Virus record (IMG/VR): IMGVR_UViG_2579779116_000018
Span: 1 to 37,371 of that record
Reading direction: 5' to 3' (one strand)
Length of the DNA stretch: 37,371 nucleotides
DNA from: a virus
Lineage: Duplodnaviria > Heunggongvirae > Uroviricota > Caudoviricetes
The position numbers and the translations under genes are program-made. This document shows positions 1 through 37,371 of this stretch, one piece after another. How positions within the stretch are numbered: position 1 is the stretch's first letter; every line of letters begins with the position of its first letter. Under the pieces are notes generated by a model. It was not told the DNA's origin. It worked only from the letters and a program-made list of their open reading frames with translations, and ran no database searches.

Positions 1-270
1 ATGAACATTACCAAAGCAATCCATAACTATGCTCGCCGCCGTGGAATCGAACTTCAACTCGAAGATGAGCAGGTTAGATTCTGGGAGATAGAACAAGATT
101 GTGAATGGATGTTCAGCTATTCGATTGCTCAATGTGGTTGCTTGTTCTGGAAAGGTAATGTGTATCTTCCTCGCGATATTAAAGAAGAACTTCCGGCGAT
201 GATTGGCACCGATAAGAAGTTAAAGGAAGTCTTAGATTTTATCTACAAAGAGTTTATTAGCAAGAAGTAA
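1..270 (+). CDS. hypothetical protein (89 aa)
   Basis: ORF starting at window edge, followed by intrinsic terminator at 281-307; no recognisable motif. May be 5' truncated by the window. Confidence 0.45.
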   Translation: MNITKAIHNYARRRGIELQLEDEQVRFWEIEQDCEWMFSYSIAQCGCLFWKGNVYLPRDIKEELPAMIGTDKKLKEVLDFIYKEFISKK

Positions 271-280
271 TTTCTAATTT

Positions 281-307
281 GGTGGGTGCAATTCCCACCG
301 CTTTTTA
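281..307 (+). terminator. rho-independent terminator
   Basis: Hairpin GGTGGG-tgcaattc-CCCACC followed by GCTTTTT directly after the stop of ORF 1-270. Confidence 0.6.
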
Positions 308-322
308 AATGGAGAATCAAAC

Positions 323-403
323 ATGTTAGCTTTTATCTCATTCGTGGGAGGTAGTCTCACAACTATGATCAGCCTTTCTTATATTGTCGTTAGTATGGGG
401 TGA
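323..403 (+). CDS. small hydrophobic peptide (26 aa)
   Basis: ATG at 323 preceded by TGGAGAA about 7 nt upstream; product MLAFISFVGGSLTTMISLSYIVVSMG is hydrophobic. Below the ORF-track size cutoff; found by hand. Confidence 0.3.
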   Translation: MLAFISFVGGSLTTMISLSYIVVSMG

Positions 404-406
404 GCA

Positions 407-532
407 ATGAAACAATTTCATGATGGCATTTCATCTAAGACATTCAAGAAAGAATATAGCGGATTGTGTATTAACTGGATTGATTTGATTGGTGCGGTTG
501 TGTTTGGTCTGGTAATCAGCATCAACTTTTAA
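407..532 (+). CDS. small membrane protein (41 aa)
   Basis: ATG at 407 preceded by GGGGTGAG; C-terminal hydrophobic stretch LIGAVVFGLVISINF. Found by hand. Confidence 0.35.
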   Translation: MKQFHDGISSKTFKKEYSGLCINWIDLIGAVVFGLVISINF

Positions 533-533
533 C

Positions 534-549
534 GATATAAATATATCGT
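534..549. promoter_or_regulatory. 16 bp perfect palindrome CGATATAAATATATCG (possible operator)
   Basis: Perfect inverted repeat 30 nt upstream of the start of the 578-1624 gene; AT-rich core resembles a -10 element. Confidence 0.3.
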
Positions 550-577
550 AATTCAGATAACAAGAGGAAATTCTACT

Positions 578-1624
578 ATGAAAATTAGGTTTGCGTGTGA
601 TATTGATTGGATTAAAAACAGTAGTCGTTCAATATCACCTAGTGTATTCGAATCTCGCATAATCGCTCTGTGTAAAGAAATTAACTATGAATTTCTTGGA
701 TTCTATGGTGAGTGGAAAGGGATTAAAACAAAACTTGTTCTAAAATGTAGTGAGGGGCATGTTTATAATTCTGCCACAATCGATGGATTTATTGGTTCTG
801 GGCGTCGTTGTCCTGAGTGCAAAAAGATTAATCTGGTAAAGAAAAAAATTCGTGCAATCTCTCCCGAAGAATATACGCGACGTCTTAATGATGTATGCCT
901 AGAAGATGGTTATACATTCATTGGATTCTATGGTGAGTGGAAAGGTAACGAGACAAAAGTAATCATGCGGTGTCCTCATGGTCATGAATATAACACAGCC
1001 ACTATAAACAGCTTTCTATGTGGTATTCGTTGTCCTGAATGTAAGCGAGACAAGCTAATAGCACGAAATACAATTTCTATTGAAGAGTATAACGAAAATA
1101 TAGAAAATATGTGTTCGTCTATCGGTTATGTTTATCATGGTATTGTTGGAGAATGGAAAGGGTATAACACTAAAATATCCCTTACTTGTTCGGCTGGTCA
1201 TACATTCAAGACGGCATCTATTAGAAGTTTTCTGTATAATGGTAGCCGTTGTCCTTGTTGTGCAAGTTACGGTTATAACGTGGCTAAAGCTGGTTATCTA
1301 TATGTACAGCACGTCACGGGCGAAGTTGAAGCCATTAAATTTGGAATCACCAACCGAAAACCGGAACAGCGAATGAGACAGCACATCAACCGTTCAAAGC
1401 TGAATCATGAACTTGTGTTCTCTATGAAATTTGAAGACGGGCAAAAGGCGCTGGATGTAGAAACGAGAATTAAGCAGATCTGGAAGGGGAAGACCGGATA
1501 TGTTTCAAGAGAGTTAATGGAAGATGGTTTTACAGAAACATTACCAGCCGAAATTATGAACGTTTTTTTAAAAGATGTTAAATCGATGTGCAATCTTGCT
1601 GTAATGAATATTAGCCTCGCCTAG
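578..1624 (+). CDS. protein with three tandem Zn-ribbon-like repeats and C-terminal T5orf172 (GIY-YIG-like) domain (348 aa)
   Basis: RBS AAGAGGAA before ATG. Three copies of about 50 aa unit F-x-G-E-W-K-G...T-K...C-x-x-G-H...R-C-P-x-C; C-terminal GYLYV...KFGIT.RKPEQRMRQH matches the T5orf172 signature from memory. Paralogous to 3405-4580 and 4735-5304. Confidence 0.75.
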   Translation: MKIRFACDIDWIKNSSRSISPSVFESRIIALCKEINYEFLGFYGEWKGIKTKLVLKCSEGHVYNSATIDGFIGSGRRCPECKKINLVKKKIRAISPEEYTRRLNDVCLEDGYTFIGFYGEWKGNETKVIMRCPHGHEYNTATINSFLCGIRCPECKRDKLIARNTISIEEYNENIENMCSSIGYVYHGIVGEWKGYNTKISLTCSAGHTFKTASIRSFLYNGSRCPCCASYGYNVAKAGYLYVQHVTGEVEAIKFGITNRKPEQRMRQHINRSKLNHELVFSMKFEDGQKALDVETRIKQIWKGKTGYVSRELMEDGFTETLPAEIMNVFLKDVKSMCNLAVMNISLA

Positions 1625-1637
1625 CGCGGGGCTTTTT
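1613..1637 (+). terminator. rho-independent terminator overlapping stop codon
   Basis: AGCCTCGC-ctagc-GCGGGGCT hairpin (one G-U pair) followed by TTTTT; stop TAG of the upstream gene lies in the loop. Confidence 0.6.
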
Positions 1638-1651
1638 ACTATGGGGTTATT

Positions 1652-3331
1652 ATGAAAACTAAGTTGTATTCATATATCCGCTTCTCGTCTATGAAGCAAG
1701 CGGATGGTAGTTCTTATGAACGCCAGAAGAGAACAGCGAAAGAGATAGCCGCAAAATATGATCTTGAGCTAGTTACAAGCTATCAGGATTTTGGTGTATC
1801 TGCATTCAAAGGGGCTAACAGTAGAACAGGTGCACTATCTCGCTTTCTGGATGAGATTGGTCGATCTGTTCCGGTTGGTAGCTGGCTGGTTGTGGAAAAC
1901 TTGGACCGTATCTCTCGCCAATCCATCATTGAAGCACAAGAGCTATTTCTCTCGATCATACGTAGGGGAATAACCATTGTCACTGGTATGGATGGGAAAG
2001 TGTATAGCCGCGAATCGGTTAATGCTAATCCCATCGATTTACTATTGAGTGTCATGTTGTTTGCGAGAGCTAACGAGGAAAGCCAGACTAAGCGCAATCG
2101 TACTAACTCAAGCGCACTGATTAAGATTAAGTCGCATCAAGAAAATCCCCAGAATCCGGCAGTGGCAATCGAGGAAGTTGGGAAGAATATGTGGTGGACG
2201 GATACCACTTCCGGTTATGTGTTGCCTCATCCTACATACTTCCCTGTTGTTCAGGAGATTGTGGAATTACGGAAGAATGGACGTTCAACCGCCGAAATAC
2301 TGGATCACCTTAACGAGACATATGCACCACCACCAGCAGTAAGCAACAAGAAGCATTCAAAATGGTCACGGGCAATGGTTGAAAGGTTGTTTCATACCCG
2401 CGCTTTGATTGGTATCAAGGAGGTCTCTGTCGATGGTGTTAACTATGAGTTAAAGGATTATTACCCTCGTGTTATTGATGATGCTACGTTCTATCACCTT
2501 AAGAAAAATATTGGTGCTAGAGCATGGAACTTTGGAGACAAGGAAGAAGTTAAACCGATCCCCCTGCTTAGTGGTATTGGCCTATTGAAATGTGATCATT
2601 GCGGTTGCGCTATGGTTAAAGTGAAGGGAACGAACAAACGTTCTGACCAGTATCGTTATACATGTGATGCGACCCGTTCACGTAGACTTGATTGCGAGCA
2701 TCCAAACTGGAGTTTTCGAGGTGATCAATTAGAGAAAGCTGTATTGCAATTGCTGGCTGATAAAATCTGGATTGCTGAGGACAAGGCTAATCCGGTTCCG
2801 GCGTTGAAAGTACAGGTTGATGAAATATCACGCAAGATTGATAACCTGATTGCCCTTTCTGCTATGACAGGAGCAACGAAGGAGCTAGCCGATCAGATTA
2901 CTACCCTCAATAGCGAGCGTGAAACACTCTACAATCAGATCAAGATGGCAGAAGAGGAAATGTATTCTGTTGACTCTCAAGGCTGGGAGAAGCTCGCAGA
3001 ATTTGATTTAGAAGATGTTTACAACGAGGAACGACTAAAGGTCCGGTTTAAGATTAAGCAAGCTCTAAAGCGGATCGGGTGTAGCAGGATTGACAGAAAC
3101 AAAAACTTGTTTGTACTGGAATACATCGATGGAAAGACCCAGAGAGTTGTAATAGAAAATTCAAGAGGAACGAGGAAAGGACAAATCTTTGTCGATTTGA
3201 AAACTATCAATGATAGGCAGATTCTGGAGAGTAACGGGCTTGTTCTGCATCCATGTTTAGACATGCTGACAGATAAGAACTGGAAACCAGAAGAGGAAAT
3301 ACCAGGTCCATTACAGGAATTTGGAATTTAA
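1652..3331 (+). CDS. large serine recombinase (559 aa)
   Basis: N-terminal resolvase-type catalytic domain (YSYIRFSSMKQ with candidate nucleophilic Ser), recombinase domain, Cys-rich zinc ribbon CDHCGC...YTCDATRSRRLDCEH, and C-terminal coiled coil: the typical large serine recombinase architecture. Confidence 0.9.
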   Translation: MKTKLYSYIRFSSMKQADGSSYERQKRTAKEIAAKYDLELVTSYQDFGVSAFKGANSRTGALSRFLDEIGRSVPVGSWLVVENLDRISRQSIIEAQELFLSIIRRGITIVTGMDGKVYSRESVNANPIDLLLSVMLFARANEESQTKRNRTNSSALIKIKSHQENPQNPAVAIEEVGKNMWWTDTTSGYVLPHPTYFPVVQEIVELRKNGRSTAEILDHLNETYAPPPAVSNKKHSKWSRAMVERLFHTRALIGIKEVSVDGVNYELKDYYPRVIDDATFYHLKKNIGARAWNFGDKEEVKPIPLLSGIGLLKCDHCGCAMVKVKGTNKRSDQYRYTCDATRSRRLDCEHPNWSFRGDQLEKAVLQLLADKIWIAEDKANPVPALKVQVDEISRKIDNLIALSAMTGATKELADQITTLNSERETLYNQIKMAEEEMYSVDSQGWEKLAEFDLEDVYNEERLKVRFKIKQALKRIGCSRIDRNKNLFVLEYIDGKTQRVVIENSRGTRKGQIFVDLKTINDRQILESNGLVLHPCLDMLTDKNWKPEEEIPGPLQEFGI

Positions 3332-3367
3332 GCGGCCTAAATCGACGTATAACGAGCTAAAACAGTT

Positions 3368-3396
3368 AAGGGGTACATTCGTACCCCTTTTTAATT
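3368..3396. terminator. bidirectional intrinsic terminator between convergent genes
   Basis: Perfect hairpin AAGGGGTAC-attc-GTACCCCTT followed by TTTTTAATTT; sits between the recombinase stop (3331) and the minus-strand gene stop (3405). Confidence 0.7.
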
Positions 3397-3404
3397 TAAT
3401 TGCA

Positions 3405-4580
3405 TTAGAGAGCGTTTAAGAGAGTATTAAAGTATTCATCCATTAAATCAGGATTGTTGTCATCAATACAGAAAAATTCCGGTTTATTGATGCCGTAGAA
3501 GTGAGTATGTAGCTTGAATGTATCGTCATCAAATACATCTTTCGGAGATACCCACATATTAGCCTCGTCCGGTTGATTGGTTAGGTAGTCATAAACCAGT
3601 TGCTGTAAGTGCGGCAACTCATCAATAGTCAGAGTTTCCGACCATCCATCCTTGAAATCTTTGTAGGGTGCTGCATGAGTCTTGAAGCGTTGTTTTACTT
3701 CATGCTCTAAATCGGCAGCTTTCCAACCATCCTCAAACTCATGAGTAAAGATTAAGCGGTGAGTGAAGTTGCTCTTTCTGGTTTGTTCTCTCATTCGTTC
3801 TTCTGGTTTTCGGGTAGTGATTCCAAATTTAATAAATTTGTCATCTAATAATTGAATGTAGAAACTAGCCTTACCCTGATAAGTCCGGTTAGACAGTTGC
3901 ACCAGTTGGTCTTTAATGCAAAGCGGACAAGTGAAAGAATCAGCACATCTTAAATGAGATTCCCATTCGTGGTTATGTGACTTGCAATAGGTTTTAAATT
4001 TAACATCCTTTAGGTGTGGGGTGTTTATGGTAAATCCTTTGAAGATGTAAGGTGTAGTCTCGCAACGTGCATTGATGATTGTCTCTTTGTCCTTAATAAC
4101 TTCATCAAAAGTCTTGCCACTTCTTACCCGTTGGGATTTTTCAGCCATACAGATTTTACAATCAAAATCAAAATCATCCTTGAGAGCATGTAATAGAGAT
4201 GGCGTCATGATTTGATTGTGTATAGGACACAAAACACGGGCTTTTGTCTTGTTGCGCCCTTTCCATTCTCCTTGCCATCCTAGAAACTTCTTTCCCTTCT
4301 CATTACAACGAGATTCCATTTTCAACCATACAGCCTTTTCAGTCTGGAATAACTCACCCCCGTTAGTATCTTCCAGTTTGCGTAATTTGTAGTCCTTATA
4401 TTCTTGTGTATCTAAATTGTAGATTCGAAAGTAAGTGTGATTACCCTTCCACGGTAGGATAAATCCACCAAATACGAAAGCAGGTTCCAGTTTAGCGATG
4501 ATTCGTTGTTGGTACTCTTCCGGCGATAAACCGCGAGTTTTCTTAACAAAAGGAATTTCGGCAGCGTAAGCAAGTTTCAT
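3405..4580 (-). CDS. Zn-ribbon-repeat / T5orf172 domain protein, paralog B (391 aa)
   Basis: Start moved from ORF-track 4691 to the internal ATG at 4578-4580, which has RBS AGAGGAAACTACT upstream and gives an N-terminus (MKLAYAAEIPFVKKTRGLSPEEY) matching the paralogs. WKG/C...CP.C repeats and C-terminal FYIQL...KFGITTRKPEERMREQ. Confidence 0.75.
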   Translation of the reverse strand: MKLAYAAEIPFVKKTRGLSPEEYQQRIIAKLEPAFVFGGFILPWKGNHTYFRIYNLDTQEYKDYKLRKLEDTNGGELFQTEKAVWLKMESRCNEKGKKFLGWQGEWKGRNKTKARVLCPIHNQIMTPSLLHALKDDFDFDCKICMAEKSQRVRSGKTFDEVIKDKETIINARCETTPYIFKGFTINTPHLKDVKFKTYCKSHNHEWESHLRCADSFTCPLCIKDQLVQLSNRTYQGKASFYIQLLDDKFIKFGITTRKPEERMREQTRKSNFTHRLIFTHEFEDGWKAADLEHEVKQRFKTHAAPYKDFKDGWSETLTIDELPHLQQLVYDYLTNQPDEANMWVSPKDVFDDDTFKLHTHFYGINKPEFFCIDDNNPDLMDEYFNTLLNAL

Positions 4581-4639
4581 AGTAGTTTCCTCTAAAATAA
4601 TAAGTTCACTACTATTTATTAGAGAAAATTGTCTTACTA

Positions 4640-4667
4640 TTGCATTCTCTATCTGAATGTGTATAAT
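4640..4667 (+). promoter_or_regulatory. putative sigma70 promoter for the 4735 gene
   Basis: TTGCAT (4640-4645), 16 bp spacer, TATAAT (4662-4667), in the divergent intergenic region 4581-4734. Confidence 0.4.
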
Positions 4668-4734
4668 ACGCGACCCTAAATCCCAAACCAACCATATTGA
4701 GGTTATGCCTATAAGTTAAAAAAGTGAGGTCTAT

Positions 4735-5304
4735 ATGATTCCAGTAATGGCTAAAGATATTGTTTTTACTCCTAAATCCTCCCGTGCTGTAACTCCATCG
4801 GCATTAGAACAACGCATTCTGACTCACATCAAAGATAAGGACTTACCATTAGTCTTTCATGGCTTTCTGGGTGAGTTTAAAGGGCTTCATTCAAGAATTG
4901 CTCTAACATGTACCCGATGCGGTAATAGAGCCGACAAATCAGCTACTAACCTGCTTAATGAAGGTAAACGATGTGTTTGCTTCAATAGTGACTACTTTCA
5001 ATATAAAGCGGGTGTGCCTTATCTCTATGTAATGAAGTCTGGGGATATTGGTAAATTTGGTGTTACAAAGTCAATCATCAAGCGACGTGTTAATCTGGGT
5101 GTACGCAATCCCGGTCATAACTTTGATATTGTCTTTGCTGGTGAAATGCCATCAATGAAACATGCTTTAGCCACTGAAAGAGCAATAAAGAGATTACTGG
5201 ATGTGGGTATAGGCGGGATTGAATACGGCAAAACTGAAACATTCCACTACTGCAATAAATCACTAAACAATATAAAGAATATTGCAAGTGTGGAGTGGAA
5301 CTAA
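4735..5304 (+). CDS. Zn-ribbon / T5orf172 domain protein, paralog C (189 aa)
   Basis: RBS GTGAGGT before ATG; one GEFKG...C..C...RCVC repeat and C-terminal PYLYV...GKFGVTKSIIKRR T5orf172-like segment. Confidence 0.75.
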   Translation: MIPVMAKDIVFTPKSSRAVTPSALEQRILTHIKDKDLPLVFHGFLGEFKGLHSRIALTCTRCGNRADKSATNLLNEGKRCVCFNSDYFQYKAGVPYLYVMKSGDIGKFGVTKSIIKRRVNLGVRNPGHNFDIVFAGEMPSMKHALATERAIKRLLDVGIGGIEYGKTETFHYCNKSLNNIKNIASVEWN

Positions 5305-6794
5305 TGCAAGATATTAAAATTCATTTTCAAGATTACAGTTTCGTTAAGGTTGATTGCTCTCCTTCTATCGGAATGGAATTAAGAGATTATTTCTCTTTTG
5401 AGGTTGAAGGGGCTAGGTTTAGCCCCCGATACAAGTATTCAGGCTGGGATGGACGAATAAGACTGTTTACGCATGAGAATACCCTACCAATTGGACTATT
5501 AAAAACGTTGGGTGTCTTTGTTAAAAATATGGGGTATTCAGTCTGGATTGACCCGCGATTGCTTGAGAAGGAAGATGTAACCAAAGAACAGATTGATTCA
5601 TGGATTGATTCTTTAGAAGTGTATTCCGGTAGCAATAAAATCAATCCTTACTGGTATCAGCGTGAAGCAGTCTTTCAGGGTATTCATAATCGCCGTAGAA
5701 TGCTGGTTCTTCCTACCAGTGCGGGTAAGTCATTGATTGCTTGTATGCTGTCTCGTTGGTACTTAGAGCATTACACCGGAAAGGTGTTAATCATTGTCCC
5801 GACTACATCGCTAGTGGTTCAAATGAGGGATGATTTCATCGATTATCGGTTATTCCCTTATGAAGCAATCCATACAATGATGAGTGGTAGCGGGAAACAT
5901 CCGGGAGACAGGTTAATCACGGTTAGTACCTGGCAATCAGCTTGCAAGATGCCTCCTGAATGGTTCAAACAATATGGAATGTTGATAGTTGATGAATCGC
6001 ATAAGGCTAGTGCCAAAAATATTACCAATATCATTAACGGAATGAATCATTGCCAATTTAAGATCGGCATGACTGGTTCCCCGAAAGAATCAAAGTGCCA
6101 TTTAATGCAGTATGTCGGGCTTTTCGGTGATATTTCCAAGATCGTGAGTATTGACCGCCTGATGGAAGAAGGGCAGGTGACAAAACTGAAAATTAACTGT
6201 CTTTTCCTTCGTTATACCGATGAGGAATGTAGCGCGGTTAAGGGGAGAGAATATGCGGAAGAGATCAAGTATATTACATCTAACCCACGACGTAATAAGT
6301 TTGCTTGCAATTTGGCGCTAAAACTCGCTAAGAAGGGCGAAAACGTATTCCTGATGTTCCGCAATACTAAGCACGGAAAACTTATGTATGACGCGTTACA
6401 GAAGGTACACGACAAGGTTTATTATATTGACGGTGGAGTTAAGACAGAAGAACGTGATGAATTTAAGAAAATGGCGGAGGGTGACACCGGGATCATTTGT
6501 GTTGCGTCTTATGGTGTGTTCTCTACTGGTGTTTCAATTAAGAATTTGCACCATGTTATTTTCGGTCATCCAGTGAAGGAATCAACTATCGTTCGTCAGA
6601 GTATCGGTCGTGCATTGCGTAAACATGGTTCTAAGGATATTGCAACGGTCTGGGATCTTATAGATCATCTGTGTATATTCGGTCGTAACGGAAAAATCAA
6701 GCATAAAAATTATGCGGTAAAACATGCACTTGAGAGAATCCGCTATTATCTAACCGACAAGTTCAGATATGCAACTAAAACAATTGCTATATAA
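5304..6794 (+). CDS. SF2 DEAD/DEAH-box DNA helicase (about 496 aa)
   Basis: Walker A LPTSAGKS, DESH box (LIVDESHKAS), motif III MTGSPK, motif VI VRQSIGRALR. Start taken as ATG 5304 (RBS GGAGTGG) rather than the ORF-track GTG at 5295. Confidence 0.85.
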   Translation: MQDIKIHFQDYSFVKVDCSPSIGMELRDYFSFEVEGARFSPRYKYSGWDGRIRLFTHENTLPIGLLKTLGVFVKNMGYSVWIDPRLLEKEDVTKEQIDSWIDSLEVYSGSNKINPYWYQREAVFQGIHNRRRMLVLPTSAGKSLIACMLSRWYLEHYTGKVLIIVPTTSLVVQMRDDFIDYRLFPYEAIHTMMSGSGKHPGDRLITVSTWQSACKMPPEWFKQYGMLIVDESHKASAKNITNIINGMNHCQFKIGMTGSPKESKCHLMQYVGLFGDISKIVSIDRLMEEGQVTKLKINCLFLRYTDEECSAVKGREYAEEIKYITSNPRRNKFACNLALKLAKKGENVFLMFRNTKHGKLMYDALQKVHDKVYYIDGGVKTEERDEFKKMAEGDTGIICVASYGVFSTGVSIKNLHHVIFGHPVKESTIVRQSIGRALRKHGSKDIATVWDLIDHLCIFGRNGKIKHKNYAVKHALERIRYYLTDKFRYATKTIAI

Positions 6795-6796
6795 CA

Positions 6797-6827
6797 AAAA
6801 AGCGCCCACTAGAGGCGCTTTAATTTT
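6797..6827. terminator. bidirectional intrinsic terminator
   Basis: AGCGCC-cactaga-GGCGCT hairpin flanked by A-run on one side and T-run on the other, between convergent helicase and M15 peptidase genes. Confidence 0.65.
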
Positions 6828-7179
6828 ATCCATTCCATCGTGATTTTTTCGATCTGGAATCGATATGCGTAAAGGTTTTATATTTGCCTAAGCCGTATTG
6901 AGTAGGATATTTCCCATCAAGATAAGCATGGACAATATCAGGGGAGACACCCTTGATCACAATGTCAGCCGCACGGCCTCGAACGTGATAGCTGTTGGTT
7001 GCACCGCCTACATTCTTGTTATGAGTTGGGCAACGGTTCCCACTGTTAATAATTACTGGTTTCCCGAAGTGTTCGCGTACATCCTCAAGAATTACCAGTA
7101 ATTCAGCGTCGATTGTATCATAATCACATTTTCCACATTTACATTTAAATTCCTTGCGAGAAAAATGTTTGCTTAACAT
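6826..7179 (-). CDS. peptidase M15-family zinc peptidase, candidate endolysin (117 aa)
   Basis: N-terminal LSKHFSRKEF and SGNRCPTHNKNVGGATNSYHVRGRAADI ... THID match the M15 (VanY / L-Ala-D-Glu peptidase-like) metal-binding signature; strong RBS TAAGGGGGT; last gene of the late operon. Confidence 0.7.
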   Translation of the reverse strand: MLSKHFSRKEFKCKCGKCDYDTIDAELLVILEDVREHFGKPVIINSGNRCPTHNKNVGGATNSYHVRGRAADIVIKGVSPDIVHAYLDGKYPTQYGLGKYKTFTHIDSRSKKSRWNG

Positions 7180-7188
7180 ATTACCCCC

Positions 7189-7536
7189 TTAGATCATTTC
7201 GAAGATATAACCAATAAAGCGCATACCCTTGATATAATAAGGAGCAGTGCCTACACACACCGCGCGTGCATCACCCAGACAGTTAAAGCTATAAGGATTA
7301 ACTACATCGACTTCTTGCCCGACACGAAAACGATACTTAGGACGTTTAGCCAATGTAGCGACACAAAACACGGTCCCTTTTTCATGATCGCGGATACATT
7401 CTTTATATTGTTTATGTTTAACTCTCTTCGCCTCAAAATCATAGGTCATTGATTCTGGGCTAATGCCATTAATAAAAATACCGGAAAGCTGATCGACCGG
7501 ATAAGTAGGAAATTCAGTGAAAATATTTTTAGCCAT
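7189..7536 (-). CDS. hypothetical protein (115 aa)
   Basis: RBS TGGGGGTATAAC before ATG; tightly packed in the late operon; no motif recognised. Confidence 0.6.
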   Translation of the reverse strand: MAKNIFTEFPTYPVDQLSGIFINGISPESMTYDFEAKRVKHKQYKECIRDHEKGTVFCVATLAKRPKYRFRVGQEVDVVNPYSFNCLGDARAVCVGTAPYYIKGMRFIGYIFEMI

Positions 7537-7574
7537 GTTATACCCCCATAAGATTCTATGAGGGTATTTATGGA

Positions 7575-8258
7575 TTAAACGTATTTCATGCGCGATTTAA
7601 TGTGCTTATTAATGTTCTTAAGCATCATTTCCTCGTTGCTTTCCCACGATCCTAGCGTCGAATAACGAGTAGAAATTTTATCCGATTTAACGGCAACAAT
7701 TCGCTTACTCTGTTTCTGGATGCGTTTCTCTAAGCGACGTTTTGCCACCGCCGATCCATTCCTAGCGCGTTTGGTTCGGGATTTCTTAGGCTTGTACTTC
7801 TTCATGATAAAAGTCCCTTCCTTGTTCTCTACCTTGATGAAGTTGCCGTTTTCGATGTTACGCATCATCTTACCGCCTTTGATGGCCTTAATGTTCCCGT
7901 GGGAGTCTAAGACCTTACCGTTGGCGATTGGAACTAGCTTATTGATTTTGCCCCCATCGAAATAGTGTTTCAGATAGTCGTCCTGACTGCCGATCTTCTT
8001 GTCCTTATCCCTTGCGCCCTTGATGAAGATTTGGTGTCTGGTCCCTGATCGGTTCTTGTAGTTGGTATTACCTACAGCTTGCTGAGTCCAGCGAGTAGGT
8101 CTATCAACATTCTTGTTAATCTTCTTCTGGAGTGCTCTGGAAGCAAAGATCGCCCCTTCCCCTAGTGCCCTTTCGAATGTATCGGTTGCCTTTTCAGACC
8201 ATTGCCGTAACGCTTTCTTAGTCCTTAGAGCGTTTCGTTTATTGGTACTGGTTGCCAT
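7575..8258 (-). CDS. hypothetical basic protein (227 aa)
   Basis: RBS AGGGGGCTAAC before ATG; Lys/Arg-rich; function unknown. Confidence 0.6.
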   Translation of the reverse strand: MATSTNKRNALRTKKALRQWSEKATDTFERALGEGAIFASRALQKKINKNVDRPTRWTQQAVGNTNYKNRSGTRHQIFIKGARDKDKKIGSQDDYLKHYFDGGKINKLVPIANGKVLDSHGNIKAIKGGKMMRNIENGNFIKVENKEGTFIMKKYKPKKSRTKRARNGSAVAKRRLEKRIQKQSKRIVAVKSDKISTRYSTLGSWESNEEMMLKNINKHIKSRMKYV

Positions 8259-8259
8259 G

Positions 8260-8430
8260 TTAGCCCCCTAATAACGAAAAGACCCCCGCCAGTGTCCTTA
8301 GCAATTGTTCATCCACGGTCATAGCCGGGAGTTCAAGCCCAAAGGACGTTAGCAGAGGTCTAATTGCTACGTTATAAGTGAGGGCGATAATCAAGAGATA
8401 ACCAAAATATTTCTTAAGTTTATTCTTCAT
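8260..8430 (-). CDS. small membrane protein (56 aa), possible lysis accessory
   Basis: Hand-found ORF MKNKLKKYFGYLLIIALTYNVAI... with RBS AAAGGGGTGAAT; one hydrophobic helix; no Cys, so not a lipoprotein o-spanin. Confidence 0.4.
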   Translation of the reverse strand: MKNKLKKYFGYLLIIALTYNVAIRPLLTSFGLELPAMTVDEQLLRTLAGVFSLLGG

Positions 8431-8448
8431 ATATTCACCCCTTTATTA

Positions 8449-8727
8449 TTATTTTTGTCTGAGTAAATCGATAACTTGGTCAAATTTAGCGTCCATAGCA
8501 ACCACTTTCTTTTCTATACCGTGAAGGGTTTGTTCCATGCGATAAACTCTCTCGGCGATCTGGTCATGGTTACTTTGCATTGTTTCAAACTTCTGATTAA
8601 ACAATGCATCATTGGACTCTAATTTCGACAATCTATTTTCAGTTGCTAATTGATTTCGGTGAAGTCTCCATAATCCACCGCAAATTAAGGCGATAACACC
8701 GATACCGCCATATATAATTTCAGTCAT
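8449..8727 (-). CDS. membrane protein with N-terminal TM helix and coiled coil (92 aa), possible holin or i-spanin-like
   Basis: MTEIIYGGIGVIALICGGLW TM segment followed by a charged helical region; RBS GGGGGCGTA; follows the terminator after the tip gene. Confidence 0.5.
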   Translation of the reverse strand: MTEIIYGGIGVIALICGGLWRLHRNQLATENRLSKLESNDALFNQKFETMQSNHDQIAERVYRMEQTLHGIEKKVVAMDAKFDQVIDLLRQK

Positions 8728-8767
8728 TACGCCCCCGATATTTTTATATAGTTTAATGGCAGAATTA

Positions 8768-8813
8768 TTTAGATAAAAATAATCCCGCCTAACTCAAAAG
8801 AATTAAGCGGGAT
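8768..8813 (-). terminator. intrinsic terminator downstream of the tail tip gene
   Basis: On the minus strand, AATCCCGC...GCGGGATT stem (8 bp, 18 nt loop) followed by ATTATTTTTATCT. Confidence 0.55.
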
Positions 8814-8833
8814 TAATTATTAAAATTAAATTT

Positions 8834-11800
8834 TTAAGAAACAGTAATACCGGTAGTGGCTTTTTTAGTTACCATTACAGTTAAATCACTGATCCATGTG
8901 CTAGGCGTCCAGTTGTTGATTGCGCTTGATTGCACTTCAAAGGTCAAGGTCACAGCACCTTTACCCGCTGGCATATCAATAACACCTGAGTAAAGACCAG
9001 TATTACCGCCATACGCCCTATTATACAACTCTGACCCATTCTTACGAACAATAAGGCGACAGGTGTCGTAATAGGTATTATTGTTCGACCCTTCACGCGC
9101 TCGCAATCCACCAAAACTAATTGCCGGAATAACGATTTGACGATCGAACTTGTGATCATCTTCAACGCGAACAGTGACCGTACCCTGTGGATAACCAGCA
9201 TAACCAGTATCAACGTTAACATCACGATGCGGGAACTTACGTCCAATCACCTTAACGAAATCACCCTTAACCTGAGTAGCTTCGAGCATACCCTTAATAA
9301 CACAGCTAGAGTTAATCGTGACGTTGTTCAGAGTACCAGAATCAGCAGTGATATTACCTTTAACGGTTGCATTCATGAACGTAGCGGACCCGTTCTTGTT
9401 GATATGCCATCCGGTCGATCCGTTCCAGTTGGAAGACTGGATATAGTTACCGATTTTAGCGTTATCAATTGCACCGTTTACGATCTTCGCGTTAGTGATT
9501 GCCCCGTCCTGAATCTTCGCGCTGTTAATTGCAGCATTGCCGATTTTAGCCGTGGTAATCGCCGCATCATTAATCTGGGCTGTACCAATTGCAGCATTAC
9601 GAATCATCGCATTATCGAGATAAACCTTGTTACCTTCGATACCAAACGGGCATACTTCCGATCCGTTCTGTGGAGCTACCGCGATTTTATCAGCATTAAA
9701 GATGATTCTCGTCGGTTGCGCCGGATCGTTGGTTGCGCTCATGTGAATACCAGCCACGCGACCATCTGCATTAACTGCCAGATTGTATTTGCTGTTAATG
9801 GTTCCTTTCAAAGCATCGATTTTTACATCTGCTTCCTGATTCACACCAGCAATCTTGCCATCCATTTCTACCCGAACTTGATCAATCTTACTTGCGCTTG
9901 CTGCCTCACTGGTAGCAATAGCTTGTTTCAGGGTAGTAGCAGATGCGCTAACTTCTTTGGTGATATCGCCTTTCAGTTCAGCTTTAACCTGATCAATCTT
10001 AGTTGCACTGGCTTGATCACCAGAGACAATAAGACTCTTTAAGGTATCGGCTGAGGCTTGCACCGTCTGCCCTGTTTCGGTAGTGATTTGCTTATGCATT
10101 GCATCAATTTTAGCATCGGCATTAGCGCCAGCTTGAGCAATAGCATCCGCGATAGTTTCATCTAAGCGGTCTTGTAAACCAATCAGGTCTTCCAGTGCTT
10201 CTTTGTCCTGATCGTCCCAGCTAATGGTAGATTTCATTTGCATGAAATACGGTTCAGACCAAACAGCATCATCCATACCGAAAATATCGTAGTGAGCACC
10301 ACGGATATAATAATCACCGTCTGCCAAATCAAAGGAAGTATGGCTAACACTATTCGTGCTTACCGCCCTTGCATCGGAGAAAGTGTTATCGGTTGCATAC
10401 TGGATGATTGACCCTGCATAGTCATGTTCTACGTCATCCGCCCAGCTAACAAACGCAGTATTAAAGCCACCACGCGCACTAAAACCTTTCATTGGCTTAT
10501 GTTGTGGGTTGATAGCCACTAAACGCGCTGGGGCGCTCTCTGAGTTGTTATAGCCCTTAGCCGATACTTCTACCGTCAGTTGACGCGAAAGGCCGTTAAA
10601 CTGGTTCATATCAAGCGTATAAGTCCATGATTCAGGATCGCGGGTACGGTACTGAATAGACTTACCAGCCTTGTTAGTCACCTTGATAATGTATGCTTCA
10701 AACAGGTCACTAAACTTGTTAGTTTCACCGTTGATCTCAACATCTAAGCCTTGCTGGTTTTCCCATTCGATAATCAGATCATTACCTTCGAAAGTTCCTG
10801 GCGTGCTACCCTGATTTTTGATTCGAATAACCGGAGTCGGCAATTCATAGGTAACAGTCGGATTCTGGTTAATCAGTTCTACCCAATCGGATCGAGCGAT
10901 GATACCGAAAGCACAAACTCGGTAATCATAAGAGCGATCTTTAGCCAGTGCGTTGACACTGAAAATTTGCTGTGAAGTCTGTCCCAGCTTAATCCAGTTA
11001 GGCGATCCACTTACACGGTAATCAATCTGGAAACCGTAGCGGTTAAAATCTTCCGGTGCGTCCCATGTCAAAGTTACGTTTTTACCGTGGATTGTCTCAC
11101 CAGTTGCCTTAATTCTGAAATTAGTCGGTTTCTGTACTGTCATTGAATCCGGTAAACCGCTTGGTCGGTTGTCTGGGTTAGCCGCATAGTTCAGGTCAGT
11201 ATAAACCTGAGAATTATATTCTGTGGCAGTGATAGTCATCATCCCAGCAATACCAGAATCAATCGAGCGATCAATTGCAGTAATACGCCATAAGGAATTA
11301 TTCAGCTTCAATTCATCATAGGTTACGCTGATAACGTCCCAAACTTCGGCAGTGAATGCGTCAGTAGTCATAAAGCTGATAACCTGAGTGATACGAGATT
11401 TATTTCGTTCAATGCTCGCAAGTTTATCAATCTGGTCTTTAGACTTAACAAAACGATATTCAATATCTTTAGCGATAATTCGACCATCTTGACGAATAGT
11501 AGCATCGTTTTCAGCATCAGCCGGATAACGTAGCATTTGCTCTGAATAGTCGATTGATGGTTCTTGATACATCGCGTTAATGGTATTGAAATAACCGTTA
11601 GTGCCACCTGTTTTCAGTGATACCTTACCCATCATGATATTGTCTTCATTGAAGGTATGCTTAACAATATCAGGAGCATCCAGTTTCAGGGTAATACGTC
11701 CAAAGGATTCGAACATCACCCCGCCGAAAGTCTGCATAAGGCTAGTCAAGTTCTCTTTAAAGCTGGCGTTCGGATCACATGCACCGTTTGAATGTAGGTC

Positions 11801-12610
11801 CATCTGGCGTACTTGTTTACGTACTTTCAGGAATGAATCAACGTTAATGTTTTCAATTGGTACGGATAAGCCATATTTTTCATTTGTTAGGTAGTGGAAA
11901 ATCTGATCCACGCCGTTAGTGCTAGCCTCAATAGCATTGGTTTCAAGGTTACGGATTTTTAAGCCCATAACATCAACCGCTACTTGGCTATTAGGCTGGA
12001 GAATATCAACACCAGCAGCAAGAGATTTATCATCACGACGTAACACAATACACATGGTTGCAATACCATTGCCTTTGTAGTTGTCGTTCCAGTCTGATCC
12101 TAAATGACGTTTTGCCAGTGACAAAGCGGTGTTAGGATTCTTACCCGTGCGAAACTCAACTTCTAAAACTTTCCGGTATTCTTCTTTAATGTTGCCTTTG
12201 TCCAGTACACCATCACGGATCGTCATGTTCTTACCAACAAGAACATTTTTGTTATCGATAAACAGTGCTTTGTAATGGTCGATTTCACCCTCGGCAATAG
12301 CGAAGATTTGCACTAACTTATTGTTTTCTTGCTTGGAAATTGCTTTGTAAACGCAGATTGCACCTGTGCGGGTAGTACCGAAAAGAACGGGTAATACTGT
12401 CTTAGGATCGTTTGATGTTCCTAGTGTCACCGCATTATCTGGGCTTTGTACTTTCGGTGTTTTCGGTGCGCCTACAGTGGAAGCGATCAAGGTCATTGCA
12501 CCAGCAGCCATACCGATAGCGACTGCGGTCATAACAGAAAATGTTGCAGCAGCAGCCATCCCAGCAGACGCACCAGCAATAACCGCGCCTACCAATACTT
12601 CAAATCCCAT
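8834..12610 (-). CDS. tail tip / central fibre protein: gpI C-terminal-like N-terminus fused to gpJ-like host specificity protein (1258 aa)
   Basis: N-terminal Gly/Ala-rich hydrophobic region then PKTPKVQSPDN...LPVLFG resembles the C-terminal half of lambda gpI; central FN3-like repeats; AxI-type beta-helix repeats (NAAIGTAQINDAAITTAKIGNAAINSAKI); C-terminal about 150 aa (SGTLNNVTI..SC.IKG...DDHKFDRQIVIP...VIDMPAGKG) resemble the lambda J receptor-binding end. Start ATG overlaps upstream stop (TAATG). Confidence 0.85.
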   Translation of the reverse strand: MGFEVLVGAVIAGASAGMAAAATFSVMTAVAIGMAAGAMTLIASTVGAPKTPKVQSPDNAVTLGTSNDPKTVLPVLFGTTRTGAICVYKAISKQENNKLVQIFAIAEGEIDHYKALFIDNKNVLVGKNMTIRDGVLDKGNIKEEYRKVLEVEFRTGKNPNTALSLAKRHLGSDWNDNYKGNGIATMCIVLRRDDKSLAAGVDILQPNSQVAVDVMGLKIRNLETNAIEASTNGVDQIFHYLTNEKYGLSVPIENINVDSFLKVRKQVRQMDLHSNGACDPNASFKENLTSLMQTFGGVMFESFGRITLKLDAPDIVKHTFNEDNIMMGKVSLKTGGTNGYFNTINAMYQEPSIDYSEQMLRYPADAENDATIRQDGRIIAKDIEYRFVKSKDQIDKLASIERNKSRITQVISFMTTDAFTAEVWDVISVTYDELKLNNSLWRITAIDRSIDSGIAGMMTITATEYNSQVYTDLNYAANPDNRPSGLPDSMTVQKPTNFRIKATGETIHGKNVTLTWDAPEDFNRYGFQIDYRVSGSPNWIKLGQTSQQIFSVNALAKDRSYDYRVCAFGIIARSDWVELINQNPTVTYELPTPVIRIKNQGSTPGTFEGNDLIIEWENQQGLDVEINGETNKFSDLFEAYIIKVTNKAGKSIQYRTRDPESWTYTLDMNQFNGLSRQLTVEVSAKGYNNSESAPARLVAINPQHKPMKGFSARGGFNTAFVSWADDVEHDYAGSIIQYATDNTFSDARAVSTNSVSHTSFDLADGDYYIRGAHYDIFGMDDAVWSEPYFMQMKSTISWDDQDKEALEDLIGLQDRLDETIADAIAQAGANADAKIDAMHKQITTETGQTVQASADTLKSLIVSGDQASATKIDQVKAELKGDITKEVSASATTLKQAIATSEAASASKIDQVRVEMDGKIAGVNQEADVKIDALKGTINSKYNLAVNADGRVAGIHMSATNDPAQPTRIIFNADKIAVAPQNGSEVCPFGIEGNKVYLDNAMIRNAAIGTAQINDAAITTAKIGNAAINSAKIQDGAITNAKIVNGAIDNAKIGNYIQSSNWNGSTGWHINKNGSATFMNATVKGNITADSGTLNNVTINSSCVIKGMLEATQVKGDFVKVIGRKFPHRDVNVDTGYAGYPQGTVTVRVEDDHKFDRQIVIPAISFGGLRAREGSNNNTYYDTCRLIVRKNGSELYNRAYGGNTGLYSGVIDMPAGKGAVTLTFEVQSSAINNWTPSTWISDLTVMVTKKATTGITVS

Positions 12611-13029
12611 TATTCACCCCCGAATCTATAAACTTGTTCATAGTCAATGTCTGAAACAGGAATGGTCATCCAGATACCATCTTCTTCAACGAGGCCATAA
12701 CCGGAATAATGAGGAACTACGGAATAATAATTACGGTTTCCTAATTTGTGGGCTGTGACCAGTAAGTCGCCGTCCTGTAAATCATCAGTGACTAATTTGA
12801 AATGTTTCTTAATTGGTTGAAGGATATTTGAATACCCGCTTAATTCTTTGCAGATTTTCAAGCCTTCTTCTTTAGTTGAATATTTTTTATAAAGAGAATT
12901 ATATAGGTCAGTACCAGCGAGAATATCGATGATCTTACATGCAATTAGATTGCAATCATTCTCACCCTGAACGAACTCCTGACCTATTAAAGAATTGATG
13001 TAATCGGTGATAAGCCTAGTTTTTAGCAT
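12610..13029 (-). CDS. putative tail tip assembly protein with NlpC/P60-like Cys/His motif (gpK-like), about 139 aa
   Basis: Position between minor tail genes and the J-like gene; ENDCNLIACKI Cys motif and downstream His residues; start placed at internal ATG 13027-13029 with RBS GGAGGT. Family call is tentative. Confidence 0.5.
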   Translation of the reverse strand: MLKTRLITDYINSLIGQEFVQGENDCNLIACKIIDILAGTDLYNSLYKKYSTKEEGLKICKELSGYSNILQPIKKHFKLVTDDLQDGDLLVTAHKLGNRNYYSVVPHYSGYGLVEEDGIWMTIPVSDIDYEQVYRFGGE

Positions 13030-13075
13030 GTTGAATACCTCCATGCTGTTATTTACTAGGCTTAGGGAGAAGGGA

Positions 13076-13846
13076 TTATTTCTTGAAGTCTTCGTACATT
13101 CTACGAAGGTTGTATTTTGGATGGCCTAAGCTAACCATGATTTGACTCAATTTAACCGCGCCGGGTTTACCGTTTTCAATCCACACGCGCCGGATTTCAT
13201 CGTAATGCTGCCAACAGCCTTGACCTTTAGCAATACGTATAGAATGTGTATATTTCTTGGTAGAGCTTTCTGGTCGCTTGCGCCCTAGATGTGCTTTTCT
13301 AATCTTTTCGCGTGTTTCTTCTGATACAGGTTTACCATAACGGGGGTTATTCTCTCCACGAGTAGCAGCCGATAATTTAGCTAATATTTCTGGGTTTGTT
13401 ACTTTTTTGCCTCTCATTGCACTAGGTTTACCATAGCGATGGTTCTTTTCACCCATTCGAGATGCCGACATTTTAGCTCTAGATTCCGGTGTATGTTTTC
13501 TTCCGTAAAAAGGATGATTTTCACCACCATCAAAACCACCGACACCACCAGGAGCTATATTAAGACATACACCACGCCCCCATTTTTCGCGTGCTGCCTC
13601 CACTAACAGGATTTCACATTCAAACGCTTCCTCGGCAGTATCAAACAATTTTGAACGAACAACTTCAAATTCATATATCGGGGTTTCTGATTCTTTATTT
13701 TTACGCTTCATCATTTTAATAACTTTACCCGATCCCACATATCCATCGTCTAGATTTGTGGTTGTTCTTTTTCCGACGTAATGATAGATTTTACCAGAGC
13801 GATTAGATTTAATAGTGGTGTGATAAACGTAATGGAATTTTTGCAT
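13076..13846 (-). CDS. GIY-YIG homing endonuclease with NUMOD3-type repeats (256 aa)
   Basis: N-terminal HYVYHTT...SGKIYHYVGK...GYVGSG (GIY-YIG module) and three copies of N-x-P-x-Y-G-K/R-x-x-S/T-x-E-T/S-R-x-K-I/M (NUMOD3-like DNA-binding repeats); own RBS; inserted between minor tail genes. Confidence 0.85.
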   Translation of the reverse strand: MQKFHYVYHTTIKSNRSGKIYHYVGKRTTTNLDDGYVGSGKVIKMMKRKNKESETPIYEFEVVRSKLFDTAEEAFECEILLVEAAREKWGRGVCLNIAPGGVGGFDGGENHPFYGRKHTPESRAKMSASRMGEKNHRYGKPSAMRGKKVTNPEILAKLSAATRGENNPRYGKPVSEETREKIRKAHLGRKRPESSTKKYTHSIRIAKGQGCWQHYDEIRRVWIENGKPGAVKLSQIMVSLGHPKYNLRRMYEDFKK

Positions 13847-13920
13847 ATAGGAAAGCCCTCAAAAATAAAGAATCTCTCCTATATTTATTGAGGGCTTTAG
13901 TGTGCCATTTAGTTTCAGTC

Positions 13921-14574
13921 TTATTTTTTAGACGAGTGCCAGCGGCTTTCGCTATTCCACTTCCCGGCACGAGAGAAGAATAGATCATTCTCGTTTCCGG
14001 CATAGGATCGGTGGATACCATCGGAGGCATGACTACGAGCGTTTTTATCTAGAACTTCCCAGATACTATTAAGCTGAAATTCCGATTCGTTTTTACACTC
14101 ATCATCTTCATGTTCGATGTTAATACCGATGGAATCGACCACCCCACGGAAAACAGGGTAAGTAGTTTCAACCTTGCCCGTGTTAGGGTTCAGGAACACC
14201 ATTTCGATTTTTACATCAGATTTATCGAATTGCTTGTTTCGAATCAGGGTAATGTATTCCTCGCGAACGTTAGAAACGGTTACGTTAATCCCGTTGTTGT
14301 TGATCTCCTTCTCTTCGGTATTCGATGAGATTTGAAGAAAATCACCCGTTGCGAGATACGTAAATCCGTTATAGTCCAAATCGAAATACCCATCTGTAAG
14401 CCGTAGAACGTCCCCTGACGCGGTTACTACTTCGATAATGTGAAACATCGATCCAGTGGAGAAAAGCTGCGGTAGCGTCAATCTAGACACGTTCTGACCT
14501 GTCTGGTCGTTGTAGACCTCGATGAAGTCCAGATTAGTGCATAGTTTGCTGAATGATTCCTGAATAGTTGCCAT
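13921..14574 (-). CDS. minor tail protein (217 aa)
   Basis: Start at internal ATG 14572-14574 overlapping upstream stop (TAATG coupling); syntenic with lambda L/M-type minor tail genes downstream of the tape measure gene. Confidence 0.55.
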   Translation of the reverse strand: MATIQESFSKLCTNLDFIEVYNDQTGQNVSRLTLPQLFSTGSMFHIIEVVTASGDVLRLTDGYFDLDYNGFTYLATGDFLQISSNTEEKEINNNGINVTVSNVREEYITLIRNKQFDKSDVKIEMVFLNPNTGKVETTYPVFRGVVDSIGINIEHEDDECKNESEFQLNSIWEVLDKNARSHASDGIHRSYAGNENDLFFSRAGKWNSESRWHSSKK

Positions 14575-15134
14575 TATACATTCTCCACTAATTCGAATTT
14601 CATCTTGCCAATCTGGGCGATCTTCCAATCGATATTTTCAGTTTTGAGAACAAATTCGCCTTCTACGTTCTGATACTTGATCACCTCACCAGCCAGGACG
14701 TTTTGACGCAAGTTAGGGAAGAGTTTCATTTCACCACCTGATTTCACGTCTTCGGTGATCGTGTAGATTTTCTTGTGGTTCTCAAACTGGATGACAGTTC
14801 CCGCTTTCAGTGTTCCGGTGAAGTTGGAGAGTCTCACCTTACGCCCACCGCGAGCAGTACCAGCAGCAGCCGTTACCATCTGGCGTACATCACCTGTATA
14901 TTTTGAAAAGTAAGACAGTGGCACACTGAAAGGACGACCAAAAAGGTGACGTGCTACAAATTCTTTTACTTCGTTAATATCCTGAGCCATGAAATTCGCG
15001 GTAAATTCTGCTTCGTAAAAATGGATGCCAGTAAAGCGACGCTGGAACTTACCGGAGATAGATTGCGCCTTGAAGAAAGGTTGTTTTGATTTAAGAGTAA
15101 AATCTGTGATTTTAATATTCTTTGATTTGAACAT
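14574..15134 (-). CDS. minor tail protein (186 aa)
   Basis: First gene after the tape measure gene; its SD (GGGGG) lies in the 3' arm of a hairpin (15141-15179). Confidence 0.55.
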   Translation of the reverse strand: MFKSKNIKITDFTLKSKQPFFKAQSISGKFQRRFTGIHFYEAEFTANFMAQDINEVKEFVARHLFGRPFSVPLSYFSKYTGDVRQMVTAAAGTARGGRKVRLSNFTGTLKAGTVIQFENHKKIYTITEDVKSGGEMKLFPNLRQNVLAGEVIKYQNVEGEFVLKTENIDWKIAQIGKMKFELVENV

Positions 15135-15140
15135 AGAAAA

Positions 15141-15179
15141 GCCCCCATAGTTTTATGATTATTTATCACTATGGGGGGC
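15141..15179 (-). promoter_or_regulatory. intergenic stem-loop sequestering the SD of the downstream minor tail gene
   Basis: GCCCCCCATAG...CTATGGGGGC stem (10 bp, 18 nt loop) between the tape measure stop and ATG 15134; followed by UUUUCU-AUG on the minus strand. Confidence 0.45.
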
Positions 15180-15185
15180 TTTTAA

Positions 15186-17540
15186 TTACATCTTACGACG
15201 CTGTGCGTCTTCTACCGCCTGAGCAACTAACTTAGCGTGACGTTTGATAGCATCCATAACCATCTTGTCTGAGCTATTAACATTGCCGTTAATGTTCAAA
15301 GGTGCGTTAACTTCAATCGGCTGAGAGTTACCACCACCTGATTTTTGAGCAGCAAGGAAGTCTTTCAAATCACCGTTAGTACGCTGATCAACTACTCGTT
15401 CACCCTTATCAAGCAACCATGTACCCTCACGAGGGATGTTATCAATACCATCATGAGCCATACCGCTAACGTTAGTAGACTTGATGTTTGCGATGCTCCC
15501 CATGTTCTGAGAAACAGCCAATGCAGCAGCAGCGATTTTTTGACCTGTGGTTACGTTGGTCGGATCGTTCCATGCTTCGGTAGCAGCCGTCCACATGTTC
15601 ACCGTCGCTTGTCCAATGGAGAATGCCTTATGAGCATTGAAAGCCATCTGCATAGCTTTAGTGTTTTCCTGCCCGAAGAGAGTCATTGCAGCAGCAAAAC
15701 CGCCATACATATCATCGGCTATTGACTGGCGAGCATCAGCATATTTCTTTTCAATTGCAGCCATCCGTTTTTGATGGTTTTCATTGAGTTTTTCTAATGC
15801 AGCCATCCGTTTAGCTGGATCATTAATACCATCAATATTGAGTTTTTCGGTCTTATAATCTTGTTCAGCTTCCGATTTCTCTTGATCGATTGCATTAAAT
15901 TTAGCAAACGGGTTATTTGAATCCTGATAGTCTAAGCTATTAGTCAATTGATTGGTTTTAAAACCATCCATTCCCTGTAACTGACTATCAATCTGAGAAT
16001 AGTTTTGCTCGGTATCATTCACACGACGCATATATTCTTCGTAGGAGATAGCTTTACCATCAAGTAACCGTTTATGGCTTTCTAGCTCGTTGTCCCTGAT
16101 TTGTTGCAAAACTGTTAAGGCATTCAGAGCATCAATCGGATCAGCACCCAACATCATTTTATAGATGTTTTCTGCGTTCTGATCTAACAGTTGCTGACGT
16201 TTAGCGGCTGCGTCTTGCTGAGAGATTAAGCCCATATCTAAAGCAGTGTCTAAATCTTTCAAGCTGGCTTCTAACTGCTTGTTTTGAGAAGCAATAGACG
16301 CGGCTGTCTGTCCTTGCAATTTAACATCAAGAGCATTCAGTCGCTTGATTGCATCCTCGCGTGCTTTCTGTGCTTTTTCTGCGGCTTCCTTAGCCTTTTT
16401 AGCTGCCTCTTCCGCTTTCTTCTTGGCTTCTTCTTGTTCTTTTTTCGATGGTCCGGTGACGCCTCCACCTTGACCCGTTGGGGTAAATCCGGTATCCGAT
16501 TTATTTCCAGTGATAGTAATTACCGGATCACCGTTTTTATCACGGGTAACGCCTTCACTATCCACCCAACGATCAGGATAATTTGGTTTATTGTTGAAGC
16601 TGGCTTGTCCACCCGCTAGACCAGTAGAACTATAACCATGCTTGTTAATAAAACCACCGTTAGCCATAGCCATATTCTGGCGAGCTTTTTCAAACCTTTC
16701 ATTAAAAGTCTTTAATGCGTTGAATAAAGCGGTCTTTTCCCAATCTTTATCAAACCAGTTGTAAAGATTATTCATCCCTTCAACAACTGGATTTAGTGCA
16801 TTTGCAGCCATACCCTTTAAGTTATCGGTAAGGGTATCCATATTTTTAGAGAATTTATTATATTCTTCGGCTGTGTCATTGGTGATTTTAACAGTTTGCT
16901 GATTAATGGCGTTTACAGCTTCCTGATAAGATCCGTATTTCTGCAATTCATCAGCCATATGACTTGAATCACTGGCTAACGATTCCATCATAAACTTAAC
17001 ATCAGCGATAGACGCACCAGCCTTGCGCATATCATAGAAGACCTTGATCGCCGCTTTCATCCCGCCTTGTGGATCGTTCATAAACTCGGCATAATCTTTA
17101 ATCTTCAAACCTACACTTTCTAGGTCGTCTTCAATACCGCCACCGTTACGCCATGCATCAGCCAGCTTATCTAAGGTGTCTTTGTTAATATCACCAAATT
17201 TCTCAACGGTTAAGCCAGTACCGGAGAATTGCTTCTCTAATTTCTGGAGTGTTTCGACGGTTAAACCAGTTGCTTTTGAAACTTCGCTGTATTCCTTTAC
17301 ATAATCACCGATGGCATTTGCAGCAGAAATAGCGCCAGCAGCCAAACCAACAAAACCACCAGCAGCCAAAGCAAGCGATCCACCAGTTCCGCGAAGGGTT
17401 CCACTTAAACTAGATAAACCACCAGACAAATCAAGATTCATTGCCCTTTCTGAAAGGTTATCAAGCATCTCTATCGCCTGATTGGTACTTCTCCTTAGAC
17501 CGTCATTATCTCCTTCTATTGTTACTATATGTCTTGTCAT
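15186..17540 (-). CDS. tail tape measure protein (784 aa)
   Basis: Long alpha-helical protein with Gly/Ala-rich N-terminal region and Lys/Glu/Ala coiled-coil segment, directly downstream of the G/T chaperone pair; RBS GGGGTAATTT. Confidence 0.85.
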   Translation of the reverse strand: MTRHIVTIEGDNDGLRRSTNQAIEMLDNLSERAMNLDLSGGLSSLSGTLRGTGGSLALAAGGFVGLAAGAISAANAIGDYVKEYSEVSKATGLTVETLQKLEKQFSGTGLTVEKFGDINKDTLDKLADAWRNGGGIEDDLESVGLKIKDYAEFMNDPQGGMKAAIKVFYDMRKAGASIADVKFMMESLASDSSHMADELQKYGSYQEAVNAINQQTVKITNDTAEEYNKFSKNMDTLTDNLKGMAANALNPVVEGMNNLYNWFDKDWEKTALFNALKTFNERFEKARQNMAMANGGFINKHGYSSTGLAGGQASFNNKPNYPDRWVDSEGVTRDKNGDPVITITGNKSDTGFTPTGQGGGVTGPSKKEQEEAKKKAEEAAKKAKEAAEKAQKAREDAIKRLNALDVKLQGQTAASIASQNKQLEASLKDLDTALDMGLISQQDAAAKRQQLLDQNAENIYKMMLGADPIDALNALTVLQQIRDNELESHKRLLDGKAISYEEYMRRVNDTEQNYSQIDSQLQGMDGFKTNQLTNSLDYQDSNNPFAKFNAIDQEKSEAEQDYKTEKLNIDGINDPAKRMAALEKLNENHQKRMAAIEKKYADARQSIADDMYGGFAAAMTLFGQENTKAMQMAFNAHKAFSIGQATVNMWTAATEAWNDPTNVTTGQKIAAAALAVSQNMGSIANIKSTNVSGMAHDGIDNIPREGTWLLDKGERVVDQRTNGDLKDFLAAQKSGGGNSQPIEVNAPLNINGNVNSSDKMVMDAIKRHAKLVAQAVEDAQRRKM

Positions 17541-17543
17541 AAA

Positions 17544-17918
17544 TTACCCCAATTGTCCGCTCTTGAGCTTTTGTAATAATGAAGCGTCGAAAAAACTATC
17601 AACCAAAGCAGCGTTACGTTCTTCCTCTTTCTTACGAGCAATTTCTTTTATTTCTTCTTGCGTTTTAAATTGCTTGTCGTCCTTAATCATTCGGAATTGG
17701 TTAACATTGATTTTATTCAACCATTCACGAGTCATGTTAGGAGATGTAACGTGCATGTAATACATCGACTGTGCATGTCGCGCATCTTGAAACAGGGGGC
17801 TTTGTGGTTCAAGATATGTATCGAATATATGCAACGCCCAAAATAGCGTAATTGGCATATTATCCATCTCATCTTTACTCAAGCCCCGACGCATCATTTG
17901 CCGAAAATAAAAATTCAA
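17544..17918 (-). CDS. tail assembly chaperone T-frame ORF (expected C-terminal part of a G-T fusion)
   Basis: ORF lies in the -1 frame relative to the upstream G-like ORF and overlaps its end. The ORF-track start is a TTG, not a credible independent start; the T frame is open from 17942. Confidence 0.5.
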   Translation of the reverse strand: MNFYFRQMMRRGLSKDEMDNMPITLFWALHIFDTYLEPQSPLFQDARHAQSMYYMHVTSPNMTREWLNKINVNQFRMIKDDKQFKTQEEIKEIARKKEEERNAALVDSFFDASLLQKLKSGQLG

Positions 17919-17926
17919 GAGCGGGT

Positions 17927-18235
17927 TTACTTTACCTCGTTTTCAATTACCGCCGCATCTTTCATCAATGATGCTTGAGCAACTAAGCCGATTAATTCGC
18001 TGCGGACGCTAGTATACAATGCCTTAACTTGTTCAATAGATTCAAATACTGGCTTACCGTCTTCATCTTCAATACAACGAAGAATAGAGCGTTCATCACG
18101 GTCTTTTTTATCAGTATTGAAAACATGTTCATTAAATTCTTGTACCGACATAGGGCGAGCATAGAACGTAAATCCTCCGAGGGTTAAAGATTCACGTTTC
18201 GGAGAAAGAGCTTTCAGCATTTCATTCAGATTCAT
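17927..18235 (-). CDS. tail assembly chaperone, gpG-like (102 aa)
   Basis: Small acidic protein immediately upstream of the T-frame ORF and tape measure gene, the conserved G/GT/TMP arrangement. Confidence 0.6.
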   Translation of the reverse strand: MNLNEMLKALSPKRESLTLGGFTFYARPMSVQEFNEHVFNTDKKDRDERSILRCIEDEDGKPVFESIEQVKALYTSVRSELIGLVAQASLMKDAAVIENEVK

Positions 18236-18280
18236 TATTGTTTCCTCATTAATAGTGATTACGCTGTATTTATTTAGAAT

Positions 18281-18787
18281 TTAAGAGATTTTCAAAGTCT
18301 GCTTAGTGCCAGTCTTCTTAATGTTATTGAGGAAAGCAGCCGGAGGATTGCTTAACCAATAGTAATGAAAACCGCTTTGCATACTGTTATAAGGAACAGT
18401 GACAGCAGCACCACCCAAATTAACGGTTATATTCCCCGCTCTACCGTTCTGGAGATATACAGCCATAGTAGGAGTACCGCCATTGAATTGACCAACGATA
18501 ACGCCAACCAGATGGCCTACGCCCACGTTTTCGGGGTTCTCCATAGATCCTTTACCGCGCATGTCAGTTACTGGATAGTTTGAAGCAGTTACACCCCAGT
18601 TATTACCCAATGAAGTAGACCATGCAGCAGTAGCAACAACCGTATCCATACCACGACCAGCCATTGCCGACATATTACGCGGAGCCGGAACTTTTAAAGC
18701 TGTTAATGCTTCTTTCATCCATCGCTTACCCGTCACTGATACAGCCGATGACCCGATCCAGCCGGGAACTTTAACGACATTTGCCAT
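18281..18787 (-). CDS. hypothetical structural protein (168 aa)
   Basis: Gly-rich protein between the tail tube candidate and the chaperones; RBS GGAG; function unknown. Confidence 0.55.
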   Translation of the reverse strand: MANVVKVPGWIGSSAVSVTGKRWMKEALTALKVPAPRNMSAMAGRGMDTVVATAAWSTSLGNNWGVTASNYPVTDMRGKGSMENPENVGVGHLVGVIVGQFNGGTPTMAVYLQNGRAGNITVNLGGAAVTVPYNSMQSGFHYYWLSNPPAAFLNNIKKTGTKQTLKIS

Positions 18788-18802
18788 TTTGATTACTCCA
18801 AT

Positions 18803-18829
18803 AAAAAAGCCCCACCATTAAGGCAGGGC
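18803..18829 (-). terminator. intrinsic terminator (copy 1 of an identical pair)
   Basis: Minus-strand RNA GCCCUGCC-uuaa-GGUGGGGC (two G-U pairs) followed by UUUUUU; the same 27 nt recurs at 24578-24604. Confidence 0.7.
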
Positions 18830-18946
18830 TTATAATTAATCTTTAGCCTTGCGGCTTCGTTTAGCTGTGGCTTTCGCCGTAACAACCTCAATTTCAGGAA
18901 TCACCGTAGGTTCATCTTGAATTGGCTGGGGTTGTTCTTCGAAAGT

Positions 18947-19423
18947 TCAACCACCAGCGGTAAACACTTCCTGTTTGATCGGAGCACCATCAACAGCAAA
19001 GGTATATTCTTTAGTTACGACTTCTTCATCGCCACCCTGCATAGCCGCTTTAGAGATAAAGCCGTTGAAAGCGGTGCGAATACCAGTCTGCTTACCAGCA
19101 TCAACATAATATTCAATCTTAATCTGAATACGCGTGCCATCTTCGGCTGCCTTATCCAGTTTAGCGTGTACCGCATCACCTGGGATGTAGTTAACGGTCA
19201 GAGTCAGATCAGGAACGTTCAGTTTCCCTACCAGTTTACGGTTATACTGAGAAGAGAAGGATTTAACTTCTACAGTACCGCGTTCGATAGCAGTTTCAGG
19301 GAAGCCAGCGCACTCTTTAATTTCTTCGTAACCGGAGTGATCGAGAGTGGTATTAGTGGTATCCGCGTGATAGAACAGACTTACCAGACCACCAGTAAAA
19401 ATATCTTTAAATTGCTGAGACAT
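18947..19423 (-). CDS. putative major tail tube protein (158 aa)
   Basis: Size and position upstream of G/T chaperones; strong RBS AAGGGGTAATT; followed by the same terminator module as the capsid gene, consistent with a highly expressed major structural protein. Family not confirmed. Confidence 0.6.
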   Translation of the reverse strand: MSQQFKDIFTGGLVSLFYHADTTNTTLDHSGYEEIKECAGFPETAIERGTVEVKSFSSQYNRKLVGKLNVPDLTLTVNYIPGDAVHAKLDKAAEDGTRIQIKIEYYVDAGKQTGIRTAFNGFISKAAMQGGDEEVVTKEYTFAVDGAPIKQEVFTAGG

Positions 19424-19452
19424 AGAATTACCCCTTAATTAAATTGTTATTA

Positions 19453-19471
19453 CGGGGGAACTAGTCCCCCG
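19453..19471. other. GC-rich intergenic hairpin CGGGGGA-actag-TCCCCCG
   Basis: Perfect 7 bp stem between the fibre stop and the tail tube start; a similar hairpin occurs at 36743-36761. Confidence 0.4.
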
Positions 19472-19478
19472 ACTTTTA

Positions 19479-22400
19479 TTATTTAGTTGCTTTGAGTTCG
19501 GCTAATTCAGCTTTCGTTTCGGCAAGTTCTTTAGCCATAGCATCAAACTTAGCGCTCATTTCCTGAAACGCCTTAATTAAAAGAGCGTTGACAGCAGAGT
19601 TAGAAATTGTTAAGATCTCTTCTGGCTTATCAGGATCGCCGATCTTAGAAGTTGTTACTGCTTCCGGCAATTCTTTTTCAAGATCCTGAGCAATAATACC
19701 AACTTCATGAGCGATAACAGTGCGGTCCGTCAAAGACTTAACCTTATCGTAGGTGTACACAGTCAAGCGATTAACTTTATCGGTGGCATTCTCCTTATAC
19801 TCTTCCTTGTTGATTTTCAGACGAGCATCAGAACGAATATAAACATCGTTAAAGTTACCATTGCGTCCAGCTTGGAAATCACCGGAGGCGTTAAAGTCAA
19901 AGTTTGTGGTATGGATATGAAGACGTGCCATAGCATTAGTAATAACACCACTAGGAACGTGTACACCCATTGCCGCGATGTGGTCTAAACCCCATTTGGT
20001 CGCTTTCCATACGTTATATGCGGAAGTTTGAGCATTAGGACAATCAACCAATAAGCCAGCAGCGCGAGTTTTCCATTCTGACCATGCACCACCTTGTACT
20101 TCTCCGCGAATCAAACCACGGTCGCTACCGTTTGCATACCCACGTTCTAAGCGAATCATACCAGTCTGGAAAACATGGTCAAATTCTCCGCTGTTATAGT
20201 TTCGAATGCGCATTTGACCTGAGCCATCACCCCAGATAACACCACGGTTAGTACCATTAGCATCCTTAAACCAGAGTTCTTTATTACCATCTCTATACAT
20301 CTGAATTTGGTTATTGGTACGCAAAACATTAGTAACCACCAAATCACCATTTATCCGAGCACGACCACCCGTTTCTAAACTACCAGCAACTCTGAATTGA
20401 ATCGAACCGTTAGAATCACGCTGAGAATATAGATGATAGCTTGTTTCGTCAGCAAGTTCCCACACCTGAGCGCGAGTTTCATTACCCCAAGATTTAACAA
20501 AGAATACAGATTTCGATCCTTCGTCGTTACGTTCCCAATACAGTCTGCTTCCAAGATGTGTGGTTGCGTTCACTTCAACTCGTTTACGTTCGTTGTTGAG
20601 ACGCATTAAATGATTACCAGCATCGCTACCACCTAGTGTAACGTTACCATTGGCTAGGCTATAGATGAACGGCCTAAAGGTATTCCACGGACCCATAGTG
20701 TCGCCTGATTTTGTGCTCATCAGATAAACGTTACTACCGTCATTTCGCCACCATGAACCATAGTTACCATATACAGTACGGAAGCCATCAGCATATAAAG
20801 AAATGAATTGACCGTTAGTATAAACTCGCTTCATATTGCCAGTTTGAAGTTCTATCTGGCCGTCAATATGTTGACGAATAGAACTACCGCCTACATCACT
20901 ATACCATTCAAAAACGTTAGTATCAGCATTGGCATAACCGATCCATCCTTGACGAGTAATATCTCCAGTACGATTATCTTGAAACGCAATATGGTTGGAT
21001 TGACCAGCAGGTCGGCGTAGTGTAATGGCATTAGATCCGCCATTTAACAGCATACGACCAGAAATAATATTACCTTTATGAGTCCCAGCAATAGAGCTAC
21101 TAGATTCAACGGTTAGAATATCCTGAGCATCAGTGGCACCAGTAGCCAGACGATAGCTGGCACCTTGAACAGTCTCATGCCAGATCATTTCATTATAGTT
21201 ACTACGGAATTTACGAATATATTTCCGTCCAGTACCTCTATCATTGCTTAGATGAACAATGTCATAGCTGTTTTGTGTATTGTCGTCAAAACTCAACACA
21301 CCACGTTTATTTTCGGTGTTGAAAAGAGTTACGTTGCGACCACCGATAACACCAACGGAAGGTTTAATTAACGTGGCTTCCGGCGTATCATAAACCGTCA
21401 AACTTACATAAACAGATTTCCCATATTCGACAATAACGTTATCGGTATAACGCTGATATTTCACGTAGATATCATAGTTATCACCGGAAGTATTGACAGC
21501 AAATACCTCAAAATCTTTGTTTGTATTTCTACGGTATGCAATTACGTTAAGACCTTTAGGTCTATCGTTACCACTACGCAGAAGAATTTCTACTACGTCA
21601 ACCTGATCATATGCCGTAACGCTGTAACCATTACCACCATGAATACGGAAAAACACACTACGCCCGTTTTGTGGAATTGTTGCGGTTGCCAATTTGAAAT
21701 ATGCAGATACGTTTTCGCTAGAATTAGGAACAGACATAACGACGTTTTTAACAAACATCTTATCAACTTCTGCTTTAGTGTATGCACCAATCTCGCCAGG
21801 AGTCGGCTTATCACCTTCGTGATACATCTTATAGCTAAAGTTCTTCTGTCCTTCTCTATCAAAACCATAGGTTTCAACACGAGATCCACCAGACGCATAA
21901 CGGAAAGTAAATCCGCGACCGTGCGCTTTACCGGCAGAATGAGGAACGTTAAGGGTCAGATCCATGAGTCCATCTTGTCCATTGGTACGGAAAGCACCAA
22001 AGTAGTTAAGATCTCGCGCTGTCTGATCTTCCAGATAGTTAGCTGTCTTGCTTAACAAATACCCGCCATGCTTAGTATTGGTATTCTTCTTGATGTAAGC
22101 AGCATCGGCACTACCTTCAATAGAATCAATTCGCTGGTTAGCTGCGGCAATTGCGGCATCAGTAGAAGATTTATTCTGGTCTACCTTGTTGTTAATAGCG
22201 GTATGGTTGCTGTTAACAGTGCCAGTAAGGTTACTGATTTTAGTATCAGCATCTTTCTTGTTGTCGGAAACGACCTTTTCAATCGCTGTTTTGTTAGCTG
22301 CAACCGTGCTAGTTAAGCTAGAAATTTTGTTATCTGCATCGGTTTTATTTGCAGTAACAGTTTTAGTTAAGTTGCTAACGTTGGTGTTAGTGGTATTAAC

Positions 22401-22928
22401 TTTGTTGTTAATCGCGGTGTTATTGTCATTAACCGTCGTGGTTAAAGCTGCGATTTTATTGTCCGCATCTCGTTTATTATTTGCTACAGTAGTTTCTATA
22501 GCTGATTTGTTAGATGCAACTGTCCCTGTAAGGTTATTGATCTTAGTATCAGCATCGGTTTTATTTGCCGTGACTGTCTGGGTTAAGTTACTAACCGTGG
22601 TGTTAGTAGCATCAATGCGCTTATTGGTCGCTGTATCTTTCGTGGTAATAGTCTGATTCAGTTCAGCTTTAGCACTAGCCAGATTATTAGCGGCTTCTTG
22701 TTTGTTGGAAGCAATAACACGGTCAGTGCTAGTTTTGTTATTGTCTACTTTCGTATTCAGTTCAGCGTGTTTTTCTGGAGAAACACTAATTTGGACTACG
22801 TTATTATTTTTGTCTTTGGTGTAAATCACATGATCCGCCAACTGTAAGGCGATTTCACCCTGTGATAATTGTTCCGGCGTTGGTTTTTTACCAGCCGTTT
22901 GTGTGCGTTTAAATTGGATTGATTGCAT
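19479..22928 (-). CDS. fibre protein with C-terminal intramolecular chaperone (peptidase S74) domain (1149 aa)
   Basis: C-terminus SDARLKINKEEY...VIAHEVGIIAQDLEKELPEAV...LLIKAFQEM matches the auto-cleaving chaperone domain of T5 L-shaped fibre / endosialidase type; N-terminal third is Thr/Asn-rich tandem repeats; KPTPGEIGAYTKAEVD motif. Confidence 0.85.
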   Translation of the reverse strand: MQSIQFKRTQTAGKKPTPEQLSQGEIALQLADHVIYTKDKNNNVVQISVSPEKHAELNTKVDNNKTSTDRVIASNKQEAANNLASAKAELNQTITTKDTATNKRIDATNTTVSNLTQTVTANKTDADTKINNLTGTVASNKSAIETTVANNKRDADNKIAALTTTVNDNNTAINNKVNTTNTNVSNLTKTVTANKTDADNKISSLTSTVAANKTAIEKVVSDNKKDADTKISNLTGTVNSNHTAINNKVDQNKSSTDAAIAAANQRIDSIEGSADAAYIKKNTNTKHGGYLLSKTANYLEDQTARDLNYFGAFRTNGQDGLMDLTLNVPHSAGKAHGRGFTFRYASGGSRVETYGFDREGQKNFSYKMYHEGDKPTPGEIGAYTKAEVDKMFVKNVVMSVPNSSENVSAYFKLATATIPQNGRSVFFRIHGGNGYSVTAYDQVDVVEILLRSGNDRPKGLNVIAYRRNTNKDFEVFAVNTSGDNYDIYVKYQRYTDNVIVEYGKSVYVSLTVYDTPEATLIKPSVGVIGGRNVTLFNTENKRGVLSFDDNTQNSYDIVHLSNDRGTGRKYIRKFRSNYNEMIWHETVQGASYRLATGATDAQDILTVESSSSIAGTHKGNIISGRMLLNGGSNAITLRRPAGQSNHIAFQDNRTGDITRQGWIGYANADTNVFEWYSDVGGSSIRQHIDGQIELQTGNMKRVYTNGQFISLYADGFRTVYGNYGSWWRNDGSNVYLMSTKSGDTMGPWNTFRPFIYSLANGNVTLGGSDAGNHLMRLNNERKRVEVNATTHLGSRLYWERNDEGSKSVFFVKSWGNETRAQVWELADETSYHLYSQRDSNGSIQFRVAGSLETGGRARINGDLVVTNVLRTNNQIQMYRDGNKELWFKDANGTNRGVIWGDGSGQMRIRNYNSGEFDHVFQTGMIRLERGYANGSDRGLIRGEVQGGAWSEWKTRAAGLLVDCPNAQTSAYNVWKATKWGLDHIAAMGVHVPSGVITNAMARLHIHTTNFDFNASGDFQAGRNGNFNDVYIRSDARLKINKEEYKENATDKVNRLTVYTYDKVKSLTDRTVIAHEVGIIAQDLEKELPEAVTTSKIGDPDKPEEILTISNSAVNALLIKAFQEMSAKFDAMAKELAETKAELAELKATK
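22070..22720 (-). repeat. in-frame tandem coding repeats within the fibre gene
   Basis: Protein-level repeats of the type TVTANKTDADTKI(N/S)NLTGTV..N.TAIN(N)KV recur several times; nucleotide repeats visible. Approximate bounds. Confidence 0.6.
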
Positions 22929-22944
22929 CTAGAATCACCTCACT

Positions 22945-22977
22945 ATAAAACAGGAATAAGGGAGGCGTTAACCTCCC
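22945..22977 (-). terminator. terminator-like hairpin upstream of the fibre gene
   Basis: Minus-strand GGGAGG-uuaacg-CCUCCC followed by UUAUUCCUGUUUUAU. Confidence 0.45.
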
Positions 22978-23007
22978 AACGTTCATGTTTTATTTAGGTA
23001 AGCAATC

Positions 23008-23841
23008 TTAATACTCACCGAAATCGATCCGGTCAGTCTTAGCCACTGCGCCAATTTCGCTAGGTGTCGGTTTCTCATTGGTGGAATATACCTTGATCCA
23101 TTCAGAACGACCGTTTTCCTGAATATTTCGGACACGTAAACGCGGTGCGCCAGAAGTATTACAGGTTAATTGCCATGCGCCATGCTCATTAGCTTGAAGG
23201 TGAATTAATGCTGTGTCGGTTGAATATGGATTACCGCTAGCAGTTCCCTTGTAAGTTACGAAACGGTTTCCGGCTAATGCCTCGCTATCAATCGGACCCG
23301 TGAAAGGATTTACACCAGCACCGATACCAAAATCACCCTGACGTAAGATACGGCCTTCGGTCGCTATACCCCTTGCTAGAATCCCGCCATCTGGTTCAAG
23401 TTTAAATTCCAGTGTTACAGCTTTGTTATCACTACCACGGGTTTTATGTGATGTGACGTAAGCATCATAGATGACATAGTAACCAGTGTTAGCAGCACTA
23501 TAGCCAGAGTTCACAACATAGAACATACGGAAGCGTAAAGGTGTTTTATCCTCTACCGCTTTCATCAACATTGCTTGATGTTCATCGTCAAGAACACGGT
23601 TTAACGTGAGTGTCGTCGGTTCCAGTCTACGATAACCAGCAAGTTTCCCCGTAGCGTCCTGATCGTACTCTTCCAGAGTTTCTATCTCTGTGGATTCGGT
23701 TAGCGTAGGGAATGCTGCGACGTTCTCAATAGAACTAAAACTAGGATCGAAAAAGTCGACCTGATTGTCTATCTGGTTAGAGATCGACACTTCAACATGT
23801 GATCCAGTGAAAATATCTAAGTTATCTTGTGTAATATTCAT
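23008..23841 (-). CDS. structural protein (277 aa), possibly neck/collar or fibre-associated
   Basis: RBS AAGGGGTAATA; C-terminal EKPTPSEIGA motif shared with the downstream fibre; role not determined. Confidence 0.6.
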   Translation of the reverse strand: MNITQDNLDIFTGSHVEVSISNQIDNQVDFFDPSFSSIENVAAFPTLTESTEIETLEEYDQDATGKLAGYRRLEPTTLTLNRVLDDEHQAMLMKAVEDKTPLRFRMFYVVNSGYSAANTGYYVIYDAYVTSHKTRGSDNKAVTLEFKLEPDGGILARGIATEGRILRQGDFGIGAGVNPFTGPIDSEALAGNRFVTYKGTASGNPYSTDTALIHLQANEHGAWQLTCNTSGAPRLRVRNIQENGRSEWIKVYSTNEKPTPSEIGAVAKTDRIDFGEY

Positions 23842-23850
23842 TATTACCCC

Positions 23851-24273
23851 TTAAAAACGCGCTAGATAAGAAAATTTAAGGCTAAGTGTCCCAACGATAC
23901 CACCATCACTAGAATCATCGTCATAATCGGTATTAGAGGCTACTGGAGTGATATCTGAAATTGAGAAGCCCAAATCTTTAAAACGTGGGTTATCCGGCTG
24001 AATCTGGATTATCTGGCAAATACCCTCATGAATTTTGGTTTCATGAATCTGAGAATATAATTGCATTTCGATAACGCATTCAGCTTGCATTGCATTACCA
24101 CCACGAACACGCGTATAAGTTTCATTCATGCCAGTGATCCAACAAACCACGTCATCACTAAAGCCTTGCTGAGTTTGTTCTACGTTTAAAGCCAGACCTA
24201 AATCTTGTTCGATAATATCTTGCAAGGCGCGTTTGATTTTCAGTCTAGGCATATTATTAACGGTAGCGAGCAT
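23851..24273 (-). CDS. head-tail connector protein candidate (about 140 aa)
   Basis: Start placed at internal ATG 24271-24273 with RBS AGGGGGT; small protein directly after the capsid gene region, typical position of head completion proteins. Confidence 0.5.
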   Translation of the reverse strand: MLATVNNMPRLKIKRALQDIIEQDLGLALNVEQTQQGFSDDVVCWITGMNETYTRVRGGNAMQAECVIEMQLYSQIHETKIHEGICQIIQIQPDNPRFKDLGFSISDITPVASNTDYDDDSSDGGIVGTLSLKFSYLARF

Positions 24274-24547
24274 GTGTACCCCCTGCCAGAGTGATAAAGC
24301 AATCAGAAGTATTATCACCATTGCGCTTAACGTATTGAACTTTGAAACGCTGATTTTCTACAATGACAATATCACCCTGCTTTAAGTCTCCCTCACGACA
24401 AAATAGAAATTCTGTCTCTGTCATTACCCCTTGTTCGTCGGTAGTAGTAATTTCATGATAAGCACGAATTGATTTACCACCTTCCACCGAAAATACAGGA
24501 GCACTCTTAAACATTCTTGATAATTGTGATTCTGATAATTTGAACAT
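24257..24547 (-). CDS. head-tail connector protein candidate (96 aa)
   Basis: RBS AAGGGGGTAACT; first gene after the capsid terminator; typical position of a head-tail adaptor. Confidence 0.5.
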   Translation of the reverse strand: MFKLSESQLSRMFKSAPVFSVEGGKSIRAYHEITTTDEQGVMTETEFLFCREGDLKQGDIVIVENQRFKVQYVKRNGDNTSDCFITLAGGTHARYR

Positions 24548-24577
24548 AGTTACCCCCTTTATGGAGTATTTACATAC

Positions 24578-24604
24578 AAAAAAGCCCCACCATTAAGGCA
24601 GGGC
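24578..24604 (-). terminator. intrinsic terminator (copy 2 of an identical pair)
   Basis: Identical 27 nt to 18803-18829: GCCCUGCC-uuaa-GGUGGGGC then UUUUUU, immediately downstream of the capsid gene. Confidence 0.7.
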
Positions 24605-24697
24605 TAATTATTATTTTGCTTTCGGTGGACGTCCCACCTTTTTAGCTGTGGCTTTCGCCGTAACTACCGGAATTTCTTCCGGCAATTCTTCGTTATT

Positions 24698-26704
24698 TCA
24701 CTCTTCGCCCATTTTCAGAACTTTCAGAGCTTCCGGCTGAACTACGGTGAAGTCCAGGTCTACCCAGATACGCGGAACGATAGCAGACTGTGCGCGGTAA
24801 GTGGTGTCATCCATATCCAGTTCCAGACCACCCCATTCACCGATCATGATACCGGAGAAGTCACCCAGAACGATGTGGTCTGCCGGAATAACGCCAGAAG
24901 TAACTACATCGTAACCAGCCAGTTTGCCGTTTTCGATGATATAACCGGAAACGCCGTTATCTTTCAGGGTAGATTCCAGTTCAGCAGCAGTTGCACCGCT
25001 CATTGCAAACTTGATGGACTGTGCCGGAACGCCAGCGTCGGTCAGTGCTGCAATTTCTTTCAGGAAGTCTTTGTAAGAGAAGGCAGTTTTCTTAGTAACG
25101 CGACCACCGTCTACCAGTTGCTTAACCAGACCAGCCGGACCACGAGTATTATCTTTGTCAGACAGAATCAGTTGTTCCAGTTTGATCCGAACAGCTTTGT
25201 TAATGTGATCAGTGATCAGGGTAGCGATGCCGGGAACTTGCTTGATGCTCGCTCTGCTAATCGGGTTGCCTCCAGCAAACGTCTTAGGAGACATTTTCAC
25301 GTTCGAAAAGGTAGCCTTCGACTCGGGGGCACTTCCATTTTCATCAACAAAACCAAAGGCTTCGACGCTGGAAGCAGTCATTTTTGGTACTGCAATCGGG
25401 CTATTCAGACCAGACAGAACAGTCACACCCAGACGACCCAGACACGAAGCAGGAAGCAGCATTTCGATGTAGGATTCAGTCAGCAGTTTTTCATCGGTGA
25501 TAGCAGTCAGGTCAGCTTTGGTGTTGCCAGCAGCAGCAGCACGCATAGCAGCAGCCGGAACGAATACAGAGCCACCACGAGCAGCACGACCACGCTGCAT
25601 TGCAGCACCAGCAGCCATAGCGGAATATTCAGCTTCGTTAGCACCCAGAGCAGCACCATCTACCAGAGAGCGAATTACGTTGTTCAGGTCAAAAGTTTTT
25701 TCCATGTTTTTTTCCTTATTAATTTGTTCGTTATTACGTTGAGCATTGGTAATGTTATTTAGTGCCTTAGTGCGGAATGCTTCCGGCGTCATGTCTTTAA
25801 TTGCCAATGCGCGTTTCAATTCTTCGTCGTCAATATTTAGTTCGCGTGCAATTTCGCGAATTTCTAATTCGTCTTCTTCGGAACGTTCAGCCACTTCTTC
25901 GATTTTTTCTTCTTCAATCGGAGCGGCTTCACGTTCTTCTTTTACTTCTTCTTCTTCCCGAACAGTTGAACTATCATCATCAACACTTTCAGGATGTTCA
26001 GCGTCTTTTCCGTCTTCGAGATTTTCATCTTCTTTATTCTCTTCAACTTGGCGCTCTTGAGTTTCTTCAACTTCCGATTCTTTATTTTCTTCTACCGGAG
26101 TTTCTTCAACCTGAGCGGATTCTTGTTCTTCTTTGATTTCTTCGATTTGTTCTTTAGTCATATCGCGTTTAGCCCCCAAATTAACTGTGATAGTATTTAG
26201 AGAGCGATTTAAACCGACCGAATCATCGGCAGGGACCGTCACAAATGAAATTTCAAAAGGCGCCCACTTAGTAACAATCAATTGCCCTTTGGTGTAGTCG
26301 ATGTGATATTCTTTAATGTCATAACCGACAGAAATTTTTTCCATCGTACCTTCAATGACTTTATTGCGAATATCATTAGCCAAAGTGCCATGCTTAGAGA
26401 ATTTAACCAGAGCACGACCTACGTTATCCGTATCGATTCGAGCGTCGCAGACTACACCAATGTGATTATCGAAATTATGATTGAACAGCAACGGAGCGTT
26501 ATTATTCAGACGAGACAGATCAACCGCTTCCGGTGTATGTACCAGAATTTCATCTAATACCACCATTTCTTGATTTTGCTCATCCCAGAATTGGCGCTGG
26601 TAAGGCTGGGTACTGGAGAAAGCAATTTCAAATTCGTATTGATCGTTATGCCCTTCATTAATAACTCCACCGTAACCGTTAAGATCGCGGCGAAATTTAA
26701 GCAT
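24698..26704 (-). CDS. prohead protease (S78-like) - scaffold-like linker - HK97-fold major capsid protein fusion (668 aa)
   Basis: N-terminal domain with PLLFNHNFDNHIGVV, KISVGYDIKEYHID and FEISFVTVPADD (caudoviral prohead protease signature); Glu-rich about 120 aa linker; C-terminal about 350 aa typical of HK97-type capsid proteins; single uninterrupted ORF. Confidence 0.85.
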   Translation of the reverse strand: MLKFRRDLNGYGGVINEGHNDQYEFEIAFSSTQPYQRQFWDEQNQEMVVLDEILVHTPEAVDLSRLNNNAPLLFNHNFDNHIGVVCDARIDTDNVGRALVKFSKHGTLANDIRNKVIEGTMEKISVGYDIKEYHIDYTKGQLIVTKWAPFEISFVTVPADDSVGLNRSLNTITVNLGAKRDMTKEQIEEIKEEQESAQVEETPVEENKESEVEETQERQVEENKEDENLEDGKDAEHPESVDDDSSTVREEEEVKEEREAAPIEEEKIEEVAERSEEDELEIREIARELNIDDEELKRALAIKDMTPEAFRTKALNNITNAQRNNEQINKEKNMEKTFDLNNVIRSLVDGAALGANEAEYSAMAAGAAMQRGRAARGGSVFVPAAAMRAAAAGNTKADLTAITDEKLLTESYIEMLLPASCLGRLGVTVLSGLNSPIAVPKMTASSVEAFGFVDENGSAPESKATFSNVKMSPKTFAGGNPISRASIKQVPGIATLITDHINKAVRIKLEQLILSDKDNTRGPAGLVKQLVDGGRVTKKTAFSYKDFLKEIAALTDAGVPAQSIKFAMSGATAAELESTLKDNGVSGYIIENGKLAGYDVVTSGVIPADHIVLGDFSGIMIGEWGGLELDMDDTTYRAQSAIVPRIWVDLDFTVVQPEALKVLKMGEE

Positions 26705-26723
26705 TTAATCACCTTTAATTAAT

Positions 26724-26740
26724 TGGGGGCATTGCGCCCC
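26724..26740 (-). other. GC hairpin GGGGGC-attgc-GCCCCC between portal and capsid genes
   Basis: Perfect 6 bp G/C stem in the 45 nt intergenic spacer; no clear U-tract. Confidence 0.35.
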
Positions 26741-26749
26741 CGTTGGTTA

Positions 26750-28261
26750 TTAGGGATCGGCTGGGGAATTTTTTTCTTCACCCTCGCCATTAACGATAAT
26801 ATTTAGTGCGCTCTTTTCGGCTTGAATCTCTGAGAATACTTTTTCAGGATCATCACCACGTTCAAGAATAACGGCAGTACGTGATTTAAGTCCGTTATCA
26901 ATTAAAGCAATCTCGGCGCTTACGTCTTTAAATGGATCGACGGATTCAAAACGCGGACGGATAATAGTTGTATTATCGATAATATGCGGAATTGCAGTAA
27001 TACGAATCGGAACAATACCACGCGCGGAATAATGTCGAAGATAACTTTCGAAAATAGGCAATACAACCGTCTCAATTAATTTGTTTTGCAGTGCTTTAAC
27101 TCGTGTGCGCTGGGTTAGTTCCCCAAAACGCGCGGCTGAGTAGTTGATCTGTGAACAATCTCCTGTTAAGCCCTGTTTGAACACGCCTAAGCCCATTGAT
27201 ACGCTAGTAAACATCGCATCATTGAAGCTGTTAAAGTCATCACCGCTTTGCGTCGCCTGGATGCTCTTGATCGTTGCCCCTTCCGGTAATTCCTGAATAG
27301 TACCCGGTGCAAAATCCTGTACTACTTCCGGCGCTTGATATTGTTCATCATCTTCACCAGTATCAAAATCGTCACCAGAATCTTTCGGACGTTCGATAAA
27401 GCCCATAGAGCTAGCTGCAATACGTTTCTGGATGATCGCGGTTTCGCGGAATGCGTCTTGATGTGCGATATCCTTGATCACTGGCAGGAAGTCAGTCACA
27501 CCACGCAGGGATTCGGCTGTAAGTGGTTGATAATAATGGCATACTTGCGATGCATCTACGCGATAGTTATCACCTGTGTAAGTCTGAGTCAGTAGGTTGA
27601 TTTTACGAAACCAGTATGCAACAGGGCGCATTGTTTCTACGTCATACTCGATCCCCTGAAATATCGCACGGTCTTTGCTTACTTCACGATTGAGCGACCA
27701 GTCGCACTTATCAGCAGACAGGATAGAAACATTTAACTCATTGTTTTCTTTGGTTAAAACGATGAAGCACTCACCACCCATAACGCGCTCACGTTCAGCC
27801 ATTACCAGCAGTTCACGGAAGTTAAAGCGACCGTTACGAGAGAAGCGTTTAGCGTTCTGCGCCCACTTCCAGAAAGCATTCTCGATCTGCTTATTCAGTG
27901 CGCTATCAAGTTTGCCATTTGATTTAACGATTGACGGCTTAGGATCTAGGCCAGTAGCAACCACCATATCGGTGATGTATTGCGTGTAGCGACTGCCAAC
28001 GGAAGTGTTTAAGGCCAGAGTACGACCCTGATCATAAAGGCGCTTACCGTTCGATTTGAGAGCCTTATTGAAGGTTCCTGTAATGGTGTCTTGTTGAAGC
28101 TGCCCATCAATGCGATCACCGACTAAGCCCAAAGAACGCTTAGACAAATCTTTCTGGAATTTTTCTACTTGTTTGTCGATAAAGATTTTTTGTTGTTGCT
28201 GGCGGTGATTAGTTTTAACTGGAGTTTCTACCGCCTTTTTGCGTCGAAAAAGATTAAACAT
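26750..28261 (-). CDS. portal protein (503 aa)
   Basis: Size and position between large terminase and capsid genes; RBS AAGGGGTAAATC; acidic C-terminal tail. Confidence 0.85.
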   Translation of the reverse strand: MFNLFRRKKAVETPVKTNHRQQQQKIFIDKQVEKFQKDLSKRSLGLVGDRIDGQLQQDTITGTFNKALKSNGKRLYDQGRTLALNTSVGSRYTQYITDMVVATGLDPKPSIVKSNGKLDSALNKQIENAFWKWAQNAKRFSRNGRFNFRELLVMAERERVMGGECFIVLTKENNELNVSILSADKCDWSLNREVSKDRAIFQGIEYDVETMRPVAYWFRKINLLTQTYTGDNYRVDASQVCHYYQPLTAESLRGVTDFLPVIKDIAHQDAFRETAIIQKRIAASSMGFIERPKDSGDDFDTGEDDEQYQAPEVVQDFAPGTIQELPEGATIKSIQATQSGDDFNSFNDAMFTSVSMGLGVFKQGLTGDCSQINYSAARFGELTQRTRVKALQNKLIETVVLPIFESYLRHYSARGIVPIRITAIPHIIDNTTIIRPRFESVDPFKDVSAEIALIDNGLKSRTAVILERGDDPEKVFSEIQAEKSALNIIVNGEGEEKNSPADP

Positions 28262-28271
28262 GATTTACCCC

Positions 28272-28766
28272 TTATCGCGTAAGACGTAATTTGATATTTT
28301 TAATCGGGCTAATTCCCTGTTTACGTCGTTCGGCTTGAATTAATTTAGATAACTGACGTTCATAATCAGTCTTCAATTGCTGGAGAACACCCAATGACTC
28401 ATAGGCGAAAGTATTCCCTTTCACTGTCATTTGAGATAATGCGGCTTCGTCCCCAGATAAACGGGCGAAAATAACTTGCTCGATTAAGGCGATAGTTTCC
28501 CGCAGATAGTCTTTCTTGGTCTGTTTCTGGAATACTGGCAATACAGTTAATTCCTGCATAGAGATTAATTCATCGTCACGAGTAATAACGATGGTCATTT
28601 TTCCTTCTGGGAAGTCTAATGTTTTAATCTCGTGATTTTCCGGTGCATCATCGACTTGATAAACGATAGCTTTACTATTTCCGACCTGAATGGTTACACC
28701 CTCTTCATTCGCCAGCGTTATTTTTTCGCCTTTACGAATTACTAAGGGAATTAGTTCTAAACTCAT
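28272..28766 (-). CDS. hypothetical head morphogenesis protein (164 aa)
   Basis: Located between large terminase and portal genes (position of lambda W-type genes); RBS AAGGGGTAATT; no motif recognised. Confidence 0.55.
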   Translation of the reverse strand: MSLELIPLVIRKGEKITLANEEGVTIQVGNSKAIVYQVDDAPENHEIKTLDFPEGKMTIVITRDDELISMQELTVLPVFQKQTKKDYLRETIALIEQVIFARLSGDEAALSQMTVKGNTFAYESLGVLQQLKTDYERQLSKLIQAERRKQGISPIKNIKLRLTR

Positions 28767-28814
28767 AATTACCCCTTATTTAATTGTTATTGGATTAACA
28801 ATATTTAGGAGTAA

Positions 28815-28832
28815 GCCGCCCCGAAGGACGGC
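28815..28832 (-). other. UUCG-tetraloop hairpin downstream of the terminase gene
   Basis: Minus-strand RNA GCCGUCC-UUCG-GGGCGGC (one G-U), then a moderately U-rich segment. Confidence 0.4.
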
Positions 28833-28838
28833 GAGTTA

Positions 28839-30743
28839 TTAGAACGATGTTACCCAGCTACGGCCTCTATTTGGGCGTCTGGCGATGTTTTGACGTTGTG
28901 GTCGTGTGATTGGCTTAGTTTCTTCGATTTGCTCGTCAGATTGCGATTTAGGAGCTTCTACAGGTTCTTCTGGTTCACGGTTCAAACTATCTTTGATGGC
29001 TTCGAGTTTTTCCCATGACATTTTATTGAGTACATGACGAGAAGCAGCATAGGAATAAGCCAGGCAGTCGAGAGCCTCGTTTCGTTGCTGACCAACTTTT
29101 ACCCAACGTGTGGTATTACCCTGCCGTTTCAACTGTTCAGATAACAATTGCTCGCAATAGTCATCAGGAACGTCACCAATCTGGAAGACCGTATGAGGAT
29201 CGCTGTCTCTCAAGTTCCGGTTAATCATTTCACGGATCATCGTCTTAAGGTTGTTTACGCCCAGAATTTTGAGAGTAAAACCGCCCGTTCTTGTGTCCTT
29301 AGCCGGAAGGATTGGAGCATCAGCATTACTTGCGCCTTTAATGGCGCATAGGTTTTGCCACCTAGTGCAAAAACGGTAGATCACGTTTGTAGCTCGTCCG
29401 TTCGATGAGTCCACGAAAGCAGATAACATCGGGATTCGTTCACCGGATCGGGTATAGAATTTCGCTTTCAGGAAGTTATAAAGCTGGTCATATGCTGGCG
29501 ATTCGTGGCGTTCGCAGTTCACATCATAGAATGATCGGTGATCAACTACGCATATCCCCTTACGAGAGATACCCAGCAAGGTAGATTCCAGACGGTCTTT
29601 TTGCTGGTCAACTCCACCTACCAGAGCCAGTACATCATCAGGAATATTGTCTAGGCTAATATCAGTTTTCAGCGTTTCCAGTTCGTCGGCTGTGCGGTCT
29701 TCGTTAAGATCATCGAAGGTTTCGCCTAAGACAGTGTTATAGAACGTTGCCAGGGACATATTCGCGTAGCTATCAGCAAAGTCCACCACACACGCACGGA
29801 TAGAACTAAACGGAGACATAAGGCGGTTAGCATGAAAACCGATTACTTCCGCATTTGGTTCGGTGGCGACCCATTCTCCCTGAGCAACAGCACGGAGGCG
29901 ATCCCCTTCGGTCCAATCGGTTTCACATTCAGGGCAACGGTAAACGGCTGTATCTGGGTTGGGTAATGATTTACCGTTAATCGTATGCCAATCGAAATGT
30001 ACGTTACTCCATTCCATTACGTGCTTGTGTCCGCAATGCTGGCAAACGACATGATATTTTCTCTTATCCGAGAGTTCCCATTGTTGGTTAATCGCCCCAT
30101 CACGAGCGGTTGGAGTGGAAGCAATTACGATCCTTGCATCTTCCCCGAAAGTGGTTGCGCGTTGTTCCGCTAGCTGGATCGGGTTCCCTTCGTCTGACTC
30201 ATCAGCCGCATCAACTTCATCAAGAATAATCAAAGGGAGTGTTTTACCGCGAAGATGTGACGGACTATTCAACGACATGAAATACATAAACGATCCGTTA
30301 CGAAGCTGAATAATCGATGAGTTGTTAACGGCATTGCGATCTGATTTGTCGGTGATCATCGCTTTTAATTCTGGCGTTGCCTCTAATACTGGCTTCACCT
30401 TACCAGCGATCCAAGAATTTAGTTCCCTAACGTTACTTTGCAAGACCCCAATATTAGTAGGGTTACTCGCGATCCGATGGAAGATAATTCCGTTAAGAAT
30501 CATGGTCTTACCCAACTGCGCCGAACATTTAAACACAATTTTTCTACGGTCTTCGGTGATCGCGTCCATCATTCCACGTTGGAAGGGATGCAATTTAATT
30601 AGCGATCCGGCTTTAACACCATCGGTTGCAACTACATTAGCCTCTACCCATTCGCTAGGTTTCATGGCTTTAGGTGGGCGAATTGCAGCAGAGATATTTC
30701 TGAGAATCTTTTTTAATTTTGCCTTATTAGAAATCAGTTTCAT
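28839..30743 (-). CDS. terminase large subunit, lambda gpA-like (634 aa)
   Basis: HPFQRGMMDAI, Walker A-like KCSAQLGKTM, Asp-rich LIILDEVDAADE, Cys cluster CQHCGH...CPEC; first gene of the minus-strand late operon. Confidence 0.9.
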   Translation of the reverse strand: MKLISNKAKLKKILRNISAAIRPPKAMKPSEWVEANVVATDGVKAGSLIKLHPFQRGMMDAITEDRRKIVFKCSAQLGKTMILNGIIFHRIASNPTNIGVLQSNVRELNSWIAGKVKPVLEATPELKAMITDKSDRNAVNNSSIIQLRNGSFMYFMSLNSPSHLRGKTLPLIILDEVDAADESDEGNPIQLAEQRATTFGEDARIVIASTPTARDGAINQQWELSDKRKYHVVCQHCGHKHVMEWSNVHFDWHTINGKSLPNPDTAVYRCPECETDWTEGDRLRAVAQGEWVATEPNAEVIGFHANRLMSPFSSIRACVVDFADSYANMSLATFYNTVLGETFDDLNEDRTADELETLKTDISLDNIPDDVLALVGGVDQQKDRLESTLLGISRKGICVVDHRSFYDVNCERHESPAYDQLYNFLKAKFYTRSGERIPMLSAFVDSSNGRATNVIYRFCTRWQNLCAIKGASNADAPILPAKDTRTGGFTLKILGVNNLKTMIREMINRNLRDSDPHTVFQIGDVPDDYCEQLLSEQLKRQGNTTRWVKVGQQRNEALDCLAYSYAASRHVLNKMSWEKLEAIKDSLNREPEEPVEAPKSQSDEQIEETKPITRPQRQNIARRPNRGRSWVTSF

Positions 30744-30828
30744 GTAATTACCCTCATTACGAAATATGAAGGTATTTATTAAATTGTTGATATTTTGATA
30801 AATACGGGTATTAATTAAAGGGGGTTGT

Positions 30829-31431
30829 ATGCTAATTAATCAGCAACAAAGAGATGAATTAGAATTAGCCTTGTCTTGTACCGATCATGAATATCGTTTA
30901 CCAGTTAAGCATAAGCATTTAAAAACCGACTACACAACATCTGGCTTTAGTCGTGAGGAAGCGAAAGAGATTTTAATCGAGTTGTATCGCGATCATGGGT
31001 ATACCGATATTCATAACTTCTTTAAGAAGCATCGCACATCACAGACAGAGTTTCGGAGAGTCCGAGATTGGTTTGATTTTGATATCAAGCGTTATTATCG
31101 CATTGATGACGGTCCTATCTATAGGTTGCAGTGGAAGCCGATCCGAGAAGTGTTGAAACAGAAGAGATTGAATCACGCTATTACACGCTATCGTAACGTG
31201 GCTTTCAAGAAAGGCTATGGTGATACAAGGGAATTGTTTGTAGAACTCGCTAACGTGCGTTATAGCCACTATTACAACGATCCTAAAGGGTTCTTTGAAG
31301 TGCTTCGCAAGGTTGATATAAGTCGGGGGACATACTATTCACGGTTGAAGAAGTACGGGATTAAGGCAGAGTTCTTTATGTCGGTTGACGATGGAGAACT
31401 TTTTCCGATAAAATGTAAGTCCTCTAAATAA
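30829..31431 (+). CDS. hypothetical protein with C-terminal DNA-binding-like motif (200 aa)
   Basis: RBS AAAGGGGGTT; C-terminal RGTYYSRLKKYGIKAEF resembles the motif in 31467-31694 and 34911-35093. Confidence 0.6.
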   Translation: MLINQQQRDELELALSCTDHEYRLPVKHKHLKTDYTTSGFSREEAKEILIELYRDHGYTDIHNFFKKHRTSQTEFRRVRDWFDFDIKRYYRIDDGPIYRLQWKPIREVLKQKRLNHAITRYRNVAFKKGYGDTRELFVELANVRYSHYYNDPKGFFEVLRKVDISRGTYYSRLKKYGIKAEFFMSVDDGELFPIKCKSSK

Positions 31432-31466
31432 AGGTGAACATTCACTTTAATTTGGAGGAAGTAACT

Positions 31467-31694
31467 ATGACTACTAAAGCTACTCGCGGTCGCCCTGCCC
31501 GTTTTAACGCTGAACAGATGGCTGATATTGCCTACGCTTACTATACAGCGGATCGTGGTAAGGAAGCGAAAGAACAGATTCTTAGTGAACATGGGATCTC
31601 AATCGCCCAATTCTATAAGAATATGAAGAAGTTAGACATTAAATTCTATGTTCAGATCGGTGATGGTCAGATCGTAGAAGCAACAGGTTTTTGA
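31467..31694 (+). CDS. small putative DNA-binding protein (75 aa)
   Basis: Start at ATG 31467 with strong RBS GGAGGAAG; N-terminal TRGRPARF (AT-hook-like) and C-terminal IAQFYKNMKKLDIKF motif. Confidence 0.55.
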   Translation: MTTKATRGRPARFNAEQMADIAYAYYTADRGKEAKEQILSEHGISIAQFYKNMKKLDIKFYVQIGDGQIVEATGF

Positions 31695-31708
31695 GTTTTG
31701 ATTCTCTT

Positions 31709-31732
31709 TGCCACTCTTCGGAGTGGCTTTTT
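31709..31732 (+). terminator. rho-independent terminator
   Basis: GCCACTC-ttcg-GAGTGGC hairpin followed by TTTTTT, directly after the 31467-31694 gene. Confidence 0.7.
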
Positions 31733-31828
31733 TGTATGTAAAACAATCGGCGCAAAACTGCGCTCATCTCGAAGCTGAGTCCAAATCTTGACTGGTCTAT
31801 AGATGCCAGCAAAAATGCTGTTATCTAT

Positions 31829-31863
31829 AAAAACAAAAAGCCCAGCGCAATTATGCGCCGGGC
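31829..31863 (-). terminator. rho-independent terminator after the Rha gene
   Basis: Minus-strand GCCCGGCGCA-uaau-UGCGCUGGGC (one G-U) followed by UUUUUGUUUUU. Confidence 0.65.
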
Positions 31864-31869
31864 GATTAA

Positions 31870-32700
31870 TCAGATCCCAAAATCAACAAGGGAAATTACG
31901 TTACCTGATTCACGAATCTGTTTAGCAGCTTTGTTTTGAATCAGAATAGTGTTATTTGGCTGCGGTAGTTTAAGAGTTGCTTTTTGTTCTTCTTCCAGAA
32001 TACCCAATTCAACCAACACAGGAAGAACATCAACAGTAAACTCAAGTTGGTAGTGAGCATTCATGCGGCAGAAAGACAGAGAAGAGTCATTAGCAACATA
32101 CCCACACGGCTTGTTATTTTCATCGTAGACGCGCTCAATGTAGCCAGCAGTACGCAAGGCCGTCAGTGCTTCTTTAACCTTCGTAGCGCCCTTTTTAGCG
32201 CCTAACAGACGGGTCATTGAATGGCTATCTACGGATTTGCGAACATGAAGTTCAATCAGCTTTTTATTTTCGCGAGTTTTCTTTAATGCCAGTTCGATCC
32301 AGTCTGTTTCTTCAAAGTCTGCATACGGGTTAACGGCTAAACGTTCCTGACGCAGTTTTTCATTTTCTTCTTTCAGTCGCTTCCATTCCTGAATAACAAC
32401 CATTCGACGCTTAACATCGTAACCAGTGACAAGAGTCAGCGTCATTTCTTCGTCTAAGTGATATACTGGTTCTTTAACAGCATATCCTAAGTTATTGATT
32501 CTCTCGACAAATTCAGTTTTGAGCTGATCGATAATACCTAAAGATTCGTACATTTCGCGAATATCGCGCATTACATTGCTGTGCTTCTTATCGGTAAATT
32601 CAGCGATCTGACGAGAAGACATGGTCAGCGGTTTGGTGTTATCAACAACCAGAGACACGGAAGCAGTTTTAACAGTATTCATAGTAGTAACAGTATTCAT
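31870..32700 (-). CDS. Rha-family phage regulatory protein (276 aa)
   Basis: N-terminal LTMSSRQIAEFTDKKHSNVMRDIREM matches the Rha signature; RBS AAGGGGAATT; gene begins with an 18 nt direct repeat (MNTVTT-MNTVKT). Confidence 0.8.
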   Translation of the reverse strand: MNTVTTMNTVKTASVSLVVDNTKPLTMSSRQIAEFTDKKHSNVMRDIREMYESLGIIDQLKTEFVERINNLGYAVKEPVYHLDEEMTLTLVTGYDVKRRMVVIQEWKRLKEENEKLRQERLAVNPYADFEETDWIELALKKTRENKKLIELHVRKSVDSHSMTRLLGAKKGATKVKEALTALRTAGYIERVYDENNKPCGYVANDSSLSFCRMNAHYQLEFTVDVLPVLVELGILEEEQKATLKLPQPNNTILIQNKAAKQIRESGNVISLVDFGI

Positions 32701-32803
32701 AGTAAAAATTCCCCTTAAACGGTTTAGTGATTGATTCTCCTGTTTTTAACTGTCCACACGCCAACGGCGCGCGGAACAATTTTATTTATAAGAAGTTTTT
32801 ATC

Positions 32804-32950
32804 TCATTTAGATTCAGCAATCGCGCGATCAATTTCTTCTTGAATGCGACGCTGGCGTTCATGGAAGTCAACCATTGAGAAATTCAGGTTTGGGGTCCAC
32901 GGTTTGCGGTTCGGGTTTTTACGTCCATCAATTTTCTTAGTAGTGTTCAT
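32804..32950 (-). CDS. small basic protein (about 48 aa)
   Basis: Hand-found ORF MNTTKKIDGRKNPNRKPWTPNLNF... with RBS AAAGGGG, immediately downstream of the minus-strand promoter. Confidence 0.35.
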   Translation of the reverse strand: MNTTKKIDGRKNPNRKPWTPNLNFSMVDFHERQRRIQEEIDRAIAESK

Positions 32951-33008
32951 AATTAACATCCCCTTTACAAATCTAGGTCAAATAGGTTCAAAGTTGTCAA
33001 GTGCGATA

Positions 33009-33037
33009 ATCATAAAAAAGTCAGAAATTTTTGTCAA
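33009..33037 (-). promoter_or_regulatory. sigma70-type promoter (minus strand)
   Basis: On the minus strand TTGACA (33032-33037), 17 bp spacer, TATGAT (33009-33014); drives the small ORF and Rha gene. Confidence 0.5.
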
Positions 33038-33072
33038 TACCCCTTGACAAGACGCCAAAGGGTTGACCTAAC

Positions 33073-33525
33073 TTACAGCATATCTAAGCCTTCATCGTAA
33101 CCGTAGAAGCCACCGTGAGAAGAAAAACAGATTGGAGCGTAGTCTTCGTCTTCCTCATCTTCTTCATCTTGTTCTGGGGCTTCCTGAGCGGGTTGTTTAC
33201 CATAATCAGCCATAATCTGGTCAAGATCGGCGATCCCATAGTAAGAGCCTAAATCAACGTCATATTCACGAACATCAAACGGCAGGTCATCACGAACAAT
33301 AATTGCCGGAATGTTGTTGTATTGTTCACGACCTTCATCAGTAAAGCAGTCTACGATCACCGTAGGGCGACCATTACGTTTAAAAGCATAGAAAGCAGTT
33401 GAGAAATTGGAGTCTTCGGAATGACGAATGATGTTATAACCACGATTAGCGAAAACATGCATCATAGCCAGATTATCATCATGGTTCAGACCCAGAAGTA
33501 CGAAAGGAGTTTTAGTATTGATCAT
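33073..33525 (-). CDS. acidic hypothetical protein (about 150 aa)
   Basis: Start placed at ATG 33523-33525 with RBS AGAGGATACCACT; C-terminal acidic run EEDEEDED; first leftward gene leaving the control region. Confidence 0.6.
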   Translation of the reverse strand: MINTKTPFVLLGLNHDDNLAMMHVFANRGYNIIRHSEDSNFSTAFYAFKRNGRPTVIVDCFTDEGREQYNNIPAIIVRDDLPFDVREYDVDLGSYYGIADLDQIMADYGKQPAQEAPEQDEEDEEDEDYAPICFSSHGGFYGYDEGLDML

Positions 33526-33725
33526 AGTGGTATCCTCTAAAAGAAAGTGAATCAAACAAAGTACACTAGTATTTATAACGAGAATTTTTTATCTATTTGG
33601 AAGTGATTAGATTCAGTCGGCTTCGCCTCCTTCATAGATTTTGATTAAATCATCATCAAAACGAAGAAGTATCTTTAGAATATAAGAATCTTTCTTTTGG
33701 AGAAATTATAATCAGGAAGCAATTT

Positions 33726-34057
33726 AGCAACCGAAGGTTGCAATCCCGAAGGGATACCAATACCTTTCATGATCATTAAAGTGATCTAGAATCATCTAGT
33801 AACCAGTTAACTACTATTATCTTCAAAGTGATTATTACTATCTTTCTAGAATCAGTTAGTAACTAGTTTAAAATCCCTTTCAAGAAAATCCTTTCAGAAG
33901 TGATTCTCGATGCCACGCAGTGGCGTCGCAGACGTTTGAGAGTGAGCGAAGCGAGCGAGCAAACTAGTTAATTCCTTCTAAGACCATCTAGTATCATCTA
34001 GTTTAAATTAGTGTTACTAGAAGTAATTGGTTAGCGCTTCGCGCAGTCGGGCTACGC
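33726..34057. repeat. three pairs of short tandem hairpins interleaved with CTAG-rich AT-rich repeats
   Basis: Pairs at 33726-33753 (GCAACCgaaGGTTGC + ATCCCgaaGGGAT), 33911-33934 (GCCACgcaGTGGC + CGTCgcaGACG), 34032-34057 (GCGCttcGCGC + GGGCtacGCCC), separated by repeats such as TCTAGAATCATCTAGTAACCAGTT. Confidence 0.4.
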
Positions 34058-34203
34058 CCTCCTAATATCTTTTTGGTTATTTGTTGTTTTTGGTTTTACA
34101 CATGAGCGTAGCGAATGTGTTATATAATATCTATGCACGCCCGATCCCCGCTTTTGCCCCTCACTAAGTTAATGTTTTATAAAGAGTTTTTCTTACCAAT
34201 CCT

Positions 34204-34393
34204 TTTCGGGGGCAAATTTCAGGGGCAAAAATTAGATTTTCAGGGGCAATTATTGGCATTTCAGGGGCAAAAATGAGGGGCAAAATCACCGTTTCCCAGA
34301 ATTTCAGGGGCAAAAATAGTAGGTTTCAGGGGCAAAAATGGGATAGTGAAATCTAGGGGGATTTTGGTTCAGGGGCAAAATTCAGGGGCAATT
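34204..34393. repeat. iteron-like direct repeats, consensus TTCAGGGGCAAAA (about 10 copies)
   Basis: Copies at approx 34204, 34218, 34238, 34260, 34274, 34304, 34324, 34352 (degenerate), 34369, 34381, irregularly spaced; all same orientation; immediately upstream of the promoter at 34461. Confidence 0.7.
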
Positions 34394-34460
34394 TTCATAG
34401 TGTAGGGCTAGTGTAGGTTTGAAAGTCCTTTCTTGACACTATGTAGGTTTGGTGCTATAC

Positions 34461-34490
34461 TTGACAATTCGAGAAAAAATGTGGTATAAT
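34461..34490 (+). promoter_or_regulatory. strong sigma70 promoter with extended -10
   Basis: TTGACA (34461-34466), 18 bp spacer, TGGTATAAT (34482-34490). Confidence 0.6.
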
Positions 34491-34727
34491 ATTTGTATTG
34501 AAAGTGAAAATTTACCGATTTTCCTTCCTATTGTTATCACCGTGTTAAATTGTTATATGTTTGTGAAGATTTGGATCTGAGAGAAAATCTTGTAACAAAT
34601 CTTTACAATTCATAGCTCAATTAATGCTCACCGCTTTAGCAAAAAGTGCTATGCAATTTTCTAAATTGATTGAATAAACATCAATTTGGTTAATTCGTGT
34701 TCTTCTCTTTAGCAATTCGTGCTGCGG

Positions 34728-34780
34728 TTTAACACATTTAACACGTCTGATAACATCTGAATAACATTTTAACATATCTC
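34728..34780 (+). repeat. five phased TAACA repeats at about 10-11 bp spacing
   Basis: TTAACACA, TTAACACG, GATAACATC, AATAACATT, TTTAACATA in the same orientation, one per helical turn. Confidence 0.4.
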
Positions 34781-34817
34781 TGTTATAAATACATATATAA
34801 GAGATAAATGTGAGGGG

Positions 34818-34847
34818 TTGAAAAATAAAATACAATCCCCATATAAA
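34818..34847 (+). promoter_or_regulatory. possible second promoter
   Basis: TTGAAA (34818-34823), 18 bp spacer, TATAAA (34842-34847); weaker match. Confidence 0.3.
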
Positions 34848-34854
34848 TAATAGT

Positions 34855-34875
34855 GAGCGGTTAACGCTCTTTTTT
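34855..34875 (+). terminator. intrinsic terminator / attenuator within the leader
   Basis: GAGCG-gttaa-CGCTC hairpin followed by TTTTTT, 35 nt upstream of ATG 34911. Confidence 0.5.
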
Positions 34876-34910
34876 AAGAAATCATTAATCCAGATTTAGG
34901 AGGATTTAAG

Positions 34911-35093
34911 ATGGCACGACCTGTTAAGTTCACTCGTGAAATCGTTTTAGAAATGGCAAAGCGTTATTTTGAACTGACACCTGATGTAGTGATGGGTGAA
35001 TGGTTTAAAGGTGAAGGTATTGATCAATCAACCTTCCACAAACTCTTAAAGAAGTATGACATTAAAGTAAAGATTACCGCAGAGGTGTGGTAA
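34911..35093 (+). CDS. small putative DNA-binding protein (60 aa)
   Basis: Strong RBS AGGAGGA; MARPVKF N-terminus and STFHKLLKKYDIKVKI C-terminal motif, paralogous to 31467-31694. Confidence 0.6.
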   Translation: MARPVKFTREIVLEMAKRYFELTPDVVMGEWFKGEGIDQSTFHKLLKKYDIKVKITAEVW

Positions 35094-35206
35094 TAACCTT
35101 TCACTGAGAATTATATGATGGCTTTAAAAAAGAAAAAGCCTCCCTTGTTGCAGCAAAGGAGGCTTGAAATGAACAATTAAAACTAACTTTCCACGGAGTA
35201 TTTATA

Positions 35207-36148
35207 ATGTTATTTTCCGCTAACTTTTTCACTAACGAAGTAACCAACGCTAAAGCAGTTATCAAATTTGGCACCGAAGCAAACAAGAAGATTCAGCCGA
35301 AAGTTGTTGCTCATGTTTCCTTTGCACAGCAGAAATCCGCTTTCGCTGGCTTTAAAGCACATCGTGAAGCACTGATCGCGGCTGGCTTTGGTGTTGACGG
35401 TAAACTGCCTAACGGCATTCGTAAAGCAATCGACCGCGTTAAACCTGCTAAAGACGTTGCAGTAGACCACATCGTTACTTTTACCGTTAAGAACTCTTCT
35501 GAACTGTTCCACCTGGTTATTGCTGGTGATACTGCTATCGTTTCCGCTCCTAACATGGATTTTCAGGATACCGCTGATTGCCAGATCACCTTCGGTCGTC
35601 GTAAAGAAGTTACCGGAAAAGCTAAACTGAACTTCACTAAATCCGGCAATCCTTACTTTGCTGTTTTCTTTAACAGCCACGCTACCGAAAAAGAAGTTGT
35701 AGAACTGGTTGCTTATGAAGGTGAAGAGAAAGAACGTATTGAATCTTGCGAAGCATTTCTGGAACTGGAAGCACAGGTGAATGCTGTTTCTCCGGTTGTT
35801 GAAGATCGCTTTGCTGCACTGGAAGCACAGATCGCAGAACTGAAAGCTGCACTGGAAGAAAAAGACCAGATTATCGAAGCACAGAAAGCTGAGATTGAAG
35901 AACTGAAAGCTAAAGAAGTTGCTCCGGTGGCAGTAGTTGAAAACGCGGCTGATGAGGCCGCAAATGATGAAGTAGAAGTGAAAATCGATGTGATGCGTGA
36001 TCCGATGGCTGCACTGCAATTACTTCGTTCTTTTAAGGGCAAATCTCATTTTTCTAGTGATGTAGAAGATGAGGAAGAAGAACAGAAACGCAATGCTGCA
36101 ATGCTTCATGATGAAATGTACGGTACTAACTTTTCTTACTGCCAATAA
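35207..36148 (+). CDS. abundant hypothetical protein with coiled coil and acidic C-terminus (313 aa)
   Basis: RBS GGAG; codon usage visibly different from the rest of the window (CTG, GAA, AAA, GCT, CGT-rich, as in highly expressed E. coli genes); heptad-like EAQIAELKAALEEKDQIIEAQKAEIEELKAKE; followed by terminator. Confidence 0.75.
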   Translation: MLFSANFFTNEVTNAKAVIKFGTEANKKIQPKVVAHVSFAQQKSAFAGFKAHREALIAAGFGVDGKLPNGIRKAIDRVKPAKDVAVDHIVTFTVKNSSELFHLVIAGDTAIVSAPNMDFQDTADCQITFGRRKEVTGKAKLNFTKSGNPYFAVFFNSHATEKEVVELVAYEGEEKERIESCEAFLELEAQVNAVSPVVEDRFAALEAQIAELKAALEEKDQIIEAQKAEIEELKAKEVAPVAVVENAADEAANDEVEVKIDVMRDPMAALQLLRSFKGKSHFSSDVEDEEEEQKRNAAMLHDEMYGTNFSYCQ

Positions 36149-36171
36149 AAAAAGGGACTCCGAAGAGTCCC
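36146..36171. terminator. bidirectional hairpin terminator
   Basis: GGGACTC-cgaa-GAGTCCC flanked by AAAAAAA on the plus side (U-run for the minus-strand transcript) and TAGTAAGTTT on the other. Confidence 0.6.
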
Positions 36172-36245
36172 TAGTAAGTTTAGGTTAGGTTGCACAACAA
36201 AGATGAGGTTATAATGAACATAATGCTACATTATCTAGTAAAGCC

Positions 36246-36273
36246 AGAAAAATAACCGCCCCTTTCGAGGCGG
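36246..36273 (-). terminator. second minus-strand terminator (tandem)
   Basis: Minus-strand CCGCCUC-gaaa-GGGGCGG (one G-U) followed by UUAUUUUUCU. Confidence 0.5.
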
Positions 36274-36431
36274 GAGGATTAATACTCAATCTATACTTGT
36301 TATGTTTTTATGTTGTATAGTCACTGACTATGAAAACACTGTACTGAATGTGTTTTATGGCTTTTAATCGGGAACTCTCTTTCGAAAATTCCCTGTTAAA
36401 ACCACATAAGGAGAAATGGCAGATTACAATA

Positions 36432-36716
36432 TTATTTAGTCTGTTTGAAAACAAACGTTAAAAATTCGATTAAGCAATATACCCAGCATACAGTAAGCAG
36501 TAGATGCATAGAAATAGCCGGATGGAAGTTAAAAAGTGTCATACTAACTAGACCAACAATATAAGAAATCCCTTCGACAATTAAAGCTAGACTAGAAAAT
36601 GCAACAAACGCACCTAAGAATAATTCAGCACGTTCTCGATTTTCGGTTCCGAGTTTATAAGCAGAAATAACAGCCAGAATAGTAATGATGACAGCATAGG
36701 TAATAAAAGTAGCCAT
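36432..36716 (-). CDS. small integral membrane protein (94 aa)
   Basis: RBS AGAGGATATAAAACT; three predicted hydrophobic helices; function unknown, holin-like size. Confidence 0.55.
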   Translation of the reverse strand: MATFITYAVIITILAVISAYKLGTENRERAELFLGAFVAFSSLALIVEGISYIVGLVSMTLFNFHPAISMHLLLTVCWVYCLIEFLTFVFKQTK

Positions 36717-36742
36717 AGTTTTATATCCTCTTAAAAGTTAAG

Positions 36743-36761
36743 CGGGGGAGAACATCCCCCG
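36743..36761. other. GC-rich hairpin CGGGGGA-gaaca-TCCCCCG
   Basis: Same stem as the hairpin at 19453-19471 with a different loop; sits between the Nu1-like gene and the membrane protein gene. Confidence 0.4.
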
Positions 36762-36810
36762 TAGACGTTGACCCGTTCAACATCTTTCATACATTTATTT
36801 ATAACGCGTT

Positions 36811-37371
36811 TTAAGACACATCAAATTCATCGTCTTCTTCTGGTTCTTGTTCTTGTTCTTCCGGTTCATCCATTAATGGTAATTCTTCTTCCTCGTCTTC
36901 TCCCAAATCTGCATTTTCGAACAAGTCCCCTACTTCATTTAAACGACGCTCGATAATCTCCCTTAGCTTATTCTTTAATGTTTTCTGGTCAGTGGCAGAT
37001 TCGAGAATTTCTAAAGCGTCGATTGTGGCGATCTGCAAAATAGTCTGCTTCACTTTCCCGCAGTATTCCGCTAGTTCCTGTTCTACATACCCGACCGGAA
37101 TCAGGAGATTCATAGCTTCCTGGTTCTCTCGTTCGGCTGCATCCGCTAATGCTCTTTCCCGGCGCAACTTCTCAACATCTATTTGTTCTTTTATAGAAGT
37201 TTCTTTGAGCGGATTAATGATGTTCTTCAAGACCCATTCTGTCCCTTCTTTGGCTGGTACGCGTCGTGTATTGGTATTAAATGGCATTCCTCGTTCTTGC
37301 CATTTCTTAGCGGCGTTAATTGTATAGCCGTATAAGCGGGAAATTTCTGTAAGGGTTAATTCTTCTTTCAT
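36811..37371 (-). CDS. Nu1-like DNA-binding protein, candidate terminase small subunit (at least 186 aa)
   Basis: N-terminal LTLTEISRLYGYTINAAKKWQERGMPF resembles the lambda Nu1 winged-helix segment (IRTIQNWQEQGMPV); acidic C-terminus. The ATG coincides with the last 3 nt of the window, so the true 5' end is not verifiable. Confidence 0.6.
   Translation of the reverse strand: MKEELTLTEISRLYGYTINAAKKWQERGMPFNTNTRRVPAKEGTEWVLKNIINPLKETSIKEQIDVEKLRRERALADAAERENQEAMNLLIPVGYVEQELAEYCGKVKQTILQIATIDALEILESATDQKTLKNKLREIIERRLNEVGDLFENADLGEDEEEELPLMDEPEEQEQEPEEDDEFDVS

Follow-up and report, generated by a model that had tools for sequence, protein, structure and literature searches.

Three Probable T5orf172-type Homing Endonuclease Genes near the Integrase of a Temperate E. 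coli Prophage

Background

Homing endonuclease genes (HEGs) with a T5orf172 nuclease domain frequently encode zinc fingers. In 200 of 229 T5orf172 HEGs these are CapR, DUF723 or DUF4397 fingers, often several per protein (Barth 2023, PMC10448857), and repeated CapR/DUF723 fingers followed by a T5orf172 domain are typical of phage HEGs (Netter 2021, PMC8096241; Barth 2023, PMC10448857). These HEGs also cluster and bracket cargo genes, forming "HEG-islands" (Barth 2023, PMC10448857). The related PLE protein CapR is a repressor of ICP1 capsid genes, and its CxxC...CxC cysteines are needed for DNA binding (PMC8096241). According to work cited in PMC10448857, the domesticated T5orf172 nuclease Odn of ICP1 requires a conserved glutamate for its activity. 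In phage T4, the GIY-YIG HEG segE lies between inh and uvsW and targets uvsW (PMC2988022). Three prophage genes, designated HEG1, HEG2 and HEG3, are compared here with these systems.

Prophage Context and the Integrase

The window is the whole 37,371-nucleotide stretch analyzed (IMG/VR record IMGVR_UViG_2579779116_000018). The prophage, which is temperate and siphovirus-like, spans 37.9 kb and is flanked by the split E. coli gene ycdX, which lies directly upstream of window position 1. The first prophage gene (orf89; 1–270, plus strand) encodes an 89-aa protein of unknown function (phrog_6147) and forms a conserved left flank; positions 1–584 are 98.6% identical to prophages without HEG1.

The 559-aa large serine recombinase proposed in the original prediction is confirmed at 1652–3331 (plus strand) by Pfam matches to Resolvase, Recombinase and Zn_ribbon_recom and by a match to phrog_95 (integrase, E = 1e-60). 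It is located 1.6 kb from the prophage end adjoining split ycdX and is the integrase of this ~38-kb prophage, with attB in ycdX. The integrase is present in 58/58 related E. coli prophages, where the split end gene is ycdX or hicB, and across the related E. coli prophages listed it is always annotated as a "recombinase family protein" or a "recombinase zinc beta ribbon domain-containing protein". Approximately 40 prophages have the same integrase without the three HEG genes. The integrase is a resident gene, not cassette cargo, and plays no part in moving the nuclease genes.

The variable region between the integrase and the endolysin is delimited by bidirectional terminator-like hairpins at 3368–3389 (left edge) and 6799–6821 (right edge). 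Relatives with other cargo cease to be homologous at 3412–3419, and from 6792 onward all relatives are homologous again. The region holds HEG2, HEG3 and a 496-aa uvsW-type helicase gene (5304–6794, plus strand; Pfam UvsW_N, ResIII and Helicase_C), and its conserved right flank is the M15 peptidase endolysin (6826–7179, minus strand; phrog_894, E = 1.9e-45), which is found in all relatives. Another terminator-like hairpin (1613–1633, plus strand) covers the HEG1 stop codon. The suggestion that each nuclease gene is bounded by terminators holds as far as these three hairpins reach, but there is none after HEG3, whose stop codon overlaps the uvsW start (TAATG, 5302–5306). The nuclease genes were also said to surround the recombinase; HEG1 and HEG2 do flank it, whereas HEG3 lies between HEG2 and uvsW.

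Domain Architecture of the Predicted Nuclease Genes

The three paralogous open reading frames expected from the original prediction are found at 578–1624 (HEG1, plus strand, slot 1 upstream of the integrase), 3405–4580 (HEG2, minus strand, slot 2) and 4735–5304 (HEG3, plus strand, slot 3). Their products are 348, 391 and 189 aa long, respectively; the HEG2 length is counted from the ATG at 4580, and HEG3 shortens to 185 aa if it starts at the ATG at 4747, which PGAP uses in relatives. In BLASTP comparisons, HEG1 matches HEG2 with 29% identity over 340 aa (E = 3e-29) and HEG3 with 33% over 140 aa (E = 7e-15), while HEG2 and HEG3 match each other at only E = 1e-4. By these alignments the three are distant homologues (29–33% identity), well beyond chance, and all match phrog_681 "endonuclease" (E = 1.5e-73, 1.6e-42 and 2.5e-18 for HEG1, HEG2 and HEG3). 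The divergent HEG2/HEG3 intergenic region (4581–4734) presumably holds the promoters of both genes, and positions 4557–4661 are kept in prophages that have lost both reading frames.

The domain structure combines one to three N-terminal zinc-finger units with a C-terminal GIY-YIG/T5orf172-type domain. CapR (Pfam PF21817) scores above cutoff in HEG1 (98.5 bits, three stretches), HEG2 (39.2 bits) and HEG3 (24.8 bits; cutoff 24.2). The C-terminal T5orf172 domain that had been predicted for all three passes Pfam's own thresholds in HEG2 only (MUG113, 27.5 bits; T5orf172, 20.5 bits); HEG1 and HEG3 score 13.8 bits for T5orf172/MUG113, below cutoff, and are assigned this domain because of homology to HEG2, conserved residues and predicted fold. 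The catalytic-type residues Y, K-x-G, R and E are kept in all three in the family alignment, including the minimal HEG3. In the AF2 model of HEG1 (pLDDT 89.9), the predicted nuclease domain (aa 235–348; 1280–1621, plus strand) has a GIY-YIG-like beta-beta-alpha-beta-alpha fold. HEG2 ends in an acidic C-terminal tail of ~50 aa.

The predicted DNA-binding region of HEG1 (623–1279, plus strand) comprises, by unit alignment, three tandem CapR-type units (aa 16–88, 91–162 and 163–234). The internal repeats first proposed from the sequence are evident here, as the units match one another at E = 1e-28 to 4e-20 (38–50% identity). The repeat period is 72–75 aa rather than the ~50 aa originally given; a shorter length of ~40–45 aa applies to the core alone, which runs from GF.GEWKG to CPxC. 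Each unit is modeled as a helix, three strands and a helix, with a GEWKG motif. The proposed signature of WKG with C..GH...CP.C describes the three good units of HEG1, which carry C-x3-H...C-P-x-C, but not the whole family: the three HEG2 units are degenerate, with all metal ligands gone from unit 1 and WKG gone from unit 3, and the single HEG3 unit has FKG and CxxC...CxC. The units were described as zinc ribbons. Their zinc-binding type is upheld, but the match to DUF4379, a "probable treble clef" (30.2 bits against a cutoff of 24.5), and the HEG1 model, in which a beta-hairpin carries the first ligand pair and the N-terminus of a helix the second, suggest that they are better described as treble-clef-type zinc fingers.

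Relatives of HEG1 occur in 544 phage records (tblastn), including T5, ICP1 and RB49-like phages, and those of T5 and ICP1 carry the annotation "putative homing endonuclease"; identity to the ICP1 genes is 31% over the finger region (tblastn). Given this spread, together with the finger frequency and clustering described in PMC10448857, the earlier supposition that the architecture and array are unusual is not supported. Among 37 family members, CapR matches 36, DUF4379 26, DUF723 16, MUG113 14 and T5orf172 4. The HEG1 Cys columns are occupied in 26–37 of 37 homologues, most of them in 31–37, and the second-pair columns of unit 2 are gapped in 11. HEG2 and HEG3 are under purifying selection, with dN/dS values of 0.14 for HEG2 and 0.11 for HEG3, compared to 0.17 for the integrase and 0.06 for uvsW, and the reading frames are intact in 7/7 genomes (HEG2 in 6/6 relatives examined).

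Slot Polymorphism and Mosaic Tracts

The presence/absence polymorphism anticipated for related phages exists among E. coli prophages. Over 5426 E. coli genomes, the prophage is present in 58, uvsW in 17, HEG2 with HEG3 in 12 and HEG1, at the DNA level, in 1; the nuclease genes thus occur in 1–13 of 58 related prophages and vary independently. Because the recombinase occurs in all 58, the idea that it and the nuclease genes form a functional unit is not supported. Universal conservation and synteny had been named as evidence against mobility, and the outcome is mixed, since Salmonella prophages and some of those in E. coli keep the block in synteny, while most E. coli prophages have it deleted or replaced. 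Across the three slots, prophages of E. coli and Salmonella are collinear at ~71% nucleotide identity. Slots may be occupied by other family alleles of 26–72% identity (FDAARGOS_1267, CUVET21-37, EC24 and Salmonella), and one related prophage has a family homologue at another intergenic site, the capsid/tail junction. No truly naive empty site was found among related prophages; the "empty" ES2 and PI7 prophages keep stubs of HEG reading frames and are therefore deletions, not uninvaded targets.

Allele similarities are discordant between adjoining genes. HEG1, rare in E. coli, is 90% identical in amino acid sequence to its Salmonella counterpart, versus 60% for orf89 and 75% for the integrase, and HEG2 and HEG3 are 62% and 51% identical to those of L019 but 30% and 72% to those of L016. 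At the nucleotide level, identity to Salmonella prophages is 85–94% in HEG1 (700–1650) and 70–89% over ~500 nt at the 5' end of the integrase gene (1700–2200), compared to 45–67% upstream and 54–74% downstream of the HEG1 tract. Integrase positions ~1700–2150 are 94–95% identical to the sole other HEG1-bearing E. coli prophage and 71–75% to HEG1-less E. coli prophages, with identity to the latter rising to 94–100% from ~2150 onward. The mosaic breakpoints lie at HEG borders, and the island of HEG1 plus ~500 nt, which encodes the catalytic resolvase domain, stops at the boundary of that domain. This pattern is as expected for co-conversion, and 585–2150 (plus strand) is interpreted as a putative co-conversion tract.

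A second mosaic tract lies within uvsW. In the 17 E. coli genomes that have it, this gene always occurs with HEG2/HEG3, other alleles or stubs; it is collinear in Salmonella prophages and has long been resident in this prophage lineage. Sliding identity reveals an internal patch of ~550 nt (6100–6650, plus strand) that is 95–99% identical to the virulent Krischvirus phages RB49 and Whisky, whereas the rest of uvsW is 61–74% identical to RB49, except for a transitional 150-nt window at 6054 (84%). Within the patch, the uvsW alleles of FDAARGOS_1267 and Salmonella are 59–81% identical to the window and to RB49, which suggests recent gene conversion from virulent phage to prophage. The tail-fibre gene is 82–92% identical to Krischvirus phages, and the closest phage homologue of HEG2 (30% identity) lies between uvsW and uvsW.1 of Whisky.

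Proposed Function and Alternatives

The reading favored here, with a probability of roughly 70%, is that each of the three genes is a free-standing HEG, belongs to the T5orf172 branch of the GIY-YIG superfamily and occupies its own fixed intergenic slot; the selfish element listed among the three original alternatives is thereby supported. The Seg/Mob HEGs of T4 and the T5orf172 HEGs of ICP1 are the models from which we infer nuclease activity, targets and ongoing homing. The one to three independently folded CapR-type fingers of each protein would jointly read a long DNA target, and the single small GIY-YIG-like domain that follows would cut a related phage genome lacking that allele, near the slot, when both share a cell upon induction, co-infection or superinfection of a lysogen. 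Repair of the break from the HEG-bearing copy would then copy in the HEG and adjacent DNA. The bracketed cargo would be two genes: that of the integrase, which has HEG1 on one side and HEG2 on the other, and uvsW, which follows HEG2/HEG3.

It is also conceivable, albeit doubtful, that the genes are domesticated derivatives kept for a benefit to the prophage or lysogen, as sequence-specific repressors or as nucleases against competitors, whose target might be, for example, the uvsW region of RB49-like phages during superinfection. Long slot retention across E. coli and Salmonella and strong purifying selection are equally compatible with such host-beneficial functions, and HEG3 is translationally coupled to uvsW, the uvsW patch and tail-fibre gene point to DNA traffic with Krischvirus, and CapR and Odn provide precedents (PMC8096241, PMC10448857). 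However, CapR is nuclease-less, whereas all three genes retain the nuclease domain with its conserved residues; PADLOC models give no match for them; most related prophages have deleted or swapped them, which is unexpected for an important regulator; and a turnover of alleles within fixed slots is what has been reported of HEG-islands. Inert relics drifting to loss without present activity are very improbable, as intact reading frames, dN/dS of 0.11–0.14 across 7 genomes and a full set of conserved nuclease residues outweigh the deletion stubs of ES2-type and PI7-type prophages, which show that loss is common, and the ligand loss in HEG2 unit 1.

Two further explanations involve the recombinase, and both are scarcely credible. 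A composite cassette in which it moves itself and the three nuclease genes would account for their adjacency and for a 55-nt inverted repeat shared by HEG1 and HEG2 on either side of the recombinase gene, but that repeat is merely the most conserved coding motif (IKFGIT.RKPE.RMR), the integrating unit is the whole 38-kb prophage, and the distribution of the genes among the 58 prophages, with a recombinase always at the prophage end, already contradicts it. Alternatively, the zinc-finger proteins might be integrase accessory factors, either recombination directionality factors or att-site-binding cofactors; the genes adjoin the integrase, and PMC11795197 and PMC12286644, where they treat large serine integrases, describe directionality factors as structurally diverse, recruited proteins. 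Against this, the ~40 prophages noted above manage with the same integrase alone, and homologues occur at unrelated positions (at the capsid/tail junction, and in virulent phages of the T4-like and T5-like types, which lack an integrase).

Comparison with Known Systems

The genes resemble the T5orf172 HEGs of ICP1 and other phages (PMC10448857) in their N-terminal CapR/DUF723/DUF4379 fingers, often "beads on a string", with a C-terminal nuclease, and in their clustering, cargo bracketing and allele swapping in fixed slots. They differ in residing in temperate E. coli/Salmonella prophages rather than a virulent phage, in having an integrase and a helicase as cargo instead of genes for essential heteromeric assembly, and in their low identity (25–40%) to any described member. 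PLE CapR (Netter et al. 2021, PMC8096241) has the same zinc-finger DNA-binding domain, PF21817, and shares the CxxC...CxC ligand pattern with HEG3. However, it equals only the N-terminal DNA-binding region of ICP1 HEGs, whereas the nuclease domain is kept in all three genes here, and its first ligand pair is CxxC where most units here have C-x2/3-H. ICP1 Odn likewise fuses a T5orf172 domain to a sequence-specific DNA-binding module, but this module is a RepA_N domain and Odn cuts satellite origins; no evidence of Odn-like retargeting was found for the three genes.

The T4 Seg/Mob HEGs, including segE (Edgell, Gibb & Belfort 2010, PMC2988022), provide in flanking-DNA co-conversion and marker exclusion a model for the mosaic tracts, and HEG3 sits directly upstream of uvsW, as segE does. 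They belong to another superfamily branch, and no sequence match was seen between Seg proteins and the three HEGs, whose DNA-binding modules are CapR zinc fingers and whose host genome is a prophage. With HEG-islands (Barth et al. 2023), the locus shares the bracketing of cargo by at least two HEGs, cognate slots with homologous, dissimilar or absent HEGs, fuzzy boundaries and polar tracts of high identity. It differs in that the strongest inter-lineage identity covers HEG1 and the first domain of the cargo gene rather than the whole cargo, and in that the stretch nearly identical to an unrelated phage is a 550-nt patch inside uvsW. The cluster exemplifies a phenomenon already described rather than a new system and resembles a HEG-island in a temperate phage.

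Family and Architecture of the Three Genes

The genes at 578–1624 (+), 3405–4580 (−) and 4735–5304 (+), referred to as genes 1, 2 and 3 (HEG1, HEG2 and HEG3), are best explained as three free-standing T5orf172/CapR homing endonuclease genes (HEGs) that make up a locus resembling a HEG-island in a temperate phage. The family, the predicted fold, selection, the turnover of slot contents and the breakpoints are shown by the comparisons below; cleavage, its targets and current homing are what we infer. The coordinates of all three open reading frames were confirmed on the sequence. The paralogy put forward in the original prediction holds insofar as the genes are homologous (BLAST E = 3e-29 to 1e-4), but their kinship is only distant. 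Gene 1 shares 29% identity with gene 2 across 340 aa (E = 3e-29) and 33% with gene 3 across 140 aa (E = 7e-15), while the best segment between genes 2 and 3 is 32% identical over 53 aa (E = 1e-4). Recent in situ duplication was rejected as the source of these genes, since identity is only 29–33% and the nucleotide repeats are short matches between conserved motifs only. One such pair, a 55-nt inverted repeat (1334–1388 and 3779–3833, 84% complementary), matches gene 1 to gene 2 across the recombinase gene and corresponds to the conserved coding motif IKFGIT.RKPE.RMR; in principle, genes 1 and 2 could invert or recombine with each other by way of it.

The repeat unit is 72–75 aa long rather than about 50 aa as first proposed. 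Gene 1 contains three good units (38–50% mutual identity), each with GEWKG and the ligand pattern C-x3-H...C-P-x-C. The three units of gene 2 are eroded, the first being without ligands and the third without WKG, and gene 3 has a single unit with the pattern CxxC...CxC. The slot-2 proteins (gene 2, where the stretch is window 3405–3560, and those of the compared loci L005 and L006) have an acidic tail of some 50 aa at the C-terminus, which ends in ...LLNAL, ...LSPLEDL or ...LSPLEAL and is missing from the slot-1 and slot-3 proteins. Each gene had also been described as bounded by terminators. Hairpins resembling terminators are present after gene 1, between the recombinase gene and gene 2, and after the helicase gene uvsW (5304–6794, +); none follows gene 3, the stop codon of which overlaps the uvsW start.

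Profile searches place all three proteins in the CapR family. The Pfam CapR homology domain PF21817 scores 98.5, 39.2 and 24.8 bits for genes 1, 2 and 3 (cutoff 24.2), with three stretches in gene 1 and one in each of the others, and gene 1 additionally matches DUF4379 ("probable treble clef zinc finger") at 30.2 bits. The T5orf172-type domain assigned to the C-terminus is above threshold in gene 2 (T5orf172 20.5, cutoff 20; MUG113 27.5, cutoff 22.3), while genes 1 and 3 fall below both Pfam thresholds, reaching 13.8 bits only, but possess the conserved residues. Y242, K254, G256, T258, R265, E295, K299, G317 and E320 show complete or near-complete conservation in the family alignment and are kept in all three genes. 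Across the 37 family members, 36 match CapR, 14 match MUG113 and four match T5orf172, and the "endonuclease" family phrog_681 includes genes 1, 2 and 3. Searching the PDB sequences with gene 1 produced no meaningful match, NCBIfam holds no family for the three proteins, and an Rfam scan of 1–8000 returned no RNA family.

Gene 1 was modeled with AlphaFold2 from 37 homologues at high confidence (pLDDT 89.9), and the low pTM of the model (0.40) is what a beads-on-a-string protein should give. Every unit is predicted to consist of a helix, three strands and a helix, with the first ligand pair modeled on a hairpin and C-P-x-C at the N-terminus of a helix. The C-terminal domain is predicted to adopt a GIY-YIG fold and has the conserved Tyr, (K/Y)-x-G, Arg and Glu core. 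All three proteins differ from the nuclease-less architecture of PLE CapR in carrying a C-terminal nuclease-type domain with conserved residues.

These features have precedents. The DNA-binding domain of CapR was defined by Netter et al. 2021 (PMC8096241), who found the same domain in the N-terminal regions of the ICP1 T5orf172 putative homing endonucleases, recognized in it a CxxC...CxC motif that they likened to the treble-clef finger of I-TevI, and showed that the CapR cysteines are required for DNA binding. CapR, DUF723 or DUF4397 zinc fingers occur in 200 of 229 T5orf172 HEGs, many of which contain multiple fingers like "beads on a string", and these genes cluster close to or bracket important genes in "HEG-islands" (Barth et al. 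2023, PMC10448857). In tblastn, 544 phage records contain relatives of gene 1, among them T5, ICP1 and RB49-like phages. Consequently, neither the architecture nor the clustering is unusual, contrary to what had been suggested.

Prophage Context and the Recombinase

The window takes in nearly the whole of a prophage, beginning at its left end. Look-up of the exact protein placed the recombinase (559 aa, 1652–3331, +) on a 131.8-kb contig of GCA_000622265.1, adjacent to the curli locus csgDEFG, ycdZ, ycdY and one truncated gene. The host flank on the window's own contig shares 98.6% identity with E. coli. The complete E. coli BS74R-D genome has ycdX split into an N- and a C-terminal fragment at a distance of 37.9 kb, separated by the same prophage, and the contig of the window is arranged alike. 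Elsewhere the window contains genes for a siphovirus-like virion module (large terminase, portal, protease-capsid fusion, tail tube, tape measure and tail tip). The host flank, the split ycdX and the virion module identify the region of genes 1–3 as the integrase end of a temperate phage.

The recombinase has Resolvase (PF00239), Recombinase (PF07508) and zinc beta-ribbon (PF13408) domains above cutoff, confirming it as a large serine recombinase, and its N-terminal motif YIRFSSMKQ carries the expected serine. It matches an integrase PHROG and lies 1.6 kb from the prophage end. A related prophage is present in 58 of 5426 complete E. coli genomes, and among the matches listed the recombinase gene is at the same position in every one. 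It is the prophage integrase and no partner of the nuclease genes, so the functional link implied by their proximity does not stand. The relative in E. coli PI7 carries an integrase gene that is about 85% identical at the nucleotide level and is inserted in hicB, not ycdX; the largest differences between the two integrases fall after the catalytic domain, which hints at a switch in attB specificity.

When the block was compared with 50,697 phage records (megablast, blastn), uvsW gave the only nucleotide match, and comparisons were therefore drawn from E. coli genomes and assembly contigs. For the prophage as a whole, nucleotide-level relatives among these deposited phage genomes are reached only via uvsW and the tail-fibre gene. 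The prophage is present in 58 complete E. coli genomes and many Salmonella assemblies, and appears to represent an uncultured or unnamed temperate phage lineage.

A further HEG-like gene of a different family lies among the tail genes (13076–13846, −; NUMOD3 domain, phrog_314, E = 3.9e-32), bringing the number of HEG-like genes in this 37-kb temperate phage to four. An ARAGORN call of tRNA-Gln(ttg) (91 nt, 23996–24086, +) lies inside and antisense to a 156-aa ORF (23851–24321) and may be a false positive.

Turnover of Slot Contents

Breaks in homology to relatives fall exactly at gene borders, and the presence/absence polymorphism that the original prediction proposed to check for was found among the 58 E. 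coli prophages. Slot 1 (585–1627) is filled by gene 1 in the window and, of the 5426 genomes, in E. coli FDAARGOS_1267 alone; other prophages have small, unrelated ORFs in this slot, and the 81-aa and 139-aa ORFs found there in place of gene 1 show no similarity to the HEGs. The second variable region extends from 3419 to 6792 between two bidirectional hairpins. Genes 2 and 3 together with uvsW occupy it in 12 genomes, whereas FDAARGOS_1267 combines gene 3 with a different slot-2 allele, a divergent uvsW and a fragment of uvsY. CUVET21-37 and EC24 contain two other family alleles (332 and 193 aa, 26–43% identical) without uvsW, ES2 and three others contain uvsW alone, and PI7 contains almost nothing.

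ES2 and PI7 were considered as uninvaded target sites and rejected, as both retain ORF stubs. In ES2 the first seven codons of gene 2 run directly into that gene's stop, and gene 3 survives as its final 108 nt, with short microhomologies at both junctions, while PI7 retains 46–68-nt stubs of the CUVET-type genes. These stubs indicate that the "empty" states are deletions. HEGs are thus sporadically present, with allele turnover, among otherwise related prophages, and the empty sites found are deletion derivatives.

In Salmonella prophages at the same ycdX site the whole array is collinear at about 71% nucleotide identity, indicating that the three-slot arrangement is old. The block is syntenic in these relatives and in some from E. 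coli, but deleted or swapped in most of the E. coli prophages. A homologue of 340 aa that shares 43% identity with gene 1 lies in the capsid/tail intergenic region, between the capsid gene and the one following it, in a related E. coli prophage (L022:6001–7023); the window has no gene at the corresponding site (~24620).

Recombination Breakpoints and Selection

Neighbouring genes are discordant in their identity to two Salmonella prophages (L019 and L016, respectively): 60% and 60% for orf89, the first prophage gene (1–270, +), 90% and 90% for gene 1, 75% and 76% for the integrase, 62% and 30% for gene 2, and 51% and 72% for gene 3. Sliding-window identity to the Salmonella prophages reveals an island comprising gene 1 (700–1650, 85–94%) and the first ~500 nt of the integrase gene (1700–2200, 70–89%), as compared with 45–67% upstream and 54–74% downstream. 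The 5' part of the integrase gene is 94–95% identical to FDAARGOS_1267 versus 71–75% to E. coli prophages lacking gene 1, yet the latter are 94–100% identical to the window integrase from ~2150 on. The breakpoint falls where the resolvase catalytic domain ends (Pfam 6–153). The identity switch at ~2150 indicates that the integrase is a chimera, the N-terminal domain of which travelled with gene 1. Such a tract would be the pattern expected from co-conversion during homing.

A second set of breakpoints lies in uvsW. Relative to the virulent Krischvirus phage RB49, the 5' 750 nt are 62–74% identical and the last ~140 nt about 61%, while a patch of ~550 nt (~6100–6650) is 95–99% identical to RB49 and Whisky. 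In this patch the uvsW alleles of FDAARGOS_1267 and the Salmonella prophages are 59–81% identical. The patch looks as if a virulent T4-like phage had recently donated it to the prophage by gene conversion. Recent wholesale capture of uvsW from a T4-like phage was rejected, given the 61–74% identity to RB49 outside 6100–6650 and a transitional window just before it, and the collinearity in Salmonella prophages. Among phages, gene 2 has its closest homologue in the Krischvirus phage Whisky, inserted between uvsW and uvsW.1, where RB49 lacks a gene.

Fragments of UvsY occur just downstream of uvsW in some relatives (L005:10193–10360 in FDAARGOS_1267; L017:12075–12203 in Salmonella). A stretch of 220 nt in FDAARGOS_1267 matches the Krischvirus uvsY.-2/uvsY region at about 90% identity, with its genes ordered as in T4-like phages. 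These fragments are the footprint of a larger T4-like segment formerly at the locus. The siphovirus-like tail module also contains a T4 gp37-type long tail fibre distal subunit (19479–22928, −) and a gp38-type adhesin (18281–18787, −). Over about 2.5 kb the fibre gene is 82–92% identical to Krischvirus gp37 at the nucleotide level, a similarity that marks a second exchange with these virulent phages.

In each of the seven genomes compared, genes 2 and 3 are intact, and with dN/dS of 0.14 and 0.11 they are under purifying selection; the corresponding values are 0.17 for the integrase and 0.06 for uvsW.

Interpretation of the Locus

The locus was originally viewed as a possible selfish or mobile cassette. 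The selfish reading is supported for the nuclease genes, but a cassette moved by the recombinase is contradicted by the distribution data. The same distribution contradicts the idea that the zinc-finger proteins are integrase cofactors, and led to their rejection as directionality factors. The main rival to selfish homing endonuclease genes is that genes 1–3 have been domesticated, as a regulator or an anti-competitor nuclease. Domestication is retained as a rival because the array has been kept for a long time and is under strong purifying selection; against it, neither the three proteins nor the recombinase matched a PADLOC-DB defence-protein model at E ≤ 0.01.

A broader joint reading, which we regard as improbable, would extend the homing endonuclease explanation to a HEG-island linking temperate and virulent phage gene pools. 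Gene 3 and/or gene 2 would be expressed from the prophage and cleave superinfecting RB49-like (Krischvirus) phages in their uvsW region, resulting in partial exclusion and triggering the conversion observed in uvsW. Gene 1 would drive exchange of the integrase catalytic domain between E. coli and Salmonella prophages, yielding functional chimeric integrases.

The domain architecture and clustering have already been described, and as originally stated the finding is consequently no discovery. The integrase chimerism and the virulent-to-temperate gene conversion are the more interesting part of the locus. It provides a clean natural example, with many sequenced variants, of T5orf172/CapR HEGs persisting in a temperate enterobacterial prophage at recombination breakpoints; at one of these, a large serine integrase has its catalytic domain exchanged exactly at the domain boundary. 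The 95–99% patch shared with RB49-like phages is direct evidence that a virulent T4-like phage and a resident prophage have recently exchanged DNA. Should the enzymes prove active, the way they recognize DNA with several fingers could be of interest for modular nuclease design.

Comparison with Known Systems

T4 segE is a free-standing GIY-YIG HEG located between inh and uvsW that targets uvsW (PMC2988022). Gene 3 occupies the same position relative to uvsW, and this slot thereby repeats the segE-uvsW arrangement of T4. The locus also resembles the HEG-islands, in which at least two HEGs surround cargo genes: genes 1 and 2 flank the integrase, and genes 2 and 3 accompany uvsW. Cognate slots of related HEG-islands contain HEGs that are homologous, dissimilar or different (PMC10448857), and the slot alleles of the E. 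coli and Salmonella prophages are likewise 26–98% identical or absent. HEG-islands further share more than 90% nucleotide identity between otherwise dissimilar phages, whereas here only partial tracts, not the whole island, reach that level (gene 1, 85–94% to Salmonella prophages; the 550-nt uvsW patch, 95–99% to Krischvirus). Finally, the cargo described by Barth et al. has essential functions, typically in heteromeric assemblies; in contrast, the cargo here is an integrase and an accessory helicase, the latter missing from 41 of the 58 related prophages.

Follow-up and report, generated by a model that had tools for sequence, protein, structure and literature searches.

A large serine recombinase as the probable integrase of a siphovirus-type prophage inserted in ycdX of Escherichia coli

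Introduction

Serine integrases bind as dimers to attP and attB, bring the two sites into synapsis, cut the DNA, rotate by 180 degrees and religate the ends. Several elements with large serine recombinases (LSRs) reside within genes, including A118 in comK, SPbeta with SprA in spsM and the skin element with SpoIVCA in sigK. Some LSRs act as transposases of small elements, and YbcK-like LSRs are presumably not the integrases of their lambdoid hosts (DLP12).

The prophage described here resembles A118, SPbeta and skin in that the gene it enters codes for a protein, which is cut short (YcdX, and in relatives HicB or CodB); it differs from them in its target genes and shows no sign of developmentally regulated excision or of a host switch. 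Its LSR has the same domain order as the phage serine integrases of solved structure (A118/LI, 4KIS; PhiC31, 9RAH and 4BQQ; complexes with a recombination directionality factor (RDF), 9DXF/9DXH; TP901-1, 3BVP), with which it shares the Ser nucleophile and the DRxxR motif, and its att sites, like those of these systems, are short, of imperfect symmetry and centred on a non-palindromic 2-bp core. In contrast to the solved integrases, to which it is 13–16% identical, it has an additional beta-rich C-terminal domain of about 100 aa and comes from an enterobacterial host.

Pairs of LSRs and att sites have been catalogued from prophage boundaries (Durrant et al., 2022, PMC10083194; Integrase-On-Demand, PMC12884075), an approach that would recover the present element. 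The supplementary text of PMC10083194 as available, which may be incomplete, contained neither the att sequences nor the LSR peptide strings, and PMC12884075 mentions neither ycdX nor hicB. A literature search returned no paper that connects an LSR prophage to ycdX, hicB or uvsW; a match to ycdX in PMC7046640 concerned a 4-bp frameshift and not a prophage.

The DNA analysed is a stretch of 37,371 nt, referred to as the window. An earlier note on it had left three roles open for its LSR: integrase of a temperate phage, remnant, or recombinase of a mobile cassette. From comparative sequence analysis we consider that the 559-aa protein probably integrates a temperate prophage of siphovirus type, 37,783 bp long, which the window shows in its integrated state (probability about 0.88).

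Results and discussion

The recombinase and its conserved residues

The LSR gene and the approximate domain boundaries of its product are as follows.

1652-3331, + strand: intact LSR gene, 559 aa
1652-2143, + strand: catalytic N-terminal domain and long helix, aa 1-164
2144-2551, + strand: recombinase domain, aa 165-300
2552-2767, + strand: zinc ribbon, aa 301-372
2768-3007, + strand: coiled coil, aa 373-452
3008-3328, + strand: C-terminal beta-rich domain, aa 453-559

Domain and profile searches identified the open reading frame as an LSR, bearing out the full architecture described in the earlier note, although the end at 3404 given there takes in a downstream hairpin beyond the coding sequence. 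Pfam matches were to Resolvase (aa 6-153, E 2.8e-15), Recombinase (aa 198-287, E 4.4e-9) and Zn_ribbon_recom (aa 310-368, E 1.1e-10), with scores for the last two above the family cut-offs, and the best PHROG profile was phrog_95, 'integrase' (E 1e-60). Far from being degenerate, the region of the catalytic serine is invariant at R10, S12, D85, R86 and R89 across 36 homologues with identities down to 39%, as are the four zinc cysteines C314, C317, C338 and C348. The catalytic domain aligned with 3GUV, YIRFSS lying opposite YTRVST. An AF2 model of the protein (mean pLDDT 77.6) predicted two long helices, aa 382-406 and 410-436, C-terminal to the zinc ribbon, in agreement with a coiled coil. The best Foldseek matches of the model were full-length serine integrases (9dxf/9dxh, PhiC31 9rah and LI integrase 4kis; E 4e-15 to 6e-9), with alignments extending over about 580 columns at E 4e-15, whereas resolvase and invertase structures matched just the first ~150 aa (ranks 18-31). 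A small serine invertase or resolvase such as Hin, Gin or gamma-delta (~180-200 aa, a catalytic domain and a C-terminal helix-turn-helix) was rejected given the 559-aa length and the recombinase and zinc-ribbon domains.

The dN/dS of the LSR family was 0.13-0.21, a range that leaves out the comparison of the window with L030 (codB type), in which an indel made the value invalid; the family is therefore under purifying selection. The nearest homologues in cultured phages, at 80-94% query coverage and 28-31% identity, were those of Burkholderia phages JC1, Bcep176 and Bcep22 and the YbcK-like proteins of 4A7, Perceval and D2.

Junctions of the prophage in ycdX

The window was identical to contig JDFV01000029.1 of GCA_000622265.1, an E. 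coli-type draft genome (0 mismatches over 13,331 nt). A 3' fragment of ycdX lies on this contig 42 nt before window position 1, and a 5' fragment 368 nt past position 37371; this base-for-base match to chromosomal DNA with ycdX at both ends ruled out the window as a free phage. The integrated prophage of 37,783 bp splits ycdX at a crossover core AA, nt 400-401 of the gene, and truncates YcdX to 141 aa. Its terminal genes are both within the window.

1-270, + strand: first prophage gene, 89 aa, phrog_6147 (function unknown)
36811-37371, - strand: terminase small subunit, last gene at the far prophage end, phrog_57 (E 6e-15)

The search of bacterial genomes for prophage junctions that the earlier note had proposed thus defined attL and attR. 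On the window-start side, the 44 nt preceding position 1 hold the attP-derived arm and the crossover dinucleotide, ...CATATTTGGGA-TT-CCCTAATATCATGTACCCATCAACACACGAGAGGATACAACG, then ATG (window position 1 is position 8350 of source contig L005, and the core TT lies at 8306-8307); this junction also occurs in L001, L020 and L027. The second junction, 368 nt beyond position 37371 in source contig L035, reads ycdX...CCCGGA-AA-TCCAAGATTAGTAAACCCCCAATAAC. In BS74R-D, the overlap of attL, attR and the K-12 attB is AA alone, and in the source genome it is AATCC, which includes the same AA. The crossover is accordingly placed to 2 bp only in prophages of the BS74R-D type; in the source genome it could fall anywhere in a stretch of 5 nt, and at hicB in one of 9 nt. 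A shared core of just 2 bp at the ycdX junctions is what a serine integrase would be expected to leave. A tyrosine-integrase junction, which would have an identical core several to tens of bp long and often lies in a tRNA gene, was rejected: the ends share 2-5 nt, the target is internal to ycdX and the annotation of the prophage lists no tyrosine integrase.

Integrated copies proved to be widespread. The identical ycdX junction was found in 9 of 10 independent contigs and, among 5,426 complete genomes of E. coli, in at least 27; most of the listed genomes have an unoccupied ycdX site. A Salmonella relative with an LSR of 75% identity uses the homologous ycdX position. Together with the location of the window itself inside ycdX, these copies strongly support the first of the three roles, that of integrase in a temperate lifestyle. 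What appeared to be a phage lacking an att site beside its integrase turned out to be an integrated prophage whose ends lie just outside the analysed stretch, which is a caution for similar records.

The attB site within ycdX is CATCCCGGA-AA-TCCCAAATATG, with the core at nt 400-401, and the reconstructed phage attP, in the orientation of the window, is ...GGGGGTTTACTAATCTTGGA-TT-CCCTAATATCATGTACCC..., its arms being imperfectly symmetric (9 of 20 positions by manual comparison). The corresponding substrates, GAATAAAAATTTTAGTTATTGGGGGTTTACTAATCTTGGATTCCCTAATATCATGTACCCATCAACACACGAGAGGATACAA for attP and TGCTTCAGCAACGGCTTTCACATCTATTTCATATTTGGGATTTCCGGGATGGCTTATTATATGCACATTGCCGCTGGCGATA for the ycdX attB, are directly testable. 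The attP core is situated outside the window, 43-44 nt upstream of position 1, and the LSR gene starts 1,695 nt downstream of it; in relatives that do not have the inserted endonuclease gene described below, attP lies about 0.9 kb from the LSR. The LSR is terminal in all 26 IMG/VR relatives, 0.9-1.7 kb from the contig end. A distance of 0.9-1.7 kb between attP and the integrase gene is unusually far in comparison with textbook serine-integrase phages. Repeats of the att arms were not found inside the window.

Hairpins on either side of the gene

Two symmetric elements near the LSR had been put forward in the earlier note as att candidates that also resembled terminators. Terminator scans and folding confirmed that both exist and look like terminators.

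1613-1633, + strand: intrinsic terminator of the endonuclease-like gene 578-1624, 8-bp stem then TTTTT
3368-3389, both strands: bidirectional intrinsic terminator between the convergent LSR and 3405-4580 (- strand) genes, perfect 9-bp stem with a 4-nt loop, then TTTTTAATTT

Compared with shuffled sequences, the 3368-3389 hairpin had z-scores of -4.4 and -4.1 on the two strands; that at 1613-1633 (-13.6 kcal/mol) was weaker, with a z-score of -1.5. As att candidates, the 3368-3396 repeat and the 1613-1637 dyad are contradicted: both hairpins are uninterrupted in the integrated prophage, so neither is attP, and the real junctions lie outside the window. Furthermore, relatives that also target ycdX but do not have the 578-1624 insertion carry another hairpin in place of 1613-1633 (GCCCCTA...TAGGGGC and a T-run). 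Such divergence of the hairpin upstream of the LSR, between relatives that share a target, is what one would expect of a terminator rather than of a recognition site.

Target-site variation among related recombinases

Relatives of the LSR with 87-93% identity insert in hicB, leaving HicB without its C-terminal part, and a relative with 79% identity inserts in codB and splits CodB. Scaffold L004 (37,466 nt), considered as a possible circular phage, begins with 55 nt of hicB and is thus an integrated copy broken near its junction. Comparison of ycdX-type (n=4) and hicB-type (n=8) LSRs revealed 22 residues that separate the two, all of them in aa 196-351 (13 in the recombinase domain and 9 in the zinc ribbon); none of the 50 variable positions elsewhere in the protein was diagnostic of the site. 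The block maps to the DNA as follows.

2237-2704, + strand: putative att-specificity module (recombinase domain and zinc ribbon), aa 196-351, holding all 22 diagnostic residues

These 22 positions are not independent observations, because the 12 sequences differ by a linked block in which dS is also raised. An earlier signature of 34 positions had nevertheless predicted the site correctly in two clusters not tested before, P0001 (ycdX) and P0005 (hicB, 24 contigs). Alleles of the catalytic domain assort independently, whereas those of aa 196-351 go with ycdX, hicB or codB. From this we infer that target choice is probably set by the recombinase and zinc-ribbon domains. To the more specific proposal, that LSRs 79-94% identical have been retargeted naturally to ycdX, hicB and codB in the same host, with a switch between ycdX and hicB by at most 22 substitutions and co-varying inner attP arms, we give slightly less than even odds.

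Should the 22 residues suffice, they would provide a compact, naturally validated map of LSR target specificity and its reprogramming. The ycdX, hicB and codB variants, with few differences in their DNA-binding domains, form a ready-made data set on site choice, and native E. coli serine integrases have practical appeal as tools for genome engineering. Where the target is hicB, an antitoxin gene, lysogeny might in addition become linked to the regulation of the HicAB toxin-antitoxin system.

Proposed mechanism

By analogy with the established chemistry of serine integrases, a dimer of the LSR on attP and another on attB would form the synapse, and Ser12 would cut all four strands at the central AA/TT dinucleotide. 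Rotation of half the synaptic complex by 180 degrees and religation of the ends would then give attL and attR with no target duplication. Going by the natural variants, aa 196-351 would select the target. Excision presumably depends on a directionality factor; no RDF homologue was recognisable, the small ORFs near the att site having no family matches. Candidates for such a factor would be the small ORFs at 1-270, 407-532, 34911-35093 and 31434-31694.

The prophage and the condition of its recombinase

The set of packaging, head and tail genes is complete and of lambda/HK97/siphovirus type. A T4-like virulent context, considered on account of a uvsW-like gene with 80-90% nucleotide identity to Krischvirus, was rejected given these siphovirus-type genes and the chromosomal location of the element. 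The absence of a visible repressor noted earlier holds at the level of profiles: neither Pfam nor PHROGs revealed a CI/Cro-type family, the only regulator-type match being the Rha/antirepressor-type protein at 31870-32700, and the small ORFs of the 30.8-37.4 kb region yielded no repressor in Pfam, PHROGs or PDB sequence searches. An iteron region at 33556-34910 and divergent small genes may belong to the immunity system. Rfam gave no match in the window, and a related-locus search of genome contigs yielded just a 512-nt contaminant contig. A gp37-like match was located at 19553-22061.

The earlier suggestion of a remnant is unlikely for the family, given its dN/dS, and survives only for this particular copy, as a relic whose defective or domesticated prophage carries a recombinase past integration or excision. 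We regard such a relic as improbable, though it is the alternative that fares best. It would agree with the failure to recognise a repressor or, in the prophage, a replication module, with the many endonuclease-like insertions in the backbone, and with the truncated LSR genes or IS insertions of several related genomes (LSR truncation itself occurring in a few). Nor was a cultured phage resembling the prophage found, or an excised form: intact attP had 0 matches in IMG/VR, and the 10 matches in JGI metagenome contigs were all unrelated chance hits with no BLAST similarity to the prophage. Against a relic stand the full-length gene with all catalytic and zinc residues kept, the purifying selection on the family and the complete packaging, head and tail genes. 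The occurrence of the prophage in many lineages, at three sites and in two genera, with ycdX intact in most genomes listed, moreover indicates recent and repeated integration. We therefore retain the reading of the LSR as a phage integrase, and as judged by sequence it would be a working-type enzyme of a widespread, uncultured prophage lineage of E. coli and Salmonella.

It is very doubtful that another, unrecognised recombinase integrates the phage while the LSR performs DNA inversion or multimer resolution. Such a division of labour could be suspected because the nearest homologues in E. coli phages are YbcK-like proteins (31% identity), whose genes lie in the interior of lambdoid genomes that have another integrase, and because attP does not directly adjoin the LSR gene. 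Unlike the YbcK-type genes, the LSR of the window is at the prophage end. Against the idea, the RefSeq annotation of the whole BS74R-D prophage contains no second integrase or recombinase. The 2-bp overlap with no longer core points to a serine and not a tyrosine enzyme, the DNA-binding-domain alleles of the LSR co-vary with the insertion site, and the surroundings of the gene held no pair of inverted repeats by which an invertible segment could be bounded.

Endonuclease-like genes flanking the recombinase

Three endonuclease-like genes, all assigned to phrog_681, lie on either side of the LSR.

578-1624, + strand: CapR-repeat endonuclease-like gene, 348 aa (Pfam CapR x3)
3405-4580, - strand: GIY-YIG/T5orf172/MUG113-type endonuclease-like gene (Pfam CapR, MUG113, T5orf172; phrog_681 'endonuclease')
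4735-5304, + strand: short CapR endonuclease-like gene, 189 aa (Pfam CapR), upstream of the uvsW-like helicase gene, whose start it overlaps

Their earlier designation as T5orf172 genes is correct for 3405-4691 on the - strand; the other two matched CapR only. This arrangement, and the existence of LSRs that transpose small elements, might suggest that the LSR moves a small cassette with these genes rather than the phage, but that is highly improbable: each of the 38 related loci has the LSR, always in one position with respect to the prophage end, while the flanking genes vary independently, each in a subset and in differing combinations, the DNA actually bounded by LSR-type junctions is the entire 37.8-kb prophage, and the window contains no repeat of the att arm.

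A homologue of the 578-1624 gene with at least 90% identity was present in 1 of the 38 related loci, and BS74R-D has an 81-aa ORF in its place; this variable gene is inserted between attP and the LSR gene and does not belong to the integration module. The 3405-4580 gene, with a ~97% homologue in about 11 of the 38, and the 4735-5304 gene, which is present or absent jointly with uvsW among relatives, are likewise variable accessory genes. For the former, the mechanically called ORF starts at a TTG at 4691 (428 aa), whereas the relatives are annotated or called with 391 aa, corresponding to the ATG at 4580.

Integration of the prophage in ycdX

The window was identical at all 13,331 overlapping bases to its source contig JDFV01000029.1 (GCA_000622265.1), with window position 1 corresponding to position 8350 of L005, the piece from one end of that contig; the other end is L035. 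Host genes border the prophage (csgG-ycdZ-ycdY-ycdX' at one end, ghrA-'ycdX at the opposite end), and since pieces of ycdX flank the window on both sides, it represents an integrated prophage that splits this gene. The whole prophage is 37,783 bp in size, 368 nt of it extending past window position 37371, and integration cuts YcdX to 141 amino acids. A virulent T4-like phage, considered because of uvsW-like matches to Krischvirus, was ruled out by the prophage backbone genes, which encode a GpA-type large terminase, a lambda-type portal, a protease-capsid fusion, a tape measure protein and a gpJ-type tail tip. The closest terminase of a cultured phage had just 43% identity, and no cultured relative was present in the phage collection. 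Window positions 1–8000 were matched in 58 of 5,426 complete E. coli genomes, chromosomally every time, and hundreds of homologues of the large serine recombinase (LSR) at 87–94% identity were identified in E. coli and Shigella assemblies. An LSR fragment with 99% identity in an assembly of the actinomycete Actinacidiphila cocklensis (L021, JANCAF010000145.1, 512 nt) is almost certainly contamination.

The large serine recombinase

Features in and around the LSR gene are as follows.
1613–1633, predicted intrinsic terminator upstream of the LSR gene
1652–3331 (+), LSR gene, encoding a polypeptide of 559 amino acids
3368–3389, predicted intrinsic terminator, both strands, between convergent genes
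3405–4691 (-), gene, ORF of 428 amino acids from a TTG; the 391 amino acids of relatives correspond to an ATG at 4580

Pfam matches of the LSR to Resolvase (aa 6–153), Recombinase (198–287) and Zn_ribbon_recom (310–368) all exceeded the curated cut-offs, and the protein belongs to phrog_95, 'integrase' (PHROGs, E 1e-60). When aligned with the 3GUV catalytic domain (PDB), the N-terminus placed Ser12 on the nucleophile of the YxRxS motif. The catalytic-type residues R10, S12, D85, R86 and R89 and the zinc cysteines C314, C317, C338 and C348 were invariant in an alignment of 36 homologues with identities down to 39%, and dN/dS among family members was 0.13–0.21. An AlphaFold2 model (mean pLDDT 77.6) comprised the catalytic domain, a long helix (127–164), a mixed alpha/beta recombinase domain, the zinc ribbon, antiparallel long helices (382–406 and 410–436) forming a coiled coil and, C-terminally, an additional beta-rich domain. 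The PDB entries that the model matched best were complexes of full-length serine integrases (9dxf/9dxd/9dxh, E ~1e-14), with 9rah (PhiC31 integrase) and 4kis (LI integrase-attP complex) also among the best, whereas small resolvases and invertases matched over the first ~150 residues only.

The earlier note had proposed that the LSR might be an integrase or, alternatively, the recombinase of a mobile cassette together with flanking T5orf172 genes. The LSR was present in 38/38 related loci, while three flanking CapR/T5orf172 endonuclease-like genes and the uvsW helicase gene each occurred in a subset only; this constancy of the LSR amid variable neighbours rules out the cassette. In each of the 26 IMG/VR relatives, 0.9–1.7 kb separated the LSR from the contig end, and the RefSeq annotation of the entire related ycdX prophage of strain BS74R-D contained no second integrase or recombinase. 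The integrase reading was borne out by architecture, catalytic residues, integrated state, att sites and co-variation of site and allele, the last of these being the strongest argument. The LSR is a genuine large serine integrase, encoded by an integrated prophage whose att sites fall outside the window.

Attachment sites and crossover

The att sites were defined by comparing intact ycdX of strain K-12 with both junctions of the BS74R-D prophage.
attB (K-12 ycdX), CATCCCGGA-AA-TCCCAAATATG
attL (BS74R-D), CATCCCGGA-AA-CCCGAACGTAG
attR (BS74R-D), GATATTAGGG-AA-TCCCAAATATG

The crossover overlap of the three is AA alone (ycdX nt 400–401), and such a 2-bp non-palindromic overlap without target duplication is the signature that serine recombinases leave on strand exchange. 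In the source genome, the junction near the window start reads, in window orientation, ...CATATTTGGGA-TT-CCCTAATATCATGTACCC..., its core lying 43–44 nt ahead of window position 1, and the second junction reads CCCGGA-AA-TCCAAGATTAGTAAACCCCC; the stretch shared with attB is AATCC in this genome, including the AA of BS74R-D. The reconstructed attP is GAATAAAAATTTTAGTTATTGGGGGTTTACTAATCTTGGA-tt-CCCTAATATCATGTACCCATCAACACACGAGAGGATACAA, with the integrase ATG 1,695 nt downstream of its core. Manual comparison showed its arms to be imperfectly symmetric (GGGT...GG on both sides, 9/20 positions), and the window contained no copy of an attP arm. Neither IMG/VR nor the JGI metagenomes yielded an intact attP representing the excised form.

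Of 10 independent contigs, 9 carry the same ycdX junction, as do at least 27 complete E. coli genomes; Salmonella, with an LSR of 75% identity, has it at the homologous ycdX position. Among the listed complete genomes without prophage, the ycdX match ended no more than a few bases from the core. Core-flanking bases were polymorphic among same-site prophages (TT-CCCTAA versus TT-GCCTAA; AA-TCCAAGATTAG versus AA-CCCGAACGTAG). Several of the attP-arm variants, for which the source contig ends L005/L035 were compared with loci L001/L012, L010, L016, L018, L020 and L027, resemble attB, and the variation could stem either from polymorphic attP sites or from an exchange of sequence where prophage and host meet.

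Two inverted repeats beside the LSR gene (1613–1637 and 3368–3396) had been put forward as att candidates. Both exist, but 1613–1633 and 3368–3389 score as intrinsic terminators, with a GC-rich stem followed by a T-run, and cannot be attP because both are unbroken in the integrated prophage. In relatives without the inserted gene 578–1624, the corresponding position ahead of the LSR gene is taken by a hairpin with another sequence, also where the target is the same; the predicted termination function, rather than the sequence, is conserved.

By analogy with the established biochemistry of serine integrases, LSR dimers on attP and attB would synapse via their coiled coils, Ser12 would cut both strands in concert at AA/TT, and the subunits would rotate by 180 degrees before the ends religate; excision would need a directionality factor.

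Target specificity

Related prophages occupied two further sites.
hicB-site loci, L016–L018, L022–L026 and L004
codB-site loci, L030–L033

Prophages in hicB (LSR 87–93% identical) were found in PE15, ETEC1717, L3Cip3, metagenome scaffold L004 and 24 contigs of cluster P0005, as well as in at least 17 complete genomes. The crossover lies within AAACCTAAA (nt 304–312), and HicB, the antitoxin of the HicAB system, loses its C-terminal part upon insertion. BS74R-D (NZ_CP063332.1) is a double lysogen: ycdX and hicB each hold a prophage. Prophages in codB have an LSR of 79% identity and a crossover at about nt 364–365 of the gene. The attB cores of the three sites are alike in window orientation (GGA-TT-TCC, GGT-TT-GCC and GCC-TT-ACC); in the attP arms, the outer GT.AACCCC and GGG..AC motifs are kept and inner bases vary.

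Comparison of four ycdX-type with eight hicB-type LSRs revealed 103 variable positions, 22 of them diagnostic of the site and all within aa 196–351 (recombinase domain, 13; zinc ribbon, 9), against none of the 35 variable positions of the catalytic domain. Each of the N-terminal alleles MKQADG... and MRQNDG... was found with either target. As dS was also raised in aa 196–351, this block behaves as one exchanged module and not as 22 independent changes. This signature, in an earlier version with 34 positions, foretold ycdX for cluster P0001 and hicB for P0005 ahead of the context look-up. Three natural target specificities are seen, with differences mapping to the DNA-binding domains; a literature search of incomplete coverage found no publication on the LSR or its att sites.

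Candidate regulatory regions and other genes

No CI/Cro-type repressor was detectable; candidates for regulation are two small paralogous proteins and a 1.35-kb iteron region.
31434–31694 (+) and 34911–35093 (+), small proteins, 33% identity (E 3e-6), no family match
33556–34910, iteron region, no ORF of at least 80 aa in the window, ten relatives likewise devoid of called genes

The two proteins share a GRPxxF...F.K..KK.DIK motif with the C-terminus of 30829–31431 (+), all of them possible DNA-binding regulators or candidate directionality factors. The iteron region contains at least eight phased copies of TTTCAGGGGCAAAAAT (34204–34393, spacing ~11/21 nt) and four of TCTAGAATCATCTAGTA (33785–34003); an Rfam search of it returned nothing, and it may be an origin, operator array or packaging site. 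It lies, with a Rha-type gene and several unknown genes, between the small (36811–37371 (-), phrog_57) and large (28839–30743 (-)) terminase genes, which are ~6 kb apart.

The UvsW-type helicase gene (5295–6794 (+)) has 80–90% nucleotide identity to Krischvirus uvsW, and some prophage relatives carry a UvsY gene (L020, 10143–10310; L029, 10133–10540). A NUMOD3-type homing endonuclease gene (13076–13846 (-), phrog_314, E 4e-32) amid the tail gene cluster is the fourth endonuclease-like insertion of the prophage. In the tail fibre ORF (19479–22928 (-), 1149 aa), the C-terminal 2.5 kb (19553–22061) is 82–92% identical at the nucleotide level to gp37, the long tail fibre distal subunit, of the virulent T4-like Krischvirus phages ELT4, JEP8, GEC-3S, RB49 and Phi1, a similarity that suggests that a temperate prophage and virulent myoviruses have recently exchanged a receptor-binding fibre.

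What the first reader, a model, noticed from the sequence alone, without database searches (positions are those of the whole stretch)
6826..8727. Lysis-like cassette with an M15 peptidase but no recognisable canonical holin or lipoprotein spanin
After the tip gene terminator come a 92 aa TM plus coiled-coil protein, a 56 aa hydrophobic protein, two unassigned proteins (227 and 115 aa) and the M15 peptidase. No Cys-containing lipoprotein candidate for an o-spanin is present, and the 92 aa protein is short for an i-spanin. The lysis mechanism may be atypical, or the holin may be the 94 aa membrane protein at 36432-36716.
Basis: inference. Interest (0 to 1): 0.4.

Follow-up and report, generated by a model that had tools for sequence, protein, structure and literature searches.

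The report
Spanin-less prophage late-operon end with endolysin
The five genes after the tail-tip gene of this E. coli prophage are a mixed set rather than one lysis cassette: two small membrane proteins (one resembling the phage Mu "releasin"), two probable tail/neck parts and a soluble cell-wall peptidase, and the whole prophage has no gene for breaking the outer membrane.

Summary
On the minus strand, between a strong terminator after the tail-tip gene and a bidirectional terminator, lie five tightly packed genes: 92, 56, 227 and 115 aa, then an M15 peptidase. The window is a complete E. coli prophage inserted in ycdX, so the search for lysis genes elsewhere could be finished. No lipoprotein signal exists in any frame, so there is no spanin. 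The only other membrane protein is the 94-aa, three-helix protein after the small terminase.

The peptidase is a soluble endolysin with an intact active-site motif. The 227-aa protein is homologous to the "minor tail protein" gp49 of roseophage R4C, which has a Neck1/tail-completion link. The 115-aa protein models confidently as a tail-tube-like fold. Both are probably virion parts, not lysis proteins.

The 92-aa protein is not an i-spanin. Its predicted topology is N-out/C-in, and its family shows profile similarity to DUF2730, the Mu gp25 releasin family. The 92- and 56-aa proteins follow the tip gene in every relative found, while the endolysin type and position change. The slot after the small terminase holds unrelated small membrane proteins.

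Which protein makes the hole cannot be settled by computation. This is a modestly interesting, uncharacterised variant of known systems.

The parts
8834..12610 (-). Tail tip / central fibre protein (J-like, 1258 aa). This is context: the gene the cassette follows.
   Evidence: PF09327 Phage_Tail_Tip and PF12421 on identical copies; PHROG tail-fibre hits.
8780..8815 (-). Intrinsic terminator after the tip gene: a 16-bp stem followed by a T-run. It is probably an attenuator separating the tail genes from the distal late genes.
   Evidence: sequence read.
8449..8727 (-). p92: a bitopic inner-membrane protein. It has a 3-residue acidic N-tail, a Gly-rich TMD ending in W, a basic juxtamembrane stretch and a 70-aa coiled coil predicted to be cytoplasmic (N-out/C-in). 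It is DUF2730-like (Mu gp25 releasin-like) and is a candidate lysis protein (holin partner or holin).
   Evidence: Hydrophobic helix; flank charges -1/+3; heptad register. The family is conserved after J in all relatives. hhalign: A7-A8 74% and A8-DUF2730 91%, E 1e-6, with controls at 8% or below. The direct A7-DUF2730 comparison gives only 7.5%. gp25 topology is taken from PMC9239132.
8260..8430 (-). p56: a small membrane protein with a basic N-terminus, one TMD carrying a conserved Y-N...P motif, and an acidic/amphipathic 25-aa C-tail (N-in/C-out predicted). It is a candidate holin or holin subunit.
   Evidence: 19-aa KD 1.58, similar to the lambda S TMDs at 1.61; flank charges +4/-2. Homologs are always downstream of p92. 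dN/dS is 0.12-0.14. Weak phrog_2024 hits at 0.011 and 4e-4.
7575..8258 (-). p227: a very basic protein (pI 10.7) of the phrog_1924 'minor tail protein' family, related to the Neck1/tail-completion class. It is a probable virion neck/tail-completion protein. The E. coli form carries about 40 extra K/R-rich residues.
   Evidence: phrog_1924 is hit by 4 of 5 orthologs, best 2.8e-9. hhalign A5 against R4C gp49: 96%, E 4e-9. R4C gp49 hits phrog_1924 at 2e-48 and phrog_27 'tail completion or Neck1' at 3.6e-5. Alignments. The AF2 model is unusable, pLDDT 43.
7189..7536 (-). p115: a small beta-rich protein with a tail-tube-like predicted fold. It is a probable virion tail/neck component and a candidate tail terminator.
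   Evidence: AF2 pLDDT 88, pTM 0.81. The best Foldseek hits are weak but almost all are phage tail, hub, neck or tube proteins. The family is tiny: 8 representatives among 1.84 billion proteins. It always follows p227. In R4C the terminator gene also follows the tip genes (PMC10276861).
6826..7179 (-). M15 (PF08291) zinc peptidase: a soluble, cytoplasmic endolysin.
   Evidence: It is 60-64% identical to annotated endolysins of SP6-like podophages. The SxHxxGxAxD motif lies at 63-72 and a His at 105. The maximum 17-aa hydropathy is 0.9, so there is no signal peptide or SAR domain.
6799..6821 (.). Bidirectional intrinsic terminator closing the late operon and the convergent helicase gene.
36432..36716 (-). 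p94: a three-TMD small membrane protein directly downstream of the small terminase. It is the alternative holin candidate (class I-like topology) and occupies a positionally conserved slot whose sequence varies.
   Evidence: No Pfam, PHROG or phage-database match. In other family members the slot holds 56 aa + 57 aa, 76 aa, or 47-52 aa membrane proteins.
36811..37371 (-). Small terminase-like protein (context for the p94 slot).
   Evidence: phrog_57 at 6e-15.

Best explanation
The region is the distal end of the prophage's late (virion plus lysis) transcription unit and mixes two functions.

(1) The 117-aa M15 peptidase is a soluble endolysin that accumulates in the cytoplasm and needs a membrane lesion to reach the wall. 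This is shown by family, motif and the absence of an export signal.

(2) The 227-aa and 115-aa proteins are virion neck/tail-completion components, a Neck1-like protein and a tail-tube-fold protein that may be the terminator. They are encoded after the tip gene, as in the related roseophage R4C. This is inferred from homology, fold and synteny.

(3) The 92-aa and 56-aa proteins are a conserved pair of inner-membrane proteins with opposite topologies. The 92-aa protein is a distant DUF2730/Mu-gp25 (releasin)-like, membrane-tethered cytoplasmic coiled coil. Together they are the most likely agents that permeabilise the inner membrane for the endolysin, with the 56-aa protein as the hole-former and the 92-aa protein as its trigger or partner. 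This step is inferred only.

(4) The prophage has no spanin of either type. Outer-membrane rupture therefore either needs no dedicated protein or uses an unrecognised one.
For: Completeness. The window spans the whole element between the two halves of ycdX, and nothing plausible lies in the 365 bp outside it.

Endolysin.

No spanin.

p227. An ortholog hits phrog_1924 at 2.8e-9. hhalign to R4C gp49 gives 96% and E 4e-9. gp49 also hits Neck1 phrog_27.

p115. The model is confident, and the tops of both Foldseek lists are dominated by tail, hub, neck and tube proteins. The R4C terminator gp18 is encoded after megatron gp16 and fibre gp17 (PMC10276861).

p92 and p56. They are the only membrane proteins conserved across E. 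coli, Salmonella, Providencia, phage DCP80 and twelve IMG/VR relatives, always directly after J. In those relatives the endolysin is an M15 peptidase or a T4-type lysozyme, and is adjacent or kilobases away with no membrane gene of its own beside it. All these endolysins lack export signals, by direct reading of their N-termini.

p92 topology. The N-flank is acidic or neutral and the C-flank basic in every homolog. This matches Mu gp25, a 99-aa N-out/C-in protein with a 73-aa cytoplasmic domain (PMC9239132).

Profile links. A7-A8 74% with E 3e-5, and A8-DUF2730 91% with E 1e-6. Reversed, shuffled and lambda Rz controls give 8% or less.

Transcription. The five genes sit between two terminators and all have strong ribosome-binding sites.
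Against: No holin family HMM matches p92, p56 or p94.

The window's own p92 group does not match DUF2730 directly: 7.5%, which is control level. Only one family member reaches Pfam PF10805, at E<=1. The link is therefore transitive and could reflect convergence of TMD plus coiled-coil proteins.

The experimentally shown role of Mu gp25 is release of SAR endolysins, and the endolysin here has no SAR domain.

Because the p92/p56 pair travels with the tail tip gene rather than with the endolysin, a tail-related or exclusion function is not excluded.

p94 has the classical three-helix holin topology and sits in a late-looking operon with the small terminase.

The structural matches for p115 are weak (E >= 0.004, TM 0.4-0.57), and it shows no sequence similarity to the R4C, HK97 or lambda terminators.

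p227 shows no detectable similarity to HK97 gp10 or lambda Z.
Confidence: 0.5

Rival explanations
1. The holin is the 94-aa three-TMD protein after the small terminase, or its non-homologous counterparts in other family members. The p92/p56 pair would then do something else linked to the tail tip, such as superinfection exclusion at the inner membrane, help with DNA entry, or lysis timing.
For: p94 has a class I-like three-TMD topology. The slot directly downstream of terS always carries small membrane proteins of unrelated sequence and topology: 3 TMD; 1+2 TMD; 2 TMD; 1 TMD. That is the mosaic pattern typical of holin genes. Lysis genes interleaved with terminase genes occur in T7 (own knowledge). 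p92/p56 co-segregate with J, not with the endolysin.
Against: The slot is empty in the most distant complete relative examined: L113 has no TMD gene after terS. It is not seen in the DCP80 segment. Yet those phages also have soluble endolysins. p94 has no homolog in the phage collection and only a 6-residue C-tail, whereas holins usually have a charged cytoplasmic tail. A position next to the prophage end with variable content also fits a moron or exclusion gene.
Confidence: 0.3
2. All five genes form one novel lysis cassette, in which the extremely basic 227-aa protein and/or the 115-aa protein replace the spanin as outer-membrane disruptors.
For: The five genes are tightly packed in one terminator-bounded unit. 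p227 has 57 K+R in 227 residues, pI 10.7. A cationic OM-disrupting lysis protein is known from phiKT gp28 (bioRxiv 10.1101/515445). There is no spanin in the genome.
Against: p227 is homologous to a virion-type protein family. p115 has a tail-tube-like fold. In relatives L048-L051 the p227/p115 pair is followed directly by the tail chaperones and tape measure, not by an endolysin. Neither protein has a signal peptide or TMD to reach the envelope.
Confidence: 0.07
3. The 56-aa protein is a disruptin: a phiKT gp28-like cationic antimicrobial peptide that breaks the outer membrane in place of a spanin.
For: It has the same length (56 aa). It sits between a membrane protein and the endolysin in a spanin-less coliphage. 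It shares the N-terminal K-x-KKY-x-G motif with gp28.
Against: There is no BLAST alignment even at E<=100. Net charge is +3 against +7, maximal helical hydrophobic moment 0.41 against 0.68, and hydropathy is TMD-like at 1.58 against 1.24. Family conservation lies in the hydrophobic Y-N...P helix.
Confidence: 0.05
4. The M15 peptidase is a virion-associated wall-digesting enzyme used at entry, not the lysis endolysin.
For: It is encoded directly after probable virion genes in the late operon.
Against: It is a 117-aa single-domain enzyme, 60-64% identical to proteins annotated as endolysins in SP6-like podophages. In relatives it is replaced by T4-type soluble lysozymes at varying positions. No other wall hydrolase was identified among the prophage's genes.
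Confidence: 0.04

Closest known systems
Phage Mu gp25 'releasin' / Pfam DUF2730 (PF10805)
   Same: For p92: similar length (92 aa against 99). An acidic 3-4-residue N-tail. A Gly-rich TMD ending in W. A basic juxtamembrane stretch followed by TE.R...LE and a roughly 70-aa cytoplasmic helical domain. N-out/C-in topology, late expression and location near the endolysin. The distant branch of the p92 family matches a DUF2730 profile at 91%, E 1e-6, well above controls.
   Different: The window's own branch does not match DUF2730 directly, and Pfam does not call it. Among isolated phages, DUF2730 was reported only in transposable Mu-like phages (PMC9239132), and this element is not transposable. 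The shown activity of gp25 is release of SAR endolysins, and the endolysin here is soluble. The gene is upstream of the endolysin here, not downstream as in Mu.
Lambda-type holin / endolysin / Rz-Rz1 spanin cassette
   Same: A late-expressed cluster contains small membrane proteins and a soluble endolysin. p92 has the TMD plus coiled-coil outline of an i-spanin and weak hits to PHROG 739 'Rz-like spanin' (E 0.05 and 0.001).
   Different: There is no o-spanin or u-spanin anywhere. The flank charges of p92 predict the opposite orientation to an i-spanin. hhalign to lambda Rz gives 0.4% or less. Two probable virion genes separate the membrane proteins from the endolysin.
Spanin-less coliphage phiKT and its disruptin gp28
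   Same: A coliphage without spanins (about 15% of Gram-negative phages lack them; bioRxiv 10.1101/515445). A 56-aa protein with a basic N-terminus lies inside the lysis gene cluster.
   Different: p56 is a hydrophobic TMD-type protein with net charge +3 and no sequence similarity to gp28.
Roseophage vB_DshS-R4C (Cronusvirus): terminator gp18 and 'minor tail protein' gp49
   Same: The capsid protein is related, a protease/scaffold-capsid fusion at 33.6% identity, and the tail tip is of the same type. p227 is homologous to gp49. The terminator gene lies after the tip genes and is followed by a small protein with a TMD and a charged tail.
   Different: p115 has no detectable sequence similarity to gp18. 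gp49 is at the other end of the R4C genome and was not among the twelve structural proteins modelled in the virion ('gp49' occurs 0 times in the main text).
SP6/K1-5-like podophage M15 endolysins
   Same: 60-64% identity over the full length, with the same single-domain architecture.
   Different: They belong to unrelated podophages, which indicates modular exchange. Relatives of this prophage carry T4-type lysozymes instead.
Shewanella LambdaSo Lcc6
   Same: [quoted passage not shown] Its architecture is like that of p92.
   Different: Homology was not tested because the sequence was not at hand. Lcc6 works with a pinholin and a SAR endolysin, and LambdaSo has spanins.

Membership tests
Peptidase M15_3 (PF08291) phage endolysin | Pfam model hit above the gathering score | tested here: met
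   96.7 bits against a cutoff of 23.2, E 1.1e-27; PHROG 894 'endolysin' at 1.9e-45.
Peptidase M15_3 (PF08291) phage endolysin | Zinc-ligand/catalytic motif SxHxxGxAxD plus a downstream His | tested here: met
   SYHVRGRAAD at 63-72 and H105 in FTHID. The motif definition is from own knowledge of the VanY/M15 family.
Peptidase M15_3 (PF08291) phage endolysin | Peptidoglycan-degrading activity and a requirement for lysis | not testable with these tools
   Needs enzyme assays and genetics.
Two-component spanin (Rz/Rz1) | o-spanin: a small outer-membrane lipoprotein with a lipobox, embedded in, overlapping or near the i-spanin gene | tested here: not met
   No lipobox ORF in any frame of the whole prophage, under a standard pattern or a relaxed one (0 hits).
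Two-component spanin (Rz/Rz1) | i-spanin: a type II (N-in/C-out) membrane protein with a periplasmic coiled coil | tested here: not met
   p92 has a TMD plus coiled coil, but an acidic N-flank and a basic C-flank in all homologs. This predicts N-out/C-in by the positive-inside rule, which is an inference. hhalign to lambda Rz gives 0.4% or less.
Unimolecular spanin (T1 gp11 type) | N-terminal lipoprotein signal plus a C-terminal TMD | tested here: not met
   No lipoprotein signal anywhere in the window.
Disruptin (phiKT gp28) | A highly cationic amphipathic helical peptide without a TMD, or sequence similarity to gp28 | tested here: not met
   p56: net charge +3 against +7, hydrophobic moment 0.41 against 0.68, TMD-like hydropathy; no BLAST alignment.
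DUF2730 / Mu gp25 releasin | Pfam PF10805 match over the whole length | tested here: not met
   No hit for p92 at E<=1. Only one of 12 family members reaches E<=1.
DUF2730 / Mu gp25 releasin | Profile-profile similarity to DUF2730 proteins | tested here: inconclusive
   Distant branch A8 against a 4-sequence DUF2730 profile: 91%, E 1e-6. Window branch A7 against A8: 74%, E 3e-5. A7 against DUF2730 directly: 7.5%. Controls give 8% or less.
DUF2730 / Mu gp25 releasin | About 100 aa, an N-terminal TMD, N-out/C-in topology, a cytoplasmic C-domain, and a late gene near the endolysin | tested here: met
   definition from PMC9239132. Topology is predicted, not measured.
DUF2730 / Mu gp25 releasin | Promotes release of a SAR endolysin | not testable with these tools
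   The endolysin here has no SAR domain, so the defining activity may not apply.
Holin (functional class) | A small late protein with at least one TMD and a charged cytoplasmic C-tail, encoded near the endolysin | tested here: inconclusive
   p92 and p56 fit loosely, and p94 has three TMDs but only a 6-residue tail. No holin HMM matches any of them.
Holin (functional class) | Forms lethal membrane holes that release endolysin | not testable with these tools
   Needs inducible expression or complementation of lambda S-amber.
phrog_1924 'minor tail protein' / Neck1 (tail completion) class | Profile match to phrog_1924 or to a bona fide member | tested here: met
   Window protein E 7e-4; 4 of 5 orthologs match, best 2.8e-9. 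hhalign to R4C gp49 (itself phrog_1924 at 2e-48) gives 96%, E 4e-9.
phrog_1924 'minor tail protein' / Neck1 (tail completion) class | Similarity to classical Neck1 proteins (HK97 gp10, lambda Z) | tested here: not met
   hhalign gives about 0.1% for both. The only link is the phrog_27 hit of R4C gp49 at 3.6e-5.
phrog_1924 'minor tail protein' / Neck1 (tail completion) class | Presence in the virion | not testable with these tools
   Needs virion proteomics or cryo-EM.
Tail terminator (lambda gpU / SPP1 gp17 / R4C gp18 type) | Terminator/tail-tube-like fold | tested here: inconclusive
Tail terminator (lambda gpU / SPP1 gp17 / R4C gp18 type) | Sequence similarity to known terminators | tested here: not met
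   hhalign to lambda U, HK97 gp11 and R4C gp18 gives about 0.1% in each case. The family is known for very poor sequence conservation (PMC11784142 abstract).

The most novel reading that the evidence does not exclude
The conserved p92/p56 pair may be a new two-protein inner-membrane lysis device. It would consist of a DUF2730-like tethered cytoplasmic coiled coil and a 56-aa bitopic partner of opposite orientation. It would release a fully soluble (non-SAR) endolysin and, in a family with no spanin at all, might also account for envelope rupture. That would extend the Mu 'releasin' family beyond transposable phages and beyond SAR endolysins.
Probability: 0.2. Interest if true: 0.65.

Novelty: new variant of a known kind. 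Interest (0 to 1): 0.4.

Why it matters
The biological role of DUF2730 proteins paired with soluble endolysins is an open question stated by the authors of the Mu releasin work (PMC9239132). How spanin-less phages of enterobacteria break the outer membrane is known for only one case, phiKT.

This prophage family offers a genetically tractable E. coli system for both questions. It is found in about 1% of complete E. coli genomes, and also in Salmonella and Providencia. It has one soluble endolysin, three candidate membrane proteins and no spanin.

The work also corrects the annotation of two 'hypothetical' genes to probable neck/tail-completion parts. It shows that gene order alone (tip gene, then small membrane genes, then endolysin) can mislead calls of lysis cassettes.

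Tried and rejected
- Megablast of the cassette against phage genomes: no match.
- tblastn of the 92-, 227- and 94-aa proteins against phages: nothing useful.
- tblastn of a p56 homolog: only E>=5 noise in T5-like Klebsiella phages.
- Word-indexed homolog searches found only the same prophage family.
- AF2 of the 227-aa protein failed, pLDDT 43.
- A PDB sequence search with the p227 profile gave 0 hits.
- hhalign of p227 and p115 against lambda Z/U, HK97 gp10/gp11 and R4C gp18: all negative.
- Rfam found nothing in the window.
- Disruptin identity of p56 was rejected.
- i-spanin identity of p92 was rejected on topology and on the absence of any lipoprotein partner.
- A literature search found no described ycdX prophage.
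- I considered that the 105-aa lipoprotein of the Salmonella and Providencia relatives might be a spanin. It sits by the integrase on the opposite strand, lacks a TMD partner, and is absent from this window.
Full report
**What the window is.** The 227-aa protein is encoded, with identical sequence, on many E. coli contigs next to ycdY, ycdZ and csgG. The cassette DNA occurs at 95-99% identity in 55 of 5,426 complete E. coli genomes.

In strain 2017.18.04CC the element lies between the two halves of a split ycdX gene. A large serine recombinase sits at one end and a small-terminase-like gene at the other. The window matches that element end to end. The roughly 365 bp between the window's right end and ycdX hold no plausible gene.

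PHROG scans give the layout along the minus strand:
- small terminase, then the 94-aa membrane protein;
- a regulatory region with a Rha-type protein;
- large terminase, portal, and a 668-aa protease/scaffold-capsid fusion;
- two tube-protein paralogs flanking a T4-like long fibre and a gp38-like adhesin;
- chaperones, tape measure, Dit, hub, DUF6950 and the J-like tip protein;
- then the five genes in question.

**Checking the observation.** All coordinates and lengths are right, and the genes lie on the minus strand. A 16-bp-stem terminator follows the tip gene, and a bidirectional terminator follows the peptidase. The five genes are separated by 18, 1, 38 and 9 nt, and each has a GGGGG-type ribosome-binding site.

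The same five genes occur in the same order in Salmonella and Providencia prophages, at 35-84% protein identity. dN/dS is 0.12-0.19 where dS is measurable. They are real genes.

**The endolysin.** The 117-aa protein matches PF08291 far above threshold, and PHROG 894 'endolysin'. It is 60-64% identical to annotated endolysins of SP6-like podophages. It keeps the SxHxxGxAxD motif and the distal His, and has no hydrophobic N-terminus. It is a soluble enzyme and needs a membrane lesion to reach the wall.

**No spanin.** A lipobox scan of every ORF of 25 aa or more, in six frames and from every start codon, found nothing credible. A relaxed scan, which required only a [GAS]-Cys preceded by an uncharged hydrophobic stretch and a basic N-region, found zero candidates. 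That scan allows for the unusual lipoboxes listed by Kongari et al. (PMC6139136). The prophage joins the roughly 15% of Gram-negative phages reported to lack spanins (bioRxiv 10.1101/515445).

**The two 'unassigned' proteins are probably virion parts.** Four of five orthologs of the 227-aa protein hit phrog_1924 'minor tail protein', best E 2.8e-9. A 12-sequence family profile aligns with gp49 of roseophage vB_DshS-R4C at 96% probability and E 4e-9, through the conserved DRPTPFT...QADYL...GN core. R4C is a phage with a related capsid gene. Its gp49 is itself a phrog_1924 member (2e-48) and also hits phrog_27 'tail completion or Neck1 protein' (3.6e-5).

The 115-aa protein belongs to a tiny family, with 8 representatives in 1.84 billion proteins. 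It models with pLDDT 88 and pTM 0.81. Foldseek finds no significant match. However, the tops of both the PDB and the viral lists are almost entirely phage tail proteins with the tube fold: Mu gp44-type hubs, neck and terminator chains, tube and distal tail proteins.

In R4C the cryo-EM study assigns the tail terminator to gene 18. That gene lies after the megatron (gene 16) and the fibre (gene 17), that is, after the tip genes (PMC10276861; gene map). There is thus a precedent in this lineage for neck genes placed after the tip gene.

Direct profile comparisons with lambda Z/U, HK97 gp10/gp11 and R4C gp18 are all negative. The assignment of p115 therefore stays tentative.

**Comparative anatomy.** The first 26 kb of the GenBank record of Escherichia phage DCP80 is a siphophage related to this prophage; the rest is T4-like, so the record looks chimeric. 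There the tip gene is followed by:
- a 153-aa TMD plus coiled-coil protein;
- an endonuclease VII gene;
- a 57-aa hydrophobic protein;
- homologs of p227 and p115;
- a reverse-strand gene;
- a T4-type soluble lysozyme.

Twelve IMG/VR loci with p227 homologs at 27-30% identity have the same run: J, TMD-coiled-coil (91-101 aa), endonuclease VII-like, p56 homolog, p227 homolog, p115 homolog. What follows the run varies. It can be a T4-type lysozyme (L040), a 4-kb insert and then the lysozyme (L043), or the tail chaperones and tape measure (L048-L051).

In one nearly complete relative (L113 plus L051) the lysozyme sits alone on the other strand, next to Dit, with no membrane gene beside it. So the four upstream genes are linked to the tip gene, and the endolysin is an exchangeable module.

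**The 92-aa protein.** Every homolog has an acidic or neutral N-tail of a few residues, a Gly-rich TMD ending in Trp, a basic juxtamembrane stretch and a long heptad-repeat helix. By the positive-inside rule the coiled coil is cytoplasmic. That is the opposite of an i-spanin.

This is exactly the described architecture of Mu gp25, the 'releasin'. gp25 is a 99-aa N-out/C-in protein with four periplasmic residues and a 73-aa cytoplasmic domain, and its whole length defines DUF2730 (PMC9239132). In a joint alignment Mu gp25 falls in register, with the nearly invariant E-x-R-x4-E after the TMD.

Profile comparisons gave:
- distant branch of the family against a four-sequence DUF2730 profile: 91%, E 1e-6 over 70 columns;
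- window branch against the distant branch: 74%, E 3e-5;
- window branch against DUF2730 directly: only 7.5%.

Controls with reversed profiles (8% or less), 30 block-wise column shuffles (1.4% or less) and lambda Rz (0.4% or less) show that the two positive links are not simply TMD plus coiled-coil composition. Pfam itself does not call p92 as DUF2730. I therefore call p92 DUF2730-like, not a member.

**The 56-aa protein.** It has a basic N-terminus, one helix as hydrophobic as the lambda S helices, a conserved Y-N...P motif and an acidic, amphipathic C-tail. This predicts N-in/C-out, the opposite of p92 (homologs).

It shares its length and a K-x-KKY-x-G start with the phiKT disruptin gp28. 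But there is no alignable similarity, and its charge and amphipathicity are far from an antimicrobial-peptide profile. The disruptin reading is rejected.

**The 94-aa protein.** It has three TMDs and no database relatives. The position right after the small terminase always carries small membrane proteins, but of unrelated sequence:
- 56 aa (one TMD) plus 57 aa (two TMDs) in about half of the E. coli copies;
- a 76-aa two-TMD protein in L083;
- 47-52-aa one-TMD proteins in L085 and L086.

That pattern suits either holins or morons. The slot is empty in the distant relative L113.

**Synthesis.** The peptidase is soluble, so a hole-former must exist. The candidates are p56 and/or p92, or p94.

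In favour of p56/p92: they are universally conserved in a family whose members all use soluble endolysins, they lie in the same terminator-bounded unit as the endolysin, and p92 has a link to a known lysis-protein family. I put this at about 0.5.

In favour of p94: classical holin topology and the variable slot. I put this at about 0.3.

The remaining probability goes to readings in which p227 or p115 take part in lysis, or the peptidase is a virion enzyme. Nothing here can be decided without expression and knockout experiments.

**Verdict.** The region is an uncharacterised variant built from recognisable kinds of parts: an M15 endolysin, a releasin-like protein, a small holin-like protein and neck/tail-completion genes, in a spanin-less temperate siphophage of Enterobacterales. 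Interest is moderate.

Noticed in passing
window 1-37371; L011 (NZ_AP027850.1 3013809-3050660): The window is a complete prophage of about 36.9 kb inserted inside ycdX by a large serine recombinase (window 1652-3331). It is present in 55-64 of 5,426 complete E. coli genomes, and some copies sit at another site next to lprI/hicB. No CI-type repressor, replication initiator or DNA polymerase was recognised in it.
   Followed up: partly
window 33556-35206: This is a 1.65-kb ORF-poor, AT-rich stretch. It contains an iteron-like array of TTTCAGGGGCAAAA in eight or more copies at roughly 21-22-nt spacing (34204-34393). It also holds a second repeat set, TCTAGAATCATCTAGTA x4 (33785-34003). It may be a replication origin or a regulatory binding array. 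Rfam found nothing.
   Followed up: partly
window 36432-36716; L062 1774-2171; L083 2957-3187; L085 3500-3643: The gene slot directly after the small terminase always encodes small membrane proteins, but of unrelated sequence and helix number in different family members.
   Followed up: yes
window 13076-13846, 578-1624, 3405-4691, 4735-5304: There are several homing-endonuclease-like genes: a NUMOD3/HNH gene between the hub and DUF6950, and CapR/GIY-YIG-like genes around the helicase and integrase. They show presence/absence differences between otherwise near-identical prophage copies.
   Followed up: no
L048, L043, L051, L113 (IMG/VR relatives): In distant relatives the block DUF6950-J-p92-endoVII-p56-p227-p115 lies between the tube gene and the tail chaperones/tape measure. 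Dit and hub lie elsewhere, on the opposite strand in L043 next to a serine recombinase. The tail module has therefore been rearranged within this family.
   Followed up: partly
L016 22959-23426 and homologs in L040-L051: An endonuclease VII-like gene sits between the p92 and p56 homologs in DCP80 and in every IMG/VR relative examined. It is absent from the E. coli, Salmonella and Providencia prophages, where only 18 nt separate the two genes.
   Followed up: no
L016 (PQ671644.1, Escherichia phage DCP80): The 141-kb GenBank record looks chimeric. The first roughly 26 kb is a siphophage related to this prophage, and the rest carries T4-like genes (rIIA, motA, ndd).
   Followed up: partly
L013 17340-17657; L012 17230-17550: The Salmonella and Providencia relatives encode a 105-106-aa lipoprotein (MFKKMTIAAIVMVITGC...) next to the integrase, on the strand opposite to the late genes. 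It is absent from this window. It is probably a lysogenic-conversion or exclusion gene; a spanin role is not excluded for those relatives.
   Followed up: partly
window 18281-23841: A T4-like long tail fibre distal subunit (1149 aa, phrog_1699 at 7e-144) and a gp38-like adhesin (168 aa) are inserted between two tube-protein paralogs (277 aa and 158 aa) of a siphophage tail module.
   Followed up: no
L113 9668-9793: In a distant relative, a 41-aa ORF overlapping the start of the large terminase gene reads like a miniature of p92: a TMD followed by RHLEKRIGYIETRM. It may be a chance resemblance or a paralogous fragment.
   Followed up: no

Follow-up and report, generated by a model that had tools for sequence, protein, structure and literature searches.

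On its minus strand, the window, that is the whole stretch of 37,371 nucleotides analysed, carries a tail-tip module that includes a gene for a protein of 1258 residues (Table 1). The start ATG of this gene overlaps the TAA stop of the gene upstream (TAATG) and is preceded by a Shine-Dalgarno-like run (GGGGGTGA). The product, designated 'phage tail tip protein' by PGAP, is the large subunit of the siphovirus tail-tip (baseplate hub) complex of a prophage of ~35 kb, a common one in E. coli, and 57 complete genomes of this species, out of 5426, carry the region. From its N-terminus onwards, the chain consists of a hydrophobic segment, gpI-like plug and strands, a pb3-like hub, FN3-like repeats, a putative helical shaft, a fibre of the lambda J type and an Ig-like receptor-binding domain.

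Table 1. Features of the tail-tip module, with positions counted from the first nucleotide of the window
Feature	Position	Strand	Basis
Lambda-J-type Ig-like receptor-binding domain, aa 1123-1258	8837..9244	-	Pfam Ig_GpJ_C, E 1.4e-34
Central straight fibre (Phage_Tail_Tip, PF09327), aa 931-1122	9245..9820	-	Pfam, E 4e-18
Putative alpha-helical shaft, aa 797-945	9776..10222	-	Composition and position
Fibronectin-type-III-like repeats, aa ~485-795	10226..11158	-	Pfam fn3 (sub-threshold), profile
Hub domains HDII-HDIV, aa 97-480, starting with the AIAEGEID motif	11171..12322	-	AF2 model, Foldseek
Polar linker APKTPKVQSPDN, then beta-strand segment VLPVLFGTTRTGAICVY, aa 46-102	12305..12475	-	gpI homology
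Gly/Ala-rich hydrophobic stretch with two predicted membrane-spanning segments, aa 1-45	12476..12610	-	Kyte-Doolittle
Large tip protein (tail tip/baseplate hub and central fibre), 1258 aa	8834..12610	-	ORF
DUF6950 protein at the lambda K position, 144 aa	12610..13044	-	Pfam DUF6950
GIY-YIG/NUMOD3 homing endonuclease, inserted within the tip module	13076..13846	-	Pfam NUMOD3, E 1e-20; PHROG homing endonuclease, E 4e-32
Small hub protein, 217 aa (from the ATG used by PGAP in the homologue)	13921..14574	-	Pfam and PHROG
Distal tail protein, 186 aa	14574..15134	-	PHROG distal tail protein, E 2e-16
Tape measure protein, 784 aa	15186..17540	-	Size and position upstream of the distal tail protein

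Among the neighbouring genes, the homing endonuclease, which was found in 4 of 30 related loci, has no part in the tail machine. The small hub protein matches the Pfam family Phage_phiJL001_Gp84_N ('baseplate hub protein, N-terminal attachment domain', PF09931, E 1e-5) as well as a PHROG tail protein (E 2e-27), and it is this protein that supplies the HDI/attachment domain, comparable to lambda gpL and RcGTA g13. Counted from the start given in Table 1, it contains only two cysteines and thus lacks the four-Cys Fe-S site, unlike the RcGTA hub. The distal tail protein shows a weak match to T5 pb9, and the C-terminal stretch of the tape measure protein closely resembles that of the protein of 804 aa encoded at the equivalent place in phage DCP80. 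The tail module of the window contains no separate I-like ORF, and the tail-module ORFs scanned gave no match to Lambda_tail_I (ubiquitin-like) or Prok-JAB, with lambda gpI and gpK being recovered in the same scans; in contrast to lambda, the tail module thus lacks both the ubiquitin-like N-domain of gpI (PF06805) and the JAB domain of gpK.

The first-pass annotation had proposed that the N-terminus of the tip protein resembles the C-terminal half of lambda gpI, and that its C-terminus resembles the receptor-binding segment of lambda J. Both resemblances were borne out by pairwise alignment. For the N-terminus, BLASTP aligned aa 8-106 with gpI 120-222 (27 % identity, E 4e-5). The hydrophobic stretch of the tip protein exceeds a Kyte-Doolittle value of 1.6 (19-residue windows) at centres 10-15 and 23-39, as gpI likewise does at 110-115 and 139-147, and AF2 places helices at 5-12 and 27-40 with low confidence, as is its confidence over the whole of aa 1-59. 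Aligned alone with gpI, aa 1-45 scored no better than shuffled sequence (z 0), and their likeness to gpI, as far as can be judged from sequence, is one of composition and hydropathy only. This stretch is the counterpart of gpI helices H1 and H2 and of the RcGTA iris/penetration helix.

Residues 46-102 are, on the strength of sequence comparison, homologous to gpI 155-218, which comprises the plug and beta strands. In a Smith-Waterman shuffle test, aa 46-110 aligned with gpI at z 9.6-10.6 (Gumbel p ~1e-6), a score reached by 0 of 3000 shuffles, and hhalign comparison of a tip-family profile built from 86 sequences with a gpI-family profile returned a probability of 94.5 % (E 7.6e-8), pairing aa 62-102 with gpI 178-218. 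When a profile of 32 N-termini was searched against 177,635 PDB sequences, gpI was found at E 5e-6 (spanning gpI 110-213), together with T5 pb3 (263-313, E 1.6e-8), the F2-pyocin tail assembly protein (E 1.4e-3) and RcGTA g15 (residues 8-140, E 7e-3), and beyond these four no PDB sequence matched at E <1. In the AF2 model, strands at 75-91 reach a pLDDT of ~90 and belong to the region that is modelled with confidence. Moreover, hydrophobic stretch, linker and LPVxYGxxRxG motif follow one another in the same order in the tip protein and in gpI (PDB 8iyk, 8xcg), where hydrophobic helices, an APK..TP..Q..DN linker and VLPVLYGxxRVG strands occupy residues 110-218. The tip N-terminus thus contains the TAPI-C module (Gly-rich hydrophobic helices, plug linker and LPVLYGxxRVG strands). 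A single-sequence phmmer search of the tip protein against the PDB recovered the gpI likeness marginally (E 0.026), and PF06805 (Lambda_tail_I) gave no match in the tip N-terminus up to E 10 in a scan that found lambda gpI at E 1e-28; this model spans only the ubiquitin-like beta-grasp domain (gpI 14-97), and Pfam holds no model for the C-terminal part of gpI.

The hub that follows was modelled by AF2 with a pLDDT of 80, and Foldseek placed this model nearest to pb3 of T5/DT57C (PDB 7zhj, 8hqz; TM 0.70, rmsd 3.6-4.0 A), followed by RcGTA g15 (0.60) and, at a distant 0.55, lambda J. Searched against the PDB, the family profile matched T5 pb3 at E 2e-72 (profile positions 74-695 matching pb3 263-943) and lambda J at E 2e-35, so that sequence and predicted fold both point to pb3 as the closest relative of the hub, nearer than lambda J. 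The AIAEGEID motif can be paired by eye with AISEGPIEG of lambda J (J aa ~22-37), a pairing that alone is not significant (p 0.04); in T5 pb3, the corresponding IPVVYG...AEGEID motif (from 263) comes directly after the plug hairpin (pb3 230-238). The tip protein has the pb3-type HDII-HDIV fold followed by FN3 domains. In contrast to pb3, which holds HDI in the same chain, its alignment begins at pb3 263, and HDI (PF09931) is encoded by the separate gene for the small hub protein. The two also differ in the plug, a beta-hairpin in pb3 and hydrophobic helices in the window protein, and in T5 the receptor binder pb5 resides on a separate fibre protein, pb4.

Beyond the hub, Pfam fn3 was detected below its cut-off at aa 506-570, and positions 483-627 of the family profile matched FN3 domains of titin and fibronectin. 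Lambda J likewise continues from the start of its hub into FN3 repeats, a fibre and an Ig-like receptor-binding domain. Residues 797-945 form, by composition and position, a putative alpha-helical shaft, located where lambda J has one (PMC11101478); the entropy profile of the family places an indel hot spot within it, at aa 841-900. Missing from lambda J are five repeats of 10 residues in the fibre (aa 1005-1055, window 9446..9598), this repeat region adding ~60 residues relative to lambda. The corresponding BLASTP alignment, of aa 949-1257 with J 872-1131 (32 % identity, E 5e-36), has a gap over aa 1005-1064. Ig_GpJ_C and PF09327 both exceeded their gathering scores; besides these two, Pfam returned only a weak Phage-tail_3 match and the sub-cut-off fn3. 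No RcGTA-type peripheral or fibre-binding domain was therefore seen in the tip protein by Pfam, and in contrast to the RcGTA megatron it carries a lambda-type central fibre and receptor-binding domain instead. While the last ~190 residues are the lambda-J receptor-binding end, full-length equivalence to lambda J was not found, NCBIfam lambda_TipJ (NF049904) scoring 208 bits against a curated cut-off of 1950 and matching only aa 1068-1258.

Across 86 clusters (50 % identity), the large tip protein as a rule bears a hydrophobic/plug module at its N-terminus, as the window protein does, and five cultured phages, DCP80, the Vibrio phages henriette and V6Aob, DSL-LC06 and the Pelagibacter phage HTVC112P, carry the module fused, with no separate I gene. 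These five share with the window the order distal tail protein, hub, small enzyme and large tip protein, which is likewise the g12-g15 order of RcGTA and of roseophage R4C (PDB 6tba/6teh, 8gtc). TAPI-TAPJ fusions in some prophages, as well as K proteins that have NlpC/P60 only and no JAB domain, were recorded in 2006 by Iyer, Burroughs and Aravind (PMC1779556); the window resembles these in its I-J fusion and in the lack of a JAB domain at the K position, and differs in that TAPI was defined there by the ubiquitin-like domain, whereas the window protein has the TAPI-C part only. The layout with a plug in the hub is already known from phage T5 and from gene transfer agents.

These comparisons bear on the reading initially given to the locus, a lambda tail module rearranged by fusion of the I and J genes and directed at LamB or a maltoporin-type receptor. 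The difference in organization from lambda holds: one chain joins the gpI-C-like module to a J-like hub, fibre and receptor end, the gpI function residing covalently in the hub protein where lambda uses two chains, the I gene is missing, and the gene at the K position lacks a JAB domain. The rearrangement itself finds no support. Since T5 pb3, and not lambda J, is the closer relative of the hub, the gene order recurs in the five phages and in RcGTA, and the fused module is general across a large and diverse family, the tip module is best not read as a rearranged lambda, and the low lambda_TipJ score argues in the same direction. Even with gpI-like and J-like segments in one chain, and with a receptor-binding domain family whose founding member binds LamB, as do J ends known from other phages (bioRxiv 10.64898/2026.04.02.716166), we consider this reading in its entirety unlikely.

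As to its receptor part, the best solved PDB match of the receptor-binding end is gpJ-A8 (9wca, E 4e-54; lambda J, E 2e-36), and the last 135 residues are 53 % identical to gpJ-A8 and 43 % to lambda J, with the J proteins of E. coli O157 prophages at 57-58 %. The gpJ-A8 and gpJ-1A2 chimeras carry the natural J ends of OmpC-using E. coli prophages (PMC11338833; PDB 9wca), and A8 delivered DNA into lamB-deleted cells via OmpC (PMC11338833). NNWTP and SISDL segments are common to the tip protein and these relatives and differ in lambda J. The loop segments differ from lambda J by indels and, compared with gpJ-A8/gpJ-1A2, vary by substitutions and indels. Indels and hypervariable positions of this domain share the same short segments, which are putative receptor-contacting loops. 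A maltoporin-type receptor is therefore not what these comparisons favour, and LamB is not the best-supported candidate. A trimeric porin can reasonably be proposed, but the sequence does not reveal which one; an OmpC-like porin would be the best guess, with LamB and OmpF remaining candidates, and any assignment is weak owing to the 53 % identity and the divergent loops. In related prophages, the receptor-binding domain falls into discrete allele classes, Salmonella and other relatives diverge abruptly past aa ~1050-1100, and the domain is exchanged as a swappable cassette. The prophage also encodes a second likely adhesion system, made up of a side fibre of 1149 aa and a protein with a Gp38_N domain, and for this reason the J-type domain may not be its sole specificity determinant.

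The gene immediately upstream was described as NlpC/P60-like, an assignment that stands at the level of a motif. Its product, which has 139 aa when counted from Met6, the start used in the NCBI PGAP annotation, and the length given in the first-pass annotation, belongs to DUF6950 (PF22262; 47.1 bits, E 3e-12, gathering cut-off 27 bits), in agreement with its PGAP name. Four homologues all conserve Cys31, Asp93 and His99, and hhalign found a weak local alignment of the catalytic-Cys motif with lambda K (E 0.028, probability 1.8 %). In contrast to lambda K (E 3e-13), the protein gave no match to NLPC_P60 (PF00877) up to E 5, and it showed no BLAST similarity to lambda K, no significant match of its profile in the PDB and no JAB domain; its single-sequence AF2 model was unusable (pLDDT 38). 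As judged from these searches, an NlpC/P60 relationship has support at the level of the motif, and as a DUF6950 member the protein differs from RcGTA g14, an annotated NlpC/P60 peptidase.

A putative Cys/His enzyme translationally coupled to the tip gene, together with the proposal that gpK peptidase domains process gpI (Iyer et al., PMC1779556), invites the alternative that the tip fusion is cleaved after its gpI-like part, e.g. by the DUF6950 protein, leaving the virion with a separate gpI-like peptide as in lambda. We regard this as very unlikely, as the RcGTA and R4C structures model the N-terminal helix within an intact megatron (PMC7296036, PMC10276861), the gpI-like strands are confidently predicted by AF2 and run on into the hub domains, a cleavage motif was not found, and some relatives carry an acyltransferase rather than a peptidase at the enzyme position. 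That the gpI resemblance merely reflects chance or the composition of Gly/Ala-rich hydrophobic segments, the N-terminus being a membrane anchor or signal-like and unrelated to gpI, is highly improbable: while the shuffled-sequence result for aa 1-45, the marginal phmmer score and the lack of a Pfam model are in keeping with it, the signal that reaches significance comes from beyond the hydrophobic part (z ~10, hhalign 94.5 %), the profile matched tail-tip proteins exclusively, and the three elements are collinear in both proteins.

Taken together, these results suggest a model for the pb3-like fused tip protein in which every mechanistic step is drawn by analogy. Three copies would form a closed cone at the tail end, with the three N-termini situated in the tip lumen and closing the channel beneath the C-terminus of the tape measure protein, which would rest on the plug, judging by the solved tips of lambda, T5 and RcGTA. 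As plug and membrane inserter, the N-terminus presumably acts as gpI does, and in RcGTA g15 the channel is likewise closed by a hydrophobic 'iris/penetration' domain at the N-terminus. Binding of the receptor-binding trimer to a trimeric outer-membrane porin would trigger a conformational change running up the fibre, upon which the hub domains would swing outward and release the plug, and the hydrophobic helices may then enter the outer membrane, providing a path for the tape measure protein and DNA. How the gpI helices and plug act, and likewise the plug of T5 and the iris of RcGTA, has been described (PMC11101478, PMC10721106, bioRxiv 10.1101/2022.09.20.507954, PMC7296036); that the gpI helices and the megatron N-terminus insert into the membrane is only proposed in these studies. 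Overall, the tip of this E. coli prophage is probably a pb3-like hub with a fused gpI-C plug and an exchangeable J-type binder, working in the manner of the lambda, T5 and RcGTA tips.

The tip protein is encoded at the distal end of a tail module that belongs to a ~35 kb E. coli prophage with a serine recombinase, in the order tape measure, distal tail, small hub, homing endonuclease, DUF6950 and tip genes, the last two of which end the module. These two genes are translationally coupled, as the tip ATG overlaps the upstream TAA and is preceded by the SD-like run GGGGGTGA. The 4.2-kb region that they occupy is present in 57 of 5426 complete E. coli genomes (~1%), where PGAP names the products 'phage tail tip protein' and 'DUF6950 family protein', and gave no megablast match among 50,697 phage records; the nearest cultured relative is Escherichia phage DCP80 (39% protein identity), and none is close. 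The domain order of the tip protein, its homologies and the exchange of its receptor-binding cassette are directly observed, and we consider it likely that it is a tail-tip hub protein combining a gpI-like module, a T5-pb3-like hub and an exchangeable lambda-J-type receptor end.

Features of the tail module and of the corresponding enzyme slot in distant relatives (coordinates refer to the window unless a locus is named)
Feature	Coordinates	Strand	Remarks
92-aa ORF	8449..8727	-	N-terminal hydrophobic segment and coiled-coil-like tail; directly 3' of tip gene
Tip protein, 1258 aa	8834..12610	-	ORF
Receptor-binding end	8837..9250		aa ~1120-1258; discrete allele classes
AAIxxAKIxx repeats	9446..9598		aa 1005-1055; five tandem 10-residue units in the central fibre, within ~60 residues absent from lambda J
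DUF6950 protein, 144 aa	12610..13044	-	139 aa if begun at Met6 (start chosen by NCBI PGAP)
GIY-YIG/NUMOD3 homing endonuclease	13076..13846	-	inserted between hub and DUF6950 genes
Small hub protein	13921..14574	-	'baseplate hub N-terminal attachment domain'
Distal tail protein	14574..15134	-
Tape measure protein	15186..17540	-
168-aa ORF	18281..18787	-	N-terminal domain of T-even tail-fibre adhesin Gp38, E 4e-15
1149-aa ORF	19479..22928	-	Gp34 trimerisation domain and Peptidase_S74 intramolecular chaperone domain
GNAT acetyltransferase	L034:4474-4959		enzyme slot of phage DSL-LC06; E 2e-9
HlyC-type RTX-toxin acyltransferase	L036:3624-4010		enzyme slot of Pelagibacter phage HTVC112P; E 3e-16

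The family profile aligned with the T5 hub protein pb3 (profile 74-695 with pb3 263-943, E 2e-72) and with lambda J at just E 2e-35. Using the AlphaFold model of tip aa 1-480 (mean pLDDT 80; residues 1-59 below 50, gpI-like strands 75-91 ~90), Foldseek likewise returned T5/DT57C pb3 as the best match (TM 0.70), followed by phage Chi, g15 of the gene transfer agent RcGTA (0.60) and lambda J (0.55). A search with tip aa 1-200 against 1.84 billion representative proteins yielded 86 clusters, in nearly all of which the match begins by residue ~40 of a protein 700-2300 aa long, and the four-gene layout without a separate I gene is found in Escherichia phage DCP80, Vibrio phages henriette and V6Aob, DSL-LC06 and Pelagibacter phage HTVC112P. 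Fusion is thus the norm across a broad family; TAPI-TAPJ fusions and K proteins without JAB were already recorded by Iyer et al. (PMC1779556). Lambda differs in having a split I gene with an added ubiquitin-like domain and a partner gpK with a JAB domain, neither of which was found in the tail module of the window. The hub chains break at different points: T5 carries L, I and J in one chain, the window family separates L from a fused I-J, and lambda has all three apart; RcGTA is half-fused like the window family, and T1 and F-pyocin are split like lambda. As for the small hub protein, it contains two Cys only (counting from the PGAP-type start) and therefore lacks the four-Cys iron-sulfur site reported for lambda gpL and the RcGTA and roseophage R4C hub proteins; it had no match among PDB sequences.

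The first-pass annotation had read the tip protein as a product of rearranged lambda tip genes that would engage a LamB-type receptor. Given a hub nearer to pb3 than to lambda J and a fusion that is usual in the family, the rearrangement is not supported, and, with the receptor comparison described below, we regard this combined reading as unlikely.

Its assignment of the C-terminus to the lambda J receptor-binding segment was, however, borne out: Pfam Ig_GpJ_C covers the last 136 residues (E 1.4e-34), and the last ~310 residues are 32% identical to lambda J, with an alignment gap of ~60 residues opposite the repeat-bearing segment. The 50-aa repeat block is 78% identical to that of DCP80, most of the tip protein being at 22-56%. 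Among 31 family members, the Ig_GpJ_C-type domain occurs in the window protein only, and DCP80, the Salmonella relatives and the database protein P0247 are collinear with it to aa ~1050-1100 and unrelated beyond. Within the E. coli prophage family (loci L003-L032), the last 138 aa sort into distinct classes (about 99, 81-83 and 60-65% identity) that are uncoupled from the N-terminus, which holds at 92-100%; the variability lies in four short receptor-domain segments and in an indel-rich shaft stretch (9911..10090, aa 841-900). This pattern marks the receptor-binding end as a cassette obtained from lambdoid phages.

Among solved sequences, the one nearest to this end is gpJ-A8 (PDB 9wca; E 4e-54), a lambda J chimera with a natural prophage J end that delivers DNA into lamB-deleted cells in an OmpC-dependent manner (PMC11338833; bioRxiv 10.1101/2025.02.28.640725). 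Over the last 135 aa, the window protein is 53% identical to gpJ-A8, 57-58% to J of VT1-Sakai and 640R1-type prophages, and 43% to lambda J, which is itself 41-43% identical to each of them. A maltoporin receptor is hence not favoured; a trimeric porin can sensibly be predicted, and OmpC would be slightly preferred over LamB. In lambda, LamB is contacted by four bottom loops of the J receptor-binding domain (PMC11101478). The segments carrying indels between window, A8 and lambda coincide with the hypervariable segments of the family (aa 1128-1141, 1167-1182, 1201-1202 and 1227-1229), and we infer that these are the contact loops.

At the other end of the protein, the proposed likeness to the C-terminal half of gpI proved well founded. 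BLASTP aligned tip aa 8-106 with lambda gpI 120-222 (27% identity, E 4e-5), and a profile of the 86 family N-termini matched the gpI-family profile in hhalign (probability 94.5%, E 7.6e-8; aa 62-102 with gpI 178-218). A profile built from 32 sequences and covering the first 125 residues, run against all 177,635 PDB sequences, retrieved T5/DT57C pb3 263-313 (E 1.6e-8), lambda gpI 110-213 (E 5e-6), an F2-pyocin tail assembly protein (102-191, E 1.4e-3) and RcGTA g15 (8-140, E 7e-3), and nothing else at E < 1. Two hydrophobic segments precede the conserved part in both the tip protein and gpI. Pfam and NCBIfam scans could not address this resemblance, because the Lambda_tail_I model spans the ubiquitin-like domain alone (gpI 14-97); word-indexed searching for homologues of the N-terminal 140 aa found fragments of near-identical proteins only, and the matches listed for lambda gpI 100-223 were all stand-alone gpI proteins, with no direct link to fused forms. 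Taken together, we regard the gpI-like N-terminus as real at the sequence level. That post-translational cleavage yields a separate gpI-like peptide seems improbable. A compositional artefact, for which one might cite the Gly/Ala-rich aa 1-45 (z 0 against gpI in the shuffle test), is very hard to credit, as the signal resides outside that stretch, in aa 46-110 (z ~10, Gumbel p ~1e-6).

Directly after the gpI-like part lies KLVQIFAIAEGEIDHYKALFIDNKNVL, which by eye matches lambda J ~22-50 (LLSVIDAISEGPIEG...); the order would therefore be collinear, with the gpI C-terminal half followed by J minus its first ~20 residues. Tip aa 91-200 compared with the lambda J N-terminus alone gave no significant similarity (p 0.04), and the junction rests on the by-eye motif together with the fold match.

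In lambda, gpI 101-223 occupies the tail-tip lumen and consists of a pair of predicted transmembrane helices, a plug (159-175) obstructing the channel beneath the C-terminus of the tape measure protein, and beta strands that pass between the gpJ hub domains; once LamB is bound, the plug becomes loose and the helices vanish in the direction of the membrane (PMC11101478; PMC10721106). In T5, the pb3 plug hairpin (230-238) shuts the cone and, after a change of fold, becomes anchored in the outer membrane (bioRxiv 10.1101/2022.09.20.507954), and the motif common to pb3 and the window protein starts at pb3 263, immediately after this hairpin. In the RcGTA and R4C 'megatrons', as their large hub proteins are called, a hydrophobic 'iris/penetration' domain at the N-terminus shuts the channel, and a role as a pore in the outer membrane has been proposed for it (PMC7296036; PMC10276861). 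From these parallels, the first ~100 tip residues are the same module, placed N-terminally on a large hub protein, and the comparison shows at the sequence level a single module, shared by the gpI C-terminal half, the pb3-plug surroundings, the iris/penetration domain and the window N-terminus, with different hub break points. By analogy with the lambda, T5 and RcGTA structures, this N-terminus would reside in the tail-tip lumen, be released on receptor binding and then insert into the membrane. Many database entries for the tip protein are 1211-1249 aa long (P0023, P0032, P0033, P0046-P0048, P0075-P0099). Start calls at internal methionines, which trim the hydrophobic gpI-like N-terminus, would explain some of these lengths; others have the full N-terminus and lack ~40 shaft residues instead (aa ~851-900). 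In the window, the full 1258-aa start is favoured by the SD-like run and the stop/start overlap.

The protein encoded upstream matches DUF6950 (E 3e-12), a name with no mention in the literature searched. Describing it as carrying an NlpC/P60-like motif was fair wording, given residues invariant in four homologues (Gly27, Asp30-Cys31-Asn32, Gly92-Asp93, His99) and a Cys motif that aligns weakly with the segment around the catalytic Cys of lambda K (E 0.028; lambda K against the DUF6950 model, E 0.067); it is at most a putative member of that family, with neither an NLPC_P60 match nor BLAST similarity to lambda K. The single-sequence AlphaFold model (pLDDT 38) was unusable for fold, and the profile gave non-significant GNAT matches only in the PDB (E 0.9). 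The gene between the small hub and large tip genes encodes DUF6950 in the window, DCP80, henriette and V6Aob. Common ancestry of DUF6950 with the GNAT and HlyC-type proteins holding this position in DSL-LC06 and HTVC112P was rejected, since hhalign detected no relationship. The NlpC/P60 superfamily includes Cys-His acyltransferases. Because GNAT and HlyC-type enzymes hold the same position in distant relatives, it is conceivable, although we think it a long shot, that the small enzyme covalently modifies the penetration N-terminus, e.g. by RTX-toxin-like acylation, rather than digesting the cell wall; in that case, the tail plugs of phages would need lipidation to enter the outer membrane.

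The homing endonuclease gene is present in four of 30 related loci (L020, L022, L030 and L031), is missing from E. coli PSJ-22, and is therefore a sporadic mobile insertion in the tail-tip operon. From the Gp38_N-type and 1149-aa ORFs, the prophage probably has side fibres bearing their own adhesin besides the J-type tip. DCP80 has a 153-aa ORF comparable to the 92-aa ORF and in the same place 3' of the tip gene. Its record (PQ671644) is labelled Straboviridae / Tevenvirinae / Gaprivervirus and contains a siphovirus-type module (tape measure, distal tail, hub, tip) homologous to that of the window; the label looks wrong.

Overall, current understanding is not overturned by these results. Modestly new are the explicit sequence-level link between the gpI C-terminus, the region after the pb3 plug and the megatron N-terminus, and the description of a prophage family, common in E. 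coli though uncultured, in which a T5/GTA-like hub is combined with lambda-J-type receptor binders that can be exchanged. Identification of the module helps annotators of the tip protein, because the start of several database entries seems to have been called at an internal Met, which would cut off their hydrophobic N-terminus. For work on lambda, it provides a natural I-J fusion without the ubiquitin-like/JAB pair, useful for asking what purpose that pair serves. The family itself holds at least three exchangeable J-type receptor-binding alleles, adding natural J ends for the retargeting of lambda-based delivery particles.

Follow-up and report, generated by a model that had tools for sequence, protein, structure and literature searches.

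The sequence analysed here (37,371 nt, referred to as the window) is a prophage of Escherichia coli, Shigella and Salmonella; it is temperate, of siphovirus type, integrase-bearing and ~37 kb long. The assembly GCA_000622265.1 (L051) matches the window across the cassette described below and 1.2 kb on each side. In E. coli 14EC017 a related prophage adjoins hicB/ydcR and encodes a large serine recombinase. No member of the GenBank phage collection similar to the window at the DNA level was found using megablast. The tail genes around the locus are arranged as follows.

15186–17540, minus strand: tape measure protein.
14574–15134, minus strand: distal tail protein (DTP).
13921–14574, minus strand: baseplate-hub-like tail gene, 217 residues from the ATG at 14574 (Phage_phiJL001_Gp84_N / DUF2163; 'DUF2163 / baseplate hub domain' in RefSeq), upstream flank of the cassette.
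13076–13846, minus strand: predicted homing endonuclease ORF, 256 residues (ATG 13846–13844, TAA 13078–13076).
13030–13075, minus strand: 46-nt spacer common to alleles with and without the cassette (filled and empty), containing an invariant 17-mer, CTAAGCCTAGTAAATAA (13049–13065), and the GGAGG of the DUF6950 gene.
12610–13029, minus strand: DUF6950 gene, 139 residues from the ATG at 13029 (the mechanical ORF begins at 13044), downstream flank of the cassette.
8834–12610, minus strand: lambda-J-like tip protein.

The endonuclease ORF was found exactly as claimed in the preliminary description of this DNA: strand, ATG start, length and coordinates all agree. The hub-like gene occurs in a single GenBank phage, DCP80 (141 kb, 43% amino-acid identity), and has no relative among the GTDB species representatives. 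The likely start of the DUF6950 gene is the second ATG (13029), with GGAGG eight nucleotides upstream. The preliminary description had the ORF interrupting an otherwise translationally coupled run of tail genes, and this was confirmed in part. TAATG overlaps are present at 14574, between the distal-tail-protein stop and the hub-like gene ATG (GTATAATGG), and at 12610, between the DUF6950 stop and the J ATG (GAATAATGG); the empty hub/DUF6950 junction, however, is a 46-nt spacer with its own GGAGG. The cassette occupies the sole real intergenic gap of the DTP/hub/DUF6950/J run. The conserved 17-mer of the spacer was considered as a recognition site and set aside, a 10-bp inverted repeat bracketing the DUF6950 Shine–Dalgarno (SD) sequence and ATG being the simpler explanation.

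The cassette is 845 bp in length (13076–13920) and is composed of a 74-nt structured leader and the ORF; in two other E. coli-type alleles it measures 842 or 848 bp. The features at its borders are listed below.

13847–13920, minus strand: leader, 74 nt, part of the cassette and missing in empty alleles.
13921–13929, minus strand: left copy of an imperfect 9-bp direct repeat, AAAAAATAA, made up of the final 9 nt of the hub-like gene.
13076–13084, minus strand: right copy of the 9-bp direct repeat, AAGAAATAA, made up of the final 9 nt of the endonuclease ORF.

In empty alleles the sequence is ...TCG AAG AAA TAA followed immediately by TCCCTTCTCCC..., and 46 nt lie before the DUF6950 ATG; the prophages of NZ_OW848980 and NZ_AP027850 are examples. 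In filled alleles it is ...TCT AAA AAA TAA, then the cassette (GACTGAAAC ... leader ... ORF ... GACTTC AAG AAA TAA) and then TCCCTTCTCCC...; these borders do not vary among the filled loci. Owing to the direct repeat, the hub-like protein and the endonuclease both end in K-K-stop. In empty alleles the hub-like gene ends in exactly the sequence of the right copy. Read most simply, the final nine bases of the hub gene were duplicated when the cassette was first inserted. A transposon-like insertion, an idea raised by the repeat, was rejected since terminal inverted repeats and a transposase are both lacking. The cassette shows no compositional anomaly, its GC content (0.37–0.43) being the same as that of the flanks.

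In RefSeq/PGAP the protein is named only 'NUMOD3 domain-containing DNA-binding protein'; 210 blocks of public assemblies (E. coli/Shigella) contain the identical protein. Three NUMOD3 repeats (PF07460; 1.4e-20, 73.4 bits against a cutoff of 20.4) were identified with Pfam C-terminal to the nuclease domain, and PHROG 314 ('homing endonuclease') matches the ORF at 3.9e-32. PADLOC HEase profiles match residues 4–105 (PDLC03676, 3.8e-12), 108–194 and 211–255 (PDLC03675, 1.6e-11). Full-length identity to the T-even genes annotated as 'site-specific intron-like DNA endonuclease' is ~30%. The protein was divided into three regions.

13535–13846, minus strand: catalytic domain, residues 1–104, divergent SegE-like GIY-YIG (Y8, Y23-V24-G25, E78, N96).
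13232–13534, minus strand: linker and DNA-binding region with three NUMOD3 repeats, residues ~105–205, the portion exchanged between alleles.
13076–13231, minus strand: C-terminal three-helix domain, residues ~206–256, presumed DNA-binding (AF2 helices 212–224, 230–239 and 248–255, pLDDT 79–91).

An internal 55-nt direct repeat (13328–13382 / 13424–13478) is present in the NUMOD3 region. Values of dN/dS between alleles are 0–0.33 in all three domains, with dS saturated between old alleles, and the protein is therefore maintained by selection. On these sequence comparisons the ORF is a real gene under purifying selection.

The N-terminal domain is not assigned by the standard searches. PF01541 gave no match to the window protein even at E ≤ 10, and the PF19835 threshold was also missed. 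Nothing was found in the PDB using phmmer, and NCBIfam did not place the domain, its one result being TIGR01453, a below-cutoff match in the NUMOD3 part. Evidence from profiles, structure and PADLOC was therefore needed. In an alignment of homologues (A1) residues Y8 (within H-Y-V-Y), Y23, G25, E78 and N96 are invariant, and Y8, G25, E78 and N96 are also invariant in a second alignment (A2). The A1 profile matches the I-TevI catalytic domain (1LN0) at 1.2e-6 with GIY, YIG, E75 and N90 in register, E78 and N96 being aligned with I-TevI E75 and N90; the NUMOD3 region is matched to the DNA-binding domain of I-TevI (1I3J) at an E value of 0.015. When the profile was built without the PF01541-annotated members, I-TevI was still the top match, but at an E value of 0.17. 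Six of 12 homologous N-domains match PF19835 SegE_GIY-YIG (3.2e-8) or PF01541 (2.2e-6) on their own, and the Pfam link of the window protein to GIY-YIG is transitive, via these domains.

In the AF2 model the N-domain (pLDDT 81–92) has the order beta-beta-alpha-beta-alpha, the linkers are of low confidence and the C-terminal domain is a confident three-helix unit. The alpha/beta fold with a three-stranded sheet of the GIY-YIG superfamily is present in this predicted model. Using the whole chain as a Foldseek query, the top PDB match was the I-TevI catalytic domain (1MK0), a weak one (E = 0.12, prob 0.80). Against BFVD 114 matches were obtained at E ≤ 1e-3, mostly Seg-like endonucleases, T4 P04523 among them; they include a 96-residue RB3 homing endonuclease domain (TMt 0.89). 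The GIY-YIG label of the preliminary description is thus upheld by profile, structure and PADLOC evidence; Pfam PF01541 does not assign it to the window protein. The combined profile and model evidence supports a Seg-like GIY-YIG homing endonuclease with predicted nuclease activity.

The canonical arginine (I-TevI R27) has no aligned counterpart in the alignments of the window protein. The subfamily keeps G-x-[R/H] (K26-R27 in the window protein) together with D34, Y36 and S39 of the DDGYxGSG motif. The absence of the arginine from the alignment, the failure of PF01541 and the RefSeq/PGAP name would all suit a DNA-binding protein without nucleolytic activity, for example a regulator co-opted by the prophage, in which the GIY-YIG-like domain is inactive. 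We regard this as very unlikely: the family has invariant residues at the GIY, YIG, Glu and Asn positions, the motif set is common to the Seg-like group (PF19835) and a needed regulator would not be missing from ~90% of otherwise near-identical prophages.

The leader preceding the predicted endonuclease gene contains one prominent structure.

13852–13898, minus strand: conserved terminator-like hairpin, arms 13888–13898 and 13852–13862, 11-bp stem (dG −23.5 kcal/mol, z −4.55).

The 3' end of the hairpin lies five nucleotides before the endonuclease ATG. The only SD-like sequence of the leader, GAGGG (13856–13860), is 9 nt upstream of the ATG. It would provide the gene with its own ribosome-binding site, as had been described, but it forms part of the 3' arm of the hairpin. 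The hairpin is kept in every allele; the Salmonella alleles carry a compensatory G:C to A:U change and a compensated C:G insertion, and in them the hairpin is followed by UUUUCUU, so that it looks like an intrinsic terminator. The longest sequence that all alleles share unchanged is a 20-nt block, CCCTCAATAAATATAGGAGA; the portion of it in the loop can instead base-pair with the pyrimidine tract immediately 5' of the AUG (I6). For I-TevI, RNA structure covering the ribosome-binding site keeps expression down, and expression of mobE is damped by an upstream hairpin/terminator together with sequestration of the ribosome-binding site. By analogy with these and other phage homing endonuclease genes, we infer that translation of the ORF would be tightly down-regulated by the hairpin.

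The late operon has AGCCC...GGGCT hairpins like that of the leader in three further intergenic spaces. The hairpin loop contains AATAAATA, which agrees with TATAAATA at 7/8 positions; this resemblance to a T4-type late promoter was dismissed as a probable coincidence, since no T4-type late transcription factor was identified in the annotated part of the window.

The distribution of the cassette was determined in two collections. A search of 5,426 complete E. coli genomes gave 56 with the junction, six filled and 50 empty, the latter including a few with only a partial junction match. Among close IMG/VR relatives the junction was present in 30 (four filled, 26 empty); two of the filled loci carry the window allele and two an allele of 77% identity. 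The frequency of the cassette is ~11% in complete E. coli, and it is absent from about nine in ten related prophages. The predicted presence/absence polymorphism was therefore observed at exactly this junction, and the comparison with relatives proposed in the preliminary description yielded endonuclease-free alleles rather than the same gene in every relative. Its central claim, that a free-standing homing endonuclease gene has entered the tail-tip gene block, is supported. The gene is absent from the distant relatives L034/L035 (54% amino-acid identity) and DCP80 (43%); DCP80 and L034 have a terminator hairpin in the hub/DUF6950 spacer.

Alleles of 100, 99, 89, 77, 64 and 54% amino-acid identity all sit at one junction. 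The 89% allele is from E. coli and the 64 and 54% alleles are from Salmonella prophages. The occurrence of the 89, 77, 64 and 54% alleles, including those of Salmonella, at the same junction indicates that the endonuclease lineage is old there. The insertion had been described as recently acquired; this holds for the spread of the present allele, which shows 0/845 differences on diverged flanks, but not for the lineage, which has been long at the site.

For the window-allele cassette, 0/845 differences were found in 9 of the 10 loci that are not window copies, most of the 100%-allele loci having been retrieved by exact protein identity, which removes nonsynonymous variation by design. The cassette is also 0/845 in L019, which was retrieved through a flank search; it differs at 1/845 positions in L044 and 8/845 in L052. 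The flanks of these loci differ at 26–51/1200 positions on the left and 23–109/1246 on the right (2–9%); the 0/845 of the cassette stands against 26–37/1200 and 23–109/1246. Flank differences are mostly synonymous, so that a cassette of equal divergence should show some 15 silent differences or more. At least four of the left-flank haplotypes that carry the cassette also have empty counterparts. Its lower divergence and its presence on several backgrounds support, from sequence comparison, its mobility.

Linkage between the cassette and neighbouring SNPs was calculated. The value of r2 is 1 at position −7 and 0.55–0.73 out to −24, with none beyond ~100 bp; linkage is gone within ~25–50 bp on the left and absent on the right, and ordinary left-flank SNP pairs decay as fast. 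With background decay this fast, the data give no co-conversion signature that is specific, and homing is not separable in these data from general mosaicism.

The same decay bears on an alternative in which the gene is a relic or passenger, passed on by vertical inheritance with ordinary recombination and deletion and no nuclease drive, the empty alleles arising by deletion between the 9-bp repeats: with linkage lost in 25–50 bp, any marker in this family reshuffles without a nuclease. An unchanged cassette (0/845) on backgrounds 2–9% apart fits this alternative poorly, as do purifying selection in all three domains, with dS saturated between old alleles, and the lack of the gene in the distant relatives L034/L035 and DCP80.

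The end of the hub gene provides a further comparison. Position −7 is A in filled alleles and G in every empty allele compared, in perfect association with the cassette; positions −10, −13 and −16, all silent, are partly associated with cassette status. The variants of the hub-gene 3' end are CATTCATCGAAG, CATTCTTCTAAG, TTTAGCTCTAAG and the L027 type. The empty L027 allele has a filled-type left end, then TAATCCC, and a 49-nt spacer, and by its sequence looks like an 842-bp deletion scar of the cassette. This allele resembles what the deletion account would predict, and the imperfect 9-bp direct repeat at the borders could mediate such an event. Most empty alleles, however, differ at −10, −13 and −16 as well as at −7, and these are no fresh deletions of the current filled alleles. 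Taken as an explanation of the whole locus, vertical inheritance with deletion is considered unlikely.

Two CNNNG motifs, at −14..−10 and −11..−7, were read out in empty alleles, only the second being present in all. The motif at −11..−7 is destroyed in every filled allele and that at −14..−10 in all but the L052 type. The loss of CNNNG in filled alleles may hint at the cleavage site; this is suggestive only, the motif being of the I-TevI style and perhaps not that of the present enzyme.

The alleles are mosaic. Among E. coli alleles identity is at least 92–97% over the first ~430 nt (leader and catalytic domain) and at the 3' end. The NUMOD3 middle has only 37–70% nucleotide identity between alleles and in places matches Salmonella alleles. 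A split allele (172 + 83 residues) is found at the same site. It is conceivable, though doubtful, that the co-existing alleles with swapped NUMOD3 regions have rival specificities, in an arms race with the target variants at the 3' end of the hub gene, and that the leader hairpin is a two-state translation switch. If true, the NUMOD3 swaps would offer a natural system in which to watch homing-endonuclease specificity evolve in temperate E. coli phages, and the switch would limit translation to certain conditions, namely late lytic growth or superinfection.

The reading that we consider probable is that a free-standing, T4 Seg-like GIY-YIG homing endonuclease gene, carried on an 845-bp cassette in the hub-like/DUF6950 gap, spreads by homing; its cleavage activity and target are predicted from the comparisons above. 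The gene would be transcribed within the late tail operon during lytic growth, with translation held low by the terminator-like hairpin that contains the SD sequence. Filled and empty genomes would meet in one cell on superinfection of a lysogen or in polylysogeny. The enzyme would bind near the hub/DUF6950 junction of the empty allele via its NUMOD3 and helical domains and the GIY-YIG domain would cut both strands nearby, after which recombinational repair templated by the filled allele would copy the cassette in. Filled alleles would be protected by the splitting of the site and by the silent changes in the final hub-gene codons. The cassette would then pass through a cycle of spread, decay (the split allele of 172 + 83 residues) and loss (the L027-type scar). 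The 9-bp direct repeat at the borders differs from what homing by double-strand-break repair produces and counts against this reading.

Location in the late operon, with expression in lytic growth, would also suit a competition weapon, in which the nuclease cuts cassette-free superinfecting or co-resident phages, as in marker exclusion of the SegF/SegG type, to the benefit of its own prophage. Purifying selection in all domains and the persistence of several NUMOD3-swapped alleles at one site are compatible with such a role. Nothing in the data separates a weapon from plain homing, and the frequency of ~11% and the split and deleted alleles suit a selfish cycle better than a maintained benefit; we hold the weapon to be highly improbable. 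Classical intron-less homing is the best-supported account, each of the rivals fitting the data less well.

The best sequence matches (~30% over the full length) and structure matches to the window protein come from the SegA–G group of T4 and the T-even phages (PF19835), which it resembles in being free-standing between genes and in having an N-terminal 'DDGYxGSG' GIY-YIG domain, NUMOD3 repeats and a small C-terminal DNA-binding domain. It differs from them in its host, a temperate prophage of ~37 kb and not a large lytic myovirus, and in its site, a tail-tip gene junction. Outside the prophage alleles the nearest relative (P0023, 35%) is in a T4-like context and adjoins a gp39-like topoisomerase. 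The T4-like lytic contexts of the nearest non-prophage relatives suggest, at the level of sequence, that the element may have come from a T-even-type phage.

With I-TevI of the T4 td intron (1LN0, 1MK0, 1I3J) the protein shares a GIY-YIG domain, a long flexible linker and a DNA-binding region; unlike I-TevI, it is not intron-encoded, has no aligned counterpart of R27 and has no detected zinc finger. The gene resembles mobE (phage Aeh1/T4), a free-standing endonuclease gene likewise lodged between or within essential genes, but mobE is of the HNH family and its host phage is lytic. A paper on mobE, PMC2790892, deals with trans-homing in T4. Free-standing endonuclease genes and introns in capsid and tail genes are among the features described for the temperate Cluster J mycobacteriophages (PMC3706429), which likewise have homing-type elements in structural genes of temperate siphoviruses but infect actinobacterial hosts.

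The cassette belongs to a familiar type of mobile element; it is an ordinary example that had not been labelled before and reveals no new mechanism. Its occurrence means that the Seg-type GIY-YIG homing endonucleases are not confined to the large lytic T-even phages from which they are best known, but are also in circulation among the temperate prophages of a family common in E. coli, Shigella and Salmonella, where annotation pipelines recognise only NUMOD3 DNA-binding proteins. Sequenced strains contain many natural alleles, whether filled, empty, mosaic, split or scarred, which makes this a convenient and genetically tractable case for homing between prophages, and the locus is a simple marker with which to trace recombination in the prophage family.

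The empty allele in IMG/VR record IMGVR_UViG_2648501186_000019 (L027) was examined at its hub–DUF6950 junction (approximately 6640–6710). The junction carries no endonuclease cassette, and the end of the hub gene is of the filled type (TCTAAAAAGTAA). TAATCCC comes directly after this end and the spacer measures 49 nt, an arrangement that fits an 842-bp cassette deletion from an allele resembling that of the filled locus L052. In Escherichia phage DCP80 (PQ671644; 141 kb, classified as Straboviridae/Gaprivervirus) the hub–DUF6950 spacer contains a terminator and then TATAAATA. Despite this classification, DCP80 carries at 4987–12961 a tape-measure/distal-tail/hub/DUF6950/J-like module syntenic with that of the window prophage; two genes of the module are without annotation in the PQ671644 record.

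The Shine–Dalgarno sequence and ATG of the DUF6950 gene are flanked by a perfect 10-nt inverted repeat (window 13011–13020/13055–13064), the upstream arm of which falls within a 17-mer (13049–13065). This 17-mer is invariant even in the diverged Salmonella alleles, where the DUF6950 protein is only 68% identical. Together, the repeat and the invariant 17-mer suggest that the DUF6950 and J genes may be under structured translational control. A perfect 14-nt complementarity, unlikely by chance within 971 nt, was also found between the endonuclease leader (13861–13874) and its own open reading frame (13689–13702, codons ~49–53); on allele comparison it was not conserved in the Salmonella alleles.

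Hairpins of the form AGCCC...GGGCT recur in the intergenic gaps of the late operon, with four observed versus 0.35 expected by chance, at the following window positions.

13854–13896, hairpin in the endonuclease leader
15140–15180, hairpin
18808–18830, hairpin
24583–24605, hairpin

Two of the four are identical 23-mers. The hairpin in the gap between the tape-measure and distal tail protein genes is laid out like that in the endonuclease leader, the stem ending a few nucleotides before the ATG.

In the related filled prophage of E. coli 14EC017 (L061, CP024134) the endonuclease gene is intact. This prophage copy is probably defective, judging from two insertion sequences: IS421, which occupies the gap that follows the tail-fibre gene, and IS1A, which splits the J gene.

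CP024134 13287–14399, IS421
CP024134 22101–22798, IS1A

Variable cargo (window 578–6794) adjoins the serine recombinase gene; the corresponding position in the 14EC017 prophage spans just ~345 bp.

578–1624, first of two CapR-homology proteins
1652–3331, serine recombinase
3405–4691, minus strand, CapR + MUG113/T5orf172 protein
4735–5304, second CapR-homology protein
5295–6794, UvsW_N/ResIII/Helicase_C helicase

The helicase gave weak matches to PbeA/type IV restriction helicase in PADLOC, and the region could represent a defence or conflict island.

T4-like fibre parts accompany a lambda-J-type tip in the window prophage.

18281–18787, Gp38_N adhesin domain
19479–22928, Gp34_trimer + Peptidase_S74 fibre

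These fibre parts, taken with the Seg-like endonuclease, point to gene flow from T-even-type phages.

Follow-up and report, generated by a model that had tools for sequence, protein, structure and literature searches.

RNA hairpins and a repeated leader punctuate the late operon of an E. coli siphovirus prophage

The hairpins and the repeated leader between the late genes of this E. coli prophage are real, strongly conserved RNA punctuation of its late operon, a commonplace type of feature. Less usual is that two matching terminators close in-frame extensions of the capsid and tail-tube genes behind TGA stops that are apparently leaky. The window, by which we mean the whole 37,371-nt stretch of DNA analyzed, is a siphovirus prophage of about 35 kb, for which ycdX is the insertion site in a close relative. 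Its minus strand is the late-gene strand and hence the coding strand for all of the hairpins. We put a probability of roughly 0.6 on the explanation as a whole, in which the late genes, from the large terminase gene (TerL) to the lysis genes, would form a single long minus-strand transcription unit of about 24 kb, and the hairpins would be three known RNA devices: terminators, GC clamps, and hairpins that mask a Shine-Dalgarno sequence (SD). The structures, their enrichment and conservation, and the open extensions were observed, and from these we infer every functional step proposed below.

Of the 12 late-gene gaps exceeding 30 nt, 10 contain a stable stem-loop. Roughly half of the 22 junctions between late genes are gap-free, with genes overlapping or coupled, and a preliminary description that placed a hairpin at nearly every late junction therefore holds for nearly every junction having a gap, but not for the remainder. 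The five hairpins and twin terminators named there are all present, one of them shifted by 1 nt (26741-26725, not 26724-26740). Three further hairpins (13898-13856, 8815-8780 and 7567-7540), as well as a TerL leader hairpin and a leader copy, lie beyond the range first described (15141-28832). The stem sequences of the junction hairpins are unrelated to one another. The following are terminators or have a U-rich tail:

24583-24605, minus strand: twin terminator 1, AGCCCUGCC-UUAAU-GGUGGGGCU plus U6, a canonical intrinsic terminator past the capsid extension
18807-18831, minus strand: twin terminator 2, AAGCCCUGCC-UUAAU-GGUGGGGCUU plus U6, past the tube extension
8780-8815, minus strand: canonical terminator with a 16-bp stem, past the 1258 aa tail-tip gene
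22960-22977, minus strand: GC hairpin GGGAGGU-UAAC-GCCUCCC with U-rich tail UUAUUCCUGUUUUAU, in the gap separating the tail-fibre gene from the 277 aa tube-like gene

The twins are 94% identical over 36 nt, and canonical U-tracts were found only at sites classed as terminators. The 22960-22977 hairpin lies at the centre of a larger fold in which CUUACC and the fibre SD are paired, and one of its 18 columns varies among 42 aligned sequences. We suggest that intrinsic terminators, probably partial, lie past the capsid, tube, tail-tip and tape-measure genes, those after the tape-measure and 277 aa genes being the weaker. With essential genes farther along the operon, transcription must be able to leak through or override them; we recognized neither an antiterminator nor a late activator among the prophage genes, despite two strong terminators upstream of essential genes. 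The two canonical terminators 3' of the capsid and tube genes, which encode the two most abundant virion proteins, are placed in a way that fits stoichiometry control through partial termination or 3' stabilization. They would probably leave the mRNA of the capsid and tube segments more abundant and, with its 3' end protected, more stable than that of the downstream genes.

Three other GC hairpins closely follow stop codons:

28815-28832, minus strand: GCCGUCC-UUCG-GGGCGGC, with a C(UUCG)G tetraloop, -14.1 kcal/mol, 6 nt past the TAATAA stop of TerL
26725-26741, minus strand: GGGGGC-GCAAU-GCCCCC, 8 nt past the portal TAATAA stop, without a U-tract, with the AU-rich protease-capsid leader next
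19453-19471, minus strand: CGGGGGA-CUAGU-UCCCCCG, 7 nt past the fibre TAATAA stop, without a U-tract, with the tube leader directly 3'

A terminator scan and inspection of each junction found no U-tract at these three hairpins, which are thus not terminator-like. The tail of the TerL hairpin, UUACUCCU, is able to pair with the SD of the next gene. No column varies in either the TerL hairpin (0/18, 48 aligned sequences, being the window and 47 relatives) or the portal hairpin (0/17, 46 sequences), the latter being unchanged in L015, the most divergent family member. The fibre-tube hairpin reads CGGGGAU/AUCCCCG, with two double changes, in tube allele class B, and is a small covarying hairpin in class C. 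These short clamps, 6-8 nt past the TAATAA stops, are most likely barriers to 3'-5' exonucleases: endonucleolytic cutting in the following AU-rich leader would precede exonuclease stalling at the clamp, and the clamps would set mRNA segments of differing stability and shield the next ribosome-binding site from upstream structure. Distant relatives have no hairpin after TerL or portal, the genes there directly adjoining their neighbours, and these two hairpins are therefore not essential to this gene order. On the plus strand, T-rich tails follow 19453-19471 and 26724-26742 (ACTTTTATTA and TTGGTTATTA), and both appear in the terminator scan, as if the hairpins lacking a U-tract were antisense terminators guarding the late genes from convergent read-in. 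We find this highly improbable. The tails merely reflect the TAATAA stop codons read on the opposite strand, and in relatives that lack such tails these junctions still carry hairpins; G.U pairs make the UUCG hairpin and both twin terminators weaker on the plus strand, and no plus-strand gene or promoter reads into these sites.

The remaining hairpins involve ribosome-binding sites:

15141-15179 (extended, 15183-15137), minus strand: long terminator-like hairpin in the tape-measure/186 aa gap, with an 11-15 bp stem, a 16-nt loop and the tail UUUUCU
13856-13898, minus strand: terminator-like hairpin with the SD of the 256 aa gene in its 3' arm (z = -4.3; P(unpaired) 0.02)
30773-30747, minus strand: SD-masking hairpin splitting the TerL leader (gap z = -3.7; P(unpaired) 0.01)
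7540-7567, minus strand: SD-masking hairpin preceding a lysis-cassette gene of 115 aa and sharing 74% identity with the TerL leader hairpin

The preliminary description had placed the SD of the following gene in the 3' arm of the 15141-15179 hairpin and proposed SD occlusion. Both proposals agree with the computed folds: the 3' arm GGGGGC contains the 186 aa gene SD (GGGGG), with a predicted P(unpaired) of 0.00, and the value is 0.02 or less for four genes in all (TerL, 186 aa, 256 aa and 115 aa). Hairpins of this kind should damp translation or tie it to upstream events. Coupling by unwinding fits only partly, since a ribosome halted at the end of the tape-measure gene would get no farther into the 15141-15179 stem than its A-U base. 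Among relatives, this hairpin shows a compensatory C-G to U-A change, G.U wobble variants and a variable loop, and the TerL leader hairpin shows Watson-Crick/wobble swaps.

The repeated leader has three copies:

28767-28791, minus strand: copy 1, AATAACAATTAAATAAGGGGTAATT, an AU-rich tract plus the SD UAAGGGGU, running up to the start codon (ATG) of the 164 aa gene
19426-19451, minus strand: copy 2, AATAACAATTTAATTAAGGGGTAATT, before the tail-tube gene, predicted to be unstructured
30746-30788, minus strand: copy 3, before TerL, split by the SD-masking hairpin

Near-identical copies had been reported before the 164 aa and tail-tube genes, and the split copy before TerL adds a third. The pattern AACAATT(N0-2)AAT...GGGTAATT has three matches, at 28788-28767, at 19448-19426 and, in the split copy, at 30788-30746, versus none in 100 shuffles. 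The 164 aa gene is head-tail joining-like (a weak PHROG match), and the leader precedes the tube gene only with tube allele class A, one of three classes. A role for the leader in late stoichiometry is not supported, as the genes it precedes (TerL, 164 aa and tube) show no match to protein abundance. Instead of a site for a dedicated regulator, it resembles a strong site for ribosome binding that has been duplicated: an AU-rich tract and a 7-nt SD, 22-27 nt in length, would make a strong translation start region, copied to three genes.

It is very unlikely that the GC palindromes act as DNA, whether by binding a dimeric regulator of the late genes or by forming part of internal late promoters, with the leader as a promoter element. 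The elements are indeed inverted repeats upstream of gene starts with conserved loop bases, one leader copy precedes TerL, which opens the late operon and must have a promoter before it, and many prophage genes have no assigned function. However, the palindromes have no half-site in common, and their unrelated stems argue against a common DNA-binding site. The distance from palindrome to ATG varies from 26 to 57 nt, the leader ends in an SD, so that a -10 element there would leave no space for a 5' UTR, and no promoter-like site adjoins the palindromes on the minus strand, except for low-scoring overlaps. Several stems contain G.U pairs, which are mismatches in DNA (A.C on the opposite strand); these pairs and the one C(UUCG)G tetraloop support action of the elements at the RNA level, on the coding strand.

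Behind the capsid and tube stop codons lie two open extensions:

24614-24697, minus strand: capsid extension of 28 stop-free, in-frame codons encoding NNEELPEEIPVVTAKATAKKVGRPPKAK, behind the protease-major capsid TGA-A stop (24700-24698) and ending at TAATAA (24613-24608)
18839-18946, minus strand: tube extension of 36 stop-free, in-frame codons encoding TFEEQPQPIQDEPTVIPEIEVVTAKATAKRSRKAKD, behind the tail-tube TGA-A stop (18949-18947) and ending at TAA (18838-18836)

Only these two genes have a TGA-A stop; 21 others end in TAA. The capsid extension is open and in frame at 48 of 48 loci (23 peptide alleles, 28-45 codons), as is the tube extension at 24 of 24 class-A loci (13 alleles of 36, 39 or 41 codons), and tube alleles ending in TAA have no extension. 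Both extensions end in a common basic tail, followed by a twin terminator, and the genome holds two copies of a 3' module consisting of an acidic/proline linker, the motif TAKATAK, the basic tail, TAA and the terminator. Always-open extensions behind TGA-A suggest programmed UGA read-through of both genes. Since the module lies in frame behind the operon's only two TGA stops, a fraction of the capsid and tube subunits is probably extended in this way. An earlier reading had overlooked the twin terminators as part of in-frame post-TGA extensions.

When folding energy was scanned in windows of 40 nt, 51 clusters reached -12 kcal/mol or lower, 11 of them in 963 nt of non-coding sequence and 40 in 22,955 nt of coding sequence, so that stable stem-loops are 6.6-fold denser outside genes. 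Perfect GC stems number three intergenic versus one coding (binomial p = 2.5e-4). Whole-gap z-scores against dinucleotide shuffles are -5.2, -5.1 and -5.1 at the TerL, 277 aa and tape-measure junctions; they are weaker at portal-capsid (-2.0) and fibre-tube (-1.0) because G and C runs survive such shuffles. Within the hairpin-bearing gaps, 38 of 302 columns vary (13%) in 22-47 relatives, versus 268 of 500 flanking third codon positions (54%; Fisher p = 1.6e-33), 212 of 1000 first and second positions (p = 8e-4), and 21 of 45 columns in the single hairpin-less gap compared, gp38-102 aa (47%; p = 4e-7). These figures support strong purifying selection on the junction hairpins. Compensatory or wobble changes occur in the tape-measure, fibre-tube and TerL leader hairpins and in an Atlantibacter pair; because members of the E. 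coli family hardly differ in these hairpins, covariation is thin, amounting to a few events. Conservation extends equally to the loops, for which structure alone does not account, and four of seven zero-diversity 40-nt windows in a 6 kb alignment lie in coding sequence. An origin of the hairpins as functionless products of chance or composition in short AT-rich gaps with G and C runs was already disfavoured and is barely credible: two gaps fold no better than dinucleotide shuffles and the 40 coding folds are similarly stable, but the non-coding enrichment, a diversity far below that of synonymous-type sites and the hairpin-less gap, the compensatory changes and positional conservation all speak against it. 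Of the proposed post-transcriptional control of late genes, which is supported in part, the RNA-level elements, purifying selection and predicted SD masking stand, while three hairpins are not terminator-like and the leader is not linked to abundance.

We compared junctions with those of distant relatives at 31-51% protein identity, in which the hairpin sequences are unrelated. A hairpin precedes the tube gene in four of four, and follows the tape-measure gene in both relatives whose sequence reaches there (a terminator plus a separate SD-masking hairpin in Leclercia, a hairpin in Mangrovibacter). Atlantibacter prophages have terminators past capsid and tube, and a hairpin at the 277 aa/fibre junction as well. 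Positional conservation of some junction hairpins across distant genera is thereby supported. It bears on the idea, which we regard as unlikely, that the junction segments are mainly recombination linkers, identity islands at module boundaries like the PeSLs of T4-type phages, with hairpins incidental or secondary. Identical junctions do join divergent alleles (TerL 3' ends in L005 and L015, several 277 aa 3' ends, fibre 5' variants, capsid-extension alleles joined to one terminator, and L015 portal/capsid), the fibre cassette between two hairpins is exchanged among family members, leader and terminator modules are duplicated within the genome, loops are conserved alongside stems, and PeSLs are known in RB49/phi1 (PMC2839356), the phage group having this prophage's fibre gene. 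However, the hairpins all differ in sequence and cannot recombine with each other, and no sigma-70-type promoter adjoins the stems. Identity-tract ends are dispersed in 19 collinear relatives, with only a modest peak upstream of the portal-capsid hairpin, and the left boundary of the exchanged fibre cassette is within the gene, not at the hairpin. Distant relatives keep hairpins of unrelated sequence at the same junctions, which points to structure, not sequence identity.

Intercistronic stabilizer hairpins include the malE-malF REP, those of the Rhodobacter puf operon and T7 RNase III sites. As here, a stem-loop just past a stop in a polycistronic mRNA is followed by an AU-rich single-stranded RNase E-type target, and by this likeness segmental mRNA stability would be expected. 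The prophage stems, in contrast, are not REP, have no common sequence or Rfam match, and at 6-7 bp are too short for RNase III. PeSL cassettes of RB49 and phi1 have many near-identical copies with a strong sigma-70 promoter in early hyperplastic regions (PMC2839356, PMC4122927). They too are conserved stem-loop intergenic cassettes at exchangeable-gene boundaries, whereas the prophage stems are all different, without an attached promoter, and among late structural genes. The SAS and extended SAS of Cluster K mycobacteriophages, a 13-bp motif (GGGATAGGAGCCC) of unknown function with sites numbered to at least #19 in one genome (PMC3203893), are likewise conserved, asymmetric, SD-containing sequences directly upstream of several starts, with an inverted repeat before about half of the copies; our AU-rich 22-27 nt leader has three copies and an unrelated sequence, and its inverted repeats are not a common motif.

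In Pseudomonas phage LUZ7, studied by ONT-cappable-seq, sequential read-through of weak terminators is reported to balance expression (bioRxiv 10.1101/2022.03.18.484859). The leaky operon terminators of T7 and LUZ7 resemble ours in having a GC stem and U-tract past highly expressed structural genes with essential genes downstream; ours are read from sequence, two are near-identical behind putatively recoded gene ends, and a U-tract is missing from three of the hairpins. C-terminally extended capsid and tail proteins arise by programmed frameshifting in Listeria phages PSA, A118 and A500 and as 10A/10B in T3/T7 (review, PMC5009743). There, as predicted here, capsid and major tail genes each give a longer second product through a 3'-end recoding signal. 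Our gene-level prediction differs in being read-through in frame 0 behind TGA-A, in a tail and terminator common to both genes, and in extensions of 28-45 residues with an acidic/proline linker and basic tail but no Ig-like domain. For tailed dsDNA phages, a limited literature search yielded no account of read-through. In Q-beta, an ssRNA phage, the extended coat protein (A1) is a minor virion component. Native UGA read-through in E. coli, by low-frequency Trp-tRNA decoding against RF2, likewise gives an extended protein (PMC10570021). Both resemble what we predict for the capsid and tube genes, an extended protein from UGA decoding.

The late genes of the prophage lie on the minus strand, running from the large terminase gene (30743..28839) to the lysis cassette near 6826, and gene identities were taken from Pfam and PHROGs.

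Late-operon genes identified with Pfam and PHROGs, in gene order
30743..28839, minus strand: gpA-type terminase (TerL), first in order
After the terminase, minus strand: head-tail joining-like protein, 164 aa (weak match)
After the 164 aa gene, minus strand: lambda-family portal
After the portal, minus strand: protease-major capsid fusion, 668 aa
After the capsid, minus strand: two small connector-like genes
23008-23841, minus strand: 277 aa protein with a tube-like N-terminal domain
Minus strand: tail fibre, 1149 aa, distal part T4 gp37-like
18947-19423, minus strand: tail tube protein, 158 aa
After the tube, minus strand: gp38-type adhesin

Behind the adhesin probably come two chaperone-like genes, a 784 aa tape-measure gene and tip genes, as indicated by their size and order and by how relatives are annotated. 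The N-terminal domain of the 277 aa protein and the tail tube protein fall in the same PHROG, and in the Leclercia and Mangrovibacter relatives (L049, L051) the tube-like domain is fused to a fibre-like protein of 1007-1434 aa. The comparison suggests that the tube-like domain of the 277 aa protein could be a ring anchoring the fibre. Genes for gp37-like fibres and gp38-type adhesins are adjacent as a rule; in the window (18281-22928, minus strand) the tube gene lies between them. Three relatives (L008, L009, L013) have other fibre cassettes, of pyocin-knob or head-spike type, or the adhesin upstream of the tube.

Of 5,426 complete E. coli genomes, 58 contain the prophage (55 with a shorter query), its DNA being about 84-94% identical; in one of these it lies within ycdX, adjoining a serine recombinase gene. 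At the DNA level, the phage collection contained no relative of the prophage except a fibre segment common to RB49-like phages, with which the fibre gene shares 80-92% identity over its distal 2.5 kb. We compared 15 annotated relatives (L001-L015) and 32 from IMG/VR (L016-L047). A search of genome contigs with the capsid alone gave no match, and one with a five-sequence alignment gave four usable distant relatives (L048-L051) in Atlantibacter, Leclercia and Mangrovibacter, at 31-51% protein identity. Insertions of IS2, IS1, IS5/ISKpn26 and IS903B interrupt capsid, fibre or connector genes in L004, L007, L010, L011 and L012; several family members are thus inactivated, and many copies are therefore decaying prophages. 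Strains VTB96775v and ETEC1738 are examples with an intact copy. The left arm (578-6794, both strands) encodes three CapR-domain proteins, a T5orf172/MUG113-domain protein and a UvsW-like helicase beside the serine recombinase, and these genes may be defence or accessory cargo. Pfam recognised no repressor, replication gene, small terminase or antiterminator in the subset of ORFs scanned, and no antiterminator or late activator was recognised with Pfam and PHROGs.

The elements that a preliminary description of this DNA had claimed, namely GC-rich hairpins between late genes, twin terminators and a repeated leader, were all found on the coding strand, and its hairpin coordinates were accurate except that the portal hairpin occupies 26725-26741 rather than 26724-26740. 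That a hairpin stands at nearly every late junction was true of the longer gaps, since 10 of the 12 exceeding 30 nt contain a stable stem-loop (all except gp38 to 102 aa and 256 aa to 144 aa), but too broad for the operon, in which only 12 of 22 junctions have such a gap. For all seven hairpin and terminator elements the folding energy on the minus strand is -13 to -21 kcal/mol. When the coding strand was scanned for stable structure, 51 local folds reached -12 kcal/mol or lower, 11 of them in 963 nt of non-coding and 40 in 22,955 nt of coding sequence, and perfect GC stems numbered three in non-coding versus one in coding sequence (p = 2.5e-4). With such numbers, we disfavour the idea that the hairpins arose by chance. 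Whole-gap z-scores were about -5 at three of five junctions; the values of -2.0 at portal to capsid and -1.0 at fibre to tube are weaker because runs of G5 and C5 persist through dinucleotide shuffling. Stems begin 2-8 nt past the stop at the TerL, portal, fibre and tape-measure junctions, and about 30 nt past the stop of the 277 aa gene. The stem sequences are mutually unrelated and do not fit the REP consensus, the twin terminators being the only hairpin repeat family, and Rfam (E <= 1) gave only two sub-threshold matches, none at any hairpin.

Several stems contain G.U pairs that would be mismatched if the palindromes acted as DNA or on the opposite strand, and one hairpin has a C(UUCG)G tetraloop. 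Together with the lack of a common stem sequence, these features point to RNA structure on the late transcript, and neither DNA-level regulator sites nor terminators of antisense transcription are favoured as a reading of such stems. A U-run follows the stem at 24583-24605 and 18807-18831 (U6, the twin terminators of capsid and tube), at 15141-15179 (UUUUCU) and, loosely, at 22960-22977. No U-run was found directly 3' of the stems at 28815-28832, 26725-26741 and 19453-19471, which are therefore not classed as terminators.

Predicted kinds of hairpin in the late operon (minus strand)
Behind the capsid extension, the tube extension and the tail-tip gene: predicted canonical terminators with U-tract
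Behind the tape-measure, 277 aa and 235 aa genes: predicted weaker terminators
Behind the TAATAA stops of TerL, portal and fibre: GC clamps without U-tract, with AU-rich leaders next
Before TerL and the 186 aa, 256 aa and 115 aa genes: SD-masking hairpins whose 3' arm is the SD of that gene (predicted unpaired probability <= 0.02)

As had been proposed, the 3' arm of 15141-15179 does contain the SD of the 186 aa gene, with a predicted unpaired probability of <= 0.02. In the Leclercia relative, the tape-measure junction has a terminator and, next to it, a separate SD-masking hairpin; in the window one hairpin has both features, which suggests that both functions are selected there. The leaders of TerL (30746-30788) and of the 115 aa lysis-cassette gene (7540-7571; both minus strand) contain related hairpins, 74% identical over 31 nt, each with the SD predicted to be fully buried. 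The hairpins behind TerL, portal, fibre and tape measure have the sequence features of intercistronic stabiliser hairpins, as predicted stable stems near a stop, in a polycistronic unit, under selection. The capsid and tube genes each lie between an upstream hairpin and a downstream terminator, an arrangement consistent with a raised level or stability of the mRNA for these two proteins, the most abundant of the virion. In other phages, balanced operon expression has been attributed to leaky terminators (bioRxiv 10.1101/2022.03.18.484859).

Comparison with relatives showed the hairpins to be under constraint. Nucleotide diversity was 0.001-0.064 in the hairpin-bearing gaps versus 0.06-0.33 at flanking third codon positions (22-48 aligned sequences, including the window). 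Variable columns made up 38/302 in these gaps and 12/111 in the hairpins alone, against 268/500 at third and 212/1000 at first and second codon positions. The only comparable gap without a hairpin varied in 21 of 45 columns and serves as an internal control: intergenic location alone does not confer conservation. Four short GC stems are nearly invariant inside the E. coli family, and most of the covariation was seen in other comparisons. In the tape-measure hairpin, one C-G pair is replaced by U-A through a double change, G.U wobble variants occur and the loop varies; the hairpin before the tube shows two double changes between allele classes of the tube gene, and a small covarying stem in the third class; and the TerL leader stem shows Watson-Crick/wobble swaps.

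Conservation of this kind could also be expected if the junctions were recombination linkers at module boundaries and the hairpins incidental, which would account for the conserved loops and for the joining of divergent alleles by identical junctions. However, the stems differ from one another, a breakpoint scan found no clear hot spot at the junctions, and distant relatives retain position and not sequence, so we consider linkers an unlikely explanation. An unrelated hairpin precedes the tube gene in all four distant relatives and follows the tape-measure gene in both of those that reach the junction, and the Atlantibacter prophages have terminators behind capsid and tube; in the distant relatives, TerL, the 164 aa homologue, portal and capsid abut without hairpins. 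Some junction hairpins thus appear old and functional by position, and others specific to the E. coli family. The post-transcriptional control envisaged in the preliminary description is partly supported as a class of mechanism, by conservation, covariation and positional retention, from which we infer it. The hairpins, together with the leader, are members of well-known kinds of phage mRNA punctuation, their functions being those suggested by form and position. In this uncharacterised family of E. coli prophages they exemplify how a long late operon may be divided into segments that need no promoters of their own, and the conserved hairpin gaps, set against the drifting hairpin-less gap, are well suited to testing segmental mRNA stability and SD masking.

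The leader consists of an AU-rich tract and UAAGGGGU, 4-6 nt from the ATG. It was correctly placed before the 164 aa and tail-tube genes, and a third copy, split by a hairpin, was found before TerL. All three copies (0 expected) are on the coding strand, each ending 0-2 nt before an ATG. Before the tube gene, the leader is confined to allele class A, and classes B and C have other AU-rich leaders. The genes that carry the leader have no common abundance class, and we read it as a duplicated strong ribosome-binding region, probably not a dedicated operator. A motif before three genes, RTAAATACYYYC, was considered as a T4-late-like promoter and rejected; in SD-masking stems the complement of SD and spacer gives a better account of it, and an ordinary ribosome-binding site at 35194, read in reverse, matches it as well.

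Within the stretch that holds the hairpins, the noteworthy lead is a pair of gene extensions, each with one of the twin terminators at its end. Each terminator is preceded by a stop-free stretch of 84-108 nt in frame with the upstream gene, and these stretches (24614-24697 behind capsid and 18839-18946 behind tube, minus strand) follow the only two TGA stops of the late operon, the other late genes of the window ending in TAA in 21 of 21 cases (including four TAATAA and one triple TAA). The post-TGA peptides are NNEELPEEIPVVTAKATAKKVGRPPKAK for capsid and TFEEQPQPIQDEPTVIPEIEVVTAKATAKRSRKAKD for tube, and the residues around the UGA position are ...MGEE / NNEELPEEIPVV... and ...TAGG / TFEEQPQP..., respectively. 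Both have the motif VVTAKATAK, a basic tail and a twin terminator. Every one of the 48 capsid loci has TGA-A at the gene end and behind it a frame-0 extension that stays open as far as a terminal double stop (23 peptide alleles, 28-45 codons long). The 24 class-A tube loci likewise all have TGA-A and an open frame-0 extension (13 alleles of 36, 39 or 41 codons), and tube alleles ending in TAA have no extension, the terminator following directly. All length differences, in capsid and tube, are multiples of 3. Codon-position bias is weak (capsid 14/24/25, tube 9/7/16). Constraint on the peptide sequence is loose, and it is the reading frame, the absence of stops and the choice of stop codon that argue for translation.

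Trp-tRNA, competing with RF2, decodes some UGA stops in E. coli (PMC10570021), and ARAGORN found no suppressor tRNA in the window. Its 91-nt tRNA-Gln call at 23996-24086 (plus strand), antisense within the 140 aa gene, is not backed by Rfam and is probably spurious; the segment is invariant in relatives because the 140 aa protein is highly conserved. One tube protein, P0271, was considered as a natural fusion to the extension through TGG (Trp) and proved to be a gene-calling artefact, its contig reading TGA. Stable local hairpins on the minus strand lie at 24662-24687, 10 nt past the capsid TGA (11 bp), and at 18925-18958, spanning the tube TGA; in the long allele of the capsid extension, another hairpin lies about 24 nt past the stop. 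A tblastn search of the phage collection with the tube extension gave no match.

We regard the extensions as a candidate for programmed UGA read-through. On the boldest reading, to which we give a probability of roughly 60%, the twin terminators end two copies of a mobile 3' module that would be reached only by such read-through, a minority of capsid and tube subunits being extended alike. Through these subunits, head and tail would both display a common flexible acidic/proline linker with a basic tail (...TAKATAK-K/R-rich). TAATAA with a GC clamp at tight stops and TGA-A at leaky ones could then form one coherent system setting the ratios of mRNAs and protein isoforms. If the extensions are translated, standard annotation truncates two major structural proteins of the family, and the two point to a shared surface-exposed tail.

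Among known systems, the PeSL cassettes of T4-type phages have a strong sigma-70-like promoter at the stem-loop; here no high-scoring promoter on the minus strand was found beside the stems, and the two overlapping matches reach only the minimum score of 9 of 12. PeSL copies are near-identical and recombine, whereas here only the twin terminators and the three leaders repeat and the hairpins all differ. PeSL lie at boundaries of exchanged modules; in our family divergent alleles abut the identical junctions, with breakpoints not clearly concentrated there. The leader resembles the start-associated sequences of Cluster K mycobacteriophages in form, being asymmetric, SD-including and directly upstream of several starts in one orientation, but has no sequence relation to theirs (GGGATAGGAGCCC). 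For the extensions, a limited literature search did not find read-through in a tailed dsDNA phage, and their nearest known counterparts are the extensions that Listeria phages add to capsid and tail proteins by frameshifting, and 10B of T3/T7 (PMC5009743). As in PSA, A118 and T7, there is a conserved open frame and a specific signal, here TGA-A, at the gene end. The extensions are in frame 0, however, and therefore would arise by read-through rather than by ribosomal frameshifting, a different mechanism; if they are translated, stop-codon read-through joins the ways in which tailed phages make minor capsid and tail isoforms.
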